The position numbers were made by a program, and so were the translations under genes. Below the pieces are notes generated by a model. That model saw nothing but the letters and a program-made list of their open reading frames with translations, did not search any database and had not been told where the DNA came from. Below are positions 1 to 64,000 of a stretch of 64,000 nucleotides of DNA, piece after piece. Source of the stretch: an uncultured bacterium (GTDB taxonomy: Bacteria > Omnitrophota > Omnitrophia > Omnitrophales > Aquincolibacteriaceae). The stretch is taken from assembly GCA_964508905.1 (NCBI GenBank), contig CAZDVO010000001.1, positions 3,977 through 67,976 of the forward strand. The letters run 5' to 3'. How positions within the stretch are numbered: position 1 is the stretch's first letter; each line of letters opens with the position of its first letter.

Positions 1-309
1 TCCCGTTATGCACGAGAGCGATCTTGCCGGAGGCGTCCACGTGAGGATGCGCGTTCGCGCGCGAAGGTTCGCCATGGGTCGCCCAACGGGTATGCCCGAT
101 CCCGATATGGGCTTCGATCGTAAAGTCGCCGAGCTTCTCCTTTAATACGGCGAGCTTCCCTTTCTCTTTGATCAGGGACAAGCCGCCCTTCTGATGATCC
201 AGGCAAGCGATCCCGGCGGAATCATAGCCACGATATTCCAGGCGTTCCAGCCCTTGGATCAGAACGGGCACCGCATTTCGATAACCCACATAACCTACAA
301 TCCCGCACA
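1..309 (-). CDS. glmS: Glutamine--fructose-6-phosphate aminotransferase, N-terminal part (gene continues beyond the window start)
   Basis: Reverse-strand translation from the ATG at 307-309 gives [35 protein letters not shown]...[11 protein letters not shown]..., the classic GlmS / class-II amidotransferase N-terminus with Cys2. It is absent from the ORF track because it is cut by the window edge. The listed ORFs 6..206(-) and 194..400(+) are in other frames and are probably spurious. Confidence 0.85.
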
Positions 310-337
310 TAAAACCTCGCTCAGCGTTCTGCGCGCA

Positions 338-391
338 ACGCGCAACGGCTCATCGACCGTTGGATATTGTGCGTCGCGCGGTATTATATAC
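338..391. repeat. GCGCAACG/CGTTGCGC imperfect hairpin repeat, copy 1 of 4, in the glmS leader
   Basis: ctgcgcgcaacgcgcaacgg...ccgttggatattgtgcgtcgcgcgg. The same GCGCAACG-type palindrome recurs at 22783-22858, 39128-39186 and 54126-54180. Confidence 0.5.
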
Positions 392-452
392 AAGGAATAA
401 CGTTTTGACAGATGATTTCCTTTTCAATAGTATGCACTTCGAGGGAAAAATC

Positions 453-1097
453 ATGGCTGAGAATCGGCGACGACATTTTTTTATCAACAGGCCTCTCCAA
501 TTGCGTTTCATGCTCGCGGTGGTCCTTCCCCTCATCCTGATCAACCTGGTCGCGATTGCCGGGATCTATTTCGGGATCTGGAGCAAGGTCCTCGACACCT
601 TTTCCGACGAAAAAACGCTAAGCGATCTCGTCACCGCCTCACGCATGGTCGAATACGAACAGGCGCGGCACCCTTCTCCGGGACAGGACCTCTCTTCCCT
701 TTTATTCTTCAAAAAGAACGAGAAATTGGGACAACGCCAGCGGGAACTCTTCAAAGAGATCCTGGATGAAACCAACCGCGCGCTTCTCTGGAAATTCGCG
801 CTCCTTCTTGTTTTCGTCGGCTGGGGGACGATCTTTGTTTCACATAAGATCGCCGGCCCTTTTTTCCGGTTCAGTAAAGCGTTGGCGGATGTGGAAAAAG
901 GCGACTACCGTGCCCGTATTTTCCTGAGGAAATTGGATGAAGGCCATCCGGTGGCCCAGGAATTCAATAACGCGATGCAAAAAACGGATCTTCTCCTCTC
1001 GGACCTTAAATCGCTATCCCACGAACAGGATGCCCCACGAGCGGTCGCCAAGATCCAAGAAAAACTTGCCGCGATCCAGACCAGCACGAATGTCTAA
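453..1097 (+). CDS. Membrane protein with two TM helices and a HAMP domain; signal-transduction component with no output domain
   Basis: ATG at 453 preceded by GAGGG. Hydrophobic segments LRFMLAVVLPLILINLVAIAGIYFGIW and LWKFALLLVFVGWGTIFV are followed by a HAMP-like IAGPFFRFSKALADVEKGDYRARI. The ORF-track start at 360 is probably too far upstream. The stop overlaps the start of the next gene by 8 bp. Confidence 0.55.
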   Translation: MAENRRRHFFINRPLQLRFMLAVVLPLILINLVAIAGIYFGIWSKVLDTFSDEKTLSDLVTASRMVEYEQARHPSPGQDLSSLLFFKKNEKLGQRQRELFKEILDETNRALLWKFALLLVFVGWGTIFVSHKIAGPFFRFSKALADVEKGDYRARIFLRKLDEGHPVAQEFNNAMQKTDLLLSDLKSLSHEQDAPRAVAKIQEKLAAIQTSTNV

Positions 1098-2367
1098 GCG
1101 CCTTACCGCTTTTTTAATCGTCCTCTTTTTCGGTTGTTCTTTGCTCCCAACACCCGCGGCCGCCTTTGAACCCTCTCCTGCCGACCGCGAGCTCCTGAAC
1201 AAGATCGAAAAAGACACCTTTCAATATTTCACCCGCTTCTCGGACAAGCTCACGGGGCTGACCAAGGATTCTTCCCGAACAGGCTCTCCTTCCTCGGTCG
1301 CCGCCACGGGATTTGCCCTTGCCGCCTATGCCATTGGGGCTTCGCGCGGCTGGATCTCCGAAGAATTTGCTCAGAAGCGTCTCTTAACAACCCTTCAAAC
1401 CCTCCGCGACAAGGCGGCCCATCAAGAAGGGTTTTTCTATCATTTTCTCGATGTGCGGACCGGGAACAGGGTCTGGGGATCCGAGGCTTCTTCGATCGAT
1501 ACCGCGCTGGCCGTCGCCGGCGCGCTCCTCGCGGCCCAATATTACCCGGGAACCGAGATCGAAAAACTTGCGCACGAGATCTATGAGCGGGTGAACTGGA
1601 AATGGATGATGAACGGTTCTGATTTTATCTGCATGGGTTGGACGCCCGAATCCAAATTCCTTCCTTATTACTGGGATTCCTACAATGAGCTGATGATCCT
1701 CGTCGCGCTCGCCGTGGGGTCCCCGACATTCCCGGTACCTCCCGAAGCATGGGAACGCTGGCTCCGCCCGGAAGGTTCCTATAACACCCGCAAAGTCATT
1801 TATGCTTCGACGGGCGCTCTTTTCACCTACCAATTTTCGCATGCCTACATTGATTTTCGGGATCTTGATGATCGGGGGATCAATTTTTTTGAGAATTCAC
1901 GCGAAGCGACCTTGGCGAACCGGGAATATTCGCTGAGCTTTGCCGCTCAATACCGAGGCTACACGGAGTCTTCGTGGGGGCTCTCCTCCTCGGTCGGCCC
2001 CGGCGGGTACAAGGCCTACGGCGGCAAGCCCGGCGGCGGCCTCCATGACGGCACGATCGCTCCCTACGCCACGCTTTCATCGATCGTCTTCACCCCGGAA
2101 TTGACGACCCAGGCCGCCCGGTTTTTCTATGACCATTATCAGGAAAAACTTTACGGAAAGTTCGGCTTTAAAGACGCGTTCAATCTGGATAAGGGCTGGT
2201 GGGCGGACGAATATCTCGGCATCGATCAGGGGATCACGCTCTTGATGTTCGAGAACTATCTCAACGGCGAGAACGTCTGGAAGAAATTCAGGGAACTTCC
2301 GGCGATCAAAAGGTGGATCGAGCTTACGGGTCTCAACTCGCGATCCGCTTCCAACCCCAAGGTTTAA
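1089..2367 (+). CDS. Lipoprotein, glucoamylase-like (alpha/alpha)6 glycoside hydrolase of the DUF3131/PF10091 type; candidate GH144-like beta-1,2-glucanase
   Basis: Lipoprotein signal MSKRLTAFLIVLFFGCSLL. The C-terminal motifs KFGFKDAFNLDKGWWADEYLGIDQGITLLMFENYLNG match the same family as the C-terminus of the 713-aa protein at 43727-45868. Translationally coupled to the HAMP protein. Confidence 0.55.
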
Positions 2368-2615
2368 TCTTTGGATTTCCTGAGCAACCGGATCGCGAGC
2401 TGCATCGCAGCTTCCTCGATCATTTCCCGCGTCAGGTAAGTGCCTTTTTTGATCTCTTCTTTGATCTCGCGGACGCGCCCCAGATTGGGCTCCGCTTCGG
2501 TAGGGATAAGGCGAAGATATTTCCGGACCTCCTCGCGATCTTTGTCGGCGATCGTTCTCGCGCTCGGGGCCTGGATCCTGAATTTAGGTCTTTTATGTTC
2601 TGCCACGCTTTGCAT
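2364..2615 (-). CDS. flgM: Anti-sigma-28 factor FlgM
   Basis: The 83-aa protein ends ...GRVREIKEEIKKGTYLTREMIEEAAMQLAIRLL, which matches the sigma-28-binding C-terminus of FlgM. It lies directly downstream of fliA and has a sigma-28-type promoter upstream. Confidence 0.65.
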   Translation of the reverse strand: MQSVAEHKRPKFRIQAPSARTIADKDREEVRKYLRLIPTEAEPNLGRVREIKEEIKKGTYLTREMIEEAAMQLAIRLLRKSKD

Positions 2616-2691
2616 TCTTCCTGCCTTTAAGCCACTTGCGGCCGTTTTGGGATAAAACAGTTACACGGCTTCTTTCGCTGTGGCTCTCTTA

Positions 2692-2718
2692 ATATCGACG
2701 CAGCGTGACAAAACTTGA
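2692..2718 (-). promoter_or_regulatory. Sigma-28 (FliA)-type promoter upstream of flgM
   Basis: The minus strand reads TCAAGTTT-N11-GTCGATAT, against the TAAAGTTT-N11-GCCGATAA consensus. It sits about 75 bp upstream of the flgM start. Confidence 0.5.
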
Positions 2719-2766
2719 ATATTTATACCGATCCTTCAAAAATCTTCCGAAAACCTCCTCAACGGC

Positions 2767-3546
2767 CTAGGCGTCCAGCGTCAAATGCCCGGCGCGGCGC
2801 ATCAGGTGCCCGCGAAGCCTCGTGACCACCTTCGTGTGGATCTGACAAACCCGAGACTCGGAAACGTCCAGGATCTCGCCGATCTCACGCAGGGTCAGAT
2901 TCTCGTAGTAATAAAGGACCACAACGAGCTTCTCCTTTTCGGGAAGCTGGTCAATGGCATCCGCCAAAAGCTCCTTGACCTCGCCTTGGTGGACATAATT
3001 AAACTGATCCGTAATGAGCGAATCTTCGACGGTCTGAAGACGGGAGATAGGCTTATTACCGTCATCGTTCTGCCACACCTCATCCAGCGAGAGGAATGTC
3101 GTGGAATTCAGATCGCTATAGATCGAGTGAAGGTCGTCCGTCGAGATCTTGAGGGCCTTCGCGAGTTCCTCTTCCGTCGCCAGGCGCCCGTTCTTCTCCT
3201 CGAGTTCTTTGCATTTACGATCGATCTCCCGCGCGCGCTTGCGGAGAAGCCGCGGCGCCCAGTCGAGTTTACGCAGTTCATCCATGATCGAACCCCGGAT
3301 ACGGGACACCGCGTAGGTCTCGAACTTATTGCCCTGCGAGACATCATATTTGTTGATCGCATCAAAAAGCCCCAGGATGCCGTAGCTGACGAGATCATTG
3401 AACTCGACATTGGGAGGCAACCCGATCGCCACGCGACCGGCCACATACTTCACCAGATACAGGTATTTCTTCACGATCTCTTCACGCAAAGGGAGGCTCT
3501 TCGTCCGCTTGTACTTTTTCCACATCTTGATCTCATCTTCGTGCAT
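2767..3546 (-). CDS. fliA: RNA polymerase sigma factor FliA/WhiG (sigma-28 family)
   Basis: The 259-aa protein contains sigma-70 regions 2, 3 and 4 (...YLYLVKYVAGRVAIGLP...DLVSYGILGLFDAINKYD...ETYAVSRIRGSIMDELRKLDW...LTLREIGEILDVSESRVCQIHTKVVTRLR). The antisense 308-aa ORF at 2785..3711(+) is spurious. Confidence 0.8.
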   Translation of the reverse strand: MHEDEIKMWKKYKRTKSLPLREEIVKKYLYLVKYVAGRVAIGLPPNVEFNDLVSYGILGLFDAINKYDVSQGNKFETYAVSRIRGSIMDELRKLDWAPRLLRKRAREIDRKCKELEEKNGRLATEEELAKALKISTDDLHSIYSDLNSTTFLSLDEVWQNDDGNKPISRLQTVEDSLITDQFNYVHQGEVKELLADAIDQLPEKEKLVVVLYYYENLTLREIGEILDVSESRVCQIHTKVVTRLRGHLMRRAGHLTLDA

Positions 3547-3585
3547 GGGGGGTCTCCTTTTCGCCTTGGTCAGCCCAAGCGCCCG

Positions 3586-3828
3586 TCATTTCGGGCTCTC
3601 CTGCTGTTCAAGGATTTTTTTAATTTGGATCAATGTATAATTCTTTGCCTGCAAGATCTTGATCTGCTCCAACCGATCGAACACGGATTCATCATAAAGC
3701 CGGTGACCTGAGATCGTTCGCCGGGCCTCGTGGATCAGCCCCGCCACGGTATAGTTATGAAGCGTCTGCCGGGAAAGACTGGTGTACTGCATCACTTCCC
3801 CGATCTTATAGAGTTTTTCGCGTTTCAT
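3586..3828 (-). CDS. Short MerR-family HTH transcriptional regulator
   Basis: KIGEVMQYTSLSRQTLHNYTVAGLI...SGHRLYDESVFDRLEQIKILQAKNYTLIQIK is a MerR N-terminal HTH. Only 80 aa. Its start overlaps the stop of the upstream gene in ATGA fashion. Confidence 0.55.
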   Translation of the reverse strand: MKREKLYKIGEVMQYTSLSRQTLHNYTVAGLIHEARRTISGHRLYDESVFDRLEQIKILQAKNYTLIQIKKILEQQESPK

Positions 3829-4511
3829 AGCGATTCGCTCCTTGTCTTTTCTTTGTGGGAAAGGATCCTTTGCAGGATGGCAAGGGCCTTCGGATCTTCC
3901 GGTTCGAGCATCAGGACCTTTTCCGCGGTAAATCGCGCCTGGCCGAATTGCCCGCGCGTAGCAAGATCTTCCGCCTGGTTACGATACTGCTCCAGGCGAT
4001 CCGAGATCTCTTCCTCGTACATTTTATGAATGAAAAGAGTGTCGGCCTTTCCCTCTTTAAGGGCTTTGGCCTTGATCTCGTCGATCAGATCGGAAGCCAC
4101 GGTATTATCCGCATCATAGAGGAACACCTTCTCCGCGGCAAAAAGGGCTAGGTCATACTGATTGGCGGCATAAAGCGTCCGGCTGCGCTCAAGCCACGTC
4201 CGGATCGCGTCCTGCTTGTCATCCCCGTTCATCTCTTCGATCGTTTGAGGAAGAAGATGCTCGCGCTGACGCTCGATCTCCTTGTCGAGGATATCGGCCA
4301 TGAGTTGCGACGCTTCGGGATTTTCCGGATCCTGTTCGAGGGCTTGCTCGGCAGAACGGCGGGCGTTGTAATATTCGCGGGACTCGTAATATTTTTTTGC
4401 CTGGACCATCGGCTCTTCTTTTTTCTTCTCTCCCAGTCCGAGAAAAGCCTCGGCCCCCTGGATATTCCCGAGAACCATTACTGTGAGTGTCATGATCGTT
4501 ATCAATCTCAT
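3825..4511 (-). CDS. Secreted TPR-like repeat protein (hypothetical)
   Basis: Signal peptide MRLITIMTLTVMVLGNIQGAEA, followed by helical repeats rich in A, L, E and Y. Translationally coupled to the MerR gene. Confidence 0.45.
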   Translation of the reverse strand: MRLITIMTLTVMVLGNIQGAEAFLGLGEKKKEEPMVQAKKYYESREYYNARRSAEQALEQDPENPEASQLMADILDKEIERQREHLLPQTIEEMNGDDKQDAIRTWLERSRTLYAANQYDLALFAAEKVFLYDADNTVASDLIDEIKAKALKEGKADTLFIHKMYEEEISDRLEQYRNQAEDLATRGQFGQARFTAEKVLMLEPEDPKALAILQRILSHKEKTRSESL

Positions 4512-4741
4512 AGTTTATAAAATGTAAATTACACTTTATAGATTACAATCTATAACTTTTTTCTGCCGCGTCAATACAAAAAGTAAAACTTTTTTAATAA
4601 TACACAACTAATAGGGCCTATTTAAAATGATAAATGCTATATATAGTTATTTTTTTAATATTATTTTTTAGGAAAAATGAAGAAAAGACGATAATTTGAG
4701 GGCAGAGGAAGAACCGGAGATGAACAACCCGGGAGGAAAAA

Positions 4742-4951
4742 ATGACGCTCTACGAGAAGTTATTCGATCTGAAATACAGGCAGGGCATTCCGACCCATGA
4801 ACTCGCGCAACGATTCCCCCAGCATATTGATCGCGTGAGCGAGGTCGCTCTTCTGGATATTCCGGAGCATACTTTGCGGGAAGTGGTTCAAGAGCAAAAG
4901 ATGTTCGAGCGGCTGATCAGCCTTAAAAAGTACTTTCAAAAAAAGAACTGA
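4742..4951 (+). CDS. Small hypothetical protein (69 aa)
   Basis: Strong Shine-Dalgarno GGGAGG five nt before the ATG, with an AT-rich promoter-like region (4500-4740) upstream. A fully overlapping TTG-start antisense ORF (4760..4969) makes the strand call uncertain. Confidence 0.3.
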   Translation: MTLYEKLFDLKYRQGIPTHELAQRFPQHIDRVSEVALLDIPEHTLREVVQEQKMFERLISLKKYFQKKN

Positions 4952-4978
4952 ACGGAGGCGACCGAACAACAGGCAGGA

Positions 4979-6034
4979 CTACTTCTCGGCGAAGATCCCC
5001 ATCTTCCGGAATTTCTGATACCGCAACTCCGGTAATTCCTTGCGCGGGATCTTTTTTAGTTCTTCCAACGCATCATTCACGGTCTTACGCACATTTTCCG
5101 CCGTTGCGTTGAAATCACGATGAGCGCCACCAAGAGGTTCCGGGATCACGCCATCGATCACTCCGAGCCCAACAAGGTCCGGTCCCGTCAGCTTCAAAGC
5201 TGTCGCGGCGTCCGGCGCGCGTGTCGGTTCCTTCCAAAGAATGGCCGCGCACCCTTCCGGTGAGATCACGGAGTAATAAGCATTCTCCATCACGAAGATC
5301 TTGTCCCCCACGCCGATCCCCAATGCGCCGCCGCTCCCGCCTTCGCCGATCACGATACAAATGATCGGCGTCTTGAGTTCGCCCATCGCCCGCAAGTTAT
5401 AGGCGATCGCTTCGGCCTGGCCGCGCTCTTCGGCTCCGATCCCGGGATAAGCTCCGGGGGTATCGATGAAACAGAGGATCGGAAGATTGTGTTTCGCCGC
5501 AAGCTCCATCACCCTCATGGCCTTGCGATAACCTTCAGGATGCGCGCTCCCGAAACTGCGCATCAGATTTTCTTTCGTGTCGCGTCCTTTTTGGTGCCCG
5601 ATAATGCAGATCGGCTCGCGTCCTTCCCATTTCGCGATCCCGGTCACGATCGCCCGGTCATCGCTAAAGCGTCGATCCCCGTGGATCTCCAGGAAATCGG
5701 TCGTCAGATAATTCACATAGTCGAGCGTGTAGGGACGAAGAGGGTGCCTCGCCACCTGGACCCGTTGCCAGGGCGTCAGATGATCAAAGATCTCCTGAAT
5801 CGCCTTCTCGAGCTTTTTCTCCGCGCTCTTGATCTCTCCCGAAAGATCGATGCCCTCGTGGCTGATCTTGCGCAGTTCGTTAATCTTCTTTTCCATCTCA
5901 ACGACAGGCCGCTCGAAAGACAGACAGGCGTCAAAAATATCCCGTGTCCCGAGCTTGATCTTTTCCTTCGCGATGACCGGCGCGACAGGCTCGCTGTGAA
6001 CGATCTTTTTCTTTTTGGCTGTCTTTTTTTTCAT
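4979..6034 (-). CDS. accA: Acetyl-CoA carboxylase carboxyltransferase alpha subunit
   Basis: ...LTPWQRVQVARHPLRPYTLDY...IDTPGAYPGIGAEERGQAEAIA...GEGGSGGALGIGVGDKIFVMENAYYSVISPEGCAAILWK... It has an unusual Lys-rich N-terminal extension of about 85 aa. Confidence 0.9.
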   Translation of the reverse strand: MKKKTAKKKKIVHSEPVAPVIAKEKIKLGTRDIFDACLSFERPVVEMEKKINELRKISHEGIDLSGEIKSAEKKLEKAIQEIFDHLTPWQRVQVARHPLRPYTLDYVNYLTTDFLEIHGDRRFSDDRAIVTGIAKWEGREPICIIGHQKGRDTKENLMRSFGSAHPEGYRKAMRVMELAAKHNLPILCFIDTPGAYPGIGAEERGQAEAIAYNLRAMGELKTPIICIVIGEGGSGGALGIGVGDKIFVMENAYYSVISPEGCAAILWKEPTRAPDAATALKLTGPDLVGLGVIDGVIPEPLGGAHRDFNATAENVRKTVNDALEELKKIPRKELPELRYQKFRKMGIFAEK

Positions 6035-6055
6035 AAGAGGAAAAACCTTCCCAGG

Positions 6056-6982
6056 TTAATCTTGAATGGTCACTTTCGTCCCCATGGGGACGATCGAATA
6101 GAGTTCTTCAACGTCTTCGTTCAACATACGAACACAGCCCTCGGAAGCCTGAGTGCCGATGCTTTTGGGATCGATCGTACCGTGAATGCCGTAGGAAGGT
6201 TTATCAAAACCCATCCAACGCGTCCCAAGACCATTCTCGGGACTTCCCGGCGGCAGGATAGCCCCCGTTTTAAACCAGGTCGGATTCAAAAGCTTATCCT
6301 TGATCTCAAACGTTCCCACCGGCGTCGAATTGTTTTTCCCCGTTGCCACGGAGTACTTTTTGACCGGCAAACCGTCTGAGAAAAGCGTCAGTGTATTTTT
6401 CGACTTATCCACCAAGATCGAAAAGGGGGCCGTATGGACCTTCAATTTCGTCCCTGCGTACAGATTGTCGCTCTTCATCCCATTGATCTTCTTGATCAGA
6501 TCCACCGTCGTATGATGTTTCTTGGCGATCACATAGAAGCTATCCCCGGACTTCACCGTGTAGGAAATGCTGTCCTTCGTCACATCCTTTGAAAAGATCA
6601 CCTTCCATCGCTTTTCCATAGCCGCGACTTCGGCGGTCGCCGGTTCGGCTTTCTTCTTAGGCTCCGCCGCTTTTTTCGCAGGCGACACCTTGGCGACGGG
6701 CTTCGCCGTGTGGGATGCTACCTTAGTCGCCGCGGATTTGGCCGCGGAAGCATGGACGGCTTTTTTTTCGCTCACAGCAACCGTGGCGACAGGCGCAACT
6801 TTGGGCTGGGGGTTATAGAGATTTTTTTCGTCAAAGGCATCATGCTCCGACGAAGCGCCCGCATGAGGTTTGATCGCTTGATCGGTCGTTTTCGCCTTGG
6901 GAGGTTCTTCGGAGAAAAGGGGCGAAACTCCACACAACAACGCCCCCAGAAAGAGGCTTGCGGCCCAATAAGGCTTCTTCAT
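6056..6982 (-). CDS. LysM-domain L,D-transpeptidase (YkuD family), secreted
   Basis: Signal peptide MKKPYWAASLFLGALLCGVSPLFS; LysM (YTVKSGDSFYVIAKKHHTTVDLIKKINGM); L,D-transpeptidase catalytic region ...GIHGT...SEGCVRM. The ATG at 6980-6982 overlaps the stop of the upstream DUF212 gene. The ORF-track start at 6997 is probably an upstream alternative. Confidence 0.75.
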   Translation of the reverse strand: MKKPYWAASLFLGALLCGVSPLFSEEPPKAKTTDQAIKPHAGASSEHDAFDEKNLYNPQPKVAPVATVAVSEKKAVHASAAKSAATKVASHTAKPVAKVSPAKKAAEPKKKAEPATAEVAAMEKRWKVIFSKDVTKDSISYTVKSGDSFYVIAKKHHTTVDLIKKINGMKSDNLYAGTKLKVHTAPFSILVDKSKNTLTLFSDGLPVKKYSVATGKNNSTPVGTFEIKDKLLNPTWFKTGAILPPGSPENGLGTRWMGFDKPSYGIHGTIDPKSIGTQASEGCVRMLNEDVEELYSIVPMGTKVTIQD

Positions 6983-7473
6983 TATTTCCACCCGCAAAAA
7001 AGGAACGCCAGAGTGATCCCCAGCGCGGCGCCGGCAAGCACCTCGAAAGGGGTATGGCCCAAAAGCTCTTTGAGCCTTTTCTCCGGCACAGCCCCCTTCG
7101 CATAAAACTCATCGACCATCTCGTTCAGGATCTTCCCCTGACAACCGAGGTGTCGGCGGACCCCCGCCGCGTCAAACATGGTGATCAAACAGATGATCAA
7201 TCCCATCAAGAACGGAATGCTTTTAAATCCATAGTAAAGACCGACCACGGTCGCAAGGCTCGCCACGGTCGCGGAATGAGCGCTCGGCATGCCACCGGTA
7301 TCAAAAAGCCAGCGGACATCGAACTTCTTTTTGCGGGCACCCCCCAGAATGACCTTGAGGGCCTGAGCGACGAACCAGCTCAGAAAAACAGCGGCAAAGG
7401 CTTTTTCGCTTTCAAAAGGGGGATTGAAGACGGCGATCATGAATTTTCCGGAAAACCCAAAAAGGGTTGACAC
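6982..7473 (-). CDS. Divergent PAP2 / DUF212 (YuiD-like) membrane protein
   Basis: The motif GGMPSAHSATVASLAT is typical of the acid phosphatase / vanadium-haloperoxidase-related DUF212 family; the protein has several TM segments. Confidence 0.6.
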   Translation of the reverse strand: MSTLFGFSGKFMIAVFNPPFESEKAFAAVFLSWFVAQALKVILGGARKKKFDVRWLFDTGGMPSAHSATVASLATVVGLYYGFKSIPFLMGLIICLITMFDAAGVRRHLGCQGKILNEMVDEFYAKGAVPEKRLKELLGHTPFEVLAGAALGITLAFLFCGWK

Positions 7474-7618
7474 CTTTCTTGATTATGCGCTATTATCATA
7501 AATAATATGATTATAGCCTATTTATAACCGCTTGCGGCCTCAGACAAGGGCGTCATTATAAGTTTAGCCTATTTAAAAAGCAAGCCTGTTTGTTAGGCAG
7601 AAAAAGGGAGAAAACACC

Positions 7619-9136
7619 GTGATCCGCCTCAAAAGCGCCTTCGCTCTGGGTATTCACGCATTCCCGGTCGATATTGAAGTCGATATCAGCCACGGCCTCC
7701 CCCAGCTCATCCTCGTAGGCCTCCCGGACGCCAGCATCAAGGAAGCCCGAGAGAGAGTTCGAACGGCCATCAAGAACAGCGGCTTTCAGATCCCCGCCGA
7801 CAAGATCACGATCAATCTAGCCCCGGCTGACATCAAAAAGGAAGGCGCTTCGTTCGACTTCCCGATCGCCTTGGGGATCCTGGCCTGCCACGGCATTATC
7901 CCACCGGAAAAACTGGCCGGACATATCTTCCTCGGCGAATTGGCCCTCGACGGCAGTCTCCGTCCGCTTAAGGGGGTCATTGCCATCGCGACAGGACTCA
8001 AAGAATCCTCTTTTGTTCTGCCTGCGGAAAACGCCGGAGAGGCAACTCTCGCGCGGGAAGTCACCATCTATCCGGTGAAAAGCCTGACGGAAACCGTTGC
8101 CTTTCTCCTCGGAGAACAGACCATAACACCCCTCCGGAACGTCCCCTACCGATCGAAAACACCCGCGCAGAATCTTCCTGATTTTTCGGAGGTGCGCGGA
8201 CAGAGCGCGGCCAAAAGGGCTCTCGAAATCGCAGTCGCGGGAGATCACAAGATCCTCTTTATCGGTCCTCCGGGAAGCGGCAAGACCATGCTCGCGAAGC
8301 GCGTTCCGGGCATTCTCCCCCCGATGAGCCCGGAAGAAGCGCTGGAGGTGACCAAGATCCACAGCGCTGCCGGAATGCTCCCCCAAGGGGAAAATCTGAT
8401 CCTGGACCGGCCTTTCCGGGCCCCTCATTACACAGCTTCTGCGATCGCGCTTTCAGGCGGAGGAACGTCACCGCGCCCGGGAGAAATGTCGCTCGCGCAC
8501 CGAGGCGTCCTTTTCCTCGATGAATTTCCGGAATTCCGCAGAGATGCCCTGGAAACCCTACGAGGCCCCCTTGAGGACGGCTGCATCACGATCTCCAGAG
8601 CCAAAAGCCAGATCACTTTCCCGGCCCATTTTCTACTTGTCGCGGCAATGAATCCCTGTCCATGCGGTTATCTTGGAGACACGCGAAAAACATGCCGCTG
8701 CTCCCTCGGACAGATCCATAAATACCAATCCAAAGTTTCAGGGCCGATCCTCGACAGGATCGATATTCACATTGAGATGCCCGCCCTTTCTTTCCAGACC
8801 CTCACAAGCCAGGAGCCGGGGGAAAGTTCGGCAATGATCCGGGAACGCGTCTGCGCCTGCCGAAAGATCCAACAAGCACGCTACCGCTCACGCTCTTATA
8901 AAACCAATGCTTCCATGAACCCCAAAGACATCAAAGAATTCGCGACGCCGGACCTCCCGGGCCGCAAACTTATCGAGATGGCCATGAAGGAACTCCATTT
9001 GTCAGCCCGGGCTTATTACAAAGTTCTCAAAATCGCGAGGACTATCAGCGATCTGGCGGGGTATGAGCAGATCGAGTCGGAGCAGATCGCGGAAGCCATT
9101 CAATATCGGAGCCTGGATAGGCAGTGGTGGAGCTAG
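7619..9136 (+). CDS. yifB: YifB/ComM family Mg-chelatase-like AAA+ ATPase
   Basis: GTG start. The N-terminal Lon-like domain is followed by Walker A GPPGSGKTMLAKR, then ...LFLDEFPEF... and a C-terminal ...IQYRSLDRQ typical of the ComM/YifB family. Confidence 0.85.
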   Translation: MIRLKSAFALGIHAFPVDIEVDISHGLPQLILVGLPDASIKEARERVRTAIKNSGFQIPADKITINLAPADIKKEGASFDFPIALGILACHGIIPPEKLAGHIFLGELALDGSLRPLKGVIAIATGLKESSFVLPAENAGEATLAREVTIYPVKSLTETVAFLLGEQTITPLRNVPYRSKTPAQNLPDFSEVRGQSAAKRALEIAVAGDHKILFIGPPGSGKTMLAKRVPGILPPMSPEEALEVTKIHSAAGMLPQGENLILDRPFRAPHYTASAIALSGGGTSPRPGEMSLAHRGVLFLDEFPEFRRDALETLRGPLEDGCITISRAKSQITFPAHFLLVAAMNPCPCGYLGDTRKTCRCSLGQIHKYQSKVSGPILDRIDIHIEMPALSFQTLTSQEPGESSAMIRERVCACRKIQQARYRSRSYKTNASMNPKDIKEFATPDLPGRKLIEMAMKELHLSARAYYKVLKIARTISDLAGYEQIESEQIAEAIQYRSLDRQWWS

Positions 9137-9366
9137 AAAACGGTCCCATCAAGAGGGATTTTTCTCTCGCGCATTAAAGCAAAATAGCTCTTTTATATAT
9201 TTTAAATAAAAAAAGCATACTTTTAAAAACACGCCGATTTGCTTTTTATCCCATCGCTGGATATACTTCATTCAGGATTAAAGGAAGTTCATTTTACAAG
9301 CTTCCTAAGTCCCTACAAAGAAAACAACCACGCAACAACCCGCCTCTTCAAAAGGGGGTTTTGAAA

Positions 9367-9819
9367 ATGGCAATGGAAACGGCAGCGCTGTCGATGAAAA
9401 AGTCACCGCAAAAGAATCCCGCTTCGGAGAAGATCACTCCTCCCAAAAAGAGGATCCTCATCATTGAAGACGAATACAGCGCCAGTAAGTTCCTCTCCCT
9501 TCGTCTCAAAAAACTCGGCTTCACTGTCTCTGCCGCGTTTGACGGAATGACCGGCCTGAAGGAAGCGACCGAAACGATCCCTGATCTCATTATTCTGGAT
9601 CTCATGATCCCCAAGCTCCCCGGCGAAGAGGTCTGCAAGGCGCTCCGGGAAAGTTTTGATGAAAAACTTGTCAAGATCCCGATCATCATGCTCACAGGGA
9701 AAGACTCCGTCGTCGACAAGATCCTCGGGAAGGTGATCGGCGCCGACGCTTACTTGACCAAACCTTATGAATTCAGCGACCTTTTTGACGAGATCAAAAA
9801 AATTCTTCCGGATTCCTAA
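9367..9819 (+). CDS. Single-domain response regulator (CheY-like receiver)
   Basis: ATG at 9367 with AAGGGGG upstream. KRILIIEDEYSASKFLSLRLKKLGFTVSAAFDGMTGL...DLIILDLMIPKLPGEEV...IIMLTGK...KPYEF is a complete REC domain. First gene of a three-gene operon. Confidence 0.8.
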   Translation: MAMETAALSMKKSPQKNPASEKITPPKKRILIIEDEYSASKFLSLRLKKLGFTVSAAFDGMTGLKEATETIPDLIILDLMIPKLPGEEVCKALRESFDEKLVKIPIIMLTGKDSVVDKILGKVIGADAYLTKPYEFSDLFDEIKKILPDS

Positions 9820-9876
9820 GCGCTGAAACGTCAGAACCCTCGGGCAACGGGCCTGAGCGGAAAAGAGGGCGGGACG

Positions 9877-11568
9877 ATGGGCCAGGAAAAGTTCACGCAG
9901 CCCGGATTAAAGATCCTCCTCGTGGAGGACGACCAGGAGTTTGCGGGCATCCTCAAGGTACGGCTCCGCAAAGAGACAAATCCTCCTCTCGAGATCACGA
10001 ATGTCTCCACCCTGCAACAGGCGGTGACGGCCTTGGCAGAGCGGCCCTGGGACCTTGTTCTTCTGGACCTTATGCTCCCGGATTCTTCGGGGATCCAGAC
10101 CTTCGCTTCGGTTCGCGCCCAGGCGCGGCACACGCCCGTAGTGATCATGAGCGGCCTCGATAGTGACAGTCTCGCCATCGACGCCGTCCGCAAGGGCGCG
10201 GAAGATTATCTGGTTAAAGGCGAGATCAATTCCCGACTGCTTCTCCGTGTCCTCCACCATGCGATCGACCGTCACCGAATCAAGGAAAAACTGGCCTCCG
10301 TGACCGGCCGGCTCCGGGAAACGAATTTACGCCTCGAGAAAATGGCGCTCCTGGATCCGCTCACCGAGCTTTATAACCGGCGCGGCCTTCAGCAATCTTT
10401 GAAACGGGAAAACCAGATCTTGAATCGCGAAGGCGGCGAATTGCTCGTCCTGATCTTTGACATCGATGACTTCAAGAAGATCAATGACAGCCTCGGCCAT
10501 CCGGTGGGCGATATCCTCCTCAAGGAAACCGCGAAAAAGATACGCGATTCCGTGCGCGCCTCGGACCACGTGGCCAGGATCGGAGGCGATGAATTCATCC
10601 TGCTCTTGCCCAAGACCCACATTCACGAAGGCCTGCAATTGGCCGAGCGCCTCCGCTTCGCCGTTTCCAATACCGGCATCACGGTCTCCGAGAAAGAAAC
10701 CCTGCACATCACGGCCAGCTTCGGACTCACGCCGGTGCCTGCGCATGTCACTTCGGTCGATGAACTGCTTTCGGTCTCGGATCCTTTTCTGCGCCAGAGC
10801 AAGAACGGTGGCAAGAACAGGATCTCATACCCGGCGCCGGAGGAAGCGGAAGAGCGCGCCCGCATCACGGAATCCGGTCACATGATGGAACTGATGCGGC
10901 AAGGCCGTGATTTCTTCGCCCTCAAACAACCGATCCTCCGCCTTGATGACCAGACGCTCGTCGGCTATGAATTTCTTTCCCGGTTAAGGAACAGCGGGGT
11001 CCATACTCCGGATGAATTCTTCCGGATCGCCCTCGAGAACAATATGCTGACACTCGTGGACCACCACTGCTTCCGGTCGTGTATTTCGGCGGCCACAGGC
11101 CTCCCTCCCGCACTCCATCGCCACATCAACCTTTTCCCGGCAACCATGATCGATCTTCCCATTGAAGAACTGGTCGAAAAACTGGCGGCGAACTGCCCGG
11201 CCAAAAGCTACTGCCTCGAGATCAGCGAACAACAGATCCTCGGCGAACCGTCCCATTTGATCGGCCCCGTCGAAGAATTCAAACGTTACGGTATTTCGAT
11301 CGCCGTGGACGATGTCGGGTTCGGGAACACGTGCCTGGAAAGCCTGATCCTCCTCGAGCCGGATGTGGTCAAGCTGGATAAGAAATATGTCCGGGGGATC
11401 GCTCAGGACCCGCATGTCGAACGTTCCCTCCGCCGCACCCTCAAGATCGCCGAGGACCTGAACGCCGAGGTGATCGCCGAAGGGATCGAGACCCAGGAAG
11501 ATCTCGACAGGCTCCGCGAGCTAGGCGTAAAGTACGGACAAGGTTTCTATCTGGGGAGACCCGCATGA
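9877..11568 (+). CDS. Response regulator with GGDEF and EAL domains (c-di-GMP turnover)
   Basis: REC (LKILLVEDDQEF...LLDLMLPDSSG), GGDEF (RIGGDEFILLL) and EAL (EFLSRLR...DDVGFGNTCL...EGIETQEDL...QGFYLGRP). The stop overlaps the start of the downstream kinase gene (ATGA). Confidence 0.85.
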   Translation: MGQEKFTQPGLKILLVEDDQEFAGILKVRLRKETNPPLEITNVSTLQQAVTALAERPWDLVLLDLMLPDSSGIQTFASVRAQARHTPVVIMSGLDSDSLAIDAVRKGAEDYLVKGEINSRLLLRVLHHAIDRHRIKEKLASVTGRLRETNLRLEKMALLDPLTELYNRRGLQQSLKRENQILNREGGELLVLIFDIDDFKKINDSLGHPVGDILLKETAKKIRDSVRASDHVARIGGDEFILLLPKTHIHEGLQLAERLRFAVSNTGITVSEKETLHITASFGLTPVPAHVTSVDELLSVSDPFLRQSKNGGKNRISYPAPEEAEERARITESGHMMELMRQGRDFFALKQPILRLDDQTLVGYEFLSRLRNSGVHTPDEFFRIALENNMLTLVDHHCFRSCISAATGLPPALHRHINLFPATMIDLPIEELVEKLAANCPAKSYCLEISEQQILGEPSHLIGPVEEFKRYGISIAVDDVGFGNTCLESLILLEPDVVKLDKKYVRGIAQDPHVERSLRRTLKIAEDLNAEVIAEGIETQEDLDRLRELGVKYGQGFYLGRPA

Positions 11569-13862
11569 AAGAATCGCTTCAGGAGATCTCCGAGACCCGA
11601 GAGGCCCGGCCGAAGAAAGATCCGGTCCTTTTTGCGACCAATTTAAAATTCCTTTTCGCGTTCCTCTTTCTCTGCTTTTTCGCCGGCTGGAACTATGTGA
11701 TCCTGAACAATCAGATCCACCTCGCCGAACGCAGCGCTCTTGTCATCAGTTTTATGGAGGGACAATACAGCCTGGTCCAGAAAACGACCTTTCTGTCGAT
11801 CTCCTATTCGCAATCCATGGACCTCCTTGAGAGAAAGAATCTGCGCGAAAACGTTCATGATGATCTGAAATCCCTTCTTGTTTTCGGCACCGTTTCCAAC
11901 GATATCATCGCCGACAAAACAGGGCTTCCGCGCCCCATGATCCCGATGATCCGAAAACTTTATTTCTCGTCCTCGTCCCCGCTCAATCAGCAGATCGAAG
12001 AGTATTTTTCATCGCTTAAAAAATTCCTTCTGGGATCTCCGATCAAGGTCCGCCCGGACAATCTGCAGCTGATCGCCTTCCAAACCAAAAGCTCCAGGGT
12101 GCTTGGATTGTTACGTTCGACGATCAAAAAATTCCAGAAAGATGCCCTCAGCGAGATCGTTCATCTTCGGAACCTCGGCACGCTTCTTTTCGCCTTGAAC
12201 GGAGTATGCCTCGGCATCATCGGGATCTTTGTCTTTCTGCCAACCCTTAAGAGGCTTGGGATCTATCTGGGGCAGATGAAGAACGTGAACGATGCCCTGG
12301 AGGTCAAGGTCGCGGAAAGAACGAGTGAGCTCGAACAAAAAACGCATCAACTCGTCCTGACCAACGAGGAACTGCGCAACCAGATCGATGAGCGCGTCCG
12401 CATGGAACAAGAACTCCGCCAGACGAACGCCTTTTTGGATTCGATCATCGAGAACATCCCGGATATGATCTTTATCAAGGACGCCCAGGAATTGCGCTTT
12501 GTCCGTTTCAACCGTGCGGGAGAGAAACTTTTGGGCTATCACCGTGAGGAGCTTCTGGGTAAAAACGACTATTCTTTTTTCCCAAAACCCGAGGCAGACT
12601 TCTTTGTCGAAAAAGACCGGAACACCCTCCATCAAGGGGCGATCCTCGAGATCCTGGAAGAACCCATCCACACGCGCAAAAAAGGGGCCCGCATTCTTCA
12701 CACCAAGAAGATCCCGGTCATGGATGCCTCCGGAAAGCCCGCCTATCTCCTTGGCATCTCGGAAGACATCACGGAAAAGATCCACTCCGAGCAACAGCTC
12801 CGGGATCTTTCTATGGCCATGGAACACGCCCTCGACGGCATCGCGCGGCTGGACGCTGATAAAAAATTCATCAGCGTGAACAAGGCCTGCGCGACCATGA
12901 TGGGATACGCTCCGGAGGAGATGATCGGACTCAACCGCATGACCACGGTCTGTCCCGAAGATGTGGACAAAGCGCTCGCCGCTTTTGAAGAAATGAAGCG
13001 CTCGGGAAAATCCGAAACGGAACTCAAGGTGATCCGCAAGGACGGCTCCATCTTTCACCAATACGTGGTCCTGATCCGCTCCCTGGACAAGGAAAAGCAT
13101 TTTGACGGATTTTATTGTTTCTCCAAGGATGTAACAGAACGAAAATACAAAGAATCCCTGGAAGCCAAGGCGGAGCTTATCCAGATGGTCTCGCACGAAC
13201 TCCGCACGCCGATCCACTCGGTCAAGGAAGGGCTCAGCATCGTTCTCGAAGGATTGACCGGAGAGCTTACGGCGGAACAGAAGGAAGTCCTCAATATCTC
13301 CAAACGCTGCGTGGACCGGCTAGTGCGGCTCGTCAATGATGTCCTGGCCTTCCATAAACTGGAATCAGGCGTGATCGAGTTTCAAATGGAAAAAGAGTGC
13401 CCCAATAAACTTATCGAAGAGGTCGGTGTCGCGATGCGCCCGCTCGTGGAGAACAAGAATCTGCAGCTGGAATTCAAGCTTGCCAAAAACCTCCCGGAGG
13501 TCCCGATGGATCGGGACAAGATCATCCAGGTGCTGACCAATCTTCTCCAAAACGCGATCAAGTTCACGTTGGAGGGGACGATCACCCTCACCTCGTCCCG
13601 CGATCCCCAAGGAGTCATGATCTCGGTCGAAGACACGGGCATCGGGATCCAGTCGAAGGATATCCCGAAACTTTTCAGAAAATTCGGCCAGCTGGAATCA
13701 GCAAAGTTGGTGGCCCCCGGCGGCACGGGGCTCGGGCTTGCGATCTCAAAAAAGATCGTCGAACGCCATCACGGCCAGATCCATATGGAATCGGAATATA
13801 AAAAGGGCAGCATTTTCTCCTTCACACTCCCTCTCGAGCAGCCAAAGCCTCCCTTAAACTGA
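11565..13862 (+). CDS. Membrane sensor histidine kinase with two PAS domains
   Basis: N-terminal TM segments, a coiled coil, PAS repeats, HisKA (MVSHELRTPIHSV) and HATPase_c (...NLLQNAIKFT...DTGIGI...GGTGLGLAISKKIVE). Confidence 0.85.
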   Translation: MKESLQEISETREARPKKDPVLFATNLKFLFAFLFLCFFAGWNYVILNNQIHLAERSALVISFMEGQYSLVQKTTFLSISYSQSMDLLERKNLRENVHDDLKSLLVFGTVSNDIIADKTGLPRPMIPMIRKLYFSSSSPLNQQIEEYFSSLKKFLLGSPIKVRPDNLQLIAFQTKSSRVLGLLRSTIKKFQKDALSEIVHLRNLGTLLFALNGVCLGIIGIFVFLPTLKRLGIYLGQMKNVNDALEVKVAERTSELEQKTHQLVLTNEELRNQIDERVRMEQELRQTNAFLDSIIENIPDMIFIKDAQELRFVRFNRAGEKLLGYHREELLGKNDYSFFPKPEADFFVEKDRNTLHQGAILEILEEPIHTRKKGARILHTKKIPVMDASGKPAYLLGISEDITEKIHSEQQLRDLSMAMEHALDGIARLDADKKFISVNKACATMMGYAPEEMIGLNRMTTVCPEDVDKALAAFEEMKRSGKSETELKVIRKDGSIFHQYVVLIRSLDKEKHFDGFYCFSKDVTERKYKESLEAKAELIQMVSHELRTPIHSVKEGLSIVLEGLTGELTAEQKEVLNISKRCVDRLVRLVNDVLAFHKLESGVIEFQMEKECPNKLIEEVGVAMRPLVENKNLQLEFKLAKNLPEVPMDRDKIIQVLTNLLQNAIKFTLEGTITLTSSRDPQGVMISVEDTGIGIQSKDIPKLFRKFGQLESAKLVAPGGTGLGLAISKKIVERHHGQIHMESEYKKGSIFSFTLPLEQPKPPLN

Positions 13863-13889
13863 AGCCACCCCCAGCTTCCGTTAAAAAAC

Positions 13890-13940
13890 AAAAAGGCTGA
13901 TCTTGCTTTGGTTCGCAAGATCAGCCCTTCCCGTAAAAAG
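13890..13940 (-). terminator. Rho-independent terminator for the minus-strand secreted-protein gene, in the gap between convergent genes
   Basis: Stem GGCTGATCTTGC / GCAAGATCAGCC (13896-13927) with an 8-nt loop, followed on the minus strand by TTTTTGTTTTTT. Confidence 0.6.
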
Positions 13941-13941
13941 A

Positions 13942-15546
13942 CTATGCTTCGTGCTGGATCCCTTGGACCCCAGCCGCGTTTAAAACCACGGTCACGGAAG
14001 GCTCCGTCTTCTTCAAGGGATCCGAAACGACCCGGATCTCGATCTTGAGATCACCTTTTTCGCCCCACGCCTCCGCGGGGATGAGAAAAGAGGGCTCCCG
14101 AGCCTCAAGTTCCGAGAGCTTCCTGGGTTTTTCTCCAGCCGTCATGATCACGGCGCGATAGAGGACCTCTTCTCGCTTTTTGAACCCGGCCTCCACCGCC
14201 AGGTCTTTGAAAGTCAGCCGCCCGTTCGAAAAGGCGAATTGATCGAGCGGCGCACATTTCGAAAACCAGTACCGGGCGATAATATCCCGCCGTTCGATAA
14301 GTGTTTGGGCCAGCGTTTCGGCGTCCTTCGGATCGCTGTACTGCCCCGCTTTCACAAGCGCCCGGATATCCGCATCCGAGAAAGACATCATGATCTTCGC
14401 GGCCCAAAACCCGTCGGCTCGCGTCACGCTCCGAAAAGCTTCGTAAGGAAATTGCGTCTTGTATTTCGCGGGATCGAACCCTTCGTTAGAAAAATAACCG
14501 ACCGCCGGAGATCCCGTGACCTTCTCACCCGCCAACCGCCATTTTTTCTGCCAGGGTTTCTCCCAAAACCCCAAACTCAGGATCGCCTTGAAAGTTTCGC
14601 CATAATCCGCCGCATGTTCATAACCCAACATCGGAGCCTTGGGTCCTTCCGGGGTCGCCCCGAAAACGCCGTTGAAATCGGTAAGATAATGACGCAACCC
14701 ATGGTCCGACGCCACATCGAGCGTGTCGCCTTCCCGAATATCAAAATGATTGAGCCACGCGGCAAAGATCCCCAGGGCCCGGATCTCCCTCCGGTCCCGG
14801 TGATTCACCAGATCGGAAGCGTCTTCCTCGCGACGAGACGTGAAACTAAAATTCCCGTAGGTGGGACCTTTGAGAACCTTGCAGGCTGAAGCCCGATAAA
14901 GTCCCTCCACCGTCTGCGGTAGGATCATCAGATATTCCTCTAGCCGTTCTTGGCTCAGAGGCTTCTTGAAGCCCGTATCCTCCCATGTCGTTGCTCCGGA
15001 AGCTACCCGGAACTGTTCCGCTTTCACACAAGCGATCGTGAATTGGGGCACAAAATAACCGAGGGCATGATAAAAGCGGCTCGCCACCACCTCCGCGCCG
15101 GTCGCAAGCTCCAGATTCAGCTGCGGGTCGAACTCCAAGAGGTACTCATCCCCCCGGGCATCCTGAACCCAAAACCGCGGATGAATCCCCCGCTGTTCCG
15201 CGGCAATTACCTCCAGCGGCTTGCTGAGATCCGGCCCCGAAGTTTCCTGAAACCCTTTTTCAAGCGCCTCCGCGGAAAGCCTTTCGCGGCCCTGACGATT
15301 GGTGAAAAAACCGGAATCCGGCACCTCATCAAAAACATTCACATCCCGTGACGCGAGCGCCTTGCCGAAGAATTTCCGGCCCCAGCGTCCCGCGTCGAGT
15401 TGGTTAATACCTTCCCCGTAAAAATTCTGATCAAAAAGTTCCGTATAAAAGGAAGTTCTGTTCTCCTTATAAGGGGCGGCCTCTTCCGCGCAAAGCGGCG
15501 CCACACCGCCTGTGGCGAGGACTAAAGCGGCCACGCATACCCACAT
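13942..15546 (-). CDS. Secreted hypothetical protein with atypical kinase-like motifs
   Basis: Probable start is the ATG at 15544-15546 (MWVCVAALVLATGGVAPLCAEEA signal peptide; AAGAGG seven nt upstream), which avoids the 86-bp overlap given by the ORF-track start. It contains ...VNHRDRREIRALGIFAAWLNHFDIREGDTLDV...LTDFNGVFG..., which looks like an HxDxxxxD/N catalytic loop plus a DFG-like motif. The function is not assignable from sequence alone. Confidence 0.5.
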   Translation of the reverse strand: MWVCVAALVLATGGVAPLCAEEAAPYKENRTSFYTELFDQNFYGEGINQLDAGRWGRKFFGKALASRDVNVFDEVPDSGFFTNRQGRERLSAEALEKGFQETSGPDLSKPLEVIAAEQRGIHPRFWVQDARGDEYLLEFDPQLNLELATGAEVVASRFYHALGYFVPQFTIACVKAEQFRVASGATTWEDTGFKKPLSQERLEEYLMILPQTVEGLYRASACKVLKGPTYGNFSFTSRREEDASDLVNHRDRREIRALGIFAAWLNHFDIREGDTLDVASDHGLRHYLTDFNGVFGATPEGPKAPMLGYEHAADYGETFKAILSLGFWEKPWQKKWRLAGEKVTGSPAVGYFSNEGFDPAKYKTQFPYEAFRSVTRADGFWAAKIMMSFSDADIRALVKAGQYSDPKDAETLAQTLIERRDIIARYWFSKCAPLDQFAFSNGRLTFKDLAVEAGFKKREEVLYRAVIMTAGEKPRKLSELEAREPSFLIPAEAWGEKGDLKIEIRVVSDPLKKTEPSVTVVLNAAGVQGIQHEA

Positions 15547-15562
15547 CCAACCTCTTACGGAG

Positions 15563-16879
15563 CTAGAAGGCCAGTTTATTTTTGACATAAAAGCGGGTTC
15601 CTTCATCCCCATGAGCCACTGAAAAATTAACCACCGTGTTCTTGGCATAACTCAGATAAAACCCCACCCCGTAGGATTCGCGAAAATCGCTGAACTGGAA
15701 CTTGCTGATCTTTTCAAACACCTGTCCGGTATCCGAAAAAAACGCGGTCTTCAGTTTAAACCCCCGGTATTCCATCACGGTATACCGGTATTCCAGGTTC
15801 ACCAACAGCGCGTCCTCGCCGTAGAAACGGTTATAAACAAAAGCCCGGGACGTTTCGCTTTCCTTGGGATTCGATCCTTCGCCGCCCAATTTCGCCATAT
15901 TGTAAAAAGGGATGGTGCCGTGATCGACTTCGTCGTTACATTCGGCAAAAAGGCGCGCCACAAAAATGCGACGGGGCGACGCCAGCTGAAAATACTTGGC
16001 CATATCCAGCTGGTAGGTGAAATAACGGGCCGAAGAATGATTGACACCGTCGGTGTAGCGGAAGAGAAGCTGCTGATAGCTCCCCCGGGTCGCATCGTCC
16101 TTGCTGTCACGCGTATCGCGGCGCAGCGTCATCGTGTACCCAAGCAGATTATCGCCCGAAAGGCCGGGTACGTTCGGCCCAAAAATAGAGGCGATATCAG
16201 ATTTGTTGTCATGAACATGGCTTGAGATCTTTACATGCTTGTAATCGAACTCACCGGACAGGTCGATCGTCGGAGAGAATTCGTACCCGGTCTGAAAACC
16301 GACCTGGGTCGTTTCCATCCGGTAGGTCGTGTCATCTCCGCGACTGCTGTGAGGGCCGATCCCGTAAAAAGGTTCCCGTTCTTCCTTGTCATAATTGACG
16401 AACCCCTTGCTGTGAAATCCGGTCCCTCCGATCCTCTGAGCGCCGATCTCCGCGCCCGTCTGCAAAAACACGGTCGGGCACTGGAGAACGGTCCCTTTGA
16501 CGAAGAAATCGGGGAAACGGTCTTTTTGCCCTGCCAGCGCCAGGAAGTTCAGGTCGGCGCCATAATAGGGCATCCAGGCGATATCCACGGTCCCAAAGCG
16601 GGGCTTGAAACCATGTTCCAGCATCTGTTCATAGATCCAAAACGTTTTTTTATCGAGACGATGCTTTTCGGTAAAAAGAAGGCCTTGGTCGATGGGCCAC
16701 TTGATAAGCAGGAAGGGAAATTCGAGCGCTCTGGAAAAAGCGTCCTTGAGCGGCTGGACCGAGGATGGCTGGGAAGAAACATAGCGGTCTTTCAAGCCTT
16801 CGGCGCTGTGTCCGATCGCGACAAAGAGAACTAACCCGAGACTGAAAAAAACGAGGAGTTTTCTGGCTTTTACGATCAT
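15563..16879 (-). CDS. Omp85-family outer-membrane beta-barrel protein (bacterial surface antigen D15-like)
   Basis: Signal peptide MIVKARKLLVFFSLGLVLFVAIGHSAEG. Alternating beta-strand pattern, ...LGGEGS...RFYGEDALLVNLEYRYTV...AFFSDTGQVF...YGVGFYL..., and a C-terminal ...KNKLAF ending in an aromatic residue. Confidence 0.6.
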   Translation of the reverse strand: MIVKARKLLVFFSLGLVLFVAIGHSAEGLKDRYVSSQPSSVQPLKDAFSRALEFPFLLIKWPIDQGLLFTEKHRLDKKTFWIYEQMLEHGFKPRFGTVDIAWMPYYGADLNFLALAGQKDRFPDFFVKGTVLQCPTVFLQTGAEIGAQRIGGTGFHSKGFVNYDKEEREPFYGIGPHSSRGDDTTYRMETTQVGFQTGYEFSPTIDLSGEFDYKHVKISSHVHDNKSDIASIFGPNVPGLSGDNLLGYTMTLRRDTRDSKDDATRGSYQQLLFRYTDGVNHSSARYFTYQLDMAKYFQLASPRRIFVARLFAECNDEVDHGTIPFYNMAKLGGEGSNPKESETSRAFVYNRFYGEDALLVNLEYRYTVMEYRGFKLKTAFFSDTGQVFEKISKFQFSDFRESYGVGFYLSYAKNTVVNFSVAHGDEGTRFYVKNKLAF

Positions 16880-16953
16880 GGTCTTGTTAAATCCCGCAGT
16901 GCGAACCTATGACGATCGGAACGCGGCTATTTTGCTCCCTTTCCGGCGAAGAA

Positions 16954-17352
16954 TCAATAGAGCTCATCCGTTCTCTCAAACGCATCGGCAATGAGCCGTA
17001 TTTCTGGAGTATCTTTTTGATCCCACAGCACCGCGACCACATCGAAAGCGAGCGGGACCGGGCCGAGCTTTTTCTCTTTCAGATACCATTCCGCGAGCTT
17101 AAAGATCTTTTCCTGCTTCCTGCGATCAACCGCTTCCTCAGGCATGCCGCGCTGGGAGGAACTACGCGTTTTCACTTCAATGAACGCAAGGCGGCCTTTC
17201 CGTCGCGCGATCATATCGATCTCACCGATCCTGCATTTGTAATTTTTTTCAAGGATCTCATAGCCCCGGCCCTGAAGAAAGGCGCAAGCGGCCGTTTCGC
17301 CGCGTTCGCCAAGGGAAAATCGAAAAGGCGCCGGGTTGGGGCGAAGCCTCAT
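16954..17352 (-). CDS. yraN: YraN-family (UPF0102) endonuclease
   Basis: ERGETAACAFLQGRGYEILEKNYKCRIGEIDMIARRKGRLAFIEVKTR...AFDVVAV is the signature of YraN. Confidence 0.8.
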   Translation of the reverse strand: MRLRPNPAPFRFSLGERGETAACAFLQGRGYEILEKNYKCRIGEIDMIARRKGRLAFIEVKTRSSSQRGMPEEAVDRRKQEKIFKLAEWYLKEKKLGPVPLAFDVVAVLWDQKDTPEIRLIADAFERTDELY

Positions 17353-18014
17353 ACCACAGCCTTCCCCCGCAGAAGCGCTTCGGCCTCGCGGACCGGTGCG
17401 AAGCTGTAACGATGTACCGGCGACGGCCCTTTTTCCCGTAAGACCTTCATGTGCTCGGCGCTGCCATAGCCCTTGTGTTTATGGAAAGCATAATCGGGAT
17501 AAACTTCGTGAAGCTGCCGCATCCAGTGGTCCCGAAACACCTTGGCGACGATCGACGCGGCGGCAATGCTGGCGGATTTCGCGTCGCCCTGAATGATCCC
17601 TTTTTGGTACAGGGCCAGGTCCACGCGCATCGGACCGTCGATCAGGAGGGCGTTCGGGGTATGGGAAAGATTGAGGACGGCTTTTTTCATGGCGAGCCGG
17701 GTCGCCTGGTAAATATTGAGTTCGTCGATCTGCTTTTCGTCGGCAAGGCCGATCCCGACGATCCCGGACCGGGCGATCCGGAGATAAAGTTCTTCGCGCC
17801 GATTGGCGCTCAATTTCTTGGAATCATTGATCCCGGCGAGCCCTTCGTGATCCACCAGGATCACGGCGGCCGCCACCACGGGACCGGCTAAAGGACCGCG
17901 GCCGGCTTCATCGACGCCGGCCACCCAGCCTTTGCTGCCCGCTTCCCGGAGATCGAACGCCCGAAGTTGTTCCAACAGAAGCGCTTTGCGGGATCCCTGA
18001 AGGGAAGGCTCCAT
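17349..18014 (-). CDS. rnhB: Ribonuclease HII
   Basis: VAGVDEAGRGPLAGPVVAAAVIL...GINDSKKLS...GYGS... Overlaps yraN by 4 bp. Confidence 0.85.
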   Translation of the reverse strand: MEPSLQGSRKALLLEQLRAFDLREAGSKGWVAGVDEAGRGPLAGPVVAAAVILVDHEGLAGINDSKKLSANRREELYLRIARSGIVGIGLADEKQIDELNIYQATRLAMKKAVLNLSHTPNALLIDGPMRVDLALYQKGIIQGDAKSASIAAASIVAKVFRDHWMRQLHEVYPDYAFHKHKGYGSAEHMKVLREKGPSPVHRYSFAPVREAEALLRGKAVV

Positions 18015-18031
18015 CGCTTCGGGCCGTACGA

Positions 18032-18340
18032 TTACTTATTCTTTAAATAGTAGAGCTTCGCGCGGCGGGCTTTGCCCTTCACGCTCACGGTGATCTTCTC
18101 GACGTTCGGCGAATGGACCGGGAAGATCTTCTCGACCTTGTCCCCGTAGCTTTCTTTGAGGACCGTAAAGCTAGCGCGGACGCCTTTGCCTTTTTTACGG
18201 ATACAAACCCCTTCAAAGAGCTGGGTGCGGGTCTTGTCGCCTTCTTTCACGCGGATATGGACCTTCAACGTATCCCCCACGCGAAACTCCGGCGTTTTTT
18301 TCTCTGCGGCTTCTTTTTCGACGATATCCATTTTACTCAT
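18032..18340 (-). CDS. rplS: 50S ribosomal protein L19
   Basis: FRVGDTLKVHIRVKEGDKTRTQLFEGVCIRKKGKGVRASFTVLKESYGDKVEKIFPVHSPNVEKITV is L19 along its full length. Confidence 0.9.
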   Translation of the reverse strand: MSKMDIVEKEAAEKKTPEFRVGDTLKVHIRVKEGDKTRTQLFEGVCIRKKGKGVRASFTVLKESYGDKVEKIFPVHSPNVEKITVSVKGKARRAKLYYLKNK

Positions 18341-18347
18341 TTTGGTT

Positions 18348-18469
18348 CCCCCGTTAGAGACAGAAAACGTTTTGAGAACGCCTCTGTTTAAAATTAATGG
18401 TTAAAGTTATTTCTTTATTCTCCCGCAATTGCGGGCCGAGACGTCTTCCTCCCCCGGTCTCTAACGGGG
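18348..18469. repeat. Intergenic element bounded by a 13-bp inverted repeat, CCCCCGTTAGAGAC ... GTCTCTAACGGGG (copy 1 of 3), between trmD and rplS
   Basis: A perfect 13-bp inverted repeat flanks about 95 bp of unrelated interior that contains a small internal palindrome, CCCGCAATTGCGGG. The right arm supplies the trmD stop codon (CCC CGT TAG). The left arm, read on the minus strand, supplies the GGGGGAA Shine-Dalgarno five or six nt before the rplS ATG. Confidence 0.6.
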
Positions 18470-19192
18470 TGATGATTGCAACAGATCCGGCCGCTTCTGG
18501 CGCGTGACCCGCTCGGCTTCATGATGACGCCAAAGGTCCACTTCTTTATGATCCCCGGAGAACAGCACCTCCGGGACTTTCCAACCCCGGTACTCCCGGG
18601 GCCTCGTATAATGAGGATGCTCAAGCATCCCCGTTTGAAAACTCTCGTGCTCGATCGACGCCGCGTTCCCGAGCACTCCCGGGACGAGCCGCGTCACCGC
18701 TTCGATCAGACACAACGCGGGAGCTTCCCCGCCCATCGTAATAAAATCACCGACCGAGATCTCCTGGTCGACCAGATGATCCTTCACGCGCTGGTCCACG
18801 CCTTCATAATGCCCCGCGATCAGGACCAGGTGCTTCTTTTTCGCGAGTTTCGCCGCGAGCTTCTGGCTCATCGGCTCCCCCTGGGGATCCATCAACACCA
18901 CCCAGGCTTTCTTTCCGACCTCTTCGACGCATTCAAAGAGAGGCTCGGGTTTCATCACCATCCCGGCCCCGCCTCCGAAGGGTTTATCGTCCGCGGTCTT
19001 ATGCCGGTCGTGCGTCCAATCCCGAAGATCATGCGTCCGGATCCGGACCCGCTTCTTCGCCTGGGCCTTTTCCAGAAGCGATTCCCCAAGCGGGCTTTTA
19101 AAGAACTCCGGAAAAAGCGTTACGATATCGATCGTAAGCCCCGTTAGAGATCCCCGCCTTTGTTGCTTCCCATTCTTTGAAACAGCTGGCAT
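18461..19192 (-). CDS. trmD: tRNA (guanine37-N1)-methyltransferase
   Basis: ...IDIVTLFPEFF...DDKPFGGGAGMVMKPEP...LIAGHYEGVDQRV...GDFITMGGEAPALCLIEAV... The N-terminus is uncertain. The ATG at 19192 lies inside inverted-repeat element 2 and would add a 20-aa extension. Homology points to a start near LTIDIV, but no canonical start codon is present there. Confidence 0.8.
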   Translation of the reverse strand: MPAVSKNGKQQRRGSLTGLTIDIVTLFPEFFKSPLGESLLEKAQAKKRVRIRTHDLRDWTHDRHKTADDKPFGGGAGMVMKPEPLFECVEEVGKKAWVVLMDPQGEPMSQKLAAKLAKKKHLVLIAGHYEGVDQRVKDHLVDQEISVGDFITMGGEAPALCLIEAVTRLVPGVLGNAASIEHESFQTGMLEHPHYTRPREYRGWKVPEVLFSGDHKEVDLWRHHEAERVTRQKRPDLLQSSPR

Positions 19193-19242
19193 GGCTCCTT
19201 CTCCCCACCAAACAACCTAAACCATGCTTATCTCTAACGGGG
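19139..19242. repeat. Intergenic element bounded by the inverted repeat CCCCGTTAGAGAT ... ATCTCTAACGGGG (copy 2 of 3), between rpsP and trmD
   Basis: A perfect 13-bp inverted repeat with about 77 bp of unrelated interior. The right arm is nested in a second small hairpin, CATGCTTA...TAAGCATG. The element occupies the position where rimM lies in the canonical rpsP-rimM-trmD-rplS operon. Confidence 0.6.
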
Positions 19243-19274
19243 TAAGCATGCGGACGCCCTCCGGCCTTTAGGCC

Positions 19275-19535
19275 TTAGGCGCTCTTCTTCGACGTTTTCT
19301 TCTTTTCACGACGGACCAGGCTCTTCAAAGCGACGCTCATCTGCGCGCCCTGCTTCACCCAATAATCCAGGCGATCCTGCTTCACGATGAACTTATCTTC
19401 TTTGGGAAGAGCATCGTAAAAACCGATCTCCTCGATAAAGCGCCCATCACGCGGCATCTTCGCGTCACTGACCACGATGCGCCACTGCGGACGGCCCTTA
19501 GTACCGACACGTTTCATTCTGATCTTGACTGCCAC
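19275..19535 (-). CDS. rpsP: 30S ribosomal protein S16
   Basis: MAVKIRMKRVGTKGRPQWRIVVSDAKMPRDGRFIEEIGFYDALP... Confidence 0.9.
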   Translation of the reverse strand: MAVKIRMKRVGTKGRPQWRIVVSDAKMPRDGRFIEEIGFYDALPKEDKFIVKQDRLDYWVKQGAQMSVALKSLVRREKKKTSKKSA

Positions 19536-19548
19536 ATTGCCTCCTTGA

Positions 19549-20814
19549 TTATTCCTTTTCCCTTCGGATCACGGCTCCGAGAGAAGTCAGTTTCTGTTCG
19601 AGGTTCTCATAACCCCGGTCCAGATGATACACGCGATGGACCTCCGTCGCGCCTTCCGCTACCAGGCCCGCGAGCACAAGCGCCGCGCTGGCCCTGAGAT
19701 CGGACGCCATTACGGGCGCCCCGCTCAACTTTTTAACGCCGTGCACGATCGCGCTCGGCCCTTCCAAAAACACTTTGGCTCCCATACGCCCAAGTTCCGG
19801 CACATGCATGAACCGGTTCGGATAGATCTTTTCGGTCATAATGCTGATACCCGGCGTGACCGTTGCCAGCGCCATGGCCTGGGCCTGCAAGTCCGTCGGG
19901 AACGCCGGATACGGCAACGTCGTAATGTCGACCGGCTTCAACCGCCCGTTCTTCCTCACGCGCACCGAGGTCTTGAATTTATCCACGCGCACGCCCGCCT
20001 GCAACAACTTGTCAAACACCGCGTTCAAGTGGCTCGGTTCCATCTTGCGGACCAAGATATCTCCGCCTGTGATCGCCGCCGCATAAAGGAACGTCCCTGC
20101 CTCGATCCGGTCCGGGATCACCACGTGTTCCGCGCCGTGCAATTTGCGCACCCCTTCGATCTCGATCCGCGGAGAACCTTCCCCCGTGATCTTGGCGCCC
20201 ATCTTTTTCAAGAAACGCGCGAGATCCACGACCTCCGGCTCGCACGCCGCGTTCTCGATCACCGTTTTCCCCGGCGCCAGCGTCGCGGCCATCATCACGT
20301 TATCCGTCGCCAACACCGAAGATCCGTAACCGCCGCCCAGATAGATCTCGGCCCCGCGTAATTTCCCGCGCGCGGTCACGCGCACATACCCGTGCTTGAT
20401 ATCAATATTCGCGTTAAGTGCTTCCAGCCCCTTCAAGTGAAGATCGATGGGCCTTGGCCCGATCGCGCAACCGCCCGGGAGCGATACTTCCGCTTCCCCG
20501 AGACGCGTCAAAAGCGGCCCGAGCACGCAAACCGACGCGCGCATGGTCTTGACGAGTTTGTAAGGCGCCAAAGCCTTCAGGTTCTTGCCGGGCTTGACCT
20601 TCAGGCACCCATTCTCCAGGATCGCCTTCGCGCCCAGAGACCGGAGCAACTTGACCATCGTGTGAACGTCCCACAGCGATGGGACGTTCGTAATAACGGA
20701 CTCTTCTTCTGAAAGAAGGGCCGCCGCCATGATCGGCAGAACCGCGTTCTTGGACCCCGAAACGTCGACTTCCCCTCTAAGGCGGTTCCCGCCCTCGATC
20801 ACGATCTTATCCAT
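19549..20814 (-). CDS. murA: UDP-N-acetylglucosamine 1-carboxyvinyltransferase
   Basis: [34 protein letters not shown]... The 421-aa protein is MurA-like along its full length. Confidence 0.9.
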
Positions 20815-21700
20815 GACGATGAAGACACCTTTGGGCCATCACGACCCGCTGAACCTGTAAATGGTCTTTGAAACGCTGAATACTATCATAACCCGCTTCC
20901 TGAAGCCACTTTGAAACCGCTCCATCCTGTCCCAACCCGACTTCCAGGGCCAGAAGTCCTCCCGGCGTCAAATGCCCTTTCGCTTGGGCCACGATCCTCC
21001 GGTAAAGCTCCAACCCGTCCGCACCGCCATCCAAAGCTCCCCGCGGCTCGAATTTCAACTCTTCCTGAAGCTCTCCAAGGTCTTTCGCCGAAAGATAGGG
21101 AGGATTTGAAACGATCACATCCCACTTCTTTTCTTCCGGAAAAGCTTCGAACAGGTCGCCCTGCACCTTTTCAGCCCGGCCTTCAAGCCCGTAACGCGCG
21201 ATATTTTTCCACGCGACTTCAAGCGCCCCGGGCGAAACGTCCAAAAGCGTTCCTGTCGCTTCCGGGCAAGCTCTCAGGATCGCCACCGCGATCGCCCCGG
21301 AACCCGTGCCAATATCTAGGAACGAAAATGCCTGGGAGGCCTTCGGCCCCAAAGCCTTCAACACCTGTTCCACGAGGATTTCCGTTTCCGGCCTCGGGAT
21401 GAGACATCGCTCATCGACAAAAAGCGTTTCTTTCCAAAAATCCGCTTCGTTCAAGAGATACGCGAGCGGGATCCGCTGCGTTCTTTTTTCGAGGGCCCTC
21501 AAAAACCGCTCGCGAACTCCCGAAACCTCGAGCTCATGATCCTTCAGATAGATCTCGGAACGCGCGCAACCCAAAAGCTTCATCAGGACCCGCTCGCATT
21601 CTTCCTGCGCTTCCTCGATCCCCGCTCGTAAAAGCTCCCGCTGTCCCCACGCCATCAACTCGAGCAAAGGGCCGTTCTTCACTTTTCTTGAACAACTCAT
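20807..21700 (-). CDS. prmC: Release factor glutamine N5-methyltransferase PrmC (HemK)
   Basis: DIGTGSGAIAVAIL...VIVSNPPYL (the NPPY motif), and it lies immediately downstream of prfA. Confidence 0.8.
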   Translation of the reverse strand: MSCSRKVKNGPLLELMAWGQRELLRAGIEEAQEECERVLMKLLGCARSEIYLKDHELEVSGVRERFLRALEKRTQRIPLAYLLNEADFWKETLFVDERCLIPRPETEILVEQVLKALGPKASQAFSFLDIGTGSGAIAVAILRACPEATGTLLDVSPGALEVAWKNIARYGLEGRAEKVQGDLFEAFPEEKKWDVIVSNPPYLSAKDLGELQEELKFEPRGALDGGADGLELYRRIVAQAKGHLTPGGLLALEVGLGQDGAVSKWLQEAGYDSIQRFKDHLQVQRVVMAQRCLHRHG

Positions 21701-22773
21701 AGCGTTGTCAACAGCCGGACCTTCTCATCTTCTTCAAGCGCCTTCACGACCGGATCCAACCGGCCATCCATGATCAAGTTCAAACTGTAAAGCGTAAGAC
21801 CGATCCGGTGGTCCGTCACCCGGTTATCGGGATAATTATAGGTCCGGATCTTCCCCGACCTGTCCCCCGACCCCACCTGCTCTTTGCGCTGCTTGGCCTG
21901 TTCCGCTTCCTGCTGTTCCCGTTTGAAATCAAAGATCTTCGCGCGCAGGATCCGCATTGCCTTGACCTTATTCTTCTGCTGGGAACGTTCGTCCTGACAC
22001 GCCACCACGAATCCCGTCGGTAAATGCGTGATCCTCACCGCGGACTCGGTTTTATTGACGTGCTGCCCGCCCGCGCCCGAGGCGCGATAAACGTCGATCC
22101 TCAGATCGTCGGGTTTGATCTCGATCTCTTCTTCCGCGACTTCCGGCATCACCGCCACGGTCACGGCCGAGGTGTGAATGCGTCCGCTCGCTTCGGTCTT
22201 TGGCACCCGCTGCACGCGGTGGATCCCGCTTTCATATTTAAAATAGCTGAAAACCCGCTCCCCCGTAACGCCGAAAATGATCTCCTTGAACCCGCCGATC
22301 CCGGTCGGATTCGAATCGATCACCTCCACGCGAAGCCCGTGATCCCCCGCGTACATGCTGTACATCCGGAAAAGATCCGCCACAAAAAGAGCCGCTTCCT
22401 CGCCGCCGGTCCCGGCGCGTACCTCCACGATCACATCACGCGCCGCATTCGGCTCCATCCCGCGGAGAAAAAGGGATTCAAGCTGGCTTTCGCGTTCCGC
22501 TTGCGCGGGTTCCAGCGCCTTCAACTCCTCTTCGATCAGCGCCTTCATCGCGCCATCGCCCTGACTTTCCGCCAAGCTGTGTTTCAACCCTTCGATCTCG
22601 CGTTCGGTCTTCCGGTAAGCGTCAAAGGTTTCCATGATCGGGCGCAGCAAGGCGATCTCCTTGCTCATCGCCTGGATCTTTTGCCTGTCCTTGGAGACCT
22701 CCGGACTGGAAAGCAATGCTTCGAGTTCCCGAAACCTCGCTTCCGTCTTTTCTAACCGGCCGCGTATTCTCAT
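21697..22773 (-). CDS. prfA: Peptide chain release factor 1
   Basis: The GGQ motif (YRASGAGGQHVNKTESAVRITHLPTGFVV) and a PKT-type tripeptide are present. The likely start is the ATG at 22771-22773 (MRIRGRLEK...). The ORF-track start at 22791 is a TTG inside the hairpin repeat. Confidence 0.9.
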   Translation of the reverse strand: MRIRGRLEKTEARFRELEALLSSPEVSKDRQKIQAMSKEIALLRPIMETFDAYRKTEREIEGLKHSLAESQGDGAMKALIEEELKALEPAQAERESQLESLFLRGMEPNAARDVIVEVRAGTGGEEAALFVADLFRMYSMYAGDHGLRVEVIDSNPTGIGGFKEIIFGVTGERVFSYFKYESGIHRVQRVPKTEASGRIHTSAVTVAVMPEVAEEEIEIKPDDLRIDVYRASGAGGQHVNKTESAVRITHLPTGFVVACQDERSQQKNKVKAMRILRAKIFDFKREQQEAEQAKQRKEQVGSGDRSGKIRTYNYPDNRVTDHRIGLTLYSLNLIMDGRLDPVVKALEEDEKVRLLTTL

Positions 22774-22782
22774 ATTTCGTCC

Positions 22783-22858
22783 GACGCGCAACGCACAACG
22801 CGCAACGTCTTGGCTTTAGCCCTTTCGTTGCGCGTTGAACGTTGACCGTTGCGCGGGA
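22783..22858. repeat. GCGCAACG/CGTTGCGC hairpin repeat (copy 2 of 4), between rpmE and prfA
   Basis: gacgcgcaacgcacaacgcgcaacg...cgttgcgcgttgaacgttgaccgttgcgcgggattatt. It ends with TTGCGCGGGATTATT directly abutting the rpmE stop codon, the same junction as copy 4 has with yidC. No U-tract follows, so it is not a classical intrinsic terminator. Confidence 0.55.
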
Positions 22859-23182
22859 TTATTTTCCCTGAGCTTTCACTTTATCGCGAAGGGCCTGAAG
22901 CTTTTCCTTGCGGGCTTCTTCGGAGAACTTGAGTTTCACGGGCATCTTGGGAACGGCCTTGGTCGTTTTCTTGGTCTCGGCCACGCGGTCCTGGAACTTT
23001 TTCTTGAACCGGTCGATACGGCCGGCCGTATCGAGGATCTTCTGCTTGCCCGTATAGAACGGATGACAGACTGAGCAGATATCGACCTGAATGCTCGACA
23101 CCACGCTGCGGGTCTCGATCACGTTGCCGCACGCGCAACGGATCGTGGAAGGACCGTAATTGGGATGGATCTCTTTTTTCAT
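22859..23182 (-). CDS. rpmE: 50S ribosomal protein L31 with a Lys-rich C-terminal extension
   Basis: [48 protein letters not shown]... is L31. About 35 extra C-terminal residues (...[37 protein letters not shown]). Confidence 0.85.
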
Positions 23183-23185
23183 GGC

Positions 23186-24619
23186 TTACTCCTTGGCTTT
23201 GTTCATGCTGAGAAGAAAATCAGCGTTGGATTTGGTTTTTTTAAGACGATCCACCAGAAGCTCCATCGCCTCTGACGGGTTAAGCTCGTTCAGGACCTTG
23301 CGGAGGATCCACACGCGATTGAGTTCCTCGGCGGGGATCAGCAGGTCTTCCTTACGGGTGTTCGACTTCTTCACATCGATGGCCGGGTAGATCCTGCGCT
23401 GGAAGAGGTTGCGATCCAGCTGGAGTTCCATGTTCCCCGTGCCTTTGAACTCTTCAAAAATGACCTCGTCCATACGCGACCCCGTGTCCACGAGCGCGGT
23501 CGCGATGATCGTCATACTGCCGCCCTCTTCCACGTTACGCGCTGACCCGAAAAAGCGTTTCGGCTTATGGAGCGCGTTGGAATCGACACCGCCCGAGAGG
23601 ATCTTCCCGGAATGCGGCGCCACCGTGTTGTAGGCGCGCGCGAGACGAGTGATCGAATCCAGCAGGATCACCACGTCGCGTTTGTGTTCGACCAGGCGCT
23701 TGGCCTTTTCGAGCACGATCTCCGCGACCTGAACGTGCCGGTCCGCCGGTTCGTCAAAGGTCGAAGCGATGACTTCGCCCTTCACCGACCGCTGCATGTC
23801 GGTCACCTCTTCCGGGCGTTCATCGATCAACAGCACGATCAGGTATGAATCCGGATGGTTGGTGGTAATGCTGTTGGCAAGCTTCTGGAGCAGGATCGTT
23901 TTACCGCTATAAGGCGGCGCCACGATCAGTCCGCGCTGGCCGAAACCGATCGGCGTCAGCAGGTCCATCACGCGCATCGACGCTTCTTCCTGTGTCGTTT
24001 CAAGCTTGATCCGCTGATCCGGATAAAGCGGCGTCAGGTTATCGAACGCGATCTTGTCCTTGCTCATATCCGGTTCTTCGAAATTGATCATCTCGACCTT
24101 GAGCAGGGCAAAATAACGCTCCCCCTCTTTCGGCGGGCGGATCAATCCTCCCACCACGTCGCCGGTCCGCAGATTAAAGCGGCGGATCTGGCTCGGGCTG
24201 ACATAGATGTCGTCCGGGGAAGGCAAGTAGTTGTAGTTCGGAGAGCGCAGGAAGCCGAAACCGTCTTCCAGGATCTCCAACACGCCTTCGCCGAACATCA
24301 GCCCCGACTGCTGGGCCTGTCCCTGGAGGACCTTGAAGATCAGGTCCTGGCGCTTGAGCCCGGCCACGTTCTCGATATTGAACTTGTGGGCCATTTTCTG
24401 CAACTCGCTGATCTTGATCTTCTTGAGGCTGACCACATCCAGCGGCTTTTCGCCGGATTTTTGCTGCGCGATCGCTTTTTCAAGCGCCTCGCCGTTCGCG
24501 GCCGCATCCTCCTGCATCATCCGCGGCGGGCGGGGCTTGTTGTTCCCGTCCTCGGCACGGCGGTGATGCGTATGAGATCGCTCCCGGGGTTCCCGCATGT
24601 CTCTGGTATCTCTTGTCAT
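23186..24619 (-). CDS. rho: Transcription termination factor Rho
   Basis: The RNA-binding and RecA-like domains are present (...[22 protein letters not shown]...[12 protein letters not shown]...). It also has an Arg/His-rich N-terminal extension of about 100 aa. Confidence 0.9.
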
Positions 24620-24686
24620 TGTTTACTGGCTCCTTTTTTGATGAAAATACGTCTCGCGGGCACAAGCACCCGAAAAACGCCGGCCT

Positions 24687-25340
24687 TCAGGCCGCCTGCA
24701 ACGGAGTGCCGTCATCTGCGACAACGGCCCTCTTGATCCCTGCTTTCGCGAGAGCGAGGAACTTGTACCAAAAACGTTCGATCTCTCTCTGCGTTTGATA
24801 AATGGTCTTCGAATTGTCGATCGTGAAATCCGCCTTTTGCGCCTTCAGGGTCTCCGCCATCTGCGCCTGCTCGCGCGACCGGATCTCCTTGACCGAAAAA
24901 TGCTTGGACTGAAGACGCTTCAGCTTGATCGCGGAGTTACACGTCACGACCAGCACCTTGTCGCACAGCTTTTCAAATCCCGCCTCGAAAAGAAGCGGCA
25001 CTTCCACGATCACGACGCGGCTGGTGGATCCTTCGACCTTTTCCCGGATCCTCTCATAAACGTAAGGATGAATGACCTTCTCCAGCTCCTTACGCCGTTT
25101 GGCGTCCGAGAAGACCACCTCGGCGATCTTCTCGCGTTCCATCTTCTTGCCGCCGGGATGAAGCGCTTCCGGAAAAAGCTCGATGACCGCGTCAAAGACC
25201 GGGCTCCCCTTTTTCATCGAAGCGTGCGCGATATCATCAGCATCGATCACTTCCGCGCCCAGATTCTTGAACCGCTGGGCCACGGAACTTTTCCCGACCC
25301 CGAAGCCACCGGTCAGTCCCACCACTAATCTTTGTACCAT
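24687..25340 (-). CDS. coaE: Dephospho-CoA kinase
   Basis: VVGLTGGFGVGKSSVAQRFKNLGAEVIDADDIAH... Confidence 0.8.
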   Translation of the reverse strand: MVQRLVVGLTGGFGVGKSSVAQRFKNLGAEVIDADDIAHASMKKGSPVFDAVIELFPEALHPGGKKMEREKIAEVVFSDAKRRKELEKVIHPYVYERIREKVEGSTSRVVIVEVPLLFEAGFEKLCDKVLVVTCNSAIKLKRLQSKHFSVKEIRSREQAQMAETLKAQKADFTIDNSKTIYQTQREIERFWYKFLALAKAGIKRAVVADDGTPLQAA

Positions 25341-28150
25341 GTATCCCCCACGGTCACGTCGGCCTTAAGCGGCACGTTCAGGCGATAAGCGCCTTCCATT
25401 TCTTTTTTGACGAGCGCCTGAAGAGCCGGGATCTCGCCTTCCGGCGCGTCGAACACAAGCTCGTCGTGCACCTGCATGATCATCAGGCTCTCGCTCCGCT
25501 CTTCTTCAAGTCGCCGCTGGATCGCGATCATCGCGATCTTGATCAGGTCCGCCGCCGACCCCTGGATCGGGGCGTTGATCGCGGACCGTTCCGCGTACTG
25601 CCGCAGCTGCACGTTGGAAGCGTGGATATTCGGGAAATAAGAACGCCGTCCAAGGATCGTCGTCAAATACCCGTCCTGTTTCGCTTTTTCCTTCTGCGCG
25701 TCGAGGAACGTCTTCACGCCCGCGTACCGCGCGAAATAATTTTTAATGAACCGGTCCGCTTCCGGGATCGACATGTTCAGGTCCTGCGAAAGCCCGTAAC
25801 TCGTCTTGCCGTAGACGATACTGAAATTGATCGTCTTCGCGGCGTTCCGCATCTCGCGGGTCACTTCCTTTTCGCTCACGTCATAAAGCAAGGTCGCCGT
25901 AAACGTATGAATGTCCCGGTCTTCCGCGAACGCCTTCGTCAGGTTCGGGTCGCCCGAAAAATGCGCCAGGATCCTGAGCTCGATCTGCGAATAATCCGCC
26001 GAAAGGATCTTGCCCCAACCTCCATTTTCTTTTCCTAAAAGATTGCTGGGGCTAGCCCCTGCCTGTCCGGCAGGCAGGCCATTAACCTTTGATTCTTCTG
26101 ATGAAGAATGGGACTTCCCCCGTCCCCCGACCCTCGGCCGGGCCACAAAGGCCTTCCGCACCAGACGCCCCATCTCGGTCTTCACCGGGATATTTTGCAA
26201 ATTCGGGTCCGAACTCGAAAGCCGCCCCGTATCCGTGGTCGTCTGATTGAACGACGTATGCACGCAATGCGTTTCCGGGTTCACCATCTCCGGCAACGCG
26301 TCGAGATAGGTCGAACGCAACTTCGCGCGTTCCCGGTATTCCAGGATCTTCCGCGGCAATTCATGCGAGACGGCGAGCTTTTCCAGCACGCTCGCGTCGG
26401 TCGAATATCCGGTCTTGATCTTTTTCAGGGCCGGCAATTTTTTCTGGACGAACAACACATCCGCCAATTGTTTCGGCGAATCGAGATTGAACTCCGTCCC
26501 GGCGTCCGCGTGGATCTCCTTCACCAACGCGTCGATCTCCTTCCCCGCCTTCTCCGACAATTCTTTGAGGAACGGCAGGTCGAGCGCCACGCCATTTTGC
26601 TCGATCGTCGCGATCACACTCGAGAGCGGCAGTTCCACTTCTTCATAAAGTTTCGTCAGCCCGAGCTCTTTAAGCTTCGCGCGAAGCAACGGGACGAGAC
26701 GCATCACACAATCCGCGTCCTCGCAGGCATACGCCGTGATCGTCTCAAGCGGCACCTTGTCCATCGTGATGCTTTTCTTGCCGCTGCCGATCAGGCTTTC
26801 CGTCGTGATCTTCTGGACATTCAGGTATTCGAGCGAAAGATCATCCAGATTGTGATTCCGCTTCACCGGATCGGCCAGATAGCTCGCGAGCATCGTATCG
26901 AACGCGATCCCCGCCAACCGCACGCCGTGGCGCGCCATTACGATCGCGTCGTACTTGATATTCTGTCCGTATTTCGCGGTCCCGGCATCTTCCAGGACCG
27001 GCCGGACCGCCTTCAAGACCTCGTCGCAAGGCAACCCCGGCCCTTGATGCGCCGGGAGCGAGACCGGCACGTAATAAGCCGTCCAAGGTTCCCAACAAAA
27101 ACTCATCCCCACAAGCGCGGCCCGCATCGGATCGACCGAGGTCGTTTCCGTATCAAAACTGAACGCCTTCGCCTTACGCAATTCCGCGACCAGGGCTTTT
27201 AACTCACCATCATTCTGAACGGCCTTGTACTGCCGCTCCCGCGATTCCTTCTCCCGGACCGTCGTCACCGTGGCGCTTTTCATCAACCCGCGGAATTCAT
27301 ACCGCTTGAAGAATTCCAAAAGCGCTTCCCCGTCCGGCTCCGCCACCCGGATCTTCTCCCAATCGGCCTCAACGGGAACGTCCGTATCGATCGTCGCGAG
27401 CTTTTGGGACAGCTTCAGATCTTCCAGGTTCTCCCGGAGCTTTTGCCGCTGTTTCTCCGACGGCACTTCGTCCAGTCGCGCGATCAGGCTCTCGACCGAA
27501 CCGAACTCCAGCATCAGCTTGATCGCCGTTTTTTCGCCGATCCCCGGCACGCCCGGGATATTGTCCGAAGCGTCGCCCATCAGCGCGAGAATGTCCACGA
27601 CCTTCTCGGGCCCCAGCCCGCCAAAGCGTTCCTTTACCCCGTCGCTGTCATAGACCCGGTTCTCTTTGTGCGGCTGAAGGATCTTGATCTTTTCGTTCAC
27701 GAGCTGAAAAGCGTCCTTGTCCCCCGTGATAATGAAGACCCGGTGGCCTTCTTTTTCTCCGCGCCGGGCCAGCGTGCCGATCACATCGTCGGCTTCGTAC
27801 CCCGCTTTTTCAAAGATCGCGATATTCGAGATCCTGCAAAATTCCTTGATCGGCTCGATCTGGCTCACTAGCTCGTCCGGCATCGGTTTGCGATGCGCCT
27901 TGTAATCCTTGTACTGCTCGTGCCGGAACGTCGGTTCCTTGCGGTCAAAACACACCGCCAGATATTCCGGCTTCTGCTCTTCCAGGATCTTCCGCAGCAT
28001 CACCACGAACCCGTAGATCGCGTTCGTCGGCTCTCCCCGGGAATTGGTCAGATTCGGGATCGCGTAAAAAGCGCGGTAACAGAGCGAATGCCCGTCGATA
28101 AGGAACAGTTTTTCCCCTGGTGGGTTTTCACTCGGGGTCTTTTTTGTCAT
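25325..28150 (-). CDS. polA: DNA polymerase I, carrying an in-frame low-complexity insert next to motif A
   Basis: 5'-3' exonuclease, 3'-5' exonuclease and polymerase domains (...DYSQIELRILAHF...; ...QVHDELVFD...). An insert of about 40 aa (RVGGRGKSHSSSEESKVNGLPAGQAGASPSNLLGKENGGWG) sits immediately before DYSQIELR. Confidence 0.9.
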   Translation of the reverse strand: MTKKTPSENPPGEKLFLIDGHSLCYRAFYAIPNLTNSRGEPTNAIYGFVVMLRKILEEQKPEYLAVCFDRKEPTFRHEQYKDYKAHRKPMPDELVSQIEPIKEFCRISNIAIFEKAGYEADDVIGTLARRGEKEGHRVFIITGDKDAFQLVNEKIKILQPHKENRVYDSDGVKERFGGLGPEKVVDILALMGDASDNIPGVPGIGEKTAIKLMLEFGSVESLIARLDEVPSEKQRQKLRENLEDLKLSQKLATIDTDVPVEADWEKIRVAEPDGEALLEFFKRYEFRGLMKSATVTTVREKESRERQYKAVQNDGELKALVAELRKAKAFSFDTETTSVDPMRAALVGMSFCWEPWTAYYVPVSLPAHQGPGLPCDEVLKAVRPVLEDAGTAKYGQNIKYDAIVMARHGVRLAGIAFDTMLASYLADPVKRNHNLDDLSLEYLNVQKITTESLIGSGKKSITMDKVPLETITAYACEDADCVMRLVPLLRAKLKELGLTKLYEEVELPLSSVIATIEQNGVALDLPFLKELSEKAGKEIDALVKEIHADAGTEFNLDSPKQLADVLFVQKKLPALKKIKTGYSTDASVLEKLAVSHELPRKILEYRERAKLRSTYLDALPEMVNPETHCVHTSFNQTTTDTGRLSSSDPNLQNIPVKTEMGRLVRKAFVARPRVGGRGKSHSSSEESKVNGLPAGQAGASPSNLLGKENGGWGKILSADYSQIELRILAHFSGDPNLTKAFAEDRDIHTFTATLLYDVSEKEVTREMRNAAKTINFSIVYGKTSYGLSQDLNMSIPEADRFIKNYFARYAGVKTFLDAQKEKAKQDGYLTTILGRRSYFPNIHASNVQLRQYAERSAINAPIQGSAADLIKIAMIAIQRRLEEERSESLMIMQVHDELVFDAPEGEIPALQALVKKEMEGAYRLNVPLKADVTVGDTWYKD
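26022..26137. repeat. In-frame insert inside polA built from chained palindromes
   Basis: GGGGCTAGCCCC, then CCTGCCTGTCCGGCAGGCAGG, then GATTCTTCTGATGAAGAATG, are three adjacent perfect or near-perfect palindromes. Together they encode the non-conserved insert in the PolA palm domain. A related palindrome, CCTGCCGACAGGCAGG, occurs intergenically at 28439-28454. Confidence 0.5.
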
Positions 28151-28478
28151 TTTGGATTTCTATCGGGACCGGATCGTTGGTTTTCGTTCGATTTTATGAA
28201 AAATGCACGGAAAGAGTAGAAAGAGGCGACCTAAGAACTGGGATTAAGCTGGAATTTTATCTCTTTTGCGTGGAATTTCGACCGGTCCCGAACCCCGAGA
28301 ACCGCTTTCCGCCTCCGTTCTTCCCGTTTTTCAGAGGAGAAATGGCGCGAAAGCGGGCATAGGATACCCAAGCCCCTGTACCCGGTCAAGTTTTATTTGA
28401 GAGGGCGTGAGTTTTTCCACCCCTCTCACCCTGAGCCTGCCGACAGGCAGGTCGACGGGTCCCTCTGTTTTCCTTCCC

Positions 28479-29564
28479 CTATTTTTTCCCTTTTCCGATG
28501 CCCGGCTGGATTTTGGAAAGCTGAATCGCCAGTTCCCGGGAATCCGCGGCCACTTCGAGCGCCGCTTCATAGCTGATCACGCCGTGGGTATAGAGCTCTT
28601 TGAGGTGGTCATCCAGTGTGATCATGCCATAACGGGTCCCGGTCTGAAGCTCCGAGAGGATCTGATAGGTCTTCCCCTCCCGGATCAGATTGCGGATGGC
28701 CGGCGTCGCGAACATGATCTCGAACGCGGCCACGCGGCCCTTGCCGTCAAGGCGGGGCACCAGCACCTGAGAGATGACCGCGACGAGCGTGGCGGAAAGC
28801 TGAACGCGCACTTGCGGCTGTTGATGCGAGGGAAAAACGTCGATGATGCGGTCCACCGTGCGGGCGGCCCCGGTCGTGTGAAGCGTGGAGAAGACCAAGT
28901 GGCCTGTTTCGGCCGCGCGGATCGCGGATTCCATCGTTGAAAGATCGCGCATCTCCCCGATCAGGATCACGTCGGGGTCCTGGCGCAGGGACTTCACGAT
29001 CGCCTCGGAAAAGCTCGGGACATCCTCGCCCACTTCGCGCTGGGTCATCACGGATTTCTTGTGCTTATGAACGAACTCCACCGGGTCTTCCGCCGTAATG
29101 ATATGCCGGGGGAAATTTTCATTAATGTAATTGAGCATCGTCGCGAGCGTCGTGGTTTTACCGGACCCGGTCGGCCCCGTCACGAGCACCAGCCCCCGCG
29201 GAAGATTCAGCGTTTCGATCATCTGCGGAGGAAGGCCGATATCGTCAAAATTATAGAACTTGGAAGGGAGGAGACGCAGGACCAGCGCGTAATGCCCCTG
29301 CTGTTTGTAGCAGGAGACGCGGAACCGTGCCTTATCCTCGAAGGAGAAACCGAAATCGATCCCGCCGACCTCTTCCACTTTCTTGCGCTGGACCTCGGTG
29401 GTGATCTCCTTGGCGAGGGCCTCAACCTCTTGGTGCGTCAGCGGCTTTTCCCCGATCGAGACCATATCTCCGACCAGGCGATACGTCACGGGCCGGCCCA
29501 CAGTGAGATGGATATCGGAAGCTTCTTTTTCGATCGCGCCAAGCAGGATCTCTTCAATGGCCAT
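28479..29564 (-). CDS. pilT: Type IV pilus retraction ATPase PilT
   Basis: ...LVLVTGPTGSGKTTTLATMLNYIN...ITAEDPVEF...ILIGEMRDLSTMESAIRAAETGHLVFSTLHT... (a PilT/PilU-family hexameric ATPase). Confidence 0.85.
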   Translation of the reverse strand: MAIEEILLGAIEKEASDIHLTVGRPVTYRLVGDMVSIGEKPLTHQEVEALAKEITTEVQRKKVEEVGGIDFGFSFEDKARFRVSCYKQQGHYALVLRLLPSKFYNFDDIGLPPQMIETLNLPRGLVLVTGPTGSGKTTTLATMLNYINENFPRHIITAEDPVEFVHKHKKSVMTQREVGEDVPSFSEAIVKSLRQDPDVILIGEMRDLSTMESAIRAAETGHLVFSTLHTTGAARTVDRIIDVFPSHQQPQVRVQLSATLVAVISQVLVPRLDGKGRVAAFEIMFATPAIRNLIREGKTYQILSELQTGTRYGMITLDDHLKELYTHGVISYEAALEVAADSRELAIQLSKIQPGIGKGKK

Positions 29565-29693
29565 AGGAACGCTCCTTTACCCCGCAAGAGACAGGAGGCG
29601 TTATCTCAACGCTTCCGTATTTTCCGGGGTGAAAAATAAATTCACGACAGGCAGATCTTCTTCCCGTTATTTTCGACTCTCCGGATAAAAACC

Positions 29694-30200
29694 TTAGGAA
29701 AGCATCCCACACGCCGCCCCAAAGACCAGCGCCAGCAAGGCCGCGAGCAGACAGAGTACCGGCCAGCCTTTCACCTGGGCCGGGACCCCGGAGAAAAGCA
29801 GCCGGTACCGGAGCCCCAGAAGGCCGGTCTGAAAAGCCGCGATCCCGAAAACCACCGTCCCGAGCCAGGAACATCCGGCCAGAAGGCCCGGCGCCAGGGA
29901 CCGGCCGAGGAATGCCAGCACAAACGCGGTCAGAAAGAACGCGTCCGTTTTCTTTTGATAGCGCGCCAGGAGGAACGCCGCCACCCCGGAAATCAGCACC
30001 GCGTAATCCCGCGCCACCCATGCCGCCTCCTGTGTGGCGGCAAGCAACGCCTCGAGCGTCACGACGAGCGCGGCCGTCACAAAAAGGTCCGCGGCCTCAC
30101 GCCAGATCCGGATCAATCCTTCCACGGGACGCTGCAACGAAAGGGCCCGTGTCCCGCGTAACGCCAAAAGAAAGCCGAAAGAAAGGATCACGAGAAGCAT
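29694..30200 (-). CDS. Hypothetical polytopic membrane protein
   Basis: Four or five predicted TM helices. The start ATG at 30198-30200 overlaps the stop of the upstream gene (ATGA coupling). Several GC-rich ORFs overlap this region on both strands, so the call is tentative. Confidence 0.4.
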   Translation of the reverse strand: MLLVILSFGFLLALRGTRALSLQRPVEGLIRIWREAADLFVTAALVVTLEALLAATQEAAWVARDYAVLISGVAAFLLARYQKKTDAFFLTAFVLAFLGRSLAPGLLAGCSWLGTVVFGIAAFQTGLLGLRYRLLFSGVPAQVKGWPVLCLLAALLALVFGAACGMLS

Positions 30201-30727
30201 CAGGAGCGCCTCCCGTAGGGTTGATTCTTCCATAAAAATGCGATCAGGGTGATCGCGAGAAAGATCCCCGCCGGAATCCCCCAAGGATCGACCCCGAACC
30301 GGACGCTCGCGAGGTCCCGCGCCACCGTCATCACCATCACGAACGCGACAAAACCCAGTCCCGCCGCGACCCTTTCAAAAAAATACCGGGGCACCCGCCG
30401 CGAAAAAATACGAACGTGGTCCGGTTTCGTGCGATCCTCCAGAAAGGACACCGGCATCAGAAAGAAAACGCTCACCAGCCAGAGCGGCGCCAGTTGCGTG
30501 AGCGTCCACACCGCTTGCCCCCAGACGATCAGCCAAAGAAAGAACGCGGGCCGCAGCGTCCGCCCCGGAAAGCAGGGCCGGGTCATCCAGAAAAAGGTCA
30601 CGGTGATCCAGAGGAACGCGACCACCCAGGACGCGGCCACGCCCATCCTGAAAAGATCATACGGGTAGCTTAAAAACGGCAGATATGCCAAAAGCAACCG
30701 CGAGAAGAACCGTTCCGGTAATTTCAT
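30200..30727 (-). CDS. Hypothetical polytopic membrane protein
   Basis: Four or five predicted TM helices; translationally coupled to the next membrane-protein gene. Confidence 0.4.
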   Translation of the reverse strand: MKLPERFFSRLLLAYLPFLSYPYDLFRMGVAASWVVAFLWITVTFFWMTRPCFPGRTLRPAFFLWLIVWGQAVWTLTQLAPLWLVSVFFLMPVSFLEDRTKPDHVRIFSRRVPRYFFERVAAGLGFVAFVMVMTVARDLASVRFGVDPWGIPAGIFLAITLIAFLWKNQPYGRRS

Positions 30728-30841
30728 CGTCCGAGAGCCCTCACGACCTCAACCCCTGTGCCGCCATCAGGATCGCGACCAGCAACCCCAAAAAGAGGCA
30801 TAAAAAAAGATACTTCCCTACAAGCTTGACCATTCTTTGCT

Positions 30842-31774
30842 TCATCGCGAACCAGCCCTTCCCGCGCAAGCGTGTTTGGGGGATCTCAACCCGAGATCGA
30901 TCCACGGCACCACAAGATCCATCAGAAGGATCGCGACTGCCGCCGCCGCGATCGAGAAACCGTTCCGACTGATCCCGCAGCTTAAAAGGGCCGCGCCCAA
31001 GACGAAGAGGCTCGTCCCCCGCCGCGTCACCGGCATCGGAACGGGATCCGCCAAAAGGAAGAAAGCGGTGAACAGAACGCCGCTTAAAAAAACGTTCGAG
31101 ACTTCCCGTCCGGCCCCCGCCATTTCGCAGAAAAAACAGACCGCGATAAAAAGGAACGGGACTTCCCAATAACCCTGCTTTTGTTTCAAAAGGATCAGCC
31201 CCCCCAGCGCCACCGCCCCGAGCGTCCAGGGATCCCCGGCGCCGGAAAAAAGGCCCGGCGCGCCGATCTCCTTGGGGAAAAAAGTCTGCAACGCCACCCG
31301 AGCCAAAAGAACGGGATGGAGTGAATAGGCGCCGGTCCCGCCCCAAAAGATCTTCCCGGCGATCACTCCCAAGAACATCCCCAGGATCACGAGCTCCGAG
31401 GGACAGCGCGCGGGGATCAATAGCGCGAAAAGGACCGCGTTCAGGACCACCTCGCCATTGCGGAGATTCTCCCGTGTTTTAAAAAACTTGGCGCCAAGGT
31501 ACTCGAAAGCCACCGCGCTCACAAGCGACAGGAGCAACACCCGCAGGATCTGGGCGTGGCCCGTCACACATCCGGCGATCACCAGCGGCGCCAGCGCTAC
31601 GACCTGGCCCCAACAACGCCGGGCATAAGAATCCTTCGAACGGATATACGGCGGTAAACCCTTCGCCTCAATCACAGGCCACCCCCTTCCGCGCCAAACA
31701 GAGAAGTTCGGCCATCGGCCGTTTGGAGGGACACACATAAGAACAATTGCCGCATTCAATGCAATCCAAAGCAT
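30842..31774 (-). CDS. RnfD/NqrB-like membrane subunit (start uncertain)
   Basis: ...NGEVVLNAVLFALLIPARCPSELVILGMFLGVIAGKIFWGGTGAYSLHPVLLARVAL... resembles the conserved core of RnfD. The ORF-track start overlaps rnfC by 107 bp, so the true start is probably a downstream GTG or TTG. Confidence 0.45.
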   Translation of the reverse strand: MLWIALNAAIVLMCVPPNGRWPNFSVWRGRGWPVIEAKGLPPYIRSKDSYARRCWGQVVALAPLVIAGCVTGHAQILRVLLLSLVSAVAFEYLGAKFFKTRENLRNGEVVLNAVLFALLIPARCPSELVILGMFLGVIAGKIFWGGTGAYSLHPVLLARVALQTFFPKEIGAPGLFSGAGDPWTLGAVALGGLILLKQKQGYWEVPFLFIAVCFFCEMAGAGREVSNVFLSGVLFTAFFLLADPVPMPVTRRGTSLFVLGAALLSCGISRNGFSIAAAAVAILLMDLVVPWIDLGLRSPKHACAGRAGSR

Positions 31775-32930
31775 GCCACTCCCGCGCGATCGCGAATTCT
31801 TTTCGTTCTGCCGCCAACGTGATCGTCACGGGCGAAAGAGCGACGGGACAATGGTCCACACAACGATTGCAGCGGATGCACGGCTCGGAAACCCCGGCCC
31901 ACACGACTTCCGGCGGAAGCGCCAGCACCGCGCTCGATCCCGGCGTCAGCGATCCGTCCAGCGCCTCCTGGGCCCGGCCCTTCATCGGCCCGCCCAACAG
32001 CACCGCCTTGGGTTCGCGCATCGTTCCCTTGCAGGTGCGGATCGCGTCCTGTAGCGAAAGCCCCTGCAAAAGCCAAAGGCTTCGCGGCTCAACGGTGCAT
32101 TCACCGCCCACGGTCACGACCCTCTCGTAAAAAGGTTTCTGAAGCGCGACGGCCTCATAAGCGGCAAACGCGGTCGAGGCCGGAAAGACCACGGCTTCCC
32201 GGGATCCACCGGGGAACCACGCGCGCAATAATGTGGCTTCCAGCCCCTGAGGATAGACCGGGGGCACGGTGCGCACCTCCACGTGGTCCCATTTCAAAAA
32301 ATAGATCTTACTTTTGATAAGCTCGATCATTTCGAGATTGGACGATTCCGCCGCAAAAAGGATCTTCTCGGCCCCGCAGGCCTTCCGGAGCAATTCGGCG
32401 CCCCGGAGGATCTCGACGGCATGGGACATCGTCAGCACTTGTTCGCAGGTAATATAGGGCTCGGGCTCGCAGGCGTTCACGAGGACCGTTCGCGCGCCGG
32501 CGCACCGGGCAAGCCGGGCCGTGACGGGTTCTTCGCTCGGATCGGTCAGGACCAGCCCCGCGTTCCGAAAGATCGCGGGCAAGTCTTTGGAAGGAAGCTC
32601 TTCCCACCCTTTTCGCGGCTCAAAGGCCGGCAACGCTTTCGGTTCGCCGTGCCGGCGGATCTCGACCGTCACCGGGCCGCTGCCGGAGTCCTCGATCTTT
32701 TCCACCGTCCCGGCAAGGCCGGCGTGAACGCTCGCGCCTTCCGCGCCCACCGGGTCCGCGATCTTTTGCCCCACCTCGATCTTGTCCCCGGGACACACGC
32801 AACTCACGGCGCAGAGAGGGATCCTCACACGGATCTTTTCAGGAGGGTAAGGACGCTTGAGATTCCAGTTAAGGAGGCTCGCGTCTTTTTTTCTTTCGAG
32901 CTGAACGCCGGCAAATCGGGACTTGGACAA
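31668..32930 (-). CDS. rnfC: RnfC-like electron-transport complex subunit (two 4Fe-4S ferredoxin motifs)
   Basis: The N-terminus ...IPLCAVSCVCPGDKIEVGQKIADPVGAEGASVHAGLAGTV... and the tandem motifs CIRCNRCVDHCP and CIECGNCSYVCP are as in RnfC. The start here is a TTG at 32928-32930 preceded by AAGGAA; the ORF-track start at 33041 would overlap bioD by 94 bp. Confidence 0.55.
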   Translation of the reverse strand: MSKSRFAGVQLERKKDASLLNWNLKRPYPPEKIRVRIPLCAVSCVCPGDKIEVGQKIADPVGAEGASVHAGLAGTVEKIEDSGSGPVTVEIRRHGEPKALPAFEPRKGWEELPSKDLPAIFRNAGLVLTDPSEEPVTARLARCAGARTVLVNACEPEPYITCEQVLTMSHAVEILRGAELLRKACGAEKILFAAESSNLEMIELIKSKIYFLKWDHVEVRTVPPVYPQGLEATLLRAWFPGGSREAVVFPASTAFAAYEAVALQKPFYERVVTVGGECTVEPRSLWLLQGLSLQDAIRTCKGTMREPKAVLLGGPMKGRAQEALDGSLTPGSSAVLALPPEVVWAGVSEPCIRCNRCVDHCPVALSPVTITLAAERKEFAIAREWHALDCIECGNCSYVCPSKRPMAELLCLARKGVACD

Positions 32931-32947
32931 AGGCGTTTCCTTTCGGG

Positions 32948-33685
32948 CTATCGTTTCACCGCGGAAGCGGAAAAGCTCCCCAGGATCTTGTCGACCTGGA
33001 TGCGTTCCCGGAAAAGCTCCTTCAATTTTCCGAACTGGCAATTATCGATATGAAGCCCTTCCACGTCCGGCAGGCTTCCGAGAATAGGCACTCCCGAGAG
33101 GTCGTGGATCACCTTGGGATTCGTGAGCTCGGAAAGAGAGTAATTGGTGACCGCGACCCGGTTAAAGATAATGCCGCGCACCTCAAGCCCCCGGATCATC
33201 GCCGCATCCACCGTCAAGAGCGTGTGGTTGATCGCGCCGAGGCCCGCGTAGGAAACGATCACGAGCGGCAGCCCCATATCACGGATGAGATTCGCGACGT
33301 AATAATCTTTTTTAAGAGGGACCATCAGCCCGCCGATCCCTTCGACGATCATGAAATCATAATGTTTCTGGAGCTGGCGATAACTCTTGAGGATGCCCTG
33401 GACATCGACTTCCTTTTTTTCAAGCATCGCCGCCACGTTCGGCGAAAGCGGGTTGCGAAAACGTGAGGGGCTTGAGAGGGGCGGGTATTCGTTCTCGGCG
33501 GCTTCCAGGAGAAAAGCCGCGTCCGTGGAGATCAGCCGTTCCTCGGTCCCGTGACAGCCGGTCGCGACGGGTTTCATGACCCCGACCTTCATCCCCCGTT
33601 CTCGGAGCACCAGCGCGAGGCCGGCGGAGATCACCGTTTTCCCGACATCCGTATCCGTCCCCGTAATAAAGATCCCGGCTTTCAT
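32948..33685 (-). CDS. bioD: Dethiobiotin synthetase
   Basis: MKAGIFITGTDTDVGKTVISAGLAL (P-loop) ...EGIGGLMVPL... The start is taken at the internal ATG (MKAGIF). Confidence 0.8.
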   Translation of the reverse strand: MKAGIFITGTDTDVGKTVISAGLALVLRERGMKVGVMKPVATGCHGTEERLISTDAAFLLEAAENEYPPLSSPSRFRNPLSPNVAAMLEKKEVDVQGILKSYRQLQKHYDFMIVEGIGGLMVPLKKDYYVANLIRDMGLPLVIVSYAGLGAINHTLLTVDAAMIRGLEVRGIIFNRVAVTNYSLSELTNPKVIHDLSGVPILGSLPDVEGLHIDNCQFGKLKELFRERIQVDKILGSFSASAVKR

Positions 33686-33785
33686 GGCTTCCTCTGGAGG
33701 CAGAATGAAAGATGGAGAATAGGGAATGGAGAAAAACAGGCTGCGCCATCCGCCATCCTCCATCCGCTGCCCATAACTTCCGTTT

Positions 33786-35234
33786 TCATTCCGTCACCTC
33801 TTGGATCGATTCGTAAGTGATCTCAAGCAACTGTTCCAACTGCCGTTCCGTCATCCCAAGCGGCGGCATCAACACGATCACCGGCCCGAGCGGCCGCAGG
33901 ATCGCGCCTTTTTTCCGCGCGCGTTCGATCACCTGAACGCCGATCTTCTCCTCGGGAGCGAACTCCGCTTTCGTTTTTTTGTCACGGACGAGTTCAATGC
34001 CTGTCATGAGCCCAACCCGGCGGATATCCCCCACGCAGGAAAGCGCGTGAAAGGATTCAAGCCTTTTGCCTAAAAGCGCGATCCGGGGCTGGAGCTTCTC
34101 GATCGTCCGGTCTTTCTTAAAAAGATCCAGCGTCGCCAACGCCGCCGCGCATGCCAACGGATTCGCCGTGTAAGTGTGCCCGTGGAAGAAGGTCTTGAAC
34201 TCTTCGTATCGGCCGAGAAAAGCCTCATACACCGCTTCGCTCGTAAGCGTCGCGGCCAGCGGCAGATAACCGCCCGTCAGGCCTTTGGCGACCGCCATAA
34301 TGTCCGGCACGACACCTTCGTGTTCCGCGGCGAACATCTTGCCCGTCCGCCCGAATCCCGTCGCGACCTCATCAAAAATGAGGAGCGTATTATACTTTCG
34401 CGTCAATTCCCTCGCACGGGAAATATAACCTTCCGGCTGGTCGATCATCCCCGCGGCCCCCTGCATCAGGGGTTCCATCACGAACGCGGCCAGCTCGTCC
34501 TGATTCTCGCGCAACACCTTCTCCATCGCGTCCAAGGATTCTCTCTTCACTTGTTCCGGATCGTCACCAGTCTCCCACCGGTAACGGTACGGCGACGGAA
34601 CGGCGAGCGTTTCAAAAAGAAGTGGCTTGTAGATCTGATGGAAAAGATCGATCCCGCCCATACTGACCGAGCCGATCGTGTCGCCGTGATAGGCGTTCGT
34701 GAGGCGGGCGAATTTCTTTTTCCGCGGTTGGCCTTTCTGCTGCCAATACTGGTACGCGATCTTCACCGCGATCTCCATCGCCTCGGACCCGGAATCGGAA
34801 TAAAAAACGCGGGTGAGACAATGCTTTTTGTCATCCTGAGGGTTTTTCCCGTCATGCTGAGCGAAGCGAAGCATCTCGCTCGGAGATTCTTCGGGCTTTG
34901 CCCTCAGAATGACGTCGCTGTTACCCGGCGCGATCGCGATCAATTGCTCGGAGAGCTCGATCGCTGTCGGGTGAGAAAGGCCGAGGAATGTCGTATGCGC
35001 GATCTTGCCGAGCTGTTTTTTAACGGCCTTATCGATCGCGGGAACCCGATGCCCGAACACATTGCACCAGAGGGACGACACCCCGTCCAGGTACCGCCGC
35101 CCGTCCGTATCGATCAGGTAACAGCCTTCCCCTTTTTCAATGACGGGAAAATCCTCTGCCTGCCAGTCCCGCATCTGCGTAAACGGATGCCAGATGTATT
35201 TTCTATCTTTCGCGACAAGTTCGTTGGTATTCAT
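33786..35234 (-). CDS. bioA: Adenosylmethionine-8-amino-7-oxononanoate aminotransferase, carrying an in-frame insert
   Basis: A class-III aminotransferase (...FYSDSGSEAMEIAVKIAYQYW...IFDEVATGFGRTGKMFA...). An insert of about 30 aa (SDVILRAKPEESPSEMLRFAQHDGKNPQDDKKHC) precedes the conserved RVFYSDSGS block. Confidence 0.85.
   Translation of the reverse strand: MNTNELVAKDRKYIWHPFTQMRDWQAEDFPVIEKGEGCYLIDTDGRRYLDGVSSLWCNVFGHRVPAIDKAVKKQLGKIAHTTFLGLSHPTAIELSEQLIAIAPGNSDVILRAKPEESPSEMLRFAQHDGKNPQDDKKHCLTRVFYSDSGSEAMEIAVKIAYQYWQQKGQPRKKKFARLTNAYHGDTIGSVSMGGIDLFHQIYKPLLFETLAVPSPYRYRWETGDDPEQVKRESLDAMEKVLRENQDELAAFVMEPLMQGAAGMIDQPEGYISRARELTRKYNTLLIFDEVATGFGRTGKMFAAEHEGVVPDIMAVAKGLTGGYLPLAATLTSEAVYEAFLGRYEEFKTFFHGHTYTANPLACAAALATLDLFKKDRTIEKLQPRIALLGKRLESFHALSCVGDIRRVGLMTGIELVRDKKTKAEFAPEEKIGVQVIERARKKGAILRPLGPVIVLMPPLGMTERQLEQLLEITYESIQEVTE
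34818..34920. repeat. In-frame palindromic insert inside bioA
   Basis: GTCATCCTGAGGG ... CCCTCAGAATGAC (13 bp, one mismatch) encloses GAGCGAAGCGAAGCATCTCGCTC with inner GAGCGA/TCGCTC arms. The insert encodes residues absent from BioA homologues. Confidence 0.5.
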
Positions 35235-35329
35235 AAATCCTCTGGGATCGATGTGAACGAGCGCCTATATTAGCGCATCGTCGCCAGGAAGGGAATCTCT
35301 CCCGTGAAAACCGCAGAGGATCGGTGAGG

Positions 35330-35878
35330 CTAATCCTTCACGCGGACGGCGAATCCTTTTTGGAGAAGTTCGTTATTGAGGTAGGCCTGCGCTCCGTCCT
35401 TCCCTGTATAGAAAATATCCGCCACGTACCGGCCGTATTTGTCGTCGGAGGGCGTGGTCTTGAGAAGGATCCCGGCGCCCACGGGAAGGACCTTTTGAAC
35501 AAAACGTTTCGCGGCCTCCCCTTCGGGGCTCCCCAGCTCGGGACAATCGATGCCGCGAAGCCGGAGTTTTTCGCGGACCTGGGTGCCGAATCCCACATCG
35601 ATCACGGCCCAAAGCGTATCGCCGTCGATCACGCGCTCGACCACCGCTTCATAAACGTACGAAGGTTTGGCGGTAAGCGTCACGCCTTTCAACTCCGCGG
35701 CACCGACCGAACGGTAAACGCAAAACCCGCAATCGACGGCACCCCGCTCAGTCTTTTGATACGTGTGGAGCGTCAGATCTTGGGGCGGCGTCAAAAGCTC
35801 GGCCGGTTTTTTTATTTCCGATGTTCCGGCAAGATTCTCCGCGACCGCGGCTCCTTCAGGAGCTGTATTTTCCGCCAA
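35330..35878 (-). CDS. Staphylococcal-nuclease (thermonuclease/SNase)-like nuclease
   Basis: ...VIDGDTLWAVIDVGFGTQVREKLRLRGIDCPE...DDKYGRYVADIF...NNELLQKGFA follows the SNase pattern (DGDT...RL.GIDaPE...RYGR...GlA). Confidence 0.6.
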   Translation of the reverse strand: MAENTAPEGAAVAENLAGTSEIKKPAELLTPPQDLTLHTYQKTERGAVDCGFCVYRSVGAAELKGVTLTAKPSYVYEAVVERVIDGDTLWAVIDVGFGTQVREKLRLRGIDCPELGSPEGEAAKRFVQKVLPVGAGILLKTTPSDDKYGRYVADIFYTGKDGAQAYLNNELLQKGFAVRVKD

Positions 35879-35921
35879 CGACTGGAAAATCCGACCAAAT
35901 TAAAGCTATAGTTATTCTCTA

Positions 35922-36051
35922 TCTATTTTTTTATACCGTATCGGGTATAAAATTCATTGCTGACAATAAATATATACCCTATAAGGTATATATTTAAATT
36001 TAATATACCCTTTAGGGTATATATTAATATTTATTTGATTAAACTATACCC
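35922..36051. promoter_or_regulatory. Array of four 18-bp palindromic operators (TATACC-N6-GGTATA) upstream of hipB
   Basis: tataccgtatcgggtata (35922-35939), tataccctataaggtata (35963-35980), tataccctttagggtata (35993-36010) and tataccctttatggtata (36034-36051), with spacings of 41, 30 and 41 bp. This parallels the four TATCC-N8-GGATA HipB operators in E. coli hipBA. Confidence 0.65.
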
Positions 36052-36073
36052 TTTATGGTATAGTTTTGTTGCT

Positions 36074-36301
36074 ATGGAACCTATAGGGAAACAAATCCAG
36101 GCATTGCGGAAGGAAGCGAATCTGACTCAAAAAGAATTCGCCAGGCGCGTGGGGGTGGGGTTGCGCTTTGTCCGCGATCTTGAGCAAGGTAAATCAAGCG
36201 TGCGCCTGGACAAAGTCGATCAAGTCCTCGAATTCCTTGGGCATCATTTGGAAATCGTTTCAGACCATGAGCCAAAAAATATTCCGGACAGCAAAAATTA
36301 A
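36074..36301 (+). CDS. hipB: HipB-like XRE-family HTH antitoxin
   Basis: MEPIGKQIQALRKEANLTQKEFARRVGVGLRFVRDLEQGKSSVRLDKVDQVLEFLG is an XRE/Cro HTH. Start at the ATG at 36074; the ORF-track start at 35957 would read through the operator array. Confidence 0.7.
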   Translation: MEPIGKQIQALRKEANLTQKEFARRVGVGLRFVRDLEQGKSSVRLDKVDQVLEFLGHHLEIVSDHEPKNIPDSKN

Positions 36302-36596
36302 TTATCAAGGACGGCTTGCCGGCCTTTTATCCGAAACAGAAAAAGGCTATCGCTTTGTCTACGATCCAAATTATGTACAGAATGGCGGGAAGCCTATTTC
36401 TGTTTCGCTGCCATTGCGGCCGGAACCTTATGAATCAGAAAAACTTTTCAGTTTCTTTGAAGGCCTTTTAGCGGAAGGGTGGTACCGGGACATTATGTGC
36501 GCGGTCGCTAAAGTTGACACCCGAGATTCCTTTGGCCTTTTACTTGCCGCGACAGGTGACACCATCGGAGCCGTCACGATCCAAAAGCCAGAATAA
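36267..36596 (+). CDS. hipS: HipS-like protein (stand-alone HipA N-terminal subdomain)
   Basis: MSQKIFRTAKINYQGRLAGLL...ISVSLPLRPE...FFEGLLAEGW...FGLLLAATGDTIGAV aligns with HipA N-subdomain 1 (LSLSLPL...FFDNLLPEG...FALLAHAGRECAGAL). Overlaps hipB by 35 bp. Confidence 0.7.
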   Translation: MSQKIFRTAKINYQGRLAGLLSETEKGYRFVYDPNYVQNGGKPISVSLPLRPEPYESEKLFSFFEGLLAEGWYRDIMCAVAKVDTRDSFGLLLAATGDTIGAVTIQKPE

Positions 36597-36598
36597 CT

Positions 36599-37459
36599 AT
36601 GGACCCAAAATTTTTGAAAGCGCTATTCGGAATAAGCGAGCTTCCTACCATATCTTTCTCTTCAGAGGATATTCCGCTCAAAGCCCAGGATATGGCTGAT
36701 GCGAAGCTGTCCATTTCGGGTGTTCAGCCCAAACTTTCTCTTAAAATGGATAAACAACGGAAAGAGCTTGTGCTCGCTCCGACGGGCGGAGAATATATTT
36801 TCAAACCGCAAACGCCGGCGTTCCCGCATATTCCGGAAAATGAAAACTGCTGCATGGATATTGCGCAAACCTTTAACATTGAGGTGCCGCCTCATTGCCT
36901 TCTCAAGCTTAAGGACGGAACTTTGGGCTATGTCGTGAAACGATTTGACCGCCAAGGCGAAGAGAAGGTCCATCAAGAGGATTTTTATCAAATTCTAGAA
37001 AAAACCGATAAATATCTCGGCTCATTGGAGCAGATCGGAAAAAAATTAAAAGAGATCTCGGCTGTTCCCGGCCTTGATATTCAACTGTTCTTCGAACGCG
37101 TCGTGTTAAACTTCCTTCTTGGAAATGGAGACGCTCATTTTAAGAACTTTTCCGTTTCTCATCGCGCGGAGGGGGTCCGTCTCTCGCCGGCCTACGATAT
37201 CGTTTCCTCAAAACTGGTTCTTCCAAAAGAAGAAGATTCGGCGCTGACTCTCAACGGCAAAAAGAACCGTATCACCCGTAACGATCTTGATGCGTTTGCC
37301 GAGAACTTAAAGATCCCGCAAAAGATCCGCTATGAAAAATTCGCGGGCAAAACAGACTTGATCGAGCAATTCATCCGGTCAAGCCAGCTACCGCAAGATT
37401 TCAAATCACGATTTGTCGAGATCGTCCTCTCCCGCTACGAACGCCTTAAGATCGCTTAA
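36599..37459 (+). CDS. hipT: HipT-like Ser/Thr kinase toxin (HipA kinase core lacking N-subdomain 1)
   Basis: SISGVQPKLS; catalytic motif GNGDAHFKNFS; ...SPAYDIVSS... The ATG lies 2 nt after the hipS stop, in a different frame. Confidence 0.75.
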   Translation: MDPKFLKALFGISELPTISFSSEDIPLKAQDMADAKLSISGVQPKLSLKMDKQRKELVLAPTGGEYIFKPQTPAFPHIPENENCCMDIAQTFNIEVPPHCLLKLKDGTLGYVVKRFDRQGEEKVHQEDFYQILEKTDKYLGSLEQIGKKLKEISAVPGLDIQLFFERVVLNFLLGNGDAHFKNFSVSHRAEGVRLSPAYDIVSSKLVLPKEEDSALTLNGKKNRITRNDLDAFAENLKIPQKIRYEKFAGKTDLIEQFIRSSQLPQDFKSRFVEIVLSRYERLKIA

Positions 37460-37550
37460 AACAGCCTTTTGCGCATTGCTTTAAGGCTGCCCCCCCTTAA
37501 TTCTTTACATGAAATACGGCTTCTAAACCATATCTCCTGTCAGGAATTTA

Positions 37551-37874
37551 TTGTGGCGGGATCTTTTCAGGGAGATCAAAAACCGGATCCATCAGGCGCA
37601 GTATCAGGACCTCCGGGCCGTCAACCGGGAACTTGTCTCTCTTGATTGGGATATTGGTTCGAAACTTTACGAAAAGATCGAAAACTCCGGAAAGGGCCAA
37701 GGGGTCATCAAAAAGCTGGCCCAAGACCTCCGGGCTGTTTTCCCGGGCAAGCGGGGATTTTCAAGCAGAAATCTGTGGGAAATGAAAAAGCTATATGCCA
37801 CTTATAAAACACGCCTTATCGATACCGGGCTTCTCAAAAGCAAACTACATTCACTTCCGGCCCCCCGGCTTTGA
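37551..37874 (+). pseudogene. Truncated DUF1016 (YhcG-like PD-(D/E)xK nuclease) N-terminal fragment
   Basis: ...IKNRIHQAQYQDLRAVNRELVSLDWDIGSKLYEKIENSGKGQGVIKKLAQDLRAVFPGKRGFSSRNLWEMKKLYATY matches the first ~100 aa of YhcG/DUF1016 proteins (full length about 340 aa), then terminates. Non-ATG start. Confidence 0.5.
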
Positions 37875-37965
37875 ACTCTACCAAGAAATGCGATGAGCGG
37901 AAAACGAGCAAACCCGCCGCACTGAGCGCCTCTTAAAAATTCATCTGCAGTGGAGTTCGGGTCGG

Positions 37966-39108
37966 TTACGCAATCGCGCGGAAGGCCTGGAGAAGGGCCT
38001 GGATGTCTTCGGCGGTATGCGCGGCAGAGACGGTGATGCGGAGGCGGGCTTTGCCCTTGGGCACGGTCGGGTAGCGGACCGCCGGGATAAAGAGCCCCTG
38101 GCCGAGCAGTTTTTCGAACGCCTCCATCGCTTTCTTTTCATCGCCCAGGATCACGGGGAGCACCGCGGATCCGGGCTGCGCCAGATGAAAGCCGAGCTTC
38201 GTGAGCCCCTGATACACTTCCCGGATATTCGCCCAGAGCCTTTCGATCAGGGCGGGGTCTTCTTCGATCACGCAAAAAGCTTCGCGCGCCGTTTCGCAGA
38301 GGACCGGAGGCAGGGCCGTCGCGAAAATGAACGGCCGGGCAAAATTCATCAGAAGATCGATCAAGCTTTGATCCGCGGCGACAAAGCCGCCCAATCCCCC
38401 GATCGCCTTGGAGAGCGTGCCCATGATCAGATCAATGCCTTCGGAGTAGCTTGAAGTCGCACCGGGGCTTCCCTTGGGAAAGACGCCCGTGCCGTGCGCG
38501 TCGTCCACGACAAGCAACGCCCCGTACTTTGCTTTGATCCGGATCAGTTCGTTCAGGTCCGCGCGGTCCCCGTCCATCCCGAACACGTTCTCCGTCACTA
38601 CGAGCTTACGAGGGGCCTTTGATCTTTTAAGGATCTCCTCGCATCGGGCGTAATGCTTGTGAGGGAAAACGCGGATCTCGGCGCCGGAAAGCCGCGCGCC
38701 GTCGATCAGGGACGCGTGGCAGAGCTTATCCATGACGATGACGTCGCCTTTCCCCGCGAAAGAAGAAAGGATGCCGAGATTGGCGAGGAATCCGGACCCG
38801 AACACGAGCGCGCTGTCCTTGTGTTTGAAGGCGGCGATCTTTTTTTCAAGGGACGCGTGCGCCTCCGTGGTCCCGGAGATCAGCCGCGCCGAACGCGCGC
38901 CGATCCCGTACTGGTCGATCGCCTTGTGCGCCGCCGCGATCAACCGCGGATGCCGGCTCATGCCCAGATAGTCGTTGCCGCAGAAGAGGATCATCTTCCG
39001 GCCTTCAAAAACGGCGCGGGTGCCCTCGTGTTCTTCCAGAACGCGGAGGGAGCGGTAGAGATGCTTTTCCTTGAGCCTCTCTAATTCTTTTTTTACATCG
39101 TTCATCAT
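37966..39108 (-). CDS. bioF: 8-amino-7-oxononanoate synthase (class-II PLP acyltransferase; a Kbl-type alternative is not excluded)
   Basis: ...GSGFLANLGILSS...DKLCHASLIDGARLS...GTLSKAIGGLGGFVAAD... The biotin-operon context favours BioF. Confidence 0.7.
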   Translation of the reverse strand: MMNDVKKELERLKEKHLYRSLRVLEEHEGTRAVFEGRKMILFCGNDYLGMSRHPRLIAAAHKAIDQYGIGARSARLISGTTEAHASLEKKIAAFKHKDSALVFGSGFLANLGILSSFAGKGDVIVMDKLCHASLIDGARLSGAEIRVFPHKHYARCEEILKRSKAPRKLVVTENVFGMDGDRADLNELIRIKAKYGALLVVDDAHGTGVFPKGSPGATSSYSEGIDLIMGTLSKAIGGLGGFVAADQSLIDLLMNFARPFIFATALPPVLCETAREAFCVIEEDPALIERLWANIREVYQGLTKLGFHLAQPGSAVLPVILGDEKKAMEAFEKLLGQGLFIPAVRYPTVPKGKARLRITVSAAHTAEDIQALLQAFRAIA

Positions 39109-39127
39109 GCCCGCCTCTTTAACTTTT

Positions 39128-39186
39128 CCGAACAGCGCAACGGAACAGCCGTTTCATTCATTGCGCGTTGCGCTTCGTTCGTTGAA
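39128..39186. repeat. GCGCAACG/CGTTGCGC hairpin repeat (copy 3 of 4), between fabF and bioF
   Basis: gaacagcgcaacggaacagccg...cattgcgcgttgcgcttcgttcgttgaac. Confidence 0.45.
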
Positions 39187-39204
39187 CTTCGAAAAGTTTG
39201 CTTT

Positions 39205-40410
39205 TCAAATTTTTCGAAGAAGCACGGCCGCGACTTGCCCGCCGAATCCCATCGAAAGTTTTACCGCGCTTGCCGCCTTCCGGGCCCGCGCTTTCCCGGG
39301 GACATAGTCAAGATCGCACGCGGGATCGCTTTTTTCAAGCCCCACGGTCGGAGGCAGGAATCCTTCGTGGATCCCCAACAGCGTCGCGATGATCTCCACC
39401 GCCCCCGTCGCTCCGAGCATATGCCCGGTCGCGCCCTTGGTCGAACTCATCGGAATGCGGTACGCCGCCGCGCCAAGGGCTTCCTTGATCTCCCGGGTCT
39501 CGTAGAGATCGCCATATTTTGTCCCGGTCCCGTGTAAATGCAAGTAATCGATATCGCTCGGGCCGATCCCGGCCCGCTTCAGCAGAAGTTTCAGCGTGTA
39601 CGAAAGCGCGTGTTCTTCCGGATCAAAAATGATCGGGTGCTTGCTGTCCTGCCCGTAGGCGGATTCGACGATCTCGCCGTAGATCCGCGCTCCCCGCGCC
39701 TTCGCGTTTTCCAGCGTCTCCAGAAAGACCACACCCGCGCCTTCACCGACCAGGAAACCGTCCCGGCGCGCGTCAAACGGGCGAAGGTCGCTTTTCGCGA
39801 GCGCTTTCATATTCTGGTATCCCGCGAGCATCAGGGAAGAAAGTGAAGCGTCGGTCGCTCCCGCCAGGCAATATTCGGCCTGCCCTTCGGAAACCATCCG
39901 GAAACCCTGGATGATCGCGACCGTCCCCGTCGTGCACGCGGACGCGTAACATTGAGCCGGCCCCCGGACATTCATCCGGCGGGCGATCCACTGGGCCGCG
40001 AGATTGGGTAGCGCGCTCGTGTAGAGCCGGGCGCCCAGGATCGCGCTCGGGGACTTCCGAAAACGTTCGGCAAGTTGGCTCAGGCTGTGAACGCCGCCTT
40101 TGCTCGAGCTGACGGAAAGCGCGACCGCGTAAGGATCGACTTTGCTCAGGTCCATCCCCGCGTCCGCGACGGCTTGTTCGGCGGCGGCCACGGCGTATTG
40201 AATGAAGGGATCGAGCTTCTGCGTCGCGTTTGGGCGCGGGTTAAAATCCCTCACGGGAAAAACGGGCGGAAACCGGTAGCCTTCAGGCGTCACGTATTCC
40301 CCGGACGCTTTGCCGCAAACCCCTTGTTTGAGATTCTCGCGGAACGCGTCCAGAGTATTTCCGATCGGCGAAAGCACTCCCATCCCTGTCACAACCACGC
40401 GTCTTTTCAC
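39205..40410 (-). CDS. fabF: 3-oxoacyl-ACP synthase II (FabF-like KAS), located inside the biotin operon
   Basis: VKRRVVVTGMGVLSPIGNT...CTTG...HGTGT...GHMLGATGAVE... is full-length KAS-II-like. The start is set at the GTG (VKRRVVV) that abuts the arm of inverted-repeat element 3. The in-frame ATG at 40482 lies inside that element and would add 24 aa. Confidence 0.8.
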   Translation of the reverse strand: MKRRVVVTGMGVLSPIGNTLDAFRENLKQGVCGKASGEYVTPEGYRFPPVFPVRDFNPRPNATQKLDPFIQYAVAAAEQAVADAGMDLSKVDPYAVALSVSSSKGGVHSLSQLAERFRKSPSAILGARLYTSALPNLAAQWIARRMNVRGPAQCYASACTTGTVAIIQGFRMVSEGQAEYCLAGATDASLSSLMLAGYQNMKALAKSDLRPFDARRDGFLVGEGAGVVFLETLENAKARGARIYGEIVESAYGQDSKHPIIFDPEEHALSYTLKLLLKRAGIGPSDIDYLHLHGTGTKYGDLYETREIKEALGAAAYRIPMSSTKGATGHMLGATGAVEIIATLLGIHEGFLPPTVGLEKSDPACDLDYVPGKARARKAASAVKLSMGFGGQVAAVLLRKI

Positions 40411-40530
40411 CCTGTTAGAGATGGGAAGCGCTTCTGAAGCGCTTCCGTTAAATCCTCTTTTTTCTTGTCCGGAATTTTTCATGTTTTCCGCCTAAAAAAT
40501 CTCGCCTCGTTTTACGAATCTCTAACGGGG
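40410..40530. repeat. Intergenic element bounded by the inverted repeat CCCTGTTAGAGAT ... ATCTCTAACGGGG (copy 3 of 3), between fabG and fabF
   Basis: The 13-bp inverted repeat has one mismatch. About 95 bp of unrelated interior includes the hairpin GGAAGCGCTTC-TGAA-GCGCTTCC. This spot is where acpP lies in canonical fab clusters. Confidence 0.55.
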
Positions 40531-40551
40531 CCGATCCTTTTCAAAAGGTGG

Positions 40552-41283
40552 CTACGAGAAAGGACGGGATTCAAAATGAAAGACTTGCCCCGTCACCTGA
40601 CGCATCTGGTCAGAGGCGAGGTAAACAAGAAAGCCGGCCACTTCCTCCGGATCGGAAAAAGCCTTCAGCGGACTGTCTTCCAGGTTCCGGTCGAGAACGG
40701 CCTGCGGCACCTTCCCGGTCATCGCGGACCGCATAAACCCTGGGTTCACGGCATTCACGAGGATCTTTTTGCGCCCGAGCTCCCGGGCGAGCGTTTTGGT
40801 CATCGCGATCAGGCCGCCTTTGGCCGCGGCATAATTCGCGGCGCCGGCAAGTCCGGAGAGTCCCGCGCGGCTCACGAGCGTGAATACTTTGCTCGGTTTC
40901 CGTCGCATCAGAAGCGGCAGTAGTTTCTGCGTCAGATAGAACGGGGCTTTGAGGTCGACCGCGAGGACCCGGTCCCAATCCTGTTCAGACATTTTTTCAA
41001 GCAGGCTGTCGGCCGTGGCCGCGGCGTTGTGAATGAGAACGTCCAGTTGTTCCGTTCCCCGCGAGAAGGCGTCGACAAAAGCATCGATCGCCCGGCTGTC
41101 GCCCAGATCGAGCGCGACGCCGCGGGCGCCGGCCCTTTCCAGTTCGGCGGCAAGGTCGGAGGCCCGGTGATACGTGAAAAAAACGCGGGCACCTTGCGCG
41201 AGGGCTTGAGTCACGAACGCGCGGCCCAAGGCACTGGTGCCGCCCGTGATCAGAATGGTTTTATCTTTGAGGGAAAGTTCCAA
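40552..41283 (-). CDS. fabG: 3-oxoacyl-ACP reductase (SDR family, FabG-like)
   Basis: TILITGGTSALGRAF (Rossmann fold) ...NAA...S...YAAAKGG... (SDR catalytic YxxxK). Confidence 0.75.
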   Translation of the reverse strand: MELSLKDKTILITGGTSALGRAFVTQALAQGARVFFTYHRASDLAAELERAGARGVALDLGDSRAIDAFVDAFSRGTEQLDVLIHNAAATADSLLEKMSEQDWDRVLAVDLKAPFYLTQKLLPLLMRRKPSKVFTLVSRAGLSGLAGAANYAAAKGGLIAMTKTLARELGRKKILVNAVNPGFMRSAMTGKVPQAVLDRNLEDSPLKAFSDPEEVAGFLVYLASDQMRQVTGQVFHFESRPFS

Positions 41284-41285
41284 GG

Positions 41286-42314
41286 CTAGGAGGTCTTACC
41301 GCAGCCCGAGGCGCAGCCGCAGTGTTCTTGAGGCAGGATCAGAGGGAACCCGCTCCTCTCCAGCATACCGAGATCTTCCTGAAGAGGATTACCGCTAGTC
41401 GTGAGATAACCGCCGACCACAAATCCGTTCACCCCGCCGCGCAGGGCTTTTTCCTGGAAATAAACGCCGAGATTCAGCTCCCGCCCGCCCGCGAGTTTGA
41501 TATTGGCTTTCGGATGGATCAGGCGATAGATCGCGATCGTCTTAACGACGTCTTCCGGATCGATCGCCGGCCGGCCCTGAAGCGGTGTCCCCGGCCTCGG
41601 ATTGAGGATATTGACCGGCAGACAATGAAGATGGTACGGCTTGAGCTCGAACGCCAGTTTCACCCGATCGGCCGTGGTCTCCCCCATCCCGAAGATCCCG
41701 CCGGAGCAAACTTCCACGTCGTTCGCTTTCAAAAAATTCAGTGTTTCCATCCGCTCGTCGTAGGTATGCGTGGAAACGATCTCGGGATAGAACTCCCGCG
41801 AACATTGGAGATTGTGATTAAAGCGCCGCATGCCGGCTTCCCGGAGCTTCTGGATCTGTTCCGCGGTCAGATTCCCAAGCGATCCGTCGAGGCGAAGCTT
41901 TGTTTCCTTGGAAAGCAGTTGGAAGGTCGCGAGCACCTGTTTGAATTCAGCGTCGTTCAGCGTTTCACCGCTTGTGACCACACAGAAACTTTGAACCCCA
42001 TTGGCCTCACAGGCCTTCGCTTGGGTCAACACTTCGTCGGGTTGCATCAGCGGGTAGCGTTTCACACCCGTTTTGTAATGCGCGGACTGGGAACAAAAAC
42101 CGCAGTCCTCAGAACACAGGTAACTTTTGGCGTTCACGAGAGAACAAAGATCGGGAGTGGAGGAGCGGTAGTGAAGCGTGATCTCATGCGCCGCGTCAAG
42201 CAACTGATCGATCATGACGGGATCTCGAAGTTCGGCGAGGCGCATTGCTTCGTCAAAAGTGATCTCGCCGCCCGCGAGGACGCGGGACTTGAGCTCTTGA
42301 ATGAAGGCTTTCAT
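41286..42314 (-). CDS. bioB: Biotin synthase (radical SAM)
   Basis: CSEDCGFCSQS (CxxxCxxC) ...GNLTAEQIQKLREAGMRRFNHNLQ...CSGGIFGMGET... Confidence 0.8.
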   Translation of the reverse strand: MKAFIQELKSRVLAGGEITFDEAMRLAELRDPVMIDQLLDAAHEITLHYRSSTPDLCSLVNAKSYLCSEDCGFCSQSAHYKTGVKRYPLMQPDEVLTQAKACEANGVQSFCVVTSGETLNDAEFKQVLATFQLLSKETKLRLDGSLGNLTAEQIQKLREAGMRRFNHNLQCSREFYPEIVSTHTYDERMETLNFLKANDVEVCSGGIFGMGETTADRVKLAFELKPYHLHCLPVNILNPRPGTPLQGRPAIDPEDVVKTIAIYRLIHPKANIKLAGGRELNLGVYFQEKALRGGVNGFVVGGYLTTSGNPLQEDLGMLERSGFPLILPQEHCGCASGCGKTS

Positions 42315-42335
42315 ATCCGTCGAACGAGCGCCGAA

Positions 42336-43562
42336 CTAGGCCTGCGCGAAGACTTCGCGCGCCACGATCCCGACGACGCCCAACGCGACCGCATTCTCAC
42401 CAAAAGCGGACGGAATGATCTTCACCTGGGTCGCGGCTTCTTCAACGGACCATTCTTTCACGGTGTTCTTGATGGAGTCGAGGAGCGGCGCGCCGCAATC
42501 TTCGATCCCGCCGCCGATCACGACCACTTCGGGGTTCAATAGATTCACGATAAAAGCGATCTTTTTGCCGAGTTCCTGGCCGGCGTGTTCCGCGACCTTG
42601 ACCGCGACGGCGTCTTTTTCGCGGATCGCTTTGACGATCTCTTTAAAACCGAGCTTGTTAAGATCGCCGCCCACCATCTCTTTGAGAACGGTCGGCTCGC
42701 CTTTTTCGATCTTCTCCCGGGCATGACGGACCATCCCGATATCCATTTCCCAACGGCCGAGCTGGGTGGCCATCTTGAAGGAAACATCCTTGCTGGCGTG
42801 CGCGCTGGTGATCCCGAGCTCCCCGGCGGCGCCGTTAGCCCCGCGGTAGATCTCTTCATTGATCAGAATGCCGCAGCCAACCCCGGAGAACATATAGACC
42901 ATGTTCCGAACGTCGCGGTCAAGGCCCAGCCATTTTTCACCGAGCACCGCCGCGTTCGCGTCATTCTCGACGATGGTGGGAATGTTGAGCCGTTTTTCGA
43001 AGGTGTCCTTGATCGAGGAACATACGGAAATGTCCTTATCGCCCAGGCTTTGCGGCCAGCGGATCGTGCGTCCGCGCTCATCGATGATCCCGGGGATGCC
43101 GACGCCGAGGCCGACGATCTTGGATTTGTCGATCTCCGCCTTCTCAATGATCTCCGCGGCCAGGTCCACCATCTGCTGGATCACCTTTTCGGAGTTCTCC
43201 GGGGCCCGTTCACGCTTGATCTCGCTGATCACGTTGATCTCGAGATCCACGAGCACCGCGACAATGCTCATCATGTTAAGACCGACACCGACGATATAGC
43301 CGGCTTTGGGGTTTAGCTCCACAAGCACGGGCTTACGGCCGCCGGTCGATTCGTCCAATTCCCCTTCGATCACGAGGCCTTTTTTGATGTAATGGCCCAC
43401 ATAATTGGAAACCGTCACGATGTTCAGCTCGGTAAGCTTGGAAATATCGGTCCGGGAGATGGGGCCGTTCTTGCGGACGACCTCAAGGATGGCCAGATTC
43501 TTTCTTTCCTTGTCCGTCAGCGTCCGATCTTTAAGCATTTGCTTGATGATCATGGGAGTCAA
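42336..43562 (-). CDS. ROK-family transcriptional regulator (NagC/XylR-like: N-terminal wHTH plus sugar-kinase fold)
   Basis: N-terminal wHTH (...RTDISKLTELNIVTVSNYV...), followed by a ROK domain with ...LGVGIPGIID... and C/H-rich motifs. Confidence 0.7.
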   Translation of the reverse strand: MTPMIIKQMLKDRTLTDKERKNLAILEVVRKNGPISRTDISKLTELNIVTVSNYVGHYIKKGLVIEGELDESTGGRKPVLVELNPKAGYIVGVGLNMMSIVAVLVDLEINVISEIKRERAPENSEKVIQQMVDLAAEIIEKAEIDKSKIVGLGVGIPGIIDERGRTIRWPQSLGDKDISVCSSIKDTFEKRLNIPTIVENDANAAVLGEKWLGLDRDVRNMVYMFSGVGCGILINEEIYRGANGAAGELGITSAHASKDVSFKMATQLGRWEMDIGMVRHAREKIEKGEPTVLKEMVGGDLNKLGFKEIVKAIREKDAVAVKVAEHAGQELGKKIAFIVNLLNPEVVVIGGGIEDCGAPLLDSIKNTVKEWSVEEAATQVKIIPSAFGENAVALGVVGIVAREVFAQA

Positions 43563-43726
43563 ACTCCTTTCAAAATAGGTTTTTGTAACCTGTTTCGTAA
43601 TCGCTATATAAGTGCGTCAAGCGGCACTCATTTTAACTCGACGATATGCTTTGTCAAAGCGTTAATTGAGTACGCCGGAGAAGAAGAGCCTATCTCTTAT
43701 CCCAGCAAGGGGTTGCCGCCTCCCGC

Positions 43727-45868
43727 TTAAAAGAATTTCTCCTGATCGAGCAGTTTTTCGATCTTTTTGCCGACGGGGTCTTTGTGAAAATAATCCTGGA
43801 TCACGCCTTTTTTCAAGTAATTGACGATCGGAACAAAGATCATCCCCTGGTCTAGCGCCAAATACTGGGTGTTTACGCGCTGGCTCGGGAACGTGATCGA
43901 ATCATAAAACCCGTACTCTCCGTAAATGGGAAAGGTCAGGAGTTTCCGGATGTTCTTGATGGCGTCCTTGGGAATGGCATCCAGAGCAAGAAAGGTGACG
44001 TGCGGCGTGATGACGCCGCGGTCCGGATACCCTTTGGCACCGAGTCTTTTAACGCCATATTCCTCGTACCTCCACCGCCGCCCGTCCGCCGTCGAAGCCG
44101 GAGAAATGCCCCAAACGGGGTATTTTTTATCCTTGAGAGCGAAATCCCGGTGTAGCTCGGCCACGATCTTGTCGTTCTCCCCGAGGCTTTTGGGGGCATA
44201 TTTCTTTTCATTGATCACGAGCGTCGGCATCAGGAACTCAAAAAGCGACCCGCCCCAGCTTGGCACGAATTTCTTGCCGCCCTCCTTATAATATCCCTGA
44301 AAATAGCTGACCCCCTCCCGTTCCACCATTTTCCCCTCAGGTTTCTGGGTCTGCCAATCCCACGCGTCAGGAGCCGTGCGATAGAGATACCACCAGTGAT
44401 CTTGGGAGAGATCCCCTTTGCCGATCCCGTAAAGGCTCGCGATACGCGCTTCGGTCACAAGCATCCCGTAGTGATAGGGTGTCGGGCGGTCTTCTTCCAC
44501 GTCGTAGCCCACCCGAAGCTGGTTGGTGTCGGGATCAAGGAATTCCTGAAAATGGAACCCATCGAGGATCGCGGTCGCGTCCTTCGCGATATCCCCCGGG
44601 AAAGCCTGCCGCGTCACCACCAACGCCACCGCCAGCCAAGCGCTGTCCACGCTTGAAACGAAACGGCGGGTTTCCGCCAAGCGGGTCGTTTCATAGAAGT
44701 TAAAGAAAAAACCTTTCCACGCCTTCAGCTTCTTAAGGACGGCGAGAATGTCCTTGGCCCGCGTTTCCGCCTGGGCGGCGTTGAGGATCCCAAGTTCCCG
44801 GGCCCCGACCGTCGCCAAAAGGTCCATAGCGATATTCGTGGGAGAAGTGTAGGCGGCCGCGAGGGGGAAATCGCCGATCTTGTAGTGGTCGACCACGAGA
44901 TGGCTTTTTTTGTCGGCGGCATTTTCAAAATACTTCCAGGTGTCGCGGGCGATCTTCATCAGAAGATCCTTGTCGTTCCCGGTCGCCAACAGTTCCTTGC
45001 GGCGGGGCTCATCGAACACCGCCTGAGGAAATCCTTTCATGTTGTCGACTACGCTCTCGAACCCGACCTCGGGAGGCCCGAAGAAAGCGACCTCATCCAG
45101 GCCGATCTTCCCCGCCATGTTTTTGTCTTTCGCGAGCACGATGAACGCCAGTGAGCGCAACTGGTCCAGATCCACTCCGCGGAAAACCGAGAGGGGCAGG
45201 ATCGCGTCATTCCATCCCGTGCTTTCCCGGCAGGCTTCCGTCATGTCCTGAGCCACGGTCTTACCCGCCCAGTCGCTCAGCGCCACGCGCAGCCGCCCTT
45301 TGAACGAAGTCTCGGCCGGGACTTGGCATTTCACCGCGAGATATTGCGCCGCGCTCATGTCCAGTTTCTCAAGAGAGGTCCGCGCTTCAGCTTGTCCCTT
45401 CGCCTTCAAGTTGTACCGAAGCCAGAGCGACGAACCGGACTTTACGCCGCGGGCGTCTTCCCTTTTGATCTCCAGGACCAGGGCCTTTGTTTTTTCCTGG
45501 TCCACCCCCCAAGCCCCTCCAAGCTGGTTCTTGAGCCCTTTGCCGCTGAAATCATCGATCACCTTGAAACGGGAGGATGTCCGCAGTGATTTGCTCCCGG
45601 GCACGAGATCATAAATGCGTCCGATGTCGAGCGGCGGCGCTTCTCCGGCAGGGCCGATCTGAGCTACGGGAATATTTTTTTCGGAAGCTTCCGTGGGGCC
45701 GATCTTGGAGCCTGAAGCTTCGGTGGTTTTACTGGAGAAAGATCTTGCTTTGGCTGCCGCGAATCCCTGAGCGGTGATGCCCACAAGAAATACGCTGGCA
45801 ACCAAAAATGAAAAAGCGTTCCTCAGGTTCTGTTTCAAACCTGAGGAACGCTTGGAAAGATCGGCCAT
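43727..45868 (-). CDS. Membrane-anchored or secreted glucoamylase-like protein (DUF3131/PF10091; GH144-type beta-1,2-glucanase candidate) with an extra N-terminal domain
   Basis: N-terminal hydrophobic segment. The C-terminal half (...YGEYGFYDSITF...YLALDQGMIFVPIVNYL...) matches the same family as the 1089-2367 protein. Confidence 0.55.
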   Translation of the reverse strand: MADLSKRSSGLKQNLRNAFSFLVASVFLVGITAQGFAAAKARSFSSKTTEASGSKIGPTEASEKNIPVAQIGPAGEAPPLDIGRIYDLVPGSKSLRTSSRFKVIDDFSGKGLKNQLGGAWGVDQEKTKALVLEIKREDARGVKSGSSLWLRYNLKAKGQAEARTSLEKLDMSAAQYLAVKCQVPAETSFKGRLRVALSDWAGKTVAQDMTEACRESTGWNDAILPLSVFRGVDLDQLRSLAFIVLAKDKNMAGKIGLDEVAFFGPPEVGFESVVDNMKGFPQAVFDEPRRKELLATGNDKDLLMKIARDTWKYFENAADKKSHLVVDHYKIGDFPLAAAYTSPTNIAMDLLATVGARELGILNAAQAETRAKDILAVLKKLKAWKGFFFNFYETTRLAETRRFVSSVDSAWLAVALVVTRQAFPGDIAKDATAILDGFHFQEFLDPDTNQLRVGYDVEEDRPTPYHYGMLVTEARIASLYGIGKGDLSQDHWWYLYRTAPDAWDWQTQKPEGKMVEREGVSYFQGYYKEGGKKFVPSWGGSLFEFLMPTLVINEKKYAPKSLGENDKIVAELHRDFALKDKKYPVWGISPASTADGRRWRYEEYGVKRLGAKGYPDRGVITPHVTFLALDAIPKDAIKNIRKLLTFPIYGEYGFYDSITFPSQRVNTQYLALDQGMIFVPIVNYLKKGVIQDYFHKDPVGKKIEKLLDQEKFF

Positions 45869-45880
45869 GGACGTTGTCGC

Positions 45881-48343
45881 CTACCCGAGCGTCACTTCGA
45901 CCCGGTGCGTGCGCCCGTCCCGAAGGTCCGGGATCAGGTTCTCTTTTTGCTTTTTCCCGTCCACGAGAATCTCCTTCACCCCTTGCCCCGTCTGCGACGG
46001 ATTTTTCACGTCGATCAGATAGGTGGCGCCGCGGAAAAGCCGTTTCATTTTGAATCCCGGCCACTTCTTTGGGATCACGGGGTCCACAAGCAATCCTTTC
46101 GCCGTTGGACGGATCCCGAGCAGCCAATTCATCACCACCACGGCATACCACGCCGCGGAACCGGTGTACCAACTCCAACCGCCGCGCCCGTTGTTCGGAG
46201 AATCCGGTCCGTCCACATTGCCCGGGGTCACATACGGTTCGGTGTAATAGATATCCGGTTCGAGGCCGCGCTGCGCGGGGTTGAAACTTTTGTAGACCTG
46301 ATAGGCCTTGTCACCGTCCCGCATCATCGCCTCGGCCTGGACCGCCCAGGTCCCGGCATGCGTGTAGAGCCCGCCGTTCTCGCGGACGGAAGGCGCGTAA
46401 CGCGTGATATAGCCGATCGTCGCGTCGGTCTTGTTATAACCCGGCGTTAAAAGGAGCGGCCCGTATTTCTTATAGAGCCATTTCTCGGCCGAATCCATCG
46501 CGATGCGGGCGCGCTTCGCGTCCGCCGTCCCGGTGATCACCGACCAGGTCTGGCAATTCAGAAAGATCTTTCCCGTCTCGCATTTCTTGCTGCCCAACGG
46601 ACGGCCGTCGTCGCGGGTCGCGCCGAGATACCACTCCCCGTCCCACCCCGCGTCATTGACGGCGCGCTTCAGCTCTTCGGCGCGCTTCACATATTCTGCC
46701 GCCTTGGCCTTGTCGCCGCGTTTTTCCATCAGCGGCGCGATACGCGTCAGGATCCCGTAAAGAAAATGCCCGAGCCAGATCGATTCGCCGCGCCACTTGA
46801 TGCCCACGTGGCTTAAGCCGTCGTTCCAATCGCATTCACCCATCAGCGGCAGTCCGCGCGGAGAGAACCGCGTGAGCGCTTTATCGATCGAGCGAAGCAG
46901 ATGGTCATAAAGCGACCCTGAGGTGACCTTCCGTTCCGGGTCTTTCGGGTCCGGCAGGAATTTCACATCGGCGTCAAGGATCGCTTCGTCGGCCGTTTCA
47001 TCCAGATAGTTCAACGTAATGAAATCCAGCCACAGAAGATCGTCGGAGCAATTCGTGATCGCGCCGATATTCGTCCCGTGATGCCACCAGTGGTACACCG
47101 TCCCGTCGGGGAACTGTTGTTCGGCGTGCAGGAGGATCTGCTTTTTCGCGAGCTCGGGACGCGTCGCGAAGAAGATCTGACAATCCTGAAGCTGGTCGCG
47201 GAAACCGTAGCCGCCGCTTGACTGATAATAGGCGCATTTGCCCCAGATGCGCGCCGAGATCGCCTGGTATTTCATCCAGGTGTTCGTCATGAAATTGAGC
47301 GATTCGTCCGGCGTCTCCACTTCGGTCGCGCGGACAAAAGAATCCCACAAGGCTTTGACCTTCGCGAGCTCCTGCTCCGCAACTTTAGGCCCCGCGTATT
47401 TCCGAATGATCCTCTCGGCTTCTTCGCGGGTCCGGGTCGAGCCCAGCGTAAAAACAACGGTCTTGGATTCTTTAGGGCCAAGCTCAACATCCACTTGAAG
47501 GCTCGCGGACGCGTCGCCCCATTTACCCTCGGAGTTGCGGCAGGCCCCTTCCACTACGGCGGCCGGCGCGTGCAATTCTCCGTACCGTCCGAGGAAAGAT
47601 TCCTTGTCGCCGTCATAAGCCACCGGCTTCGGATAGGAAGCGTGAAAGCCTTGGAGCGGTTTTTCCGCGACGCCGGTCGAAATAAATCCCGGGACAAGCG
47701 GCGCGCGCTTGATGCCGTGGATGCAGCCGCTCTTGCGGTCGATCCAGGTCTCGATAAATGTTTTTTGGAATTCGCGATGCGTGTCGGTCCAGCTGCCGAG
47801 GCACCAGTCGAAATAGGTGAACAGGCTCAAGCGCCGTTTTTTCCCGGACTCGTTCTTCACGGTCACTTTCCAGACCTCGACCGGATCTTCCACATCAACA
47901 AAGATCGTTTTCTCGAGACGGATCCCGTTCAACTTGCTGGTGAGGACGGAATATCCCTGCCCGTGGCGTACTTCAAAAAAATCATATTTCGGCATACACG
48001 GTTTCCAGGTCCCGGACCAGAAGTCCCCGTTATCCCGGTCGCGCACATAGAGATATTTTCCCCAGTTGTCGCGGATGAGGTCCTGGTCCCAGCGCGTAAT
48101 GCGGGACAGGTTCGAATTGTCCCGCCACGAAAACCCAGAACCGGTTTGCGTTTCGATCATCCCGTAATCCCCGTTCGAGATCACGTTCACCCACGGGCGC
48201 GGCGTGTCGGGCCTCGTGATGATGAATTCCCGGCCGTCCTCGGAAAAATGCCCGTATTTTGAGGCGAATTTTTTCCCGGAATGATCTTCCTGTTTCAAAA
48301 GCTTCGCTTCCGCTTTTTTTCTCTCTTTCGACTTTCTAGGCAT
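45881..48343 (-). CDS. GH94-family glycoside phosphorylase (cellobiose / 1,2-beta-oligoglucan phosphorylase type)
   Basis: At 820 aa the length is typical of the family. ...GECDWNDGLSHVG... (GH94 catalytic-Asp region) and conservation along the whole N-terminal beta-sandwich and (alpha/alpha)6 barrel. Confidence 0.75.
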   Translation of the reverse strand: MPRKSKERKKAEAKLLKQEDHSGKKFASKYGHFSEDGREFIITRPDTPRPWVNVISNGDYGMIETQTGSGFSWRDNSNLSRITRWDQDLIRDNWGKYLYVRDRDNGDFWSGTWKPCMPKYDFFEVRHGQGYSVLTSKLNGIRLEKTIFVDVEDPVEVWKVTVKNESGKKRRLSLFTYFDWCLGSWTDTHREFQKTFIETWIDRKSGCIHGIKRAPLVPGFISTGVAEKPLQGFHASYPKPVAYDGDKESFLGRYGELHAPAAVVEGACRNSEGKWGDASASLQVDVELGPKESKTVVFTLGSTRTREEAERIIRKYAGPKVAEQELAKVKALWDSFVRATEVETPDESLNFMTNTWMKYQAISARIWGKCAYYQSSGGYGFRDQLQDCQIFFATRPELAKKQILLHAEQQFPDGTVYHWWHHGTNIGAITNCSDDLLWLDFITLNYLDETADEAILDADVKFLPDPKDPERKVTSGSLYDHLLRSIDKALTRFSPRGLPLMGECDWNDGLSHVGIKWRGESIWLGHFLYGILTRIAPLMEKRGDKAKAAEYVKRAEELKRAVNDAGWDGEWYLGATRDDGRPLGSKKCETGKIFLNCQTWSVITGTADAKRARIAMDSAEKWLYKKYGPLLLTPGYNKTDATIGYITRYAPSVRENGGLYTHAGTWAVQAEAMMRDGDKAYQVYKSFNPAQRGLEPDIYYTEPYVTPGNVDGPDSPNNGRGGWSWYTGSAAWYAVVVMNWLLGIRPTAKGLLVDPVIPKKWPGFKMKRLFRGATYLIDVKNPSQTGQGVKEILVDGKKQKENLIPDLRDGRTHRVEVTLG

Positions 48344-48384
48344 GGTAATGAGAACTCCTTGGATTCTTTGCGTTAGGAAGGTTT

Positions 48385-49680
48385 TTATTCGGACTGCAAC
48401 TGCGCGTTCACTTCGGGAACCAGCTCTTTGATAGCTTCGGAGGCGGTCTTTTTCCCGTTAAAAATAAGGTCGAGCTTGGGACGGATATATTTTTCTTCGA
48501 TCTCGCGCCATTTCGGATGAAAGGGGCTGAACACCACATGCTGAACGGCCTCGATCAGCATTTTTTTATTCGCGGGGGCGGAAGGGTCCCCGGCGAACGC
48601 GTCGCTTTTCGCGACCGAGATCCTCGCCGGCTGCGCGAGCCCGCGCTTGGCGAATTGTTTTTGTCCTTCGGCGCCCGTCAGCGCTTTGATCACTTCCCAC
48701 GCGGCCTGTTTTTTCTTCGAGGATTTGAGGATCGCGTAACCGGTGCCGCCAGTCCCAAAAGCGCGGACCCCTTTATCGTTCTTGGGGAACATCACCACGT
48801 CCCATTCGAAATTATAATTCCGGAATTGCGGCGTCTCCCAGATCCCCGAGAGGAACATCGCGATGCGGCCGTTGGCGAACATCCGATCGGCTCCCATGCC
48901 GAAATTCATGAACGCGGTGGGGCTCGGCATAGCGTCATACAGATTGCTCAGGTCGGCGTAAAACTGGATCCCCATGGCGGAGCGGTCCTCCCCCAAAAGA
49001 GTTCGGGTGGGCTGTTTCACATTGTCCACAAGCCCGCCGCCGTTGCCATAAATAAAATTTTGCCACGCCCAGGTATAAAAACCGTACTGCGTCACGCGGC
49101 CGGCGCTGTCTTTTTTAGTCAGCTCACGAGACAGGCGAAGCAGGTCGCTCCAGGTCCAGTCATCGGTCGGATACGGAAGATTGGCGGCATCGAAGACCTT
49201 TTTATTATAGAAGACACACGCGAAGGGTGCGATATCGCGAGGCGCGGCAAGGAGTTTACCCTGGTAGGTAAAGCGATCGAGGATCTGCGGAAAGAAATCA
49301 TTCTTGTCGAACCCCTCGGGGCTGGAGGCCACAAAGGGTGTCAGGTCCTCGAGAACGTTTTTGGAAGCGAAGGTAACGAAGTAATCGACTTCCGTCGCGA
49401 TAATGTCGGGGGCCGCGCCGCCGGCAATGCGCGTCAGGATCTTGCTGATATAGCCGGTGTAAGGGGTGTGTTCAAAAACGATCTTGATCTCGGGGTGTTT
49501 CTCCTGCCACGGCGCGAGCGCTTCCGTGATAATTCCGATCTCTTCGGGCGTCCCCCAAAAGCTGACCTTCACTTCGGTAACGCCTTTTTGCCCCGGCGAC
49601 ACGGGAGAGCCGCAGCCCGCCAAAACAAAGATTGTTAAAAGAATGGAAAAACCCTTCGCCGCCCAACCAGTCTTTGCCAT
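48385..49680 (-). CDS. Sugar ABC-transporter substrate-binding lipoprotein (family 1 SBP)
   Basis: Lipoprotein signal ...LAGCGSP, and the MalE-like SBP fold. No permease or ATPase genes are adjacent. Confidence 0.7.
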   Translation of the reverse strand: MAKTGWAAKGFSILLTIFVLAGCGSPVSPGQKGVTEVKVSFWGTPEEIGIITEALAPWQEKHPEIKIVFEHTPYTGYISKILTRIAGGAAPDIIATEVDYFVTFASKNVLEDLTPFVASSPEGFDKNDFFPQILDRFTYQGKLLAAPRDIAPFACVFYNKKVFDAANLPYPTDDWTWSDLLRLSRELTKKDSAGRVTQYGFYTWAWQNFIYGNGGGLVDNVKQPTRTLLGEDRSAMGIQFYADLSNLYDAMPSPTAFMNFGMGADRMFANGRIAMFLSGIWETPQFRNYNFEWDVVMFPKNDKGVRAFGTGGTGYAILKSSKKKQAAWEVIKALTGAEGQKQFAKRGLAQPARISVAKSDAFAGDPSAPANKKMLIEAVQHVVFSPFHPKWREIEEKYIRPKLDLIFNGKKTASEAIKELVPEVNAQLQSE

Positions 49681-49854
49681 GCGGATTTCCCTTCGTTTGA
49701 AAGGCTTCTATCGTTATTGCGAGGAATCGATAACTCAATAAATAAAAATAGCATTCTCAAGCGACAAAGTGCGCGAATTATAGCATGGCGAACGGGTCCT
49801 CTGTAAAGGGGCTTTTCGCGCTGAGAAAATGGAGCGCTCCCCTCTCCGCGACGA

Positions 49855-50805
49855 TTACCCGCGAGGCAATCCAATCTTCTGGAGCACGCGGTCAAGATCG
49901 TCGAGTGAGAAATACTGGATCTCAATGCGTCCTTCCTTCTGATTTTTCCGGGGATAGATCCTGGCTTGCGTTCCAAGAAGATGCGTGAGCCGGGTCTCGA
50001 GGTCCACGATCTCCGCGCTCAAATGCCGCGCGGTCTTCGCTTTCCGCTTGTGCGCGTTACTTCGATTCACGATCGCTTCGACCTGGCGCACGGAGAGATT
50101 CTCCTCGACGATCCGCTTGGCCATGTGCCGCTGATGTTCGGGGCTCAAAAGGCCCAGGATCGCGCGGGCGTGCCCTGCTGAAAGCCGTCCGTCGACAAGA
50201 TATTGCTTCACCTCGGGCGGTAACCGCAAAAGACGAAGCGTGTTCGTGACCGTCACGCGGTTCTTGCCAACCCGTTTCGCGACCTCATCCTGCGAGATCA
50301 TGCGTTCCTCGACCAGCCGTTGATACGCTTCCGCTTCCTCGAGAGGATTCAGGTCTTCCCGCTGAATATTCTCGATCAGCGCCCATTCCAGAAAATCTTC
50401 GTCCGCGACATCCTTAATGATGGCGGGCACTTCCGTCAACCCGCAAAGCGTCGCCGCGCGGAATCGCCTTTCCCCGCACACAAGCTCATATCCGCCTCCC
50501 GCCTTGCGCTTGACGATCATCGGCTGGAGAACACCTTTTTCACGTATGGAATTCGCGAGCTCTTCGATCGTCTCCGCGTTGAATGTTTTTCGTGGCTGAT
50601 TCGCGTTCGGCGAGATCCGCGAGATCGGAATGATCTGAAACGCGGCTCCCTGGGGCGCTTGCGCCGCGACGGGCGCAACCACTTCCTGTTCCACCGTCAG
50701 CGTCACAGCCGTGGCAGAGGCCGGTTCTTTTGTTTCCGTCGCCATTTGATTTTTATAACTGTCTGGGATCAACGCGCTCAATCCTTTTCCGAGGGCTTTT
50801 TTCAT
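49855..50805 (-). CDS. parB: Chromosome partitioning protein ParB/Spo0J
   Basis: MKKALGKGLSALIP...IVKRKAGGGYELVCGERRFRAA...IENIQREDLNPLEEAEAY... Confidence 0.9.
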   Translation of the reverse strand: MKKALGKGLSALIPDSYKNQMATETKEPASATAVTLTVEQEVVAPVAAQAPQGAAFQIIPISRISPNANQPRKTFNAETIEELANSIREKGVLQPMIVKRKAGGGYELVCGERRFRAATLCGLTEVPAIIKDVADEDFLEWALIENIQREDLNPLEEAEAYQRLVEERMISQDEVAKRVGKNRVTVTNTLRLLRLPPEVKQYLVDGRLSAGHARAILGLLSPEHQRHMAKRIVEENLSVRQVEAIVNRSNAHKRKAKTARHLSAEIVDLETRLTHLLGTQARIYPRKNQKEGRIEIQYFSLDDLDRVLQKIGLPRG

Positions 50806-50840
50806 AGGTGTTGCTCCTTTTCCATAAACGAGTTAGATAA

Positions 50841-51797
50841 TTACGCTTGGGCTTGCTCCGGCGCTTGCGGAACTTCCGGAGCCGGTTGCGAGACTCCCGT
50901 TTCTTGCGCGACAAAAGGGGCTGCTTCCGCGGGAGCTGCCGCGCTAGGAGCTGGCTCCGCAGGAACAGGTTCGGCAACTGGCGCCACAACCTCTTCCTGG
51001 CGAGCGGCTTCAAGGCTTTGGCGGTCCCCTTCCGAACCAAAGCGCATCAAAAATTCTTTCCCGAGATCAATATAGGCTTGTGATCCCCGATTGTGCCTGT
51101 CATAGACCACTGCGGGCTTACCAAAACTCGGCGCTTCGGAAAGCTTCACGGAACGAGGGATCACGCTTTGAAAGGCCTTATCTTTAAAATAATTTCGAAC
51201 TTCTTCGATAACCTGTTGCGTCAAGTTCGTCCGGACGTCGGCCATGGTAAGGATCACGCCGCCCAGCTCCAGCGTCGCGCTCAAGTTCTTTTTGACGAGC
51301 TGATAGGTATTAAGAAGCTGCCCCAACCCTTCCAAAGCGTAGTACTCGCACTGCAATGGTATAATGATATAACTACTTGAGGTTAAAGCGTTTATACTTA
51401 TTAGACCAAGCGATGGCGGACAGTCCAAAAATATAAAATCATAATTACTTTCTATTTTTTCGAGCTTCGCCCGCAAAACAAATTCTCTGTTTTCCTGATT
51501 GATAAGATGCATTTCGGCGCCGGCAAGGTGCGCATTAGATGGGATGATCCACAAATTTTCTATTTCTGTTTTTTTAATACCTTCGCTTGGGTCAGAGTTT
51601 TCCACAAGAAGTTGATAAGCTGTGGATTCATTTTCGTTCTTCTCTATGCCAACACCGCTCGTAGCATTACCTTGCGAGTCAAGATCTATAAGCAAAACCT
51701 TTTTCCCGTGCTGGGCCAAAACAGTGGCTATATTGATAACAGACGTTGTTTTACCTACGCCGCCTTTTTGGTTAAAGAAAGAGAATATCTTTCCCAT
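50841..51797 (-). CDS. parA: Chromosome partitioning ATPase ParA/Soj with a Pro/Ala-rich C-terminal tail
   Basis: MGKIFSFFNQKGGVGKTTSVINIA...LIDLDSQGNAT... The C-terminal ~60 aa are low-complexity (EVVAPVAEPVPAEPAPSAAAPAEAAP...). Confidence 0.9.
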   Translation of the reverse strand: MGKIFSFFNQKGGVGKTTSVINIATVLAQHGKKVLLIDLDSQGNATSGVGIEKNENESTAYQLLVENSDPSEGIKKTEIENLWIIPSNAHLAGAEMHLINQENREFVLRAKLEKIESNYDFIFLDCPPSLGLISINALTSSSYIIIPLQCEYYALEGLGQLLNTYQLVKKNLSATLELGGVILTMADVRTNLTQQVIEEVRNYFKDKAFQSVIPRSVKLSEAPSFGKPAVVYDRHNRGSQAYIDLGKEFLMRFGSEGDRQSLEAARQEEVVAPVAEPVPAEPAPSAAAPAEAAPFVAQETGVSQPAPEVPQAPEQAQA

Positions 51798-51831
51798 AAA
51801 ACCTCCGGATGTTTCACGTGAAACGTTAGAA

Positions 51832-51847
51832 TGCCAAGAATCCTTGT
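51832..51847. promoter_or_regulatory. parS centromere-like site 1
   Basis: TGTTTCACGTGAAACG against the TGTTNCACGTGAAACA consensus; the central 14 bp are a perfect palindrome. Confidence 0.8.
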
Positions 51848-52014
51848 TGATGGTCGCTATTCTACACTCATTCGATTCTGATGCAATTATTTTTTATTCG
51901 GGTCTTTTTGATGCCGTTTCCGTAGCTCGATATGGCTGTCTTGATAAATTATACTTTATAACGAAATAATTTCTCGACCAATCGAGCAGCGCGGACGTTC
52001 CTGTCAGAGAAGAT

Positions 52015-52030
52015 CGTTTCACGTGAAACA
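52015..52030. promoter_or_regulatory. parS centromere-like site 2
   Basis: CGTTTCACGTGAAACA, 183 bp from site 1, in the 470-bp parA-mnmG gap. Confidence 0.8.
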
Positions 52031-52288
52031 TCAGGCGCTTTGTCTGTTTTATGGAATATTTCAAATTGCAGATAATTTTCATAAGTCATTTCATATCTTG
52101 GCATTGTTATTTGCGTAATATGGTAGCTTCCATTGCTATCGTAAATGAATACATATGGTTAGATTAAATGACAGTCGCACGAAAATGGGGTCCGTTTGCT
52201 TTACCTAAGAGTCGAATCGTAAGACAAAGCTCCTTTGCCTTAACGAAGCGCGGGGGCAGCTGTTTTCAAGAAAAGCCAAGGCTTGTAT

Positions 52289-54112
52289 TTATTTTGGCTC
52301 TTTCGCTTTTTTTTCTATAAAAACAGCGAGGAGGGAAAGATCACATGAGGAAATCCCGGGAATCCTTGCGGCGTGGCCGATGGACTCCGGAAGTATTTTT
52401 TTGAGTTTTTCTTTGGCCTCGCGGCCGATCCCCGGGATCTCATCATATTTTATTTCCGCTGGGATCTTTCTCTTTTCGAGTTTTGAGAATTTGTGAACCT
52501 CGGTCCGTTGTTGGGCGATATAACCTTCATATTTTATTTCCGTTTCAACGCGATGGATCTCATCGTCTGAAAGGTCACATGAGTGTAACCCTTTTTCTAA
52601 CAAGGCTTTATAAGATGCTTCGGGCCGCTTTAAATATTGGTAGAGCGTGTCCGATTTGATTCTTTTCGCTTTCAGGACTTCCGTGTCGCGCCGGATCCGG
52701 TCCATACGTTCGTTGAACGCCGCGAAGGTCGTCTCGTCGATAAGACCAAAACGGTACCCCTGGAACATCAGCCGCTCGTCCGCGTTGTCCTGGCGAAGCA
52801 ACAGCCGGAATTCCGCGCGGGAAGTGAACATCCGGTAAGGCTCATTCGTCCCGCAGGTCACCAGATCATCGATCAGAACGGCGATATAGGCTTCGGTGCG
52901 ATCCAGAACAAATTCGCTTTCGCCGCAAAGCCTGCGAACAACGTTCAGCCCCGCCATCAATCCCTGCGCGGCGGCCTCTTCATATCCCGACGTACAATTG
53001 ATCTGTCCCGCGAGAAAAAGGTTCCGTATCTTTTTGGTTTCCAGCGAATGTTTGAGCTGGGTCGGCGGCGCGGCGTCGTATTCGATCGCGTAACCAAATT
53101 TCAGGATCTTCGCGTCTTCCAGGCCGCGGATCTCACGAAGCGCCGCTTCCTGCACGTCTTTTGGCAGGGACGTCGGAAATCCGTTCATGTAGATCTCGTG
53201 CGTATCTCGACCCTCGGGCTCCAGATAGATCTGATGACTTTTTTTGTCGGGAAATTTCACAATCTTATCTTCCACGGAAGGACAATACCGCGGCCCGATC
53301 CCGAGGATCCTGCCGGCGTAAAGCGGCGACCGGTTGAGATTGCTGCGAATGATCTCATGGACTTTTTCGTTCGTGTGCGTCAAGTAACAGGGAAGTTGTT
53401 CGACTTGAAAATGCTGGGTCCGGTAAGAAAAGGGGAGCGGAGGCTCATCGCCGCGCTGTTCTTCGAGAATGTCCCACCGGATGCTTTTTTGATCGAGCCT
53501 CGGCGGCGTTCCGGTTTTAAACCGTACAAGTTCGATCCCGTGTTCTCGCAGGGAATCGGAAAGTCCGACGGCGGGCGGTTCTCCGCGACGGCCTCCGGGA
53601 AAATGCTCCTCCCCAACATGGATCAGCCCTTGCAGAAAAGTTCCCGTCGTTAAAAGCGTGCATTCACCAAAAAAAGTTTCTCCTCCTTTTGTTCGAACGC
53701 CGCGGCATAGGCCTTCTTCCACGATCAGCGCGACGACCTGCGCCTGTCTGAGCATCACCTGAGGCTCGTTCTCCAGAACGCGCTTCATGTAAAGTTCGTA
53801 CTGTTTTTTATCCGCCTGCGCGCGCGGCGCCCATACGGCGGGCCCCTTCGATTTATTGAGCATGCGGAATTGGATCCCCGTCGCGTCGGTCGCGAGGCCC
53901 ATTTCGCCGCCCAGCGCGTCGATCTCTCGCACGATATGTCCCTTGGCGAGCCCGCCGATCGCAGGATTGCAGGACAAGCGAGCGATCGCGTCGGTATCCA
54001 TGGTCAACACCAGCACGGGAAAACCATTCCTCGCGATCGCGAGGGCGGCTTCGACGCCGGCATGGCCGGCGCCAACGACTATGGCGGCATAGGGAGAGGA
54101 AGGATGTTTCAT
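52289..54112 (-). CDS. mnmG: tRNA uridine-5-carboxymethylaminomethyl modification enzyme MnmG (GidA)
   Basis: AAIVVGAGHAGVEAALAIAR... (FAD-binding) and full-length GidA similarity over 607 aa. Confidence 0.9.
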   Translation of the reverse strand: MKHPSSPYAAIVVGAGHAGVEAALAIARNGFPVLVLTMDTDAIARLSCNPAIGGLAKGHIVREIDALGGEMGLATDATGIQFRMLNKSKGPAVWAPRAQADKKQYELYMKRVLENEPQVMLRQAQVVALIVEEGLCRGVRTKGGETFFGECTLLTTGTFLQGLIHVGEEHFPGGRRGEPPAVGLSDSLREHGIELVRFKTGTPPRLDQKSIRWDILEEQRGDEPPLPFSYRTQHFQVEQLPCYLTHTNEKVHEIIRSNLNRSPLYAGRILGIGPRYCPSVEDKIVKFPDKKSHQIYLEPEGRDTHEIYMNGFPTSLPKDVQEAALREIRGLEDAKILKFGYAIEYDAAPPTQLKHSLETKKIRNLFLAGQINCTSGYEEAAAQGLMAGLNVVRRLCGESEFVLDRTEAYIAVLIDDLVTCGTNEPYRMFTSRAEFRLLLRQDNADERLMFQGYRFGLIDETTFAAFNERMDRIRRDTEVLKAKRIKSDTLYQYLKRPEASYKALLEKGLHSCDLSDDEIHRVETEIKYEGYIAQQRTEVHKFSKLEKRKIPAEIKYDEIPGIGREAKEKLKKILPESIGHAARIPGISSCDLSLLAVFIEKKAKEPK

Positions 54113-54125
54113 TTGCGCTCAACGG

Positions 54126-54180
54126 GCGACGCGCGACGCGCAACGATCCGTTCTTCGTTGAGCGGTGCGTGTTGCGCGGG
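54126..54180. repeat. GCGCAACG/CGTTGCGC hairpin repeat (copy 4 of 4), between yidC and mnmG
   Basis: gcgacgcgcgacgcgcaacg...cgttgagcggtgcgtgttgcgcgggattatt, ending in TTGCGCGGGATTATT directly before the yidC stop codon. Copy 2 has the same junction with rpmE. Confidence 0.55.
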
Positions 54181-54181
54181 A

Positions 54182-55807
54182 TTATTGATCTTCGTGATGC
54201 AGGACGATCACAATTCGGTTAATGAACGTCTGCTGTACGATCGAGAAAAGATTTTGTAGCGTCCAGTAAAGCGTCAGCCCCGAGGGCATGTTGTAGCAGA
54301 TAAAACCAAAAAAGATCGGCATGATGTTCATGATCATCTGCTGTTCCGGGCTCGAGCCGGGTTGCGCGGGCATCAGCTTCTGGTACCAGACCTGTGAGAT
54401 CGCCATCGTAAGCGGCAGAACATTCAACGCGTTCCAGTTAAGGACCGGGACGGTGAACGGCAGCATCATAAGCTGGTCCGGCGCGGAGAGGTCCTTGATC
54501 CAGCCAATGAACGGCGCTCCGTGAAGCTCGATCGCTTCCGGAAGCAATTTGAACATCGCGATGAAAACAGGGATCTGGATCAACATGGGAAGACAGCCCA
54601 TCATCGGATTCACTTTGTTCCGCCGGTAAAGCTGCATCAGCTCCTGCTGGGATTTCGCCGGATCTTTTTTGTGCCGCTCCTGGATCGCTTTCATCTTGGG
54701 CGCGAGGATCTGCATCTTTTTCATGCTCGCGTAGCTCAGATGCGTCAGCGGTGCGAACAGCAGCTTGATCAAAAGGGTGAGGATGACCAGCGCCCAGCCG
54801 AAGTTGTTCGTGTATTGATTCAAAAATTTCAAGACCATCAGAATGCCGGTCTTGAATAATCCGAAAAACCCGCGGGAAAAAACCTCTTCGAATCCGGCCC
54901 CGAAACTTTTGAGCGCCTCATACCGCTGAGGCCCCACGTAGACCAAAAAGTTTCTTTCTCCTTCGCCTCCCGCCGGCACCGTAAGCGGCTCCAGCGCGAT
55001 CTCACCCCAAAGGTGCTGCGCATCGGCCTTCGCGCTCCCGCCCAGGATCTTGGCGTCCGGTTTGACGAGTAGCGCGAAATACTTTTTGATGAACCCGACC
55101 CAACGGGTCTCTTCGGGAAAGGCGTATCCTTTTTTCTTGATGTGCGCCAGGTCCTTGGTCTGAACCTTGTCGGTATACGCGACGCCGTCGTAATAGCCGT
55201 AGTCTTTCTGATAATCCTTCTCATGGTTCATGCCGTAGTTCAAAGTAACGGGAAAATGCCGTTCGCGAGCGGAAAGATTTTTAATGCGCACCACAAGGTC
55301 CATCGCGGTCTTGTCGTCGCGCAACACATACGTCTTGGTGAGCCGGTATTCTCCGGGAAGTTCGTAGGCAAACTCAACGCTCGTGCCTCGGCGGGTCATC
55401 CTGAAGATCGTGTCCGCCAGATCCGCTTTTTCATGAAGTACGCTCACGCCGAAGATCCCGGACCGCTTCGGATCCCCTGAAAAAAATTCCGTCCGGGTGA
55501 ATTTCTGACGCCCTGGTTCTCCAAGAAAGGAAAGGCTTGAGATCGTTCCCCCCAAGGTCGAAAACTCGGCTTTGTAAAAAGCATTCTCAAAAAGCGCCAC
55601 GGCGGGGGCTGCTGCTTTTTCTAATATGGGTTCGTTCAGGATCTCCGCGGGGGGGAGGGGCTTTTCCTGCGGCTTGGCGACAGGAGCTACCGAAACCGAG
55701 GTTCCCTTTTTTTGATAAGCGTTCGGATAAAAATGTTGCACCACCATGGGGTAGAAGATCATGACGAGCGCGGCGAGAACCACTGCTTTAACGGTGTTTT
55801 TATCCAT
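54182..55807 (-). CDS. yidC: Membrane protein insertase YidC
   Basis: An N-terminal TM segment, a large periplasmic domain, and the conserved C-terminal 5-TM core (...GWALVILTLLIKLLFAPL...). Confidence 0.9.
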   Translation of the reverse strand: MDKNTVKAVVLAALVMIFYPMVVQHFYPNAYQKKGTSVSVAPVAKPQEKPLPPAEILNEPILEKAAAPAVALFENAFYKAEFSTLGGTISSLSFLGEPGRQKFTRTEFFSGDPKRSGIFGVSVLHEKADLADTIFRMTRRGTSVEFAYELPGEYRLTKTYVLRDDKTAMDLVVRIKNLSARERHFPVTLNYGMNHEKDYQKDYGYYDGVAYTDKVQTKDLAHIKKKGYAFPEETRWVGFIKKYFALLVKPDAKILGGSAKADAQHLWGEIALEPLTVPAGGEGERNFLVYVGPQRYEALKSFGAGFEEVFSRGFFGLFKTGILMVLKFLNQYTNNFGWALVILTLLIKLLFAPLTHLSYASMKKMQILAPKMKAIQERHKKDPAKSQQELMQLYRRNKVNPMMGCLPMLIQIPVFIAMFKLLPEAIELHGAPFIGWIKDLSAPDQLMMLPFTVPVLNWNALNVLPLTMAISQVWYQKLMPAQPGSSPEQQMIMNIMPIFFGFICYNMPSGLTLYWTLQNLFSIVQQTFINRIVIVLHHEDQ

Positions 55808-55816
55808 TTTTTTGCC

Positions 55817-56032
55817 TCACTGAACGGGATCGTACCCGCCTGGGTGAAAGGGATGACATTTGCAGATTCTTTGCAACGAAAGAACGGCACCCCGAAAAGC
55901 GCCTTTTTTCCGGATCGCTTCTTCGGCATAAGCGGAACATCCGGGAGAAAAACGGCAACAGGGGCCGAAAAGGGGGGCCAAACAAGCCTGGTAAAAACGG
56001 ATAAGAACGATTAGGAGATTTTTCACGCCCAA
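55817..56032 (-). CDS. yidD: Membrane protein insertion efficiency factor YidD
   Basis: LIRFYQACLAPLFGPCCRFSPGCSAYAEEAIRKKGAFRGAVLSLQRICKCHPFHPGGYDPV. Confidence 0.85.
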   Translation of the reverse strand: MGVKNLLIVLIRFYQACLAPLFGPCCRFSPGCSAYAEEAIRKKGAFRGAVLSLQRICKCHPFHPGGYDPVQ

Positions 56033-56400
56033 ACCCCCGCTTTCTTAAAAAGCCTCACAAGATCCGCTTCCATCGCCGCGTAAGAAGTTTTTTTCGCGCT
56101 CGAACGGATCTTAACAAAGCAGGCTACGTCTTGAAAAAGCTCCGCCTGTCTTGTGCGAAAGATCTCTTTAACGCGCCGCCGCCAGATGTTCCTTCCGACC
56201 GCCCGCGGGTCCGTCTTCCGGCTCACCGCGATGCCGATCATCGGTTTCATCTTTTTTGTCGTCCGCCCGCTTTCGCGCCGCCTCACCACCCACAAATAAA
56301 AAAATTCTCCTCGAGCAAAAGAGCCTTTCTCGACGAGATGTTTGAAGGTGGTTTGACGTCGGATCCGCTGATCCGCGCCGAGCCATTTTTTTGGCTCCAA
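56023..56400 (-). CDS. rnpA: RNase P protein component
   Basis: A basic ~120-aa protein (...RIRRQTTFKHLVEKG...GIAVSRKTDPRAVGRNIWRRRVKEIFR...) in the rpmH-rnpA-yidD-yidC context. TTG start. Confidence 0.8.
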   Translation of the reverse strand: MEPKKWLGADQRIRRQTTFKHLVEKGSFARGEFFYLWVVRRRESGRTTKKMKPMIGIAVSRKTDPRAVGRNIWRRRVKEIFRTRQAELFQDVACFVKIRSSAKKTSYAAMEADLVRLFKKAGVWA

Positions 56401-56403
56401 CGC

Positions 56404-56541
56404 TTAGACTTGGGTCAGCTTTTTCCGGCCCTTTTTACGGCGGCTCGCGAGGACTTTTCGCCCCCCGGCTGTCCGCGTACGGGCAAGAAAGCCGTGCTTG
56501 TTACGACGTTTTCTCTTGGAAGGTTGGTATGTTCTTTTCAT
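56404..56541 (-). CDS. rpmH: 50S ribosomal protein L34
   Basis: Reverse translation from the ATG at 56539-56541 gives [45 protein letters not shown] (45 aa). It is absent from the ORF track because it is under 60 aa. Confidence 0.85.
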
Positions 56542-56559
56542 GAGGCGGGGATTATAGTG

Positions 56560-56859
56560 AAGTTCATTCGGAATATCCAGTGTTTTGTTTCTTTTCTTTC
56601 CTCATTTTTAGGAGATCTTCTTTTTTAAGAAAGAGCGTGGACAAAAAAATTTTTTGTTGTAGAATCGTTCCCTGTTCGTATTCCGTTCGCTTCCTCGCGG
56701 GAGCGGACGTTTATTTTGTTCTTTTTCGCCTTGTGGAAAACCTGTTCATAGCTTCTTTATTTGTTTTCCACAATATTTTTATTCTCGAATACAGTATTAT
56801 TTTTTGCTATTTTTTTCTTATTAATAACCTGTTTATAACTTCGAAGAAAGCTTTTTGCG
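56560..56859. promoter_or_regulatory. Candidate oriC / dnaA promoter region with DnaA-box-like 9-mers
   Basis: An AT-rich 300 bp between rpmH and dnaA contains TGTGGAAAA (56723-56731), TTTTCCACA (56755-56763) and CGTGGACAA (56636-56644). Each is one or two mismatches from the TTATCCACA consensus or its complement. Confidence 0.45.
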
Positions 56860-58218
56860 ATGGTTTCTCCTTCGTCCATACCGGCAGACCCCTCATTAAC
56901 GGACCTTTGGAAGAAGATCTGCGCGATCCTCTCGAGAGAATTGAGCGAACGTTCCTTCAAGACCTGGTTTGAGCCTGTTTTGGTTCTTTCTGTCTCGCAA
57001 GACGCGCTCACGCTCGGCGTGCCAGACGCCTACTACGGAAAATGGCTTGAGGACCATTACCAAAATCTGGTGCTTTCTTCCGTAGAAGAAGTGCTCGGTC
57101 GCCCTCTCTCTGTTTCTTATCAAGTCGTTGAGCCGCCTAAGGTTACGCCTTCGACGCCCGTCACACAGCCTTCTTCTCCTAGAGAAAAAGAAGAGGCTGC
57201 CGCGGGCTGGAATCAACGCTACACCTTTGATGATTTTGTGATCGGCCCCGGCAACCGTTTTGCGCATGCGGCCGCGGTCGCGGTCAGCGAATCGCCGGCC
57301 AAACAATACAATCCTCTCTTTATTTATGGCCCGACCGGACTTGGAAAGACCCATCTTCTTCAGTCTATCGCTCATGAGATGAAGCGTCGGCATCCTGAGT
57401 TTAAGATCCTGTATATATCCAGTGAAAAGTTCACGAATCAGTTGATCACCGCGATCCAGACAAAATCGACTCCCCAATTCCGCGCAAAATATCGCACGCT
57501 CGATCTTTTGCTGATAGACGATGTCCATTTTATCGCGGAAAAAGACTCAACCCAGGAGGAATTCTTCAATACCTTCAATGCTCTTTATGATGCACACAAG
57601 CAGATCGTGGTCACTAGCGATCGTCCTCCGCGAGAAATTCCCGGCCTGGAAGAGCGCCTTGTTTCGCGTTTCGGCTGGGGCCTTGTCACGGATATTCAGC
57701 CTCCTGATTTTGAAACGCGCGTGGCTATTTTGAAGAAGAAAATGGAGCGGGAAACCGTTGTGGTGCCTGATGATGTGGCGTATTTCATCGCGGACAAGAT
57801 CAAATCGAATATTCGAGAGTTGGAGGGGGCGCTCATCCGGGTCGTCGCTTTTTGTTCCCTCACAAACTCCAAGATCGATGTCCGCCTGGCGCAGGAAATA
57901 TTGAAGGATGCTTTTAAGGAAGAGGCTCAAAAATTCACAATAGAAGGGATACAAAAAGTGGTTGCGGATTTCTTTAATGTGAAGGTTTCGGACCTCCGCG
58001 CCAAAAGACGTTCTTCCTCGATCGTCCGCCCTCGGCAGATCGCGATGTTCCTTGTTCGGGAGCTTACTTCTCACTCACTTCCAGAGATCGGGGAATATTT
58101 TGGTGGAAAAGACCACACCACCGTTCTCCATTCTTACAACAAAATCTTGGCAGAAAGAGAAAAAGATGTTGCTATGAGGGGTTTATTGGATAAGCTTATT
58201 GGATTGTTAAAAAAATAG
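56860..58218 (+). CDS. dnaA: Chromosomal replication initiator DnaA
   Basis: ...GPTGLGKTHLLQSIAHE... (Walker A), ...LLIDDVHFIAEKDSTQEEFFNTFNAL..., and the C-terminal DNA-binding domain ...RPRQIAMFLVRELTSHSLPEIGEYFGGKDHTTVLHS... Confidence 0.95.
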   Translation: MVSPSSIPADPSLTDLWKKICAILSRELSERSFKTWFEPVLVLSVSQDALTLGVPDAYYGKWLEDHYQNLVLSSVEEVLGRPLSVSYQVVEPPKVTPSTPVTQPSSPREKEEAAAGWNQRYTFDDFVIGPGNRFAHAAAVAVSESPAKQYNPLFIYGPTGLGKTHLLQSIAHEMKRRHPEFKILYISSEKFTNQLITAIQTKSTPQFRAKYRTLDLLLIDDVHFIAEKDSTQEEFFNTFNALYDAHKQIVVTSDRPPREIPGLEERLVSRFGWGLVTDIQPPDFETRVAILKKKMERETVVVPDDVAYFIADKIKSNIRELEGALIRVVAFCSLTNSKIDVRLAQEILKDAFKEEAQKFTIEGIQKVVADFFNVKVSDLRAKRRSSSIVRPRQIAMFLVRELTSHSLPEIGEYFGGKDHTTVLHSYNKILAEREKDVAMRGLLDKLIGLLKK

Positions 58219-58354
58219 AGGGGATTTCCCCAAGAACTTCTTTTTCTATCCCTTGTTTTCTTAGAGAGTTATAGACGAAATTCACATAAACACAGCGCTT
58301 ATTACTAAGATTGCTATTTTTTAAAATATAGAATAAAAGCATAAGGAGTGATCT

Positions 58355-59455
58355 ATGGAAATAAAAGTCCAAAAAAGCGAGTTGTTAAAAAAAATCACTC
58401 TGGGTGTTAATGTCGCGGCTTCAAAACCAAGCACGCTCCCGATTCTTAACAATCTTCTTCTGGAAACACAAAAAGACGGAAAGATGAAGGTGGTAGCTAC
58501 CGATATGGAGGTGGGGATCTCAACCTTAATTCCTGTGGAAGTGGTTCAAGCTGGGAGCATCACGGTTCCAGCGAGGAAGTTTTTTGATATCGTAAAAGAG
58601 CTTCCTGAAGGAGTGGTTGAAATAACAGTGACCAAAAACAATACTGTGAGTATCAAAGCCGGGAAATCCTTTTTTAAAATCATGGGGTTAGATAAAGAGG
58701 AATACCCTAAACTTCCCGATTTTTCTCTAAGTGATTCTATTGAAGTAGAACAAGCGGTTATTAAAGAAAGTCTTTCCCTCACCTCTTTTGCTATATCCCA
58801 CGATGAAACACGTTATGTTTTAAACGGAGTCCTTCTTTCTATTCACGGGCAAACAACAAAATTTGTTGCGACGGATGGGAGAAGGCTTGCTTTTTATAAA
58901 AAAGAGATCAAACAAAAAAACAATAAAAATATTGATATGATTATTCCCGCAAAAACCGTGCATGAACTCCTAAAACTTCTAAATTGGGAAGGGGTTGTAA
59001 AGATCGTTCACACACAAAATAAAGTTCTCTTTTCTTTCGATGACACCTATCTTACTTCAAGTCTTATAGAAGGGAATTTTCCTAATTATGAACAAGTGAT
59101 CCCTAAGGAAGAAAAAACACAAGTGCTCGCGAACCGGGAGGAGTTTTTACAAGCAGTTCGACGCGCGGCGCTACTTACATCTCCTGAGGCGCCAGCCTTA
59201 AAATTTGATTTTATAAAAAATAAGATCCTGGTTTCCGCGAAAACCCCGAACATGGGAGAAGCGAAAGAAGAGCTTCCCTCGGAGTTTAAAGGAGGGGAGA
59301 TCACGATCGGATTTAACCCCGGGTATTTTTTAGATGTTCTAAAAAATCTTTCCGATGAGATGGTGAGCATCTCATTAACGGAAGCGGATAAGCCGGGGCT
59401 TGTGAAGGGGCGGGATGGTTATCTTTACGTGATCATGCCCATGCAGCTTAATTAG
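58355..59455 (+). CDS. dnaN: DNA polymerase III beta subunit (sliding clamp)
   Basis: MEIKVQKSELLKKITLGVNVAAS... A 366-aa three-domain clamp positioned after dnaA. Confidence 0.9.
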   Translation: MEIKVQKSELLKKITLGVNVAASKPSTLPILNNLLLETQKDGKMKVVATDMEVGISTLIPVEVVQAGSITVPARKFFDIVKELPEGVVEITVTKNNTVSIKAGKSFFKIMGLDKEEYPKLPDFSLSDSIEVEQAVIKESLSLTSFAISHDETRYVLNGVLLSIHGQTTKFVATDGRRLAFYKKEIKQKNNKNIDMIIPAKTVHELLKLLNWEGVVKIVHTQNKVLFSFDDTYLTSSLIEGNFPNYEQVIPKEEKTQVLANREEFLQAVRRAALLTSPEAPALKFDFIKNKILVSAKTPNMGEAKEELPSEFKGGEITIGFNPGYFLDVLKNLSDEMVSISLTEADKPGLVKGRDGYLYVIMPMQLN

Positions 59456-59488
59456 AAAAGAAAAAGGACGATAATAGAACGGTTCTTC

Positions 59489-62330
<2,842 letters not shown>

Positions 62331-62352
62331 TAGATAAAAAGGACAAGCGATC

Positions 62353-64000
62353 ATGGCAGAAGAGAAAAACCTGTACGCAATGAACGAAAAGATCATCCCT
62401 CGGGCCATTGAAGAGGAGATGAAGGATTCTTACATCGACTACGCGATGTCGGTCATTGTTGGCCGCGCGCTGCCGGATGTTCGTGACGGATTAAAGCCCG
62501 TCCATCGGCGCATTTTGTTCGCGATGAACGAACTCGGGTTGACGCACAGCAAACCGTATAAGAAATCCGCCCGCATCGTCGGAGAGGTGCTGGGGAAATA
62601 CCATCCGCATGGCGATAGCGCGGTCTATGAGTCCATGGTCCGCATGGCGCAGGACTTTTCCCTTCGTTATCCTTTGGTGGAAGGACAGGGGAACTTCGGT
62701 TCGATCGACGGCGACAACGCCGCCGCGATGCGTTATACGGAAGCGCGGCTTTCCAGCGCCAGCAACGAACTTTTGACCGATATCGATAAGGATACGGTCG
62801 ATTTTGTCCCCAACTTTGATGAATCGCTCGTGGAACCGGCCATTCTCCCCTCCAAGCTTCCCAATCTTTTGATCAACGGCTCGAGCGGTATCGCGGTCGG
62901 CATGGCAACGAACATTCCGCCGCATAATTTGACCGAGGTCGCGAAGGCTCTGATCGCGACGATCGATAACCCCGATATCACCGTCAAGGAACTTTCCAAG
63001 ATCGTTACGGGGCCGGATTTCCCAACGGCGGGCCTCATTGTGGGCCGCGAAGGGATCAAGAAAGCGTATGAGACGGGGCGAGGCCAGGTGGTGATGCGCG
63101 CGAAAGCGGCGATCGAAACGGGGCGCAGTAAAAAAGACGCCATCATCATCACGGAGATCCCGTATCAGGTCAACAAAACGAACCTGATCGAATCCATCGT
63201 AAGGCTTGTGGAAGACAAGAAGATCGAAGGGGTATCCGATATCCGGGATGAATCCGACCGGGACGGGATGCGCGTGGTGGTCGAGCTCAAAAAGGACGCG
63301 ATCGCCCAGGTGATCCTGAACAATCTTTACAAGCACACCCAGATGCAATCCACGTTTGGCGTCATTATGCTCGCTTTAGTCGACGGGCAGCCGCGCGTTC
63401 TGACCTTGAAGCAGATGATCGAACGGTTCGTGGATTTCCGGGCGGAAGTGATCGTGCGCCGGACGCGTTTTGAACTCGACAAAGCGGAAAGACGGGCCCA
63501 CATTCTCGAAGGCTACAAGAAAGCGATCGCGAATATCGACAAGGTCATCAAGATCATCCGCACGTCCAAGAGCCCTGAGCTCGCCAAGGAAGGATTGATC
63601 AAGGCCCTTGATCTTTCGGAGATCCAGGCCAAAGCTATTCTTGAACTCCAACTGCAGCGGCTGACGCAGCTTGAACGCCTCAAGATCGATGAGGAATATC
63701 TTGAGCTGATCAAGAAGATCGAATACTACAAGTCGGTCCTTAAGAGCCGCCGCAAGGTGCTGGATATCATCAAAGAAGAGACGAACGACATCCTCAAGAA
63801 ATACGGGGATGAGCGCCGGACGCAGATCGTTGCCGCGGAAGGCGACATCGACATTGAAGATCTGATCGCGCAGGAAGACGTGTTGATCACGATCTCTCAC
63901 GCCGGGTATATCAAACGTATCCCGGTCTCGATGTACCGCCGGCAGAACCGCGGAGGGAGCGGGGTCTCCGGCGCGGGGGTTCGCGACGACGAGGACTTCA
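62353..64000 (+). CDS. gyrA: DNA gyrase subunit A, N-terminal part (runs off window end)
   Basis: The ATG at 62353 gives [58 protein letters not shown]...[19 protein letters not shown]... (QRDR region). Absent from the ORF track because it is open-ended. Confidence 0.9.

Follow-up and report, generated by a model that had tools for sequence, protein, structure and literature searches.

The Correia elements of Neisseria (CREE/NEMIS) are co-transcribed hairpin MITEs of ~100 to 150 bp whose inverted repeats measure 26 bp, whose duplication is TA and whose interior is homogeneous; they are confined to one genus, and their stems are substrates of RNase III. REP sequences and REPINs are short, non-coding extragenic palindromes that form long hairpins, occur singly or in tandem, have no autonomous version and are presumed to be moved in trans; they make no target duplication, keep a conserved 5' GTAG-type tetranucleotide and co-evolve with the RAYT of one lineage. 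Orientation-specific insertion at an asymmetric, family-specific tetranucleotide is a hallmark of IS200/IS605-type transposition. The RPEs of Rickettsia add in-frame peptide segments, and the mycobacterial MIRUs carry short ORFs that overlap the stop and start codons of the flanking genes. Integron attC sites, built on the core-site consensus GTTRRRY / RYYYAAC, are imperfect palindromes of 57 to 141 bp that lie between co-directional genes. IS1380 and piggyBac have in common 4-bp target-site duplications and 5'-CC..GG-3' termini (PMC10045372), and piggyBac combines 13-bp terminal inverted repeats with a TTAA duplication and footprint-free excision (PMC8151067).

Within the window, by which we mean the whole 64-kb stretch of DNA that was analysed, we find three elements of 104 to 121 bp (18349-18469, 19139-19242 and 40410-40530) bounded by the inverted arms CCCCGTTAGAGA / TCTCTAACGGGG. 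Taken together, the data make it likely that these are members of a MITE-like, non-autonomous mobile family that is moved by a trans-acting enzyme and whose arms mimic translational signals. A sequence-only reading of this DNA had proposed three copies with inverted terminal arms, and we located them as five exact 12-mers CCCCGTTAGAGA at 18349-18360 (+), 18458-18469 (-), 19139-19150 (+), 19231-19242 (-) and 40519-40530 (-), plus a one-mismatch arm, CCCTGTTAGAGA, at 40410-40421 in copy 3; copy 1 begins at 18349, not at 18348 as that reading had it. The chance expectation for the exact 12-mer on both strands of 64 kb is ~0.008, and no further arm pair was found in the window even with three mismatches allowed per arm. 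The 13th base pair of the arms also pairs in all three copies (Table 1), whereas the interiors between the 12-mers (97, 80 and 97 nt in copies 1, 2 and 3) show no mutual alignment. The absence of a homogeneous interior, on which the same reading had remarked, holds within the window only: across genomes there are subfamilies with homologous interiors. Its suggestion that each copy be folded was borne out as well, the arms forming the closing stem of the predicted RNA in 3/3 copies (MFE of -49.7, -38.9 and -42.7 kcal/mol and z-scores of -5.7, -2.6 and -3.9 for copies 1, 2 and 3). No terminator or promoter was predicted inside the window copies.

Table 1. Coordinates of the three elements and their parts in the window.
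Feature	Positions	Strand	Remarks
Copy 1 terminal inverted repeat, rplS side	18349..18361		CCCCGTTAGAGAC on +
Copy 1 interior	18362..18456		AT-rich, small hairpins, without start codon
Copy 1 terminal inverted repeat, trmD side	18457..18469		GTCTCTAACGGGG on +
Copy 2 target-site duplication, first	19135..19138		TAAG on +, CTTA on gene strand
Copy 2 whole element	19139..19242		arms 19139-19151 and 19230-19242
Element-borne GAAGGAG and ATG in copy 2	19190..19201	-	ATG 19190-19192; frame continues via the arm (S L T G) into TrmD
Copy 2 target-site duplication, second	19243..19246		CTTA on gene strand
Copy 3 terminal inverted repeat, FabF-like side	40410..40422		CCCTGTTAGAGAT, one mismatch
Copy 3 interior	40423..40517		B-type hairpin and AT-rich remainder
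Copy 3 terminal inverted repeat, FabG-like side	40518..40530		ATCTCTAACGGGG

The insertion of copy 2 can be read against a relative, L133, whose TrmD is 90% identical and whose empty site is CC ATG CTT ACG ATC GAT; the filled site in the window is GC ATG CTTA[104 bp]CTTA CG ATC GAT. Copy 2 thus sits within trmD, 4 nt past the ancestral ATG. It had been described as intergenic and as occupying the slot of rimM; neither description holds, the relatives without the element also having only 26-29 nt between rpsP and trmD. The ancestral trmD ATG (19247-19249, minus strand) now meets a TAG after 10 codons, and translation from the element-borne ATG would add 18 residues, MPAVSKNGKQQRRGSLTG, to a protein whose homologues of 222-230 aa have no N-terminal extension. 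To judge from these reading frames, copy 2 has cut the original start codon off from the rest of trmD and brings a new ribosome-binding site and ATG to replace the old ones. Analogous element-derived TrmD extensions occur in P0008, where the protein begins MKKASSPTEALHKKRFLSLTG-LTIDVV, and in P0039, where the extension was retained after decay of the arms; at L137 the arms have decayed where the element-borne start was domesticated. At L135, a member of a different subfamily occupies the identical CTTA of trmD, an independent insertion.

At the junction of trmD and rplS, the minus strand of one copy 1 arm reads CCC CGT TAG, its TAG (18461-18463) being the trmD stop, and the GGGG of the opposite arm joins the G at 18348 to give GGGGG in the Shine-Dalgarno position, 8 nt upstream of the rplS ATG (18338-18340). 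Both assignments had been made in the sequence-only reading, and we agree with them: copy 1 is predicted to terminate trmD and to provide the GGGGG before rplS. Where the window has the copy 1 arm, its closest relative, L133, still has the old Shine-Dalgarno sequence AAGGAG, and the TrmD C terminus is different in relatives (..QSSSRRAQ). The trmD/rplS junction is an ATGA overlap without an element in L133 and L130 (L129 is the same DNA stretch as L130) and, by gene coordinates only, in two P0002 contigs. L127 carries a separate element a few nucleotides away at this junction; descent of the two from one ancestral insertion was rejected, as the left junctions are not the same and the site is empty in closer relatives. 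Copy 1 has no target duplication, and 7 nt of the spacer found in relatives are missing beside it. Its interior is a degenerate form of the hairpin-beside-arm layout of the B-type subfamily. In assemblies of the organism itself, contig ends fall within copy 1 or next to it, at 66-337 nt upstream of rplS.

Copy 3 lies at a FabG/FabF-like junction that is empty in the 93% identical relative L139. On the minus strand, the last G of its arm and the flanking TG form a GTG (40408-40410), from which a FabF-like protein of 401 aa would start; nearly all homologues are 401 aa long, and L139 reads ATG AAA AGA at the point of this GTG. Copy 3 therefore appears to create the start codon of the FabF-like gene. 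Its B-type hairpin, GGAAGCGCTTC-N-GAAGCGCTTCC, lies at about 40424-40446, beside the gene-proximal arm, and its interior holds an in-frame ATG (40480-40482, minus strand). It too is without a target duplication, and ~27 nt of spacer are missing beside it relative to relatives.

These boundary roles follow a pattern in the arm itself. Read inward, it offers TAG in one frame; read outward, it offers TAA in one frame, leaves the other two open (SLTG and ISNG) and ends in GGGG. The arm thereby imitates a junction of stop and Shine-Dalgarno, and it can rebuild a GTG start from ATGAA. Among the 109 copies with enough flank, the arm TAG ends an ORF of at least 100 codons in 13, 10 copies lie exactly on a stop codon, and 12 create a GTG start. 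Altogether 47/109 copies play one of the three boundary roles or lie no more than 30 nt after an ORF stop, whereas only 8% of random positions are near such an ORF end, so the earlier observation of arms that form part of gene boundaries holds for the family as a whole. We take the conserved ends to serve a second purpose, in part demonstrably and in part by deduction, as signals for stopping, ribosome binding and starting, so that gene boundaries survive insertion even where the genes are essential. In a transcript, pairing of the arms into a 13-bp stem would set the stop of the upstream gene next to the start of the downstream one, would hide the GGGG until a terminating ribosome opened the stem and might in this way preserve the translational coupling of the ancestral ATGA overlap.

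The exact arm pair, with a spacer of 72-102 nt, occurs in at least 119 species-representative genomes of more than 10 mostly uncultivated phyla, among them Omnitrophota, Patescibacteria, Planctomycetota, Elusimicrobiota, Nitrospirota and Desulfobacterota. The chance expectation is ~0.07 pairs (596 Gb x 31 spacings / 4^24), and a chance origin, which the sequence-only reading had named as grounds for abandoning the elements, was rejected on this count and on that of the five exact arms in the window. We analysed 128 listed copies, 3 from the window and 125 from other genomes. All have a perfect inverted repeat of 12-13 bp, a perfection that partly reflects the search itself, in which exact arms were a requirement, and the 13th pair is complementary in 118/128. 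The listed copies are non-coding and 31-128 bp long, with variable interiors of 5-8 to about 104 bp that fall into several subfamilies; several MAGs hold at least 3-5 copies each, as against the 3 in the 64-kb window. No copies of 130-420 bp are among the matches listed. Those of 31-32 bp appear to be deletion derivatives of family A (internal arm copy x right arm), and their use as evidence against a DDE enzyme was rejected. Tandem copies share a single 4-mer, new copies often lie beside an existing arm at GGGG|TNAA, and one nested insertion was seen. One copy brackets a complete tRNA gene, and at L105 an element is inserted in the anticodon loop of a Glu-like tRNA. Pairing in the internal hairpins is kept by compensatory changes (one of the two analyses carries a selection caveat), which points to a single-stranded or RNA form under selection and tells against the MITE-like reading.

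Rfam 15 gave no match on the window or on 18 loci holding family A and B copies, and positions 18300-19300 gave only chance-level matches at E values up to 10; identity with CRISPR-DR32 was rejected as noise (18.3 bits against a gathering score of 48). A full-text literature search for the arm sequences returned unrelated primers only, and one for MITEs in these phyla returned none.

Family members insert at G|TNAA and duplicate 4 bp. Identical 4-mers flank 75/128 listed copies, whereas identical 5-mers flank 3/128; the duplicated 4-mers are TAAA (41), TGAA (13), TCAA (9) and nine other sequences, and the consensus of the 75 reconstructed targets is G (68%) | T-N-A-A. TTAA, the palindromic target of piggyBac proper, accounts for one of the 75. 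Sites filled in the window are empty in L133, L130, L134 and L139, and are independently filled in L135 and L127; the same site has been hit independently in different lineages. From the duplications and the clean empty sites it follows that the elements arrive by DNA insertion. Some observations on the insertions speak against a simple mobile reading. The remaining 53/128 copies (41%), including copies 1 and 3 of the window, have no duplication, and at least 17 of these are flanked as TTNA|E|TNAA, which simple staggered-cut insertion would not lead one to expect. Element orientation, moreover, is tied to the asymmetric 4-mer in 21/21 copies of family A and 13/14 of B-type, and TAAA is used by 20/21 family A copies versus 21/54 of the rest. 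Such an orientation lock is unusual for a transposon with symmetric ends, and it counts against the MITE-like reading. Transcription-related selection was considered as its cause and rejected, the orientation of the 4-mer being independent of the strand of the flanking genes (it runs against both neighbours in 20 copies and with them in 14, and the neighbours diverge in 11).

A search for the mobilising enzyme found no transposase, recombinase or long element with the same ends in the window or in the ~0.8 Mb that flanks the 125 listed copies, and carriers among phages and plasmids were equally absent (0 matches in IMG/VR, none in PLSDB). The lack of a driver near the copies counts against the mobile reading. 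Where arm pairs lie 0.4-5 kb apart, the genes between them have housekeeping roles (among them sugar transferase, isocitrate dehydrogenase, LpxB, TrpRS/TyrRS and CTP synthase); with these contents and the size gap among the listed matches, an autonomous element between the arms looks unlikely at these loci. All-against-all clustering of 853 ORFs from the loci yielded nothing beyond common paralogous families; between phyla, no protein exceeded 60% identity.

The strength of the predicted stems invites the thought that the copies are host-selected RNA elements, whether RNase III-type processing sites, mRNA stabilisers or translational-coupling devices, and that their spread is secondary. Covarying internal hairpins, enrichment at cistron junctions, an arm that mimics stop and Shine-Dalgarno (in copy 1 replacing the ancestral AAGGAG) and the copy that surrounds a whole tRNA gene in the manner of a processing stem would all suit such a role, which we nevertheless regard as improbable. 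The duplications and clean empty sites bespeak arrival as DNA, the closest relatives lack the elements, and the 4-mer, with which the elements of families A and B keep a fixed orientation, takes no account of the strand of neighbouring genes; the arms decay where an element-borne start was domesticated (L137), and Rfam has no counterpart. RNase III, moreover, cannot explain 12/12 arm identity across phyla because it needs no fixed sequence, and a processing or stability role of this type, which the sequence-only reading had suggested, seems not to be needed to explain arm conservation. Hairpins also figure in a REPIN/RAYT-like origin, in which single-stranded DNA would be mobilised by a domesticated Y1 (HUH) transposase, present once per genome at another locus, and the 4-mer would be its cleavage and target tetranucleotide, not a staggered-cut duplication. 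Each copy can be folded into one long hairpin, compensatory changes maintain the internal ones, insertion is strictly oriented to an asymmetric, family-specific tetranucleotide, copies cluster in tandem as in BIMEs, and neither an autonomous version with the same ends nor intermediate sizes appear among the matches listed. We think this origin unlikely all the same: the twelve 4-mers are each identical on both sides, even within a subfamily (TAAA versus TCAA in cluster 5; six 4-mer types among copies with the GGTCG hairpin), whereas under the IS608 model an element carries its right-end tetranucleotide along, which should then not vary by target. The 4-mer abuts the arm and leaves no room for guide sequences, and the cross-phylum identity of these arms contrasts with REP sequences, each of which is specific to a lineage. 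The flanks yielded no Y1 gene, though only about one match would be expected there by chance, and this absence is the weak point in setting the family apart from REPINs.

The orientation lock and the family-specific 4-mers would follow directly if the family were a site-specific recombination cassette, its joined ends TCTCTAACGGGG-TNAA-CCCCGTTAGAGA forming a lox- or attC-like site in which a 4-bp core is framed by inverted 13-bp binding sites; exchange between this site and chromosomal TNAA cores would be the work of a recombinase, and the flanking 4-mers would be a shared, travelling core in place of a duplication. Precise excision would fit the clean empty sites, the arm sequences GTTAGAG / CTCTAAC resemble integron core sites, and the frequent arrival of new copies next to an existing arm is in keeping with it. 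We nonetheless judge it very unlikely: targets share little with the arms beyond G|TNAA and so offer no second recombinase binding site, an overlap of 4 bp is atypical of tyrosine (6-8 bp) and serine (2 bp) recombinases alike, no integrase was seen in the flanks beside any copy, and the integrated elements have a polarity opposite to that of attC and perfect stems without extrahelical bases. A further and doubtful idea is that of a cross-phylum class of junction adaptors, whose stem would loop the insert out of the mRNA, keep stop-start coupling and permit removal at the RNA level (as in the tRNA of L105), and which would be moved by an orientation-specific integrase reading an element-borne 4-nt code, not by a classical IS-encoded transposase.

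We therefore return to the MITE-like mobile element, which had been the second option of the sequence-only reading (as a REP/MITE-like repeat) and is upheld by the duplications, the empty sites, the independent insertions at the same site, the tandem and nested copies and the cross-phylum spread of copies that number in the hundreds. Its sole constant part is the 13-bp terminal inverted repeat CCCCGTTAGAGAN...NTCTCTAACGGGG, on which a trans-acting enzyme would act, making 4-nt staggered cuts in the target. The 5'-CC..GG-3' ends, the 13-bp length and the 4-bp T-AA duplication match IS1380/piggyBac, so that a DDE transposase of this kind is the most likely candidate for the enzyme. Were excision of the piggyBac type, it would leave 4-nt flank overhangs on the element, and overhangs that stay on the element would explain why orientation and choice of 4-mer are inherited jointly.

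If this reading is right, one miniature transposon family has spread through the compact genomes of a large share of uncultivated bacteria (among them Omnitrophota, Patescibacteria/CPR, Planctomycetota and Elusimicrobiota), and it reshapes the start, stop and ribosome-binding signals of essential genes. Gene prediction would misassign starts or N-terminal extensions, as for TrmD here, and assemblies would break at copies of the element. Bacteria would have in this family one of their rare counterparts to piggyBac-type elements; from the orientation lock and the family-specific 4-mer one could learn how targets are chosen by flank overhangs or else by another enzyme, and the evolution of ends that mimic translational signals could be studied in nature, as could the domestication of element-borne starts. 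The 12-mer, being identical across phyla, is in addition a handy tag by which horizontal exchange between these lineages can be followed.

Set beside the known systems, the family has the hallmarks of a MITE: terminal inverted repeats, a fixed-length duplication, small non-coding multi-copy units and empty orthologous sites. It resembles the Correia elements in hairpin size, in lying in or beside operons and in changing the expression signals of its neighbours, but differs from them in its 13-bp ends, 4-bp duplication, unrelated interiors and distribution over more than 10 phyla. With REP sequences and REPINs it shares the short extragenic palindrome, the long hairpin, single or tandem occurrence, the non-coding interior and the presumption of movement in trans without an autonomous version; the variable 4-bp duplication (in 59% of the listed copies) and the arms identical across more than 10 phyla set it apart from them. 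Like the RPEs and MIRUs, it is a small repeat tolerated in or between genes by keeping reading frames or a stop-start overlap, though those repeats are genus-restricted, have homologous interiors and are not delimited by perfect 13-bp inverted repeats next to a 4-bp duplication. As in attC sites, palindromes between co-directional genes are conserved at their ends only, with core-like motifs GTTAGAG / CTCTAAC, and structure outweighs interior sequence; the order GTTAGAG ... CTCTAAC is, however, the opposite of that in attC (R'' RYYYAAC ... R' GTTRRRY), as the sequence-only reading had argued from polarity, and the perfect stems, flanking duplications, housekeeping neighbours and lack of an integrase or cassette array are equally foreign to attC. 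The arm differs in sequence from the end of ISEcp1, which begins CCTAGATTCTACG. In contrast to IS1380 and piggyBac, no transposase of any family was found beside or between the copies, element orientation is locked to the 4-mer, 41% of the listed copies have no duplication, and the target is the asymmetric G|TNAA and not the palindrome TTAA. What the family does share with IS1380 and piggyBac is a 4-bp duplication next to 5'-CC..GG-3' termini and short terminal inverted repeats (13-16 bp there, 13 bp in piggyBac), and with piggyBac in particular an AT-rich T..AA target and clean empty sites compatible with footprint-free excision.

The three elements of the window, each bounded by CCCCGTTAGAGA at one end and its reverse complement TCTCTAACGGGG at the other, had been proposed from the sequence alone, and arm matches, pairing, and folding all confirm them. 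Exact 12-base arms occur five times in the 64 kb against ~0.008 expected, base pair 13 of the arms is complementary as well, and on folding the arms form the closing helix of every copy, far below shuffled controls. The interiors between the 12-mers (97, 80, and 97 nt in copies 1, 2, and 3) share no mutual alignment. No additional arm pair was found in the window with up to three mismatches allowed per arm; a lone one-mismatch arm, CCCCGTTCGAGA, at 48169-48180, within a long ORF, has no second arm close to it and probably matches by chance. Elsewhere in the window, parB/parA, mnmG, yidC, dnaA (56860-58218), dnaN, and gyrB, judging by their N-terminal sequences, are grouped at 49855-62330, so the window probably includes the replication origin region.

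Elements in the window and the genes that flank them
Feature	Position	Strand	Arms
Copy 1	18349-18469		exact
Copy 2	19139-19242		exact
Copy 3	40410-40530		one arm mismatch, CCCTG
rplS	18032-18340	minus	
trmD	ends 18461	minus	
rpsP	19275-19535	minus	
FabF-like gene	ends 39205	minus	
FabG-like gene	40552-41283	minus	

The element family is not confined to the window's genome, which TrmD homologues assign to Candidatus Omnitrophota. A scan of one genome per bacterial or archaeal species, requiring both arms to be exact and 72-102 nt to lie between them, recovered at least 119 loci, against ~0.07 expected by chance. Among the matches listed, Omnitrophota hold about one-third of the loci, and the other hosts are Patescibacteria/CPR (Saccharibacteria, Uhr-, Kaiser-, Moran-, Doudna-, and Komeilibacteria), Planctomycetota, Elusimicrobiota, Nitrospirota/Thermodesulfovibrionia, Desulfobacterota, Ratteibacteria, WOR-3, Stahlbacteria, and Auribacterota, with one MAG each from Actinomycetota, Clostridia, and Bdellovibrionales. 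The arm pair had no match in IMG/VR viral contigs or PLSDB plasmids, the elements matched no Rfam family, and a literature search found no description of the arm sequence; the family appears to be undescribed so far.

Among the matches listed, the arms are the only part common to all copies, and the interiors cluster into several subfamilies. Family A (21 members of 106-113 bp among these matches) has a third arm copy directly after the left arm and two more hairpins, with compensatory changes at 8 base pairs. B-type elements carry a hairpin (TAGG-stem-loop-stem-CCGT) immediately inside one arm, the remainder being AT-rich; the main stems are of two types, GGTCG... and GGAAGCGC..., and 7 of 7 stem pairs vary compensatorily in a set selected for possessing the hairpin. 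If the cargo were purely selfish, conservation of its internal hairpins would not be expected. Copy 3 clearly belongs to the GGAAGCGC-type B elements and copy 1 is a degenerate B-type element; copy 2 has no close relative in these matches. The shortest copies, of 31-32 bp, resemble family A elements that have lost the stretch between the internal arm copy and the right arm, and no copy longer than 128 bp, nor any of 130-420 bp, occurs among the matches listed. Locus L008 also carries, at 3645-3800, an FMN riboswitch (Rfam RF00050, 82.5 bits) ~200 nt from a 31-bp mini-element.

The sequence-only reading weighed an RNase III-type processing or stability element against a MITE-like repeat. Flanking 4-bp duplications, empty sites in relatives, and independent insertions support the latter, putative RNase III processing is not needed, and we consider it likely that the element is a non-autonomous mobile DNA element. 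We analyzed 128 copies among the matches listed (125 from the loci and 3 from the window), and 75 of them are flanked by an identical 4-mer, the identity being restricted to exactly 4 bp. The duplicated 4-mers in these matches are TAAA (41), TGAA (13), TCAA (9), and nine rarer ones, and the 75 reconstructed empty sites give the target consensus G (68%) directly before T-N-A-A. In L133, a relative with a 90% identical TrmD, the trmD start is empty (CC ATG CTT ACG ATC GAT), whereas in the window it is filled (GC ATG CTTA[104 bp]CTTA CG ATC GAT); copy 2 is therefore a clean insertion within trmD, just past the start codon, that duplicated CTTA. A member of another subfamily occupies the identical CTTA of trmD in L135 (81% identical), and L137 retains the same insertion as L135 in decayed form. 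At the trmD/rplS junction, which holds copy 1, the two genes overlap by 4 nt (ATGA) in L130 and L133 (L129 is the same DNA stretch as L130, with another rplS start called) and, judged by gene coordinates only, in two contigs with TrmD homologues (P0002); in L127, another element lies a few nucleotides from where copy 1 sits. Contigs from the organism that the window comes from end within copy 1 or next to it, at 66-337 nt upstream of rplS. The FabG/FabF junction, the site of copy 3, is empty in L139 (93% identical). Irrespective of any element, this Omnitrophota clade lacks rimM between rpsP and trmD, which are separated by 26-29 nt in L127, in L130, and in the P0002 contigs.

Tandem copies with one common 4-mer are frequent. 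Pairs exactly one 4-mer apart occur in L012, L028, L058, L062, L064, L067, and L075 (e.g., L075 3369-3617), so new copies often insert at the GGGG/TNAA junction of an existing copy. At L001 3773-4160, an element is nested in the loop of a B-type hairpin: the hairpin halves, TAGGAAACGCTTCAG and CTGAAGCGTTTCCGT, lie ~260 bp apart with this other element between them.

Relative to the asymmetric 4-mer, family A elements are oriented the same way in 21 of 21 cases and B-type elements in 13 of 14, among the matches listed, and the orientation of the 4-mer is independent of the flanking-gene strand. TAAA is used by 20 of 21 family A copies versus 21 of 54 of the rest in these matches. The orientation lock and family A's preference for TAAA therefore mean that the element carries target information. 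A piggyBac-type reaction would explain both the lock and the choice of 4-mer if the excised element retained 4-nt flank overhangs, which would have to anneal to the new site. Rival explanations of the lock are a single-strand HUH mechanism and a recombinase with a 4-bp core. Neither a transposase, a Y1/HUH protein, nor a recombinase was found in the ~0.8 Mb surrounding the 125 copies among the matches listed. ORFs between neighboring copies are housekeeping genes, protein families recurring between loci are ordinary paralogous families, and proteins encoded at different loci are at most 60% identical to one another. With no mobility gene around the copies, the element is probably non-autonomous, with a driver that would be rare, single-copy, or absent from these MAGs.

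The duplication is absent in 53 of the 128 copies among the matches listed, copies 1 and 3 included. At least 17 of these are flanked as TTNA-E-TNAA, where E is the element, and the mirror form was not seen among the matches listed; they are mostly GGAAGCGC-type, lie 5-15 nt upstream of a start codon, and have a purine-rich run plus YTYR at the far side. Compared with relatives, the ancestral spacer is shortened by 7 nt at copy 1 and by ~27 nt at copy 3. Adjacent deletion or a second insertion mode may account for copies without a duplication. At L105 5895-6000 (and 5880-6040), the arms surround an intact tRNA-Ala(CGC) gene, and this unit lies, without a duplication and with 5 additional nt, in the anticodon loop of a second, Glu-like tRNA gene, directly after ..TTTTCA, at the canonical intron position 37/38; ARAGORN detects the Glu-like gene only once the unit is removed in silico.

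The arms also supply translation signals. Read inward, one frame is CCC CGT TAG; read outward, one frame is T CTC TAA, the other two are open (S L T G and I S N G), and the end is GGGG. Among the matches listed, 109 copies had sufficient flank for a count at gene boundaries: the arm TAG terminates an ORF of at least 100 codons in 13, the insertion point coincides with a stop codon, formed by the first three bases of the 4-mer that is duplicated, in 10, and a start codon is rebuilt in 12 (target ATGAA becoming ...GGGG/TGAA, hence GTG). Any of these effects, or a position ≤30 nt past an ORF stop, applies to 47 of the 109; 8% of random positions fall near such an ORF end. At copy 1, the arm TAG is the trmD stop, and GGGGG is placed 8 nt before the rplS ATG, where L133 has AAGGAG. 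Copy 2 cuts trmD off from its old ATG, which now reaches a stop after 10 codons, and carries GAAGGAG plus an in-frame ATG, giving an 18-residue TrmD extension, MPAVSKNGKQQRRGSLTG, that is missing from TrmD homologues of 222-230 aa. In the homologue P0008, a similar leader supplied by an element ends in SLTG, and P0039 keeps this leader after decay of the arms. An element-borne start (MKKASSP...SLTG) is now the TrmD start at L135 1033-1156, and at L137 ~1420-1560 the arms are decayed and the N-terminal extension (MKKASKPAVKQAASFAGS-TIDVV) is kept; both look like element sequence domesticated as coding sequence. FabF-like homologues are nearly all 401 aa and start with MKRRVVVTG; at copy 3 the FabF-like start is a GTG made from the arm's last G plus TG. 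In L014, two related elements (6334-6425 and 6918-7021) with a TTTA duplication are placed where two prepilin-type genes encode their leader peptides. Translated across the boundary, the arm and its flank give ..S L T G / F T L I E L M, so the glycine at the prepilin cleavage site would be the last residue encoded by the arm. In an mRNA, pairing of the 13-bp stem would place the upstream stop beside the downstream start, mask GGGG until a terminating ribosome melts the stem, and re-establish the coupling that went with the ATGA overlap before it was split; this translational-coupling role is speculative, and we put less confidence in it than in the driver proposed below.

The end features of the element match those of the IS1380/piggyBac superfamily. 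IS1380 and piggyBac both have 4-bp duplications and 5'-CC..GG-3' termini (PMC10045372), IS1380 members have inverted repeats of 13-16 bp (PMC3281130), and piggyBac combines 13-bp inverted repeats with a TTAA duplication and leaves no footprint on excision, which proceeds via hairpins on the element ends (PMC8151067). This likeness is our best lead rather than demonstrated membership, and an IS1380/piggyBac-type enzyme is a tentative candidate for the driver, one we would not yet bet on. We would class the family as a MITE with IS1380/piggyBac-like ends, unusual in its cross-phylum spread, its mimicry of translational signals, and its orientation-locked and partly element-specified choice of target.

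Follow-up and report, generated by a model that had tools for sequence, protein, structure and literature searches.

Two nested palindromic elements in the polA gene of an uncultured bacterium, the outer one dispersed in frame among unrelated genes

The stretch of DNA analysed here (64,000 nucleotides from an uncultured bacterium, GCA_964508905.1 CAZDVO010000001.1:3977-67976; hereafter the window) contains a polA gene in which palindromic DNA is inserted in frame, directly ahead of the polymerase motif A. The question is whether this DNA belongs to the polymerase, results from faulty assembly, or is a mobile element that has been tolerated in an essential gene. An earlier note, made from the sequence alone, had favoured the last possibility and likened the insert to a Rickettsia palindromic element (RPE). 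Our analysis very probably gives the same answer in modified form: the insert is selfish repeat DNA composed of two nested, non-autonomous palindromic elements, and neither a polymerase domain nor an artefact.

Anatomy of the insert in polA

The 941-aa product of the host gene has the 5'-3' exonuclease, 3'-5' exonuclease-like and polymerase domains of DNA polymerase I (Table 1), contains ...VRKAFVARPRVGGRGKSHSSSEESKVNGLPAGQAGASPSNLLGKENGGWGKILSADYSQIELR, and has Candidatus Omnitrophota DNA polymerase I as its nearest named matches. Compared with element-free orthologues, the gene has gained 105 nt, which code for PolA residues 680-714 (SHSSSEESKVNGLPAGQAGASPSNLLGKENGGWGK) and consist of an 80-nt core of the outer element, OPE-1, a 21-nt inner element, HP, and a 4-nt direct-repeat copy. 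A search of this polA with an OPE-1 profile (nhmmer) gave 72 bits (E = 4e-20, window 26115..26009), and the insert region outfolded all 200 dinucleotide shuffles (RNA z = -3.1, DNA z = -3.9). The in-frame palindromic insert claimed by the earlier note was therefore confirmed; its extent, given as 26022-26137 (about 115 bp), is corrected to 26009..26113, and the RVGGRGK peptide is part of the native basic loop PRGKGKGK of Omnitrophota PolA, outside the insert. The three palindromes that had been named are all present (GGGGCTAGCCCC, CCTGCCTGTCCGGCAGGCAGG at 26058-26078, and ATTCTTCTGATGAAGAAT), but their description as three back-to-back palindromes failed: the DNA forms two long-range hairpins and a nested 21-bp hairpin.

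Table 1. Features of the polA locus (window coordinates; sequences of features inside polA are given on the gene strand)
Feature	Position	Strand	Remarks
polA, host gene	25325..28150	-	941-aa DNA polymerase I; Pfam PF02739, PF01367, PF01612, PF22619, PF00476
Total DNA gained relative to element-free orthologues	26009..26113	-	DNA alignment with L001, L002, L006 and empty site L007
Direct repeat, 5' copy	26114..26117	-	GAAG; CAAG in most other OPE-1 copies
Hairpin A, 5' arm	26107..26115	-	AGTCCCATT
Small inner hairpin in hairpin A loop	26092..26109	-	ATTCTTC-ATCA-GAAGAAT
Hairpin A, 3' arm, first part	26079..26083	-	AATGG; parted from the remainder of the arm by HP
HP, perfect hairpin	26058..26078	-	CCTGCCTG-CCGGA-CAGGCAGG; 8-bp stem, 5-nt loop; read (G)LPAGQA(G)
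Hairpin A, 3' arm, second part	26054..26057	-	GGCT
Hairpin B, 5' arm	26045..26052	-	GCCCCAGC; family consensus GTCCTGGC
Hairpin B, 3' arm	26012..26019	-	GTTGGGGC; family consensus GCCAGGGC
Direct repeat, 3' copy	26009..26012	-	CAAG; putative 4-bp target-site duplication or final 4 nt of OPE-1
Degenerate HP-like hairpin	28436..28451	+	CCTGCC-GACA-GGCAGG; spacer between polA and the upstream T2SSE-type ATPase gene

The two nested elements belong to different families. OPE-1 is an 84-bp unit made of an 80-bp two-hairpin core and a 4-bp direct repeat, mostly CAAG. Its net gain of 84 bp, exactly 28 codons, is directly visible when filled polA sites are compared with the empty site L007 (GGGAAG|ATCC). 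Stems of 9 bp (hairpin A, AGTCCCATT with AATGG..GGCT) and 8 bp (hairpin B, GCCCCAGC with GTTGGGGC) each close a purine-rich loop of about 24 nt. The hairpin A helix (alignment columns 3-11 with 35-43) was paired in 94% of cells in 17 copies; with the complete two-hairpin model 95.5% of cells pair, versus 21-50% when the 3' partners are slid, and RNAalifold independently recovered the same two helices. Two hairpin B pairs of the window copy (columns 49/81 and 50/80) have changed on both sides (U-A to C-G and G-C to A-U), and T-G oppositions in both OPE-1 stems would be G-U pairs in a sense RNA. Overall covariation was no higher than in shuffles (0.090 versus a shuffled mean of 0.089), most pairs being invariant, and Rfam contained no match for OPE-1. 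The stem of the small inner hairpin is flawless solely in the window copy and mismatched elsewhere (alignment, by eye), so this hairpin does not count as conserved. Hairpin modules A, B and D have loop motifs in common (GGAAAAGAAAAT), with stems that are different yet complementary.

CAAG ends the 5' flank at 11 of the 14 distinct OPE-1 sites, where it is present on either side of the element. At L142, CCTG is found on both sides (last 4 nt of the element and 5' flank); the direct repeat matches only partly at L156 and is absent at L157. The terminal inverted repeats are weak (7/11 by eye, YCCCATTCTCC versus YCCTGGCCTCC, the reverse complement of the 3' end). Because of these weak inverted repeats and of the L157 site, the 4-bp repeat could be a target preference for CAAG; it fits a target-site duplication as well.

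HP splits the 3' arm of hairpin A, the first stem of OPE-1. In polA, HP was gained cleanly, as 21 nt with intact flanks, no duplication and no shared flanks, and it is missing from the orthologous OPE-1 copies (L001, L002, L003 and L006). HP occupies the identical OPE-1 position in the window polA and twice in the metagenome L146 (including uvrA); the 3' arm of hairpin A is broken by HP in three OPE-1 copies, yet the element is retained.

In the protein, the RQAFV strand and the strand bearing motif A are joined by 43 residues, where the Bacillus large fragment has 5. In an AF2 model, residues 676-710 have a pLDDT below 50 and no secondary structure, the remaining PolA being confidently modelled (mean pLDDT 86.4). 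The surface loop before motif A that the earlier note had predicted is supported by both comparisons: the insert is predicted by the model to be a tolerated, disordered surface loop by the active site, and its neutrality for PolA function is inferred. A tight turn joining two palm strands ahead of motif A would have become a loop of about 40 disordered residues. Unrelated inserts are present at the same site in other Omnitrophota lineages (P0025, P0059, P0106, P0120), which indicates that this loop tolerates expansion.

Dispersal and reading frame of the elements

OPE-1 was searched for with an internal 22-mer (CARAAGAATYAAAGGTYAATGG) that contains no polA flank, an exact match being required. 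The 22-mer matched 20 metagenome loci, with flanks unrelated to polA in 16 of them. Hosts confirmed by Pfam are UvrA, which carries OPE-1 at four sites, TrpE/PabB, three GT9 glycosyltransferases, a Fer4 (Fe-S) protein, CMD and Zn_ribbon_8. When 1.84 billion representative proteins were searched with a profile, further hosts emerged: a histidine kinase and an SF1-type helicase fragment (both assigned by eye), a secreted protein and small ORFs. The 84-bp OPE-1 DNA is thus present in at least 12 unrelated protein families; these hosts share no common pathway and the insertion positions within genes are unrelated.

All 24 OPE-1 copies lie within long ORFs, in one orientation and in phase 0, reading PHSPSKELKVNGASPGNLSGKENGGQGK. 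The consensus has stops in four of the six frames; the open ones are the 28-codon peptide frame and its -1 counterpart, and the frame in use gives a hydrophilic peptide rich in Gly, Ser, Pro and Lys. In conclusion, OPE-1 is a dispersed repeat held in frame in unrelated genes, across genomes of one Omnitrophota clade; its translation is inferred from frame conservation. The presence of the same 84-bp sequence in frame in many unrelated genes with unrelated flanks was a positive outcome for the mobile-element reading of the earlier note.

No second OPE-1 copy was found in the 64-kb window, including by nhmmer. The copy number per genome may be low. No well-conserved intergenic copy was recovered among the collected loci, which the exact 22-mer requirement may partly explain by ascertainment; nhmmer detected diverged copies between called genes in L004 and L005, and an OPE-2-like one upstream of polA in L159. 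A lack of well-conserved intergenic copies is unexpected for random transposition followed by selection. OPE-2 is a second 84-bp element, nested in OPE-1 in L138, L141 (a polA), L146, L152 and L155, with flanks ATGG/ATGG and TAG/TAG.

HP has a wider distribution. The identical 21-mer was found in Bacteroidota (including cultured Flavobacteriaceae), Patescibacteria, Omnitrophota, Planctomycetota, Chloroflexota, Nitrospirota and a Woesearchaeote, with at least 70 exact 21-mers and at least 23 exact 20-mers in at least 120 genome loci. Many loci have additional variant copies within 8 kb, and L013 has six. Thirty-two of the 70 exact 21-mers are located in long ORFs, Pfam-confirmed hosts being FolD, MetRS, Mfd, 3-hydroxyacyl-CoA dehydrogenase, a histidine kinase and an RsmI-like methylase. 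In proteins, conserved enzymes included, HP mostly reads LPAGQAG, and it is unchanged at the same MetRS site in two genomes despite strongly diverged flanks. The 20-nt form is mostly outside long ORFs, and deleting the 20-mer restores a long ORF at two loci. The flank profile of the 70 exact copies showed a pyrimidine at +1 in 65 and a scarcity of T at -1, with no further signal and no GTAG or CGTC tag at the HP ends. With IS608 TnpA and E. coli RAYT sequences as phmmer queries, no credible match to a Y1/RAYT-like ORF was obtained near HP (6473 ORFs, about 1 Mb, about 8 kb per copy; low power).

How these elements move is inferred. OPE-1 and HP would be mobilised as DNA by an unidentified enzyme acting in trans: a MITE-like cut-and-paste reaction is suggested for OPE-1 by the 4-bp repeat and the weak terminal inverted repeats, and a REP-like single-strand mechanism for HP by its hairpin shape and lack of duplication. 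Selection would then purge insertions that break the frame or fall in structured parts of proteins, survivors being found in permissive loops. Copies are also lost, through deletion between short repeats. A longer element with OPE-1 termini, as a transposase-bearing or autonomous partner, was not found in the approximately 1.3 Mb of collected loci.

Conservation of OPE-1 and alternative explanations

Orthologous OPE-1 copies differ by 4-17%, versus 31-46% at flanking third codon positions, a divergence 3-5 times below that of the neighbouring synonymous sites. Pairwise differences at codon positions 1, 2 and 3 were 0.15, 0.11 and 0.11, and this absence of codon-position bias indicates that the peptide is not what selection acts on. 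Why the copies are so homogeneous is inferred: uniformity would be kept by something other than peptide function, candidates being recurrent gain at the same small set of permissive sites, gene conversion among copies, hairpin-templated correction, and selection for the nucleic-acid structure. The low divergence counts against the selfish-DNA reading, since neutral, vertically inherited junk should diverge at least as much as the flanking third codon positions.

Most PolA relatives in our alignment lack the insert (904 aa); P0002, P0007 and P0009 carry it without the middle palindrome, and P0014 (locus L004) has kept a remnant, about the last 27 nt of OPE-1. The earlier claim that homologues are contiguous at this point therefore held only in part. 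Element-bearing PolA proteins (P0001, P0002, P0007, P0009 and the remnant P0014) are polyphyletic, each being sister to an element-free PolA, in a simple neighbour-joining distance tree without support values. Variable columns 20, 27, 34 and 41 of OPE-1 segregate across loci and among orthologous uvrA copies, and a uvrA (L149) contains a 12-nt remnant of OPE-2. High conservation combined with polyphyletic presence at one site points to active homogenisation or repeated site-specific gain.

The alternative that survives best, although we consider the balance to be slightly against it, is a homing-like or recombinational spread, in which OPE-1 repeatedly reaches the same polA and uvrA sites, either by strong site specificity or because element-bearing alleles or other copies take part in homologous recombination or gene conversion. 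The polA copy would then be young in each lineage instead of a single old inherited insertion; the repeat-element nature of the insert is not disputed. Favouring it are the polyphyly of element-bearing PolA beside element-free sisters, the low divergence of orthologous elements relative to flanking synonymous sites, and the segregation of the four variable columns. The occurrence of HP at one OPE-1 position in the window polA and in L146, and not in orthologous polA genes, fits conversion from an OPE-1::HP subfamily. However, losses also occur, as the L004 and L149 remnants show, and repeated loss could yield the patchiness. Short direct repeats around a hairpin are classic substrates for precise deletion. 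Furthermore, polyphyly rests on the unsupported distance tree, and conversion tracts are inferred and unmapped.

It is unlikely that OPE-1 is a domesticated structured module, whose hairpins would act as RNA or DNA (for example by affecting the stability or processing of mRNA, by making translation pause between domains, or by forming a cruciform that binds protein) and whose sequence would be conserved by selection on structure. Conservation far above synonymous sites without codon-position bias agrees with this view, as do the maintained stems, the two fully compensated pairs in hairpin B of the window, the T-G oppositions, and the loop motifs common to modules A, B and D with their distinct complementary stems. 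Against it, covariation does not exceed that of shuffles and most pairs never vary, Rfam has no match, hosts and positions within genes are unrelated, and OPE-1 is still there in the three copies in which HP breaks hairpin A. Hairpin-templated correction, established for quasi-palindromes, gives compensated changes without selection.

A lineage-specific functional loop or domain of PolA, arisen in place and immobile, is very improbable. The PolA site is always the same and other Omnitrophota have unrelated inserts there, but the same 84-bp DNA is found in at least 12 unrelated protein families, most close PolA relatives lack it, and the peptide is modelled as disordered and bears no codon-position signature of selection. 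The OPE-1 copies in unrelated genes contradict this explanation. A conserved PolA domain, which the earlier note had named as a possible refutation, is excluded by the absence of the insert from most Omnitrophota PolA and its patchy distribution on the tree.

Equally hard to defend is an insert that is not translated because of programmed translational bypass or removal from the mRNA, as with yeast mitochondrial byp elements; the peptide that spans the insert if translated would be, for example, VNGLPAGQAGASPSNLLGK. Bypass of GC-rich hairpin inserts within coding sequences is known from Magnusiomyces mitochondria, and translation is here only inferred from frame conservation. However, a skipped insert would need no frame conservation, so the fact that all 24 OPE-1 copies are multiples of three, stop-free and in phase counts against bypass; the 21-nt HP is likewise in frame and its 20-nt form mostly outside long ORFs.

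Finally, a chimeric join or hairpin artefact is all but ruled out: the source is a metagenome-assembled genome and some library artefacts create palindromes, but the exact PolA protein is present in NCBI and Logan sources, OPE-1 is also present at this polA site in four further assemblies, made in different projects (NCBI, JGI, Logan), which also disposes of mis-assembly as a refutation, the OPE-1::HP junction recurs in the independent metagenome L146, and the frame and reading-frame biases show past selection on these sequences.

Relation to known mobile elements

RPEs insert in frame into Rickettsia genes (review PMC10969869, summarising Ogata et al. 2000). Like them, OPE-1 is a dispersed palindromic repeat found in frame in many unrelated functional genes, DNA replication and repair genes included, with one conserved peptide per family and insertions where the fold tolerates them, as modelled for PolA. 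OPE-1 differs in its host (Omnitrophota, by source names, not Rickettsiales), its unit length (84 bp, 28 codons, versus about 100-150 bp), its modular two-hairpin build with further nested elements and a 4-bp direct repeat at most copies, a patchy same-site occupancy in close relatives, and an element divergence far below that of the host gene. On host and unit length, without sequence comparison with RPE-1 to RPE-10, OPE-1 is RPE-like in behaviour and not an RPE family member. Our results support the proposal of a selfish, RPE-like in-frame element, which here represents a new family and occurs in a phylum new for such elements.

Intragenic REPs of GTAG/CGTC-tagged families have been listed in DNA polymerase I, UvrABCD and RecBCD (Di Nocera et al. 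2013, PMC3733652); a palindromic repeat in Pol I, which the earlier note thought unusual, is therefore not unprecedented. HP has the size and shape of a REP, a high local copy number in some genomes, and intragenic copies, also in DNA repair genes. However, it has merely a trailing pyrimidine in place of the tag, nearly half of its exact copies are in long ORFs whereas REPs are mainly extragenic, its 21-mer is common to several phyla whereas REP families are usually species- or genus-specific, and no RAYT was seen near it in our low-power search.

In-frame insertions are also known for prokaryotic MITEs such as Coxiella QMITEs (PMC5896051) and for intragenic ERIC (review PMC10969869). OPE-1 resembles MITEs in being small, multi-copy, devoid of a transposase gene and flanked by a short direct repeat, and in its ability to fuse an internal ORF to a host gene. 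It differs by its weak terminal inverted repeats, by the lack of a known cognate IS, and by the recovered well-conserved copies all being coding and in a single frame; most MITEs are found chiefly between genes. Fungal mitochondrial GC clusters, double-hairpin elements and byp elements are comparable in being very short and GC-rich, in spreading within a genome and in being able to enter coding regions. However, they are organellar, and ribosomes skip over byp elements; OPE-1 and HP, by contrast, preserve the frame and presumably undergo translation.

So far, selfish palindromic DNA that is read in frame as part of proteins has been described mainly in Rickettsia, with scattered REP and MITE cases; the present elements extend this behaviour to an uncultivated, free-living or episymbiotic phylum. 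The OPE family has clean traits, namely exact 28-codon modules, nesting of element in element, up to several modules per UvrA, and repeated use of the loop adjoining the PolA active site, and allows one to ask, as in a natural experiment, which protein loops can accommodate 28-70 additional residues. In metagenomes, the resulting variation in length will be a source of confusion for orthology, domain annotation and structure prediction.

Two bolder readings are possible and no more. OPE-1 and OPE-2 are perhaps the first elements effectively confined to protein-coding sequence in their spread. HP (CCTGCCTG-TCCGG-CAGGCAGG, then a pyrimidine), for which no published description was found, might be an undescribed kind of ultra-small mobile sequence. 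If so, either an unknown activity that inserts hairpins is widespread, or a unit of 21 nt, smaller than any characterised transposable element, has repeatedly spread horizontally; should an unrestricted census confirm HP across phyla, mobile-DNA research would gain a new object of study.

The window also contains a trace of HP outside polA. The intergenic near-copy of the middle palindrome, previously placed at 28439-28454, exists three bases away (Table 1); it has CCTGCCTGTC and GGCAGGC in common with HP, on the opposite strand, and is a degenerate relative of HP alone, not of the whole insert. CCTGCC-N(1-8)-GGCAGG has two matches in the window versus 0.02 expected.

A two-part insert before motif A of PolA

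The window PolA has a complete Pfam domain set, and its nearest named relatives are Candidatus Omnitrophota proteins. An earlier note, made from sequence alone, had described in polA an in-frame insert of three chained palindromes, with an intergenic near-copy of one of them. The quoted sequence and all three palindromes were found in the window; the near-copy, CCTGCC-GACA-GGCAGG, was also found, three bases from the stated position (see table). The insert region folded better than 200/200 dinucleotide shuffles (z = -3.1 for RNA, -3.9 for DNA). Perfect hairpins numbered 38 in the window (overlapping registers counted) compared with 6-23 in Markov shuffles, and no repeated hairpin family was visible in this census from the window alone. 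Of the source genome, no more than 64 kb were covered; blastn-short revealed no second copy of the insert in them, and no Rfam match was obtained in window 25800-28700 at E up to 1. An intein or an intron was ruled out by the size of the insert and the lack of catalytic features.

Positions of features in the window (whole-window numbering) and in retrieved DNA loci (L numbers)
Feature	Sequence	Positions	Strand	Remarks
polA	window	25325..28150	minus	ORF, 941-aa DNA polymerase I
Added DNA in polA	window	26009..26113		105 nt, residues 680-714; relative to empty site in L007
HP	window	26058-26078		21-bp perfect hairpin nested in OPE-1
CCTGCC-GACA-GGCAGG	window	28436-28451		intergenic
Isolated perfect hairpin	window	13895-13926		12-bp stem
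Palindrome cluster	window	35929-36066		four closely spaced perfect palindromes within 140 bp
Isolated perfect hairpin	window	45814-45853		16-bp stem
HP nested in loop of another HP	L036	4869-4911
HP copies in direct tandem	L082	326-367
uvrA, OPE-1 at two internal sites	L146 (Ga0156526_1174)	about 1760-5081
uvrA, OPE-1 broken by longer insert	L150	about 760-930
Hairpin encoding GEPRLxxQAG	L159	1001-1150

In an alignment of 120 PolA homologues, most Omnitrophota proteins (904 aa) have ARPRGKGKGKILSADY at the insertion point. A related 28-residue insert is present in P0002, P0007 and P0009 (80-82% identity to the query), a 5-residue remnant in P0014, and the query insert is longer than the 28 residues of its relatives by seven, GLPAGQA. 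DNA comparison resolved two parts: an 84-bp insertion common to L001, L002, L003 and L006, and a clean gain of 21 bp (HP), CCTGCCTGCCGGACAGGCAGG, flanked by AATGG and GGCTAG. At the empty site of L007, GGGAAG runs directly into ATCC. Peptides derived from the insert, whose translation is inferred, include SHSSSEESK and VNGLPAGQAGASPSNLLGK. In a neighbour-joining tree (purely distance-based, with no support values), element-bearing PolA proteins were polyphyletic, each one being sister to an element-free PolA.

Compared with solved Bacillus fragment structures, 43 residues of the query stand in place of a 5-residue turn, which joins the RQAFV strand to the strand bearing the motif A aspartate. 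The AlphaFold2 model, computed from 61 homologues, was confident overall (pLDDT 86.4); residues 676-710 stayed below 50 and lacked secondary structure. The preferred reading of the insert is a disordered surface loop, presumably tolerated by the enzyme. The loop before motif A is, in Omnitrophota PolA generally, a hot spot of length variation. At least four other inserts, mutually unrelated, fill it in aligned proteins of other lineages (P0106, P0120, P0025 and P0059).

OPE-1, a dispersed in-frame element

The 84-bp part of the insert is a dispersed repeat, OPE-1. A scan of a metagenome collection for an exact match to an internal 22-mer, without polA flank, returned 20 loci, four in polA and 16 with unrelated flanks. 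Hosts identified by Pfam were UvrA, TrpE/PabB, three different GT9 glycosyltransferases, and 4Fe-4S, CMD-family and zinc-ribbon proteins. The element lies at four different positions in UvrA and, as judged by eye, at two sites in the 4Fe-4S family (L139 and L144). When 1.84 billion representative proteins were searched with a peptide profile, just six credible matches were obtained, which makes this a genuine family of narrow extent; they include a histidine kinase, with the insertion apparently within the ATPase domain, and an SF1-type helicase fragment (both by eye). A word-indexed protein search with the insert peptide alone gave one candidate and no match, such an index being unsuited to short low-complexity queries.

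Host taxonomy was established for PolA and UvrA only. A UvrA with two OPE-1 copies matches, at 100% identity, an NCBI protein named Candidatus Omnitrophota, and the nearest homologues of this UvrA are 922 to 1080 aa long. Among 50 screened UvrA clusters, OPE-1 motifs were found in 12, all at ≥76% identity, OPE-2 (a second 84-bp element) in eight and HP in two.

The OPE-1 consensus is YCCCATTCTCCATCARAAGAATYAAAGGTYAATGGGRCTAGYCCTGGCAACCTTTYAGGAAAAGAAAATGGAGGCCAGGR, then CAAG. CAAG also ends the 5' flank in 11 of 14 distinct sites, and in L142 it is CCTG that forms both the last four bases of the element and the end of the 5' flank; the direct repeat is only partially matched in L156 and unmatched in L157. 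This 4-bp repeat fits a target-site duplication (80 + 4 = 84 nt = 28 codons) and also a preference for CAAG targets. The 80-bp core forms hairpin A (9-bp stem, 23-nt loop) and hairpin B (8-bp stem, 25-nt loop). With this two-hairpin model 95.5% of cells are paired, against 21-50% when the partners are slid, and RNAalifold recovers the identical two helices. Most pairs never vary, so that overall covariation is weak. In hairpin B of the window copy, two changes are fully compensated. Two of the palindromes singled out in the earlier note, GGGGCTAGCCCC and ATTCTTC..GAAGAAT, are imperfect in the other polA copies and, by eye in the family alignment, across the remaining OPE-1 family; they are therefore not conserved features.

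All 24 copies lie within long ORFs, in one orientation and in phase 0, and translate as PHSPSKELKVNGASPGNLSGKENGGQGK. The consensus is open in two of six frames, and the second open frame (LPWPPFSFPERLPGL...) is used in no copy. Pairwise differences are even over codon positions (0.15, 0.11 and 0.11), hence the peptide is not under selection. Orthologous copies nonetheless diverge by only 4-17%, compared with 31-46% at flanking third codon positions. As the four polA copies in this comparison came from protein homology, not from a DNA pattern, the low divergence is not an ascertainment artefact. Something homogenises the OPE-1 sequence; repeated gain, gene conversion, hairpin-templated correction and selection on structure are candidates that could not be separated. 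Remnants of OPE-1 in L004 (polA) and L149 (uvrA) indicate that deletions do happen, and OPE-1 turns over, by gain and loss, at a few permissive sites. No longer element bounded by OPE-1 termini was found in about 1.3 Mb of retrieved loci.

HP and nested elements

HP was sought by exact match to CCTGCCTGTC-N(0-1)-GGCAGGC in one genome per species. The scan gave at least 120 stretches, a lower bound and not a total or per-genome count, and the window's own genome is not represented among them. About 93 of these matches contain the complete hairpin, though the pattern did not demand it: the 21-mer in 70 cases, and in 23 a 20-mer whose loop is TCGG. Their flanks are unrelated, and their hosts are Bacteroidota (among them the cultured Aureibaculum, Psychroserpens, Algibacter and Maribacter), Patescibacteria, Omnitrophota, Planctomycetota, Chloroflexota, Nitrospirota and one Woesearchaeote; in viral contigs, only 10 stretches were found. 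No target duplication was seen at the 70 21-mers, 65 of which are followed by a pyrimidine. Inverted repeats of ≥6 bp flank HP about twice as frequently as in re-paired controls, and further variants occur within 8 kb at many loci. Blastn against plasmids was uninformative, with mostly partial 18-20 nt matches in Proteobacteria, and CCTGCC-N-GGCAGG was absent from seven related Omnitrophota loci.

Thirty-two of the 70 21-mers are inside long ORFs, and 19 of these read LPAGQAG, in the same frame as in polA. Pfam hosts are FolD, MetRS, Mfd, 3-hydroxyacyl-CoA dehydrogenase, a histidine kinase (two copies) and an RsmI-like methylase. In the Bacteroidota MetRS genes of L067 and L100, HP occupies the same codon position, just before the FIGKDN motif, and is identical at 21/21 bases within heavily diverged coding DNA. 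An adapter or library artefact was ruled out, since HP is present in isolates and MAGs from many projects and assemblers; inheritance at orthologous sites and the reading-frame bias also argue against it.

Nested and tandem copies were observed in L036 and L082 (see table), and L013 contains six HP copies in 8 kb, with variant clusters such as CCTGCCCGTCCGGCAGGCGGG and CCTGCCTCGCCGGCAGGCAGG; these arrangements suggest that some Bacteroidota contain an HP family that is diverse and, in places, dense.

In L146 uvrA, HP is at exactly the same OPE-1 position as in the window polA, and an HP variant has that position in a third OPE-1 fragment; therefore, an OPE-1::HP subfamily exists. One of the two internal OPE-1 copies of this gene holds HP together with two nested OPE-2 units, and its 5' end carries the OPE-1 fragment with the HP variant.

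OPE-2 reads GPNxIQFPxxGNWGxPDYHNGKENKSQD and forms two hairpins, one loop of which resembles that of hairpin B. It lies inside OPE-1 in L138, L141 (a polA), L146, L152 and L155, where ATGG or TAG repeats border it. L007 has an OPE-2-like copy in RnfC, and L159 has one upstream of polA. In L150 uvrA, the longer insert that breaks OPE-1 is read as ...SMSLRGARKGDAAISLYKSEIASPPARNDM... and contains the inverted repeat GCGGCAATCTC...GAGATTGCTTCGC; it is possibly yet another nested repeat type.

Three more in-frame inserts, each strongly palindromic, were seen in the more distant Omnitrophota PolA P0059 (L158), at residues about 367, 683 and 885. The stem of one is perfect over 24 bp (AATAAAGGGGACAGTCCCCTTTTT/AAAAGGGGACTGTCCCCTTTATT, read as DSPLFVEKGTVPFI); a second insert forms two hairpins and occupies the same site before motif A as the window insert. 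Together with the OPE-2 copies, they indicate that in-frame hairpin inserts recur in Omnitrophota. N-terminal extensions with a common GEPRLxxQAG motif were observed in PolA P0014, P0015, P0017, P0021, P0026, P0027 and P0030. The motif is encoded in L159 by a small hairpin, GGCGAGCCTCGCC, and in P0025 TGEARLLGEAARP stands at the motif A site; these might represent another hairpin family.

Known systems and other palindromes

The insert had been likened in the earlier note to a Rickettsia palindromic element. OPE-1 behaves like these elements (PMC10969869), so that this part of the reading held, but it differs from them in host and unit size and on these two counts is not a strict member. Intragenic REPs, whose behaviour the insert also matches, were described earlier in DNA polymerase I and UvrABCD (PMC3733652). 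HP resembles REPs in size and shape. The described REP superfamilies have GTAG or CGTC tags, HP has neither, and both the missing tag and the criterion of an extragenic location exclude it from them. No credible match to Y1/RAYT transposases was found near HP copies, in a search of low power limited to 8 kb around each copy. OPE-1 is at most a possible MITE: its terminal repeats are weak, its direct repeat is only probable, and no partner IS is known. That enzymes mobilise the elements, that the insert is translated and that the polymerase tolerates it are inferences. In the literature searched, no paper linked Omnitrophota with palindromic, MITE or repeat elements, and nothing relevant was found for HP sequences or the peptide LPAGQAG.

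Other palindromes were observed in the window. The two isolated hairpins, GGCTGATCTTGC...GCAAGATCAGCC (12-bp stem) and AAGCGTTCCTCAGGTT-CTGTTTCA-AACCTGAGGAACGCTT (16-bp stem), are related neither to OPE-1 nor to HP. The palindrome cluster looks like a set of operators or binding sites; its members have a common TATACC...GGTATA core, as in TAAATATATACC-CTATAA-GGTATATATTTA.

Follow-up and report, generated by a model that had tools for sequence, protein, structure and literature searches.

The bioA gene in the stretch of Omnitrophota DNA analysed here (64,000 nucleotides; hereafter the window) contains a palindrome-rich segment that is translated as part of the enzyme, raising the question of what this inserted DNA is and how it came to lie within a conserved coding sequence. 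The gene is adjoined directly downstream by bioD. Its product belongs to the class-III aminotransferases (Pfam PF00202, E 8e-103), and the closest solved structure is B. subtilis BioA (PDB 3dod, E 5e-145). The alignment with 3dod fell into two blocks, query residues 3-103 and 140-481, and thus left residues 104-139 unmatched. The features of the locus are as follows, with the basis of each in parentheses (R1 is a covariance model of the repeat unit, described below).

33786..35234, minus strand: bioA, encoding adenosylmethionine-8-amino-7-oxononanoate aminotransferase, 482 aa, host of the insert (ORF list, PF00202, PDB 3dod)

34818..34925, minus strand: BioA insert, 36 codons (GNSDVILRAKPEESPSEMLRFAQHDGKNPQDDKKHC) replacing the 2 codons (KG) of most orthologues (120-orthologue alignment, DNA of filled and empty sites)

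34830..34913, no strand assigned: composite hairpin element, 84 nt, consisting of truncated unit C, unit B, a 5-nt spacer and inverted unit A (sequence, folding)

34830..34850, plus strand: unit C, lacking its 3' half, GTC ATCCT GA GGG TTTTT CCC (inverted-repeat and motif search)

34851..34877, plus strand: unit B, complete, GTC ATGCT GA GC GAA GC GA AGCAT C TC (R1, 44.7 bits, E 1.6e-9)

34878..34882, no strand assigned: spacer, 5 nt, GCTCG on the plus strand and CGAGC on the coding strand, separating units A and B, whose 3' ends face each other (sequence)

34883..34913, minus strand: unit A, complete, GTC ATTCT GA GGGC AAA GCCC GA AGAAT C TC (R1, 35.4 bits, E 4e-7)

In an alignment with the 120 closest orthologues, a few of which bear database names marking Candidatus Omnitrophota, about 100 proteins read IAP-KG-LTRVFYSDSGS at the insertion point, and the window protein reads IAP-GNSDVILRAKPEESPSEMLRFAQHDGKNPQDDKKHC-LTRVFYSDSGS. 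The net gain is 34 amino acids, or 102 nt, in frame and free of stop codons. The original prediction that this BioA is colinear with class-III aminotransferases, save for an insert just before RVFYSDSGS, agrees with both this alignment and the one with 3dod. The insert is absent from the closest orthologues, including the sister protein P0002 (82% identical by BLASTP), and its peptide was sought in other BioA proteins and found in none; the comparison of orthologues therefore bore out the suggestion that the insert is lineage-specific. Among the GTDB representative genomes searched, which do not include this one, the best BioA match was 73% identical. An identical insert-bearing BioA is encoded on an independent 4.5-kb Logan contig (run SRR11845625; L001), and the insert is thus not an artefact of a single assembly.

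In an AlphaFold (AF2) model of BioA (mean pLDDT 79.9), insert residues 108-135 had pLDDT values below 50 and lay between helix 89-101 and strand 140-146, ahead of SDSGS; the loop is probably disordered. The columns that are invariant in a 64-sequence BioA alignment, K317 among them, are retained by the window protein, as holds by definition.

At the DNA level, the predicted 13-bp inverted repeat with one mismatch was confirmed as GTCATCCTGAGGG / CCCTCAGAATGAC at 34830-34842 and 34901-34913 (92% complementary, with 58 nt between the arms), and the proposed GAGCGA/TCGCTC inner arms were present at 34859-34864 and 34876-34881. The only three exact occurrences of GTCATNCTGAG in the 64 kb all lie within the bioA insert, and the folding energy of the 111-nt insert region was -21.2 kcal/mol for DNA and -39.2 kcal/mol for RNA (z of about -3.5 for both, relative to shuffles). 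The confinement of GTCATNCTGAG to the insert, together with this strong fold, indicates a palindrome beyond chance.

The description of the insert as a nested palindrome stood insofar as the DNA is strongly palindromic, but the region resolves more naturally into one hairpin unit present three times. This unit, 27-31 nt in length, has the layout GTC-ATNCT-GA-(mini-hairpin)-GA-AGN'AT-C-TC, with a stem of 5 bp (ATNCT/AGN'AT), tandem GA/GA and a variable mini-hairpin, which in bioA is GCGAAGC or GGGCAAAGCCC. Of the three copies, A and B are complete and C is truncated. Units A and B, one on each strand and 5 nt apart, are an inverted doublet and jointly form one long hairpin, and the first 13 nt of unit C pair with the start of unit A to make the 13-nt outer inverted repeat. 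Unit C was not scored as a full unit by model R1. Unit A is translated as VILRAKPEES; units B and C are inverted on the coding strand, where they give GAGATGCTTCGCTTCGCTCAGCATGAC (reverse reading, EMLRFAQHD) and GGGAAAAACCCTCAGGATGAC, respectively. Both complete units read CGTC-AT..., with GTC directly before the palindrome, and both have a C directly after it (AGAAT-C in unit A and AGCAT-C in unit B). The search pattern itself prescribes this C, so that its recurrence throughout the family carries no independent weight. By our own reading, the unit consensus is free of stop codons in four of the six frames. The earlier reading of this DNA had recognised neither the unit structure nor the link to Ssn nucleases and NTS repeats described below.

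Outside the window, the unit belongs to a cross-phylum family with stem covariation. A scan of viral contigs with the pattern GTCATNCTGAGN{5,11}GAAGNATC returned at least 120 stretches, and 153 units among the matches listed gave the consensus T-GTCATTCTGAGCGAAGCGAAGAATC-TC. Mini-hairpins vary among the units listed and include GGGCCGCAGCCC-like forms, such as that of unit A. The two free stem positions were complementary in 145 of the 153 units listed (TA 72, CG 46, GC 20 and AT 7); among 88 distinct units, the free stem pair was UA in 42, CG in 27, GC in 11 and AU in 3. The covariation score on these 88 units was reached by no shuffle, and 96.6% of their cells were paired, compared with 20-49% in slid controls, sliding of the partner being an operation that destroys pairing.

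Model R1 was built solely from phage-contig units and was used to search the window with filters off. Units B and A were the only significant matches in the 64 kb, and the next best match scored 11.4 bits. A scan of the whole window against Rfam at the gathering threshold gave no match. Beyond the window, the unit is present in Omnitrophota, Bacteroidota plasmids, cyanobacteria and phage contigs. A plasmid of Hymenobacter volaticus carries an inverted doublet whose unit is one indel removed from unit B. Another inverted doublet lies between genes about 800 bp downstream of bioA in an Omnitrophica genome (L139), and two other genomes (L153 and L205) hold further intergenic inverted doublets of the bioA unit type, which is also seen as single copies and with spacers of 2-42 nt. 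Thus, the idea of a repeated palindromic element was upheld by many related copies in viral contigs, plasmids and other loci, but the proposed search for further copies succeeded in other genomes and contigs and found none elsewhere in the 64 kb.

Copies within coding frames were also quantified in phage contigs. There, 54 of 140 units lay in frames that run for 120 aa or more without a stop and extend 50 codons or more to either side of the unit, compared with 66% of random positions, so in-frame copies are depleted yet not rare. Some in-frame units of phage contigs appear to fall within real proteins, for example a primase-helicase linker and a Mu-transposase-like ORF.

The polA gene of the same window carries an in-frame, palindrome-rich insert of 35 aa (window 26015..26119) that is missing from an orthologue 80% identical to it. 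This insert had no match to the bioA unit model R1 and is therefore a different element type, in keeping with the earlier suspicion that more than one type is present. The broader proposal that palindromic elements of this genome are tolerated inside coding sequences holds for bioA and polA, but for those two genes only, because no further bioA unit is present in the 64 kb.

A candidate for the parent family of the bioA units was provided by repeats associated with Ssn nucleases. Chenal et al. 2025 (PMC11893778) described the Neisseria NTS as CGTCATTCCCGCGMAVGCGGGAATCYRG, containing dRS3, and defined a degenerate Ssn-related motif (SRM), HGTCWYN(0-2)YYVSBRHN(0-5)WNVSBRGN(0-2)RNCYNB. These NTS/SRM repeats flank ssnA genes in several phyla (PMC11893778). 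SsnA is a 94-aa GIY-YIG protein whose binding to the hairpin requires single-stranded DNA and which cuts a few nucleotides upstream; the 3 nt GTC before the palindrome are needed for cleavage, and the C right after the palindrome is most critical to binding (PMC11893778). In the view of that paper each Ssn nuclease has its own specificity, and the species with more than 300 SRM elements are enriched in plant and animal symbionts, Rickettsia being named; cutting of single-stranded DNA is the sole activity known for Ssn, and NTS/SRM repeats are not known to be mobile (PMC11893778).

The published SRM pattern had 0 matches in the 64-kb window. Since the bioA units are SRM-like in layout but are missed by this pattern, their association with ssn genes was tested directly. 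A GIY-YIG seed retrieved the YazA/YhbQ-type family and, in addition, a match from Azospirillum. The latter, a gene on an Azospirillum lipoferum plasmid whose product shares 59% identity with the N. gonorrhoeae hit, sits between sufB and sufC and has an inverted doublet of CGTCATCCCCGCGAAGGCGGGGATCCAG on each side; this was judged a true Ssn locus, and the protein was taken as the Ssn seed. A YazA/YhbQ-type GIY-YIG protein of Legionella had no flanking hairpins and was not taken as an Ssn.

The bioA unit type clusters around one clade of ssn genes. A homologue of the Azospirillum Ssn on a Planktothrix agardhii plasmid is bordered on both sides by GTCATTCTGAGTGAAACGAAGAATCTC doublets, which are of the bioA unit type, and the same type flanks both Planktothrix-clade homologues in Lyngbya aestuarii and on an ENA contig, the latter with about 20 copies around the gene. 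Within 1.3 Mb of fetched loci, 36 of the 44 R1 matches fell in these three ssn loci (Planktothrix, Lyngbya and ENA; about 12 kb). The Spirosoma Ssn locus carries a different stem, GTCATCCCGAGGAACGAGGGATC, and Ssn homologues of phage contigs, 52-57% identical to the Planktothrix protein, have flanking hairpins of the form GTCATCCCGG...CCGGGACCC, not of the bioA type. These differing stems of Ssn clades agree with nuclease-specific recognition as set out in PMC11893778. Collectively, the shared layout and the repeats of the same type flanking ssn genes indicate that the bioA units are a sequence variant of the Ssn-associated (NTS/dRS3/SRM) repeats.

Searches for a nearby partner gene were negative. 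A tblastn search with four Ssn seeds found no ssn homologue in the 64-kb window, and regex combined with tblastn found no ssn gene in the window, in 80 BioA loci or in the 120 phage-contig loci listed. Clustering of the ORFs within 1.5 kb of units at those 120 listed loci revealed no recurrent nuclease or transposase; the recurrent ORFs were phage structural genes only.

Different hairpin inserts recur in the same BioA loop in other lineages. About 15 of the 120 closest orthologues have other inserts at this loop, and the DNA of these inserts consists of hairpin repeats of several kinds. In orthologue L007, an NTS-consensus unit, TGTCATTCCCGCGAAGGCGGGAATCCAG, stands beside a GTCATCCCCGA... unit; the inserts of L006 and L008 contain units related to those of L007, and matches to the SRM pattern are present in all three. 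A second Omnitrophota orthologue (L002) has a doublet of bioA-type units in the same loop with the spacer AAAGA. The insert of L009 contains GGTGACAGTCACC-type palindromes and that of L005 reads GTAGGGCAGG...CCTGCCCTAC, and some Nitrospirota BioA proteins have palindromic inserts at the same loop as well. Insert-bearing proteins are scattered over a neighbour-joining tree, in which the sister of the window protein lacks an insert. Six BioA inserts have a common left junction, GGNAAY ('GN'), and similar right junctions, ...GAYGAC-AAR-CAR-MRN; the intergenic doublets elsewhere are without GGNAAY. No target-site duplication was visible when filled and empty bioA sites were compared. The shared junctions may reflect one old insertion whose interior was later replaced, with recombination or loss in addition, or they may reflect repeated insertion, the mechanism itself dictating the junction.

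We propose that the bioA insert represents a copy, lying in frame, of one of the short non-autonomous DNA hairpin repeats that accompany Ssn nucleases, a reading to which we assign a probability of roughly three in four. The element lies after the helix that ends in ...LIAIAP and before the strand LTRVFYSDSGS, which leads on to the PLP-phosphate loop; because its length is a multiple of three and its frame is stop-free, the enzyme gains a 34-residue loop and is otherwise intact. Units would arrive through Ssn-dependent single-strand cut-and-repair or copying, or through recombination between copies, rather than by classical transposition. Existing copies would attract more, giving rise to mosaic arrays that turn over, and selection would remove insertions save in permissive loops and open frames. 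No benefit to BioA is implied. A more specific and tentative extension, which we hold to be possible but doubtful, is that Ssn-associated units are copied at the single-strand level and land preferentially beside existing units, a permissive loop then acting as a landing pad with turnover. Such behaviour would explain the shared 'AP-GN' and '...GAC-AAR-CAR' junctions despite the different units and the scatter over the tree.

Other mobile elements were weighed against the Ssn-associated repeat. It is unlikely that the insert is a REP/REPIN, that is, a doublet of repetitive extragenic palindromes moved by a RAYT (an IS200/IS605-like Y1 transposase). The architecture is the same, with two short imperfect palindromes inverted into a larger hairpin, and such doublets of the unit are common in other genomes. 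However, a GTAG head is characteristic of REPs, and the units start with GTCAT; moreover, the gene beside the dense arrays is a GIY-YIG Ssn homologue, no recurrent transposase-like ORF was found near units at the 120 phage-contig loci listed, and the bioA element is intragenic. A MITE, or a remnant resembling a Rickettsia palindromic element (RPE), would require that a DDE transposase recognise the 13-nt sequences as terminal inverted repeats. An inverted repeat of this length is present, and in-frame insertion into a conserved enzyme has been described for RPEs (PMC10969869). Nonetheless, this origin is quite unlikely: the junctions are without target-site duplication, the supposed terminal repeats are the first 13 nt of two unit copies, the unit also occurs singly or spaced by 2-42 nt, and no related autonomous IS was found among the ORFs listed near phage-contig units.

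Explanations that dispense with a mobile repeat were less probable still. An adaptive extension of the BioA loop at the protein level, for example to form a new interaction surface, with the palindromic DNA being incidental, would be consistent with the intact frame and with the expansion of the loop in about 15 of the 120 orthologues and in some Nitrospirota. We consider it very unlikely, since the insert peptides are unrelated across lineages and track the types of hairpin unit rather than the protein tree, the insert residues are modelled with pLDDT below 50, and the DNA matches a repeat consensus that elsewhere is mostly intergenic. Formation of the palindrome in place by template switching or replication slippage, unrelated to other repeats, fits the presence of the motif at one locus only in the 64-kb window. 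This reading is disfavoured already by the match of both units, at 35-45 bits, to a model trained on phage contigs, and one unit is a single indel from a Hymenobacter plasmid unit, which leaves a local origin highly improbable. Equally remote is an assembly or binning artefact with a chimeric join in bioA. The source of the window is a metagenome-assembled genome, and assemblers can be led astray by repeats, but the identical protein is found on the independent Logan contig, the insert is in frame with colinear bioA on both flanks, and orthologues from other samples have comparable inserts.

Comparison with known systems places the element close to NTS/dRS3/SRM repeats in several respects. The bioA-type units share with these the order (C/T)GTCAT, imperfect palindrome (about 20 nt), C and conserved short tail; they are likewise oriented, often in inverted doublets, and clustered on both sides of ssn genes, and true NTS/SRM matches occur in orthologue inserts of the same BioA loop. 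They differ in their stem, which is CTGAG...GAAG rather than CCCGCG...GCGGG, with tandem GA mismatches and a mini-hairpin, and because of this stem they are missed by the published SRM pattern. In addition, and unlike those repeats, the bioA units lie in frame in a housekeeping gene; within the window their copy density is low, and no ssn gene was found there. RPEs are palindromic repeats that lie in frame in conserved metabolic and informational genes and add a peptide without destroying the protein (PMC10969869). The bioA element resembles them in being in frame in a conserved protein at a structurally tolerant site; compared by description, RPEs measure about 100-150 bp and are defined in Rickettsia, whereas the bioA element combines several units of 27-31 nt and is from Omnitrophota.

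The bioA inverted doublet is similar to a REPIN in its short palindromes, its short spacer and its non-autonomous nature, and in presumably forming hairpins in single-stranded DNA, but it has GTCAT instead of GTAG at its head, a GIY-YIG partner instead of a Y1 transposase, and a site that is not extragenic. A further parallel is offered by the neisserial intergenic mosaic elements, which are arrays of segments bounded by dRS3. Those elements and the BioA inserts are both mosaics of differing hairpin units with common ends, the unit types in BioA differing by lineage and the junctions remaining similar; the neisserial arrays are intergenic, whereas the bioA mosaic lies within a protein loop.

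Repeat DNA inside bioA is thus real but precedented, in-frame palindromic elements being known from Rickettsia. Hitherto described from intergenic sites around genes, Ssn/NTS-type repeats can also occupy essential enzyme genes in frame in an uncultured phylum, and a common CTGAG...GAAG type flanks ssn genes though it lies outside the published search pattern. Such units explain odd peptides (VILSEAKNL, ILRSAQDD, MLRFAQHD and similar) that turn up in metagenome annotation both as inserts and among spurious small ORFs. Because each strand of bioA holds one complete unit, both strands would be open to cleavage when single-stranded, provided that a cognate Ssn exists. The BioA loop offers a natural series for the gain, loss and replacement of such repeats. 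Should units indeed land preferentially beside existing units, the repeats would constitute a general, cross-phylum generator of protein-loop variation, and the BioA loop would provide the first evidence of NTS/SRM mobility.

Long open frames of viral contigs held 54 of the 140 units of the bioA type (27- to 31-nt hairpins) found on these contigs among the matches listed, including those at the following positions.

L066:1232-1267, bioA-type unit in a long open frame
L092:4933-4966, bioA-type unit in a long open frame
L080:2958-3207, bioA-type units in a long open frame
L058:1175-1209, bioA-type unit in a long open frame

Some of the unit-bearing viral frames carried Pfam domains, with units detected in the linker of a primase-helicase and in a Mu-transposase-like ORF. 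The peptides read from in-frame units on viral contigs included VILSDSEES and ILRSAQDD.

The bioA gene of the related Omnitrophota contig L008 was found to have NTS-like units, and a further GTCAT-headed hairpin, CGTCATTGCGAACCCCGTTTTTGGGGGTGTGGCAATC, was located in the intergenic region after bioD on this contig (L008:12422-12456). The loop before RVFYSD was also longer in some BioA proteins of Nitrospirota (bioA loci L154, L165, L177 and L186). The loop insert was encoded by a different palindrome in L165 (GGGGGCAGGCTTGCTGCCTGACCC) and in L186 (GGGGCAAGGCATGCCATGCCCC).

A second in-frame insert in the window was observed in polA.

25325..28150, polA, with the in-frame insert on the minus strand
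26015-26119, minus strand, in-frame insert of 35 amino acids, GKSHSSSEESKVNGLPAGQAGASPSNLLGKENGGW, directly ahead of the ILSADYSQIELR motif

By sequence comparison, the polA orthologue of L008 (17399-20140) was 80% identical and lacked the 35 residues. The insert DNA contained three unrelated palindromes, ATTCTTCATCAGAAGAAT, CCTGCCTGCCGGACAGGCAGG and GGGGCTAGCCCC, and had no match to the bioA unit model.

The 12-mer CCCCGTTAGAGA was present in seven copies in the window, allowing one mismatch, versus 0.31 expected. These copies included three inverted pairs, with approximately 100-120 nt between partners.

18349-18469, inverted pair of the 12-mer
19139-19242, inverted pair of the 12-mer
40410-40530, inverted pair of the 12-mer

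Two of the pairs bracketed trmD, the third lay upstream of an SDR/FabG-like gene, and their interiors were dissimilar. They may represent paired operators or, alternatively, the termini of a further small element. A separate perfect stem was detected where two long minus-strand ORFs meet.

45814-45853, stem of 16 bp enclosing a loop of 8 nt, AAGCGTTCCTCAGGTT...AACCTGAGGAACGCTT

Adjoining bioA, window positions 35929-37459 encoded an HTH_3 regulator and ORFs with HipA N-terminal and C-terminal domains, representing a HipA-like toxin module in split or two-part form. Several TATACCC...GGGTATA palindromes were found within and ahead of the regulator start.

On the Azospirillum lipoferum 4B plasmid NC_016623.1 (L212:2850-3400), a GIY-YIG gene of the ssn type was located between sufB and sufC, and each of its flanks carried SRM hairpins arranged as an inverted doublet. 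In A. lipoferum 4B the entire repeat-gene-repeat module appears to have been inserted into an operon.

Follow-up and report, generated by a model that had tools for sequence, protein, structure and literature searches.

A probable MITE family in bacterial operon spacers, with copies at the start codons of a ketosynthase gene and trmD

Within a 64,000-nt stretch of DNA (hereafter the window), a 121-nt inverted-repeat element separates a short-chain dehydrogenase (SDR, fabG-like) gene from a KAS II-type ketosynthase (KAS, fabF-like) gene, both on the minus strand, and the element reaches exactly to the point at which KAS homology begins. What is this element, and from which codon would the ketosynthase now be translated? 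We conclude with high confidence that it is a MITE with three copies in the window: the present one (copy 3) landed on the KAS start codon, copy 2 lies at the start of trmD and copy 1 gives trmD its stop codon.

The element between the SDR and KAS genes

The host operon runs ROK-bioB-SDR-KAS-bioF on the minus strand, with bioB at 42314-41286, SDR at 41283-40552, KAS ending at 39205 and bioF at 39108-37966. The first-pass annotation had expected acpP between fabG and fabF; this proved wrong, since the genes are bioB-SDR-KAS-bioF, the flanks being bioB and bioF and not those of a fabG-acpP-fabF cluster, and relatives keep the same order without acpP. No acpP is to be expected because this is a biotin operon and because the SDR-KAS spacer in relatives with the same operon spans only 45-83 nt; an ACP motif is absent from the entire window.

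Copy 3 (40410-40530, minus strand) is delimited by 13-nt arms, CCCTGTTAGAGAT (40410-40422) and ATCTCTAACGGGG (40518-40530), which lie 95 nt apart and are complementary at 12 of 13 positions. In mRNA sense, the 5' terminal inverted repeat reads CCCCGTTAGAGAT and the 3' terminal inverted repeat ATCTCTAACAGGG, the single mismatch being an A instead of a G in the latter. This pairing, together with a window-wide arm search, bears out the earlier description of a third inverted-repeat copy with shared arms and one mismatch. Beside the 3' arm lies a subterminal GC-rich hairpin, GGAAGCGCTTC/GAAGCGCTTCC (40424-40446, no strand assigned), which covaries across 24 copies of the interior type that we term type A (arm + YRGG + GC hairpin + CCGT), to which copy 3 belongs. 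An identical copy 3 is found on five other same-species contigs, and the CAGGG variant of its 3' arm recurs at two further loci (L060 and L114), both likewise on start codons.

The ancestral KAS start is legible in relatives, whose start DNA CATGAAAAGACGC encodes MKRRVVV (ATG AAA AGA) at the head of a 401-aa protein. Six of nine retrieved KAS homologues begin MKRRVVV (MKRRVVVTG), and among the 120 closest homologues listed, chiefly Omnitrophota proteins, lengths of 400-405 aa predominate, with 401 aa the most frequent; the relatives with the same operon share 92% (L138) or 77% (L139 and L140) protein identity. In one homologue, P0002, KAS has a 22-residue extension free of arm-encoded residues, which seems to stem from the choice made by the gene caller. 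In the window, the KAS open reading frame measured from a GTG at the element junction (40408-40410, minus strand) is 401 aa long and FabF homology begins there, and, counted from an ATG at 40482, solved FabF structures align from residue 25-27 onward. Copy 3 ends ...AACAGGG and the downstream flank begins TGAAAAGACGC, so that the GTG at 40410-40408, at the ancestral KAS start position, is composed of the arm's last G and the TG of the ancestral ATG. The first-pass annotation thus placed the GTG correctly but had the element merely abut it, whereas the first G of the codon is the last base of the element; nor would a start after the arm be non-canonical for KAS, as was offered as an alternative, because GTG is rebuilt from the arm G and the ancestral TG.

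The ancestral KAS start, A|TGAA-AAGACGC, appears to have received copy 3 at its TGAA. With G as the final base of the element, the sequence downstream would then read G+TGAA, with GTG rebuilt at the ancestral position, and the upstream ATGAA would have been lost after insertion, leaving the ancestral Shine-Dalgarno (SD) sequence 4 nt before the element. The flank upstream of copy 3 indeed reads AAGGATCGG, with the upstream ATGAA copy gone, and a probable ancestral SD, AAGGA (40535-40539, minus strand), stands 4 nt 5' of copy 3 and lines up with AAGGG/GGAAGGAG in the corresponding spacers of relatives. The element itself contains an in-frame ATG (40480-40482, minus strand), 24 codons before the GTG and behind an SD-like AGGCGGA (40493-40487), which is a candidate new KAS start; on a minus-strand reading of the open reading frame, the earlier statement that this ATG is in frame and would append 24 aa is true. 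KAS would thus be translated from one of two codons, either ATG 40482, with 24 additional residues including the arm-encoded I-S-N-R, or the junction GTG.

Copies 1 and 2 and the start of trmD

Allowing at most one mismatch, the arm motif occurs six times in the window, always in facing pairs (18350/18468, 19140/19241 and 40411/40529); with up to two mismatches there are 17 matches versus 6.4 +/- 2.5 in shuffled sequences, and none of 100 shuffles reaches 17. The three copies within 64 kb have 13-nt arms complementary at 12-13 of 13 positions and interiors that do not align to one another, and neither a sigma-70-like promoter nor an intrinsic terminator is found in the window copies. Copy 1 (121 nt; 18349-18469, minus strand) fills the trmD/rplS spacer, where trmD stops at the TAG of its arm (18463-18461) and the ATG of rplS (18340) follows 8 nt beyond the element. 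Copy 2 (104 nt; 19139-19242, minus strand) lies in the rpsP/trmD spacer, after the ATGCTTA of trmD, and is flanked by a target-site duplication, TAAG/TAAG (CTTA in mRNA sense; no strand assigned), at 19135-19138 on the gene-body side and at 19243-19246 beside the native trmD ATG. Copies 1 and 3 have no such duplication.

Copy 2 is polymorphic. A contig whose RpsP is identical to that of the window and whose DNA is ~96% identical (L125, ENA ERZ761564) is missing precisely the 104 nt of copy 2 and one CTTA, the other CTTA being retained, and its trmD start reads GGAGGGCGTCCGC ATG CTT ACG ATC GAT. This precise empty site, taken with the target-site duplications, identifies a mobile element; the first-pass annotation had recognised an inverted-repeat element but missed its mobile MITE nature, which the 4-nt duplication and the natural empty allele disclose. 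All occupied same-species contigs are identical in the elements, with no SNPs among them, and all carry the interior in one orientation.

Removal of copy 2 and one CTTA from the window restores an SD GGAGGG, 7 nt and ATG CTT ACG ATC GAT ATC GTA, that is MLTIDIV, as in the empty allele and in agreement with the N-terminal beginning of solved TrmD structures. In the occupied allele, the native trmD ATG (19249-19247), with its SD GGAGGG at 19262-19257, now heads a 10-codon uORF (19217-19249, minus strand) that reads ATG CTT ACC CCG TTA GAG ATA AGC ATG GTT TAG and stops at a TAG within copy 2. The sole canonical start of the trmD open reading frame is, as the first-pass annotation said, an ATG inside copy 2 (19190-19192, minus strand), which is preceded by GGGGAGAAGGAG (19206-19195) and from which TrmD homology begins at residue 18-22. 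Because no ATG, GTG or TTG follows copy 2 for 177 nt, TrmD most likely starts at ATG 19192, and on the sequence the donation of N-terminal residues by the element is nearly forced; the product would begin MPAVSKNGKQQRRGSLTG + LTIDIV, and a 243-aa TrmD is also called by gene callers on five other contigs. We infer that insertion after ATGCTTA severed the gene from its native SD-ATG, which would now drive the uORF, that TrmD begins at the SD-ATG of copy 2 itself, with 17 new residues in place of the initiator Met, and that copy 1 provides the stop codon. In the predicted fold, ATG 19192 pairs with the segment covered by the uORF, an arrangement that would permit translational coupling.

Extensions of this size are plausible, because solved TrmD and FabF structures bear N-terminal tags of similar length and these proteins crystallise normally; in 9sdv, the tag 'RGSHMAS' lies opposite the element-encoded 'RGSLTGL' in the alignment. 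In the KAS frame the arm translates to I-S-N-R, in that of trmD to S-L-T-G, in keeping with the earlier remark that it is conserved at the nucleotide and not the protein level. Relatives begin MKRRVVV and M-L-T-IDIV, a finding that the first-pass annotation would have counted in favour of a non-translated element; such native N-termini do not prove that translation bypasses the element, since in the window the insertion has parted trmD from the ATG it once used.

A widespread family at gene borders

When one genome per species is scanned for the exact arm pair, with both arms perfect and 72-102 nt apart, at least 119 stretches are recovered in representative genomes, where about one is expected by chance (our estimate from 22 fixed bases, 31 spacings and 596 Gb). 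Since the scan demanded exact arms, their apparent identity across phyla is partly a collection effect. By the names of the genome records, carriers include Omnitrophota, Saccharibacteria and other Patescibacteria, Planctomycetota, Elusimicrobiota, Deltaproteobacteria, Nitrospirae, Clostridia, Ignavibacteria and others, and some single MAGs hold several copies. Among the 119 loci listed, the arms nearly always occur in facing pairs. The copies listed are 91-140 nt long, too short for a transposase gene, and consist of 13-bp terminal inverted repeats, CCCCGTTAGAGAY ... RTCTCTAACGGGG, around a poorly conserved interior of about 80-115 nt, often with a subterminal GC hairpin.

Identical 4-nt flanks directly outside the arms are present in 71 of the 120 copies listed (permutation mean 12.1, sd 3.0, maximum 26 in 5000), with just 2 of these 120 copies matching over 5 nt and just 3, all palindromes, matching in inverted sense. 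Direct 4-nt repeats so far above the permutations indicate a 4-bp target-site duplication, whose consensus is TNNA (TTTA, TAAA, TTCA, TGAA, TTGA, TCAA, TTAA; CTTG, CAAG and CGCG are minor); an intact duplication is missing in 49 of the 120 copies listed, including window copies 1 and 3. The family thus shows copies below the usual MITE ceiling of about 300-800 bp, terminal inverted repeats, a fixed-length target-site duplication, dispersed copies and a precise empty site, as MITEs do. Interiors are seldom alike, and two types stand out among the copies listed. Type A comprises 24 copies, window copy 3 included; its hairpin covaries (level 3: 11 A-T, 11 T-A and 2 C-G; level 4: 12 A-T and 10 C-G), and its orientation relative to co-directional neighbours is biased 16:3. 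Type B, with 12 copies by motif and 20 interiors placed in one cluster by BLAST, has a conserved interior that holds a third, internal arm copy, and measures 114 or 117 nt with the duplication included.

The copies listed repeatedly coincide with translation signals. A junction GTG is in frame for 14 of 58 downstream genes, and in about 9 of these 14 copies the original start codon (ATG/TTG/GTG + AA/AG) persists in the 5' flank, sometimes with a visible SD. An in-frame internal ATG is present in 10 of the 14 start-codon copies versus 41 of 228 other orientations (Fisher p = 4e-5), in some cases behind a good SD (GGAG in L013, AAGGAG in L060 and AAGGAGG in L114); L060 and L114 form one subfamily, in which an SD-ATGAAT module abuts the arm. 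This frequency makes the suggestion of the first-pass annotation that the elements donate N-terminal extensions a realistic one. Family-wide, outward-reading ATGs are not in excess (60 and 62 versus 52 +/- 8 and 57 +/- 8 in shuffles), from which it follows that the internal starts reflect surviving insertions or later evolution and not a general design of the element. At the other border, 28 of 80 upstream genes end in the duplication or the arm TAG: in 14 the arm TAG is the stop, as with trmD at copy 1, and in another 14 the stop, as TAA-A or TGA-A, falls within the duplication. Eight copies are embedded in frame in long open reading frames (L044, L090, L049, L091, L101, L002, L077 and L093) and translate as F-T-P-L-E...S-L-T-G-F-T; in L044 a stop-free frame extends across the whole 8-kb locus.

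A transposase presumably acts in trans, by 4-nt staggered cuts at YNNR sites, mostly TNNA. Neither an autonomous IS nor a transposase with the same ends was found in the window, the 119 loci, or viral, plasmid and phage collections: among the viral contigs scanned, 114 arms occurred singly and none in pairs, as chance would predict, and blastn against plasmids and phages gave no match. All-against-all comparison of the open reading frames in the 119 loci revealed no shared transposase, and a Y1/IS200-like frame in 3 loci was rejected as unfit with terminal repeats and a duplication. Long arm pairs with equal flanks were likewise rejected as autonomous elements, for they enclose host genes: heptosyltransferase-like genes in L078, and in L117 a GspF-like frame followed by pseudopilin genes (read from the sequences, with the flanks uncompared). 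Rfam gives no window match at gathering score and noise only at E <= 10, Pfam and NCBIfam scans of the translated element give no matches (NCBIfam at E <= 1), a full-text literature search for the arm sequence returned unrelated primers only, and a literature search for MITEs in these phyla returned nothing relevant. The kind of element is known; with no Rfam model and no paper found that mentions the sequence, this particular family appears undescribed.

Rival readings, significance and known systems

For KAS, the main competitor to an internal start is that the gene keeps its ancestral start, now the junction GTG, with the 13-bp stem of copy 3 bringing the retained SD (AAGGA) next to it and no extension being made. 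Phage T4 genes 25 and 38 offer a precedent, with a hairpin between SD and start codon. The RNA fold of copy 3 does close with the arm stem (-42.7 kcal/mol, z = -3.5), the ancestral SD is kept just 5' of the copy, and the A mismatch of the 3' arm, also seen in L060 and L114, loosens the final 3 bp of the stem, those over the GTG; moreover, four junction-GTG copies have no internal in-frame start, so that the GTG or a later codon must serve there. However, the stem engages the first G of the GTG in a base pair, an internal in-frame ATG is carried or was acquired by 10 of 14 comparable copies, and the same mechanism is impossible for trmD, which has no start after the arm. We therefore regard initiation at the junction GTG as possible but somewhat doubtful and lean slightly towards ATG 40482; element-donated N-terminal residues are plausible for KAS.

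More distant readings deny that the element is a MITE or have it skipped during expression. A conserved, non-mobile structured RNA in the operon transcript (an RNase III site, mRNA stabiliser or regulatory leader) would account for copies in transcribed operon spacers, for stable folds, for the covarying subterminal hairpin and for the 16:3 orientation bias of type A. It is nonetheless very improbable in view of the 4-nt direct duplications, the precise empty allele, the unrelated neighbour genes, the occurrence of both orientations, the copies inside open reading frames, the unalignable interiors and the failure to match Rfam even at E <= 10; side effects of the MITE at the RNA level are possible. 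Still less credible is skipping of the element during expression, which would restore the native N-termini. Ribosomal bypass between the duplicated CTTA/TGAA codons, with precedents in T4 gene 60 and mitochondrial 'byp', or excision of the RNA at the stem could bring this about. The duplication does place identical take-off and landing sequences around a stable hairpin and the native trmD SD-ATG is intact, but no stop codon stands directly behind the codon of take-off, a gap of 104-121 nt would have to be crossed, the lengths of the elements lack the constraint that such a model would need, and internal SD-ATGs are simpler. Least probable of all is an integron attC site or a site-specific invertible switch (inverton). 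An imperfect palindrome on the 57-141 nt scale with a variable centre, GTTAGAG/CTCTAAC boxes and the same repeats at several loci invite the comparison; yet both strands show the boxes as GTTAGAG ... CTCTAAC, opposite to the attC order (RYYYAAC 5', GTTRRRY 3'), and target-site duplications and an empty allele fit neither system. With no integrase or recombinase frame evident in the window gene map (read by eye), and with inversion expected to switch off essential genes, box order, duplication and empty allele together lead us to reject both.

On the MITE reading, three unusual spacers in core operons share one explanation and the logic of their annotation is corrected: no acpP is missing, and the 5' ends of KAS and trmD are chimeric. 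Both genes probably begin translation at new start sites after the insertions. For trmD, a natural and recent insertion cut an essential gene from its start codon, and signals inside the transposon would have rescued it. The family is common to Omnitrophota, candidate-phyla-radiation bacteria, Planctomycetota and others, and is noteworthy for its breadth across phyla and for how well it fits start and stop codons as well as reading frames; it could serve to trace gene flow among uncultured lineages and could cause systematic start-codon mis-annotation in their genomes. Tentatively, and with less than even confidence, this fit could mean that the family has ends suited to very compact genomes, sparing the host when it colonises gene starts, gene ends and coding frames. 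The terminal G would rebuild GTG on landing at A|TGAN start codons, the 4-nt duplication would keep TAA/TGA stops intact, and the arm would give TAG in one frame and stay open in the other two; some subfamilies would be a multiple of three (type B, 114/117 nt with the duplication), and some would bring their own SD-ATG reading outward through the arm (L060 and L114). If so, even essential genes such as trmD could be colonised without killing the host.

As to the mobilising family, piggyBac has a 13-bp terminal inverted repeat starting from CCC (CCCTAGAAAGATA) and a 4-bp TTAA duplication, and IS1380 ends begin CC with duplications of 4-5 bp. The present family resembles such DDE transposons in its 13-bp repeat from CCC and its 4-bp duplication at a T..A tetranucleotide, and differs from piggyBac in that its target is TNNA and not strictly TTAA and in that no transposase was found; by this analogy, a transposase of the piggyBac/IS1380 type is possible. 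In placing a structured insert amid translation signals or within a frame, where it is tolerated, the elements recall T4 gene 60, mitochondrial 'byp' and T4 genes 25/38; unlike in T4 gene 60 and 'byp', an internal SD-ATG or a rebuilt GTG would suffice here.

Rickettsia palindromic elements (RPE) are mobile palindromic repeats that are tolerated in frame in genes and translated as an extra peptide (PMC10969869). Our elements are of similar size, palindromic, and have in-frame copies inside protein-coding genes, but they occur in other hosts, show clear duplications and lie mostly at gene borders and not within genes. NCBIfam holds RPE domain models, and no sequence relationship is seen, translated copies matching nothing in NCBIfam or Pfam. 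The Correia/NEMIS elements of Neisseria and the enterobacterial ERIC elements form hairpins and can alter the expression of their neighbours (PMC10969869; PMC2649163). Like them, the present elements are about 100-150 nt long, have terminal inverted repeats, a short target-site duplication and no open reading frame of their own, and occur in many copies, mostly in transcribed intergenic spacers, with long hairpins. Unlike them, they have 13-bp CCCCGTTAGAGAY ends, a 4-nt (TNNA) duplication and not TA, interiors that are almost unconserved, hosts in many phyla, mostly uncultured, and a habit of settling on start and stop codons.

Biotin operon and its SDR–KAS spacer

The gene order ROK-bioB-SDR-KAS-bioF, comprising a fabG-like short-chain dehydrogenase (SDR) and a fabF-like ketosynthase (KAS) of 401 aa, is kept in Omnitrophota, occurring in the window and in the relatives L138-L140. 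Close to this operon lie bioA- and bioD-like ORFs (biotin genes of the window: 32948-35234 and 37966-43562), and its KAS and SDR may produce the pimeloyl precursor of biotin. In the closest relative, L138, the SDR–KAS spacer (2418-2500) contains CCCCG...CGGGG and displays a weak likeness to the interior of window copy 3, the element occupying the corresponding spacer, on its left side; the L138 spacer may thus preserve degraded remains of an earlier insertion. Within the biotin gene region of the window, two AT-rich palindromes (TATACCCTTTAGGGTATA) precede two ORFs, one small and one with a HipA_C domain (35966-36062 and 36599-37459 for palindromes and ORFs together), and may constitute a toxin-antitoxin operator.

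Other repeats and a probable replication origin region

Besides the element, the window carries another family of small repeats (CGTTGCGCG...GTTGCGCGGGATTATT) at three sites (313-388, 22825-22863 and 54116-54186), with copies in both direct and inverted orientation. Two parS-like sites (TGTTTCACGTGAAAC; 51809-51824 and 52016-52031) form an inverted pair flanked by a parA-like ORF and an mnmG-like ORF, beyond which dnaA-, dnaN- and gyrB-like ORFs are found at 56860-62330; all five gene names are tentative, given from the N-termini of the ORFs. Given the parS-like pair and these ORFs, the region around the replication origin appears to lie within the window.

Genomic settings of the element

In the window, rimM is absent between rpsP and trmD (19242-19275), and in the empty allele for copy 2 (L125) the native spacer between the two genes is only ~25 nt. 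Y1 (IS200-like/REP-associated) transposase-like ORFs lie close to elements in three loci, namely L115 (3535-4233), L047 (4923-5594) and L104 (2078-2743, its 3' end overlapped by the element), a nearness that is probably coincidental.

In the predicted pseudopilin genes of L117 (5367-6602), arm-encoded R-S-L-T-G ends the leader peptide and FTLIELI follows at once; the element has the TTTA within the Gly-Phe-Thr prepilin cleavage motif as its site. The heptosyltransferase-like ORF of L078 holds in frame a minimal element (2081-2110) consisting of two arms and a ~6-nt loop (NPVREPCFSNGV). In L013 (1327-1447), an upstream ORF starts at the retained original ATG, and its TGA overlaps the element-internal ATG (ATGA), which is a classic translational-coupling arrangement.
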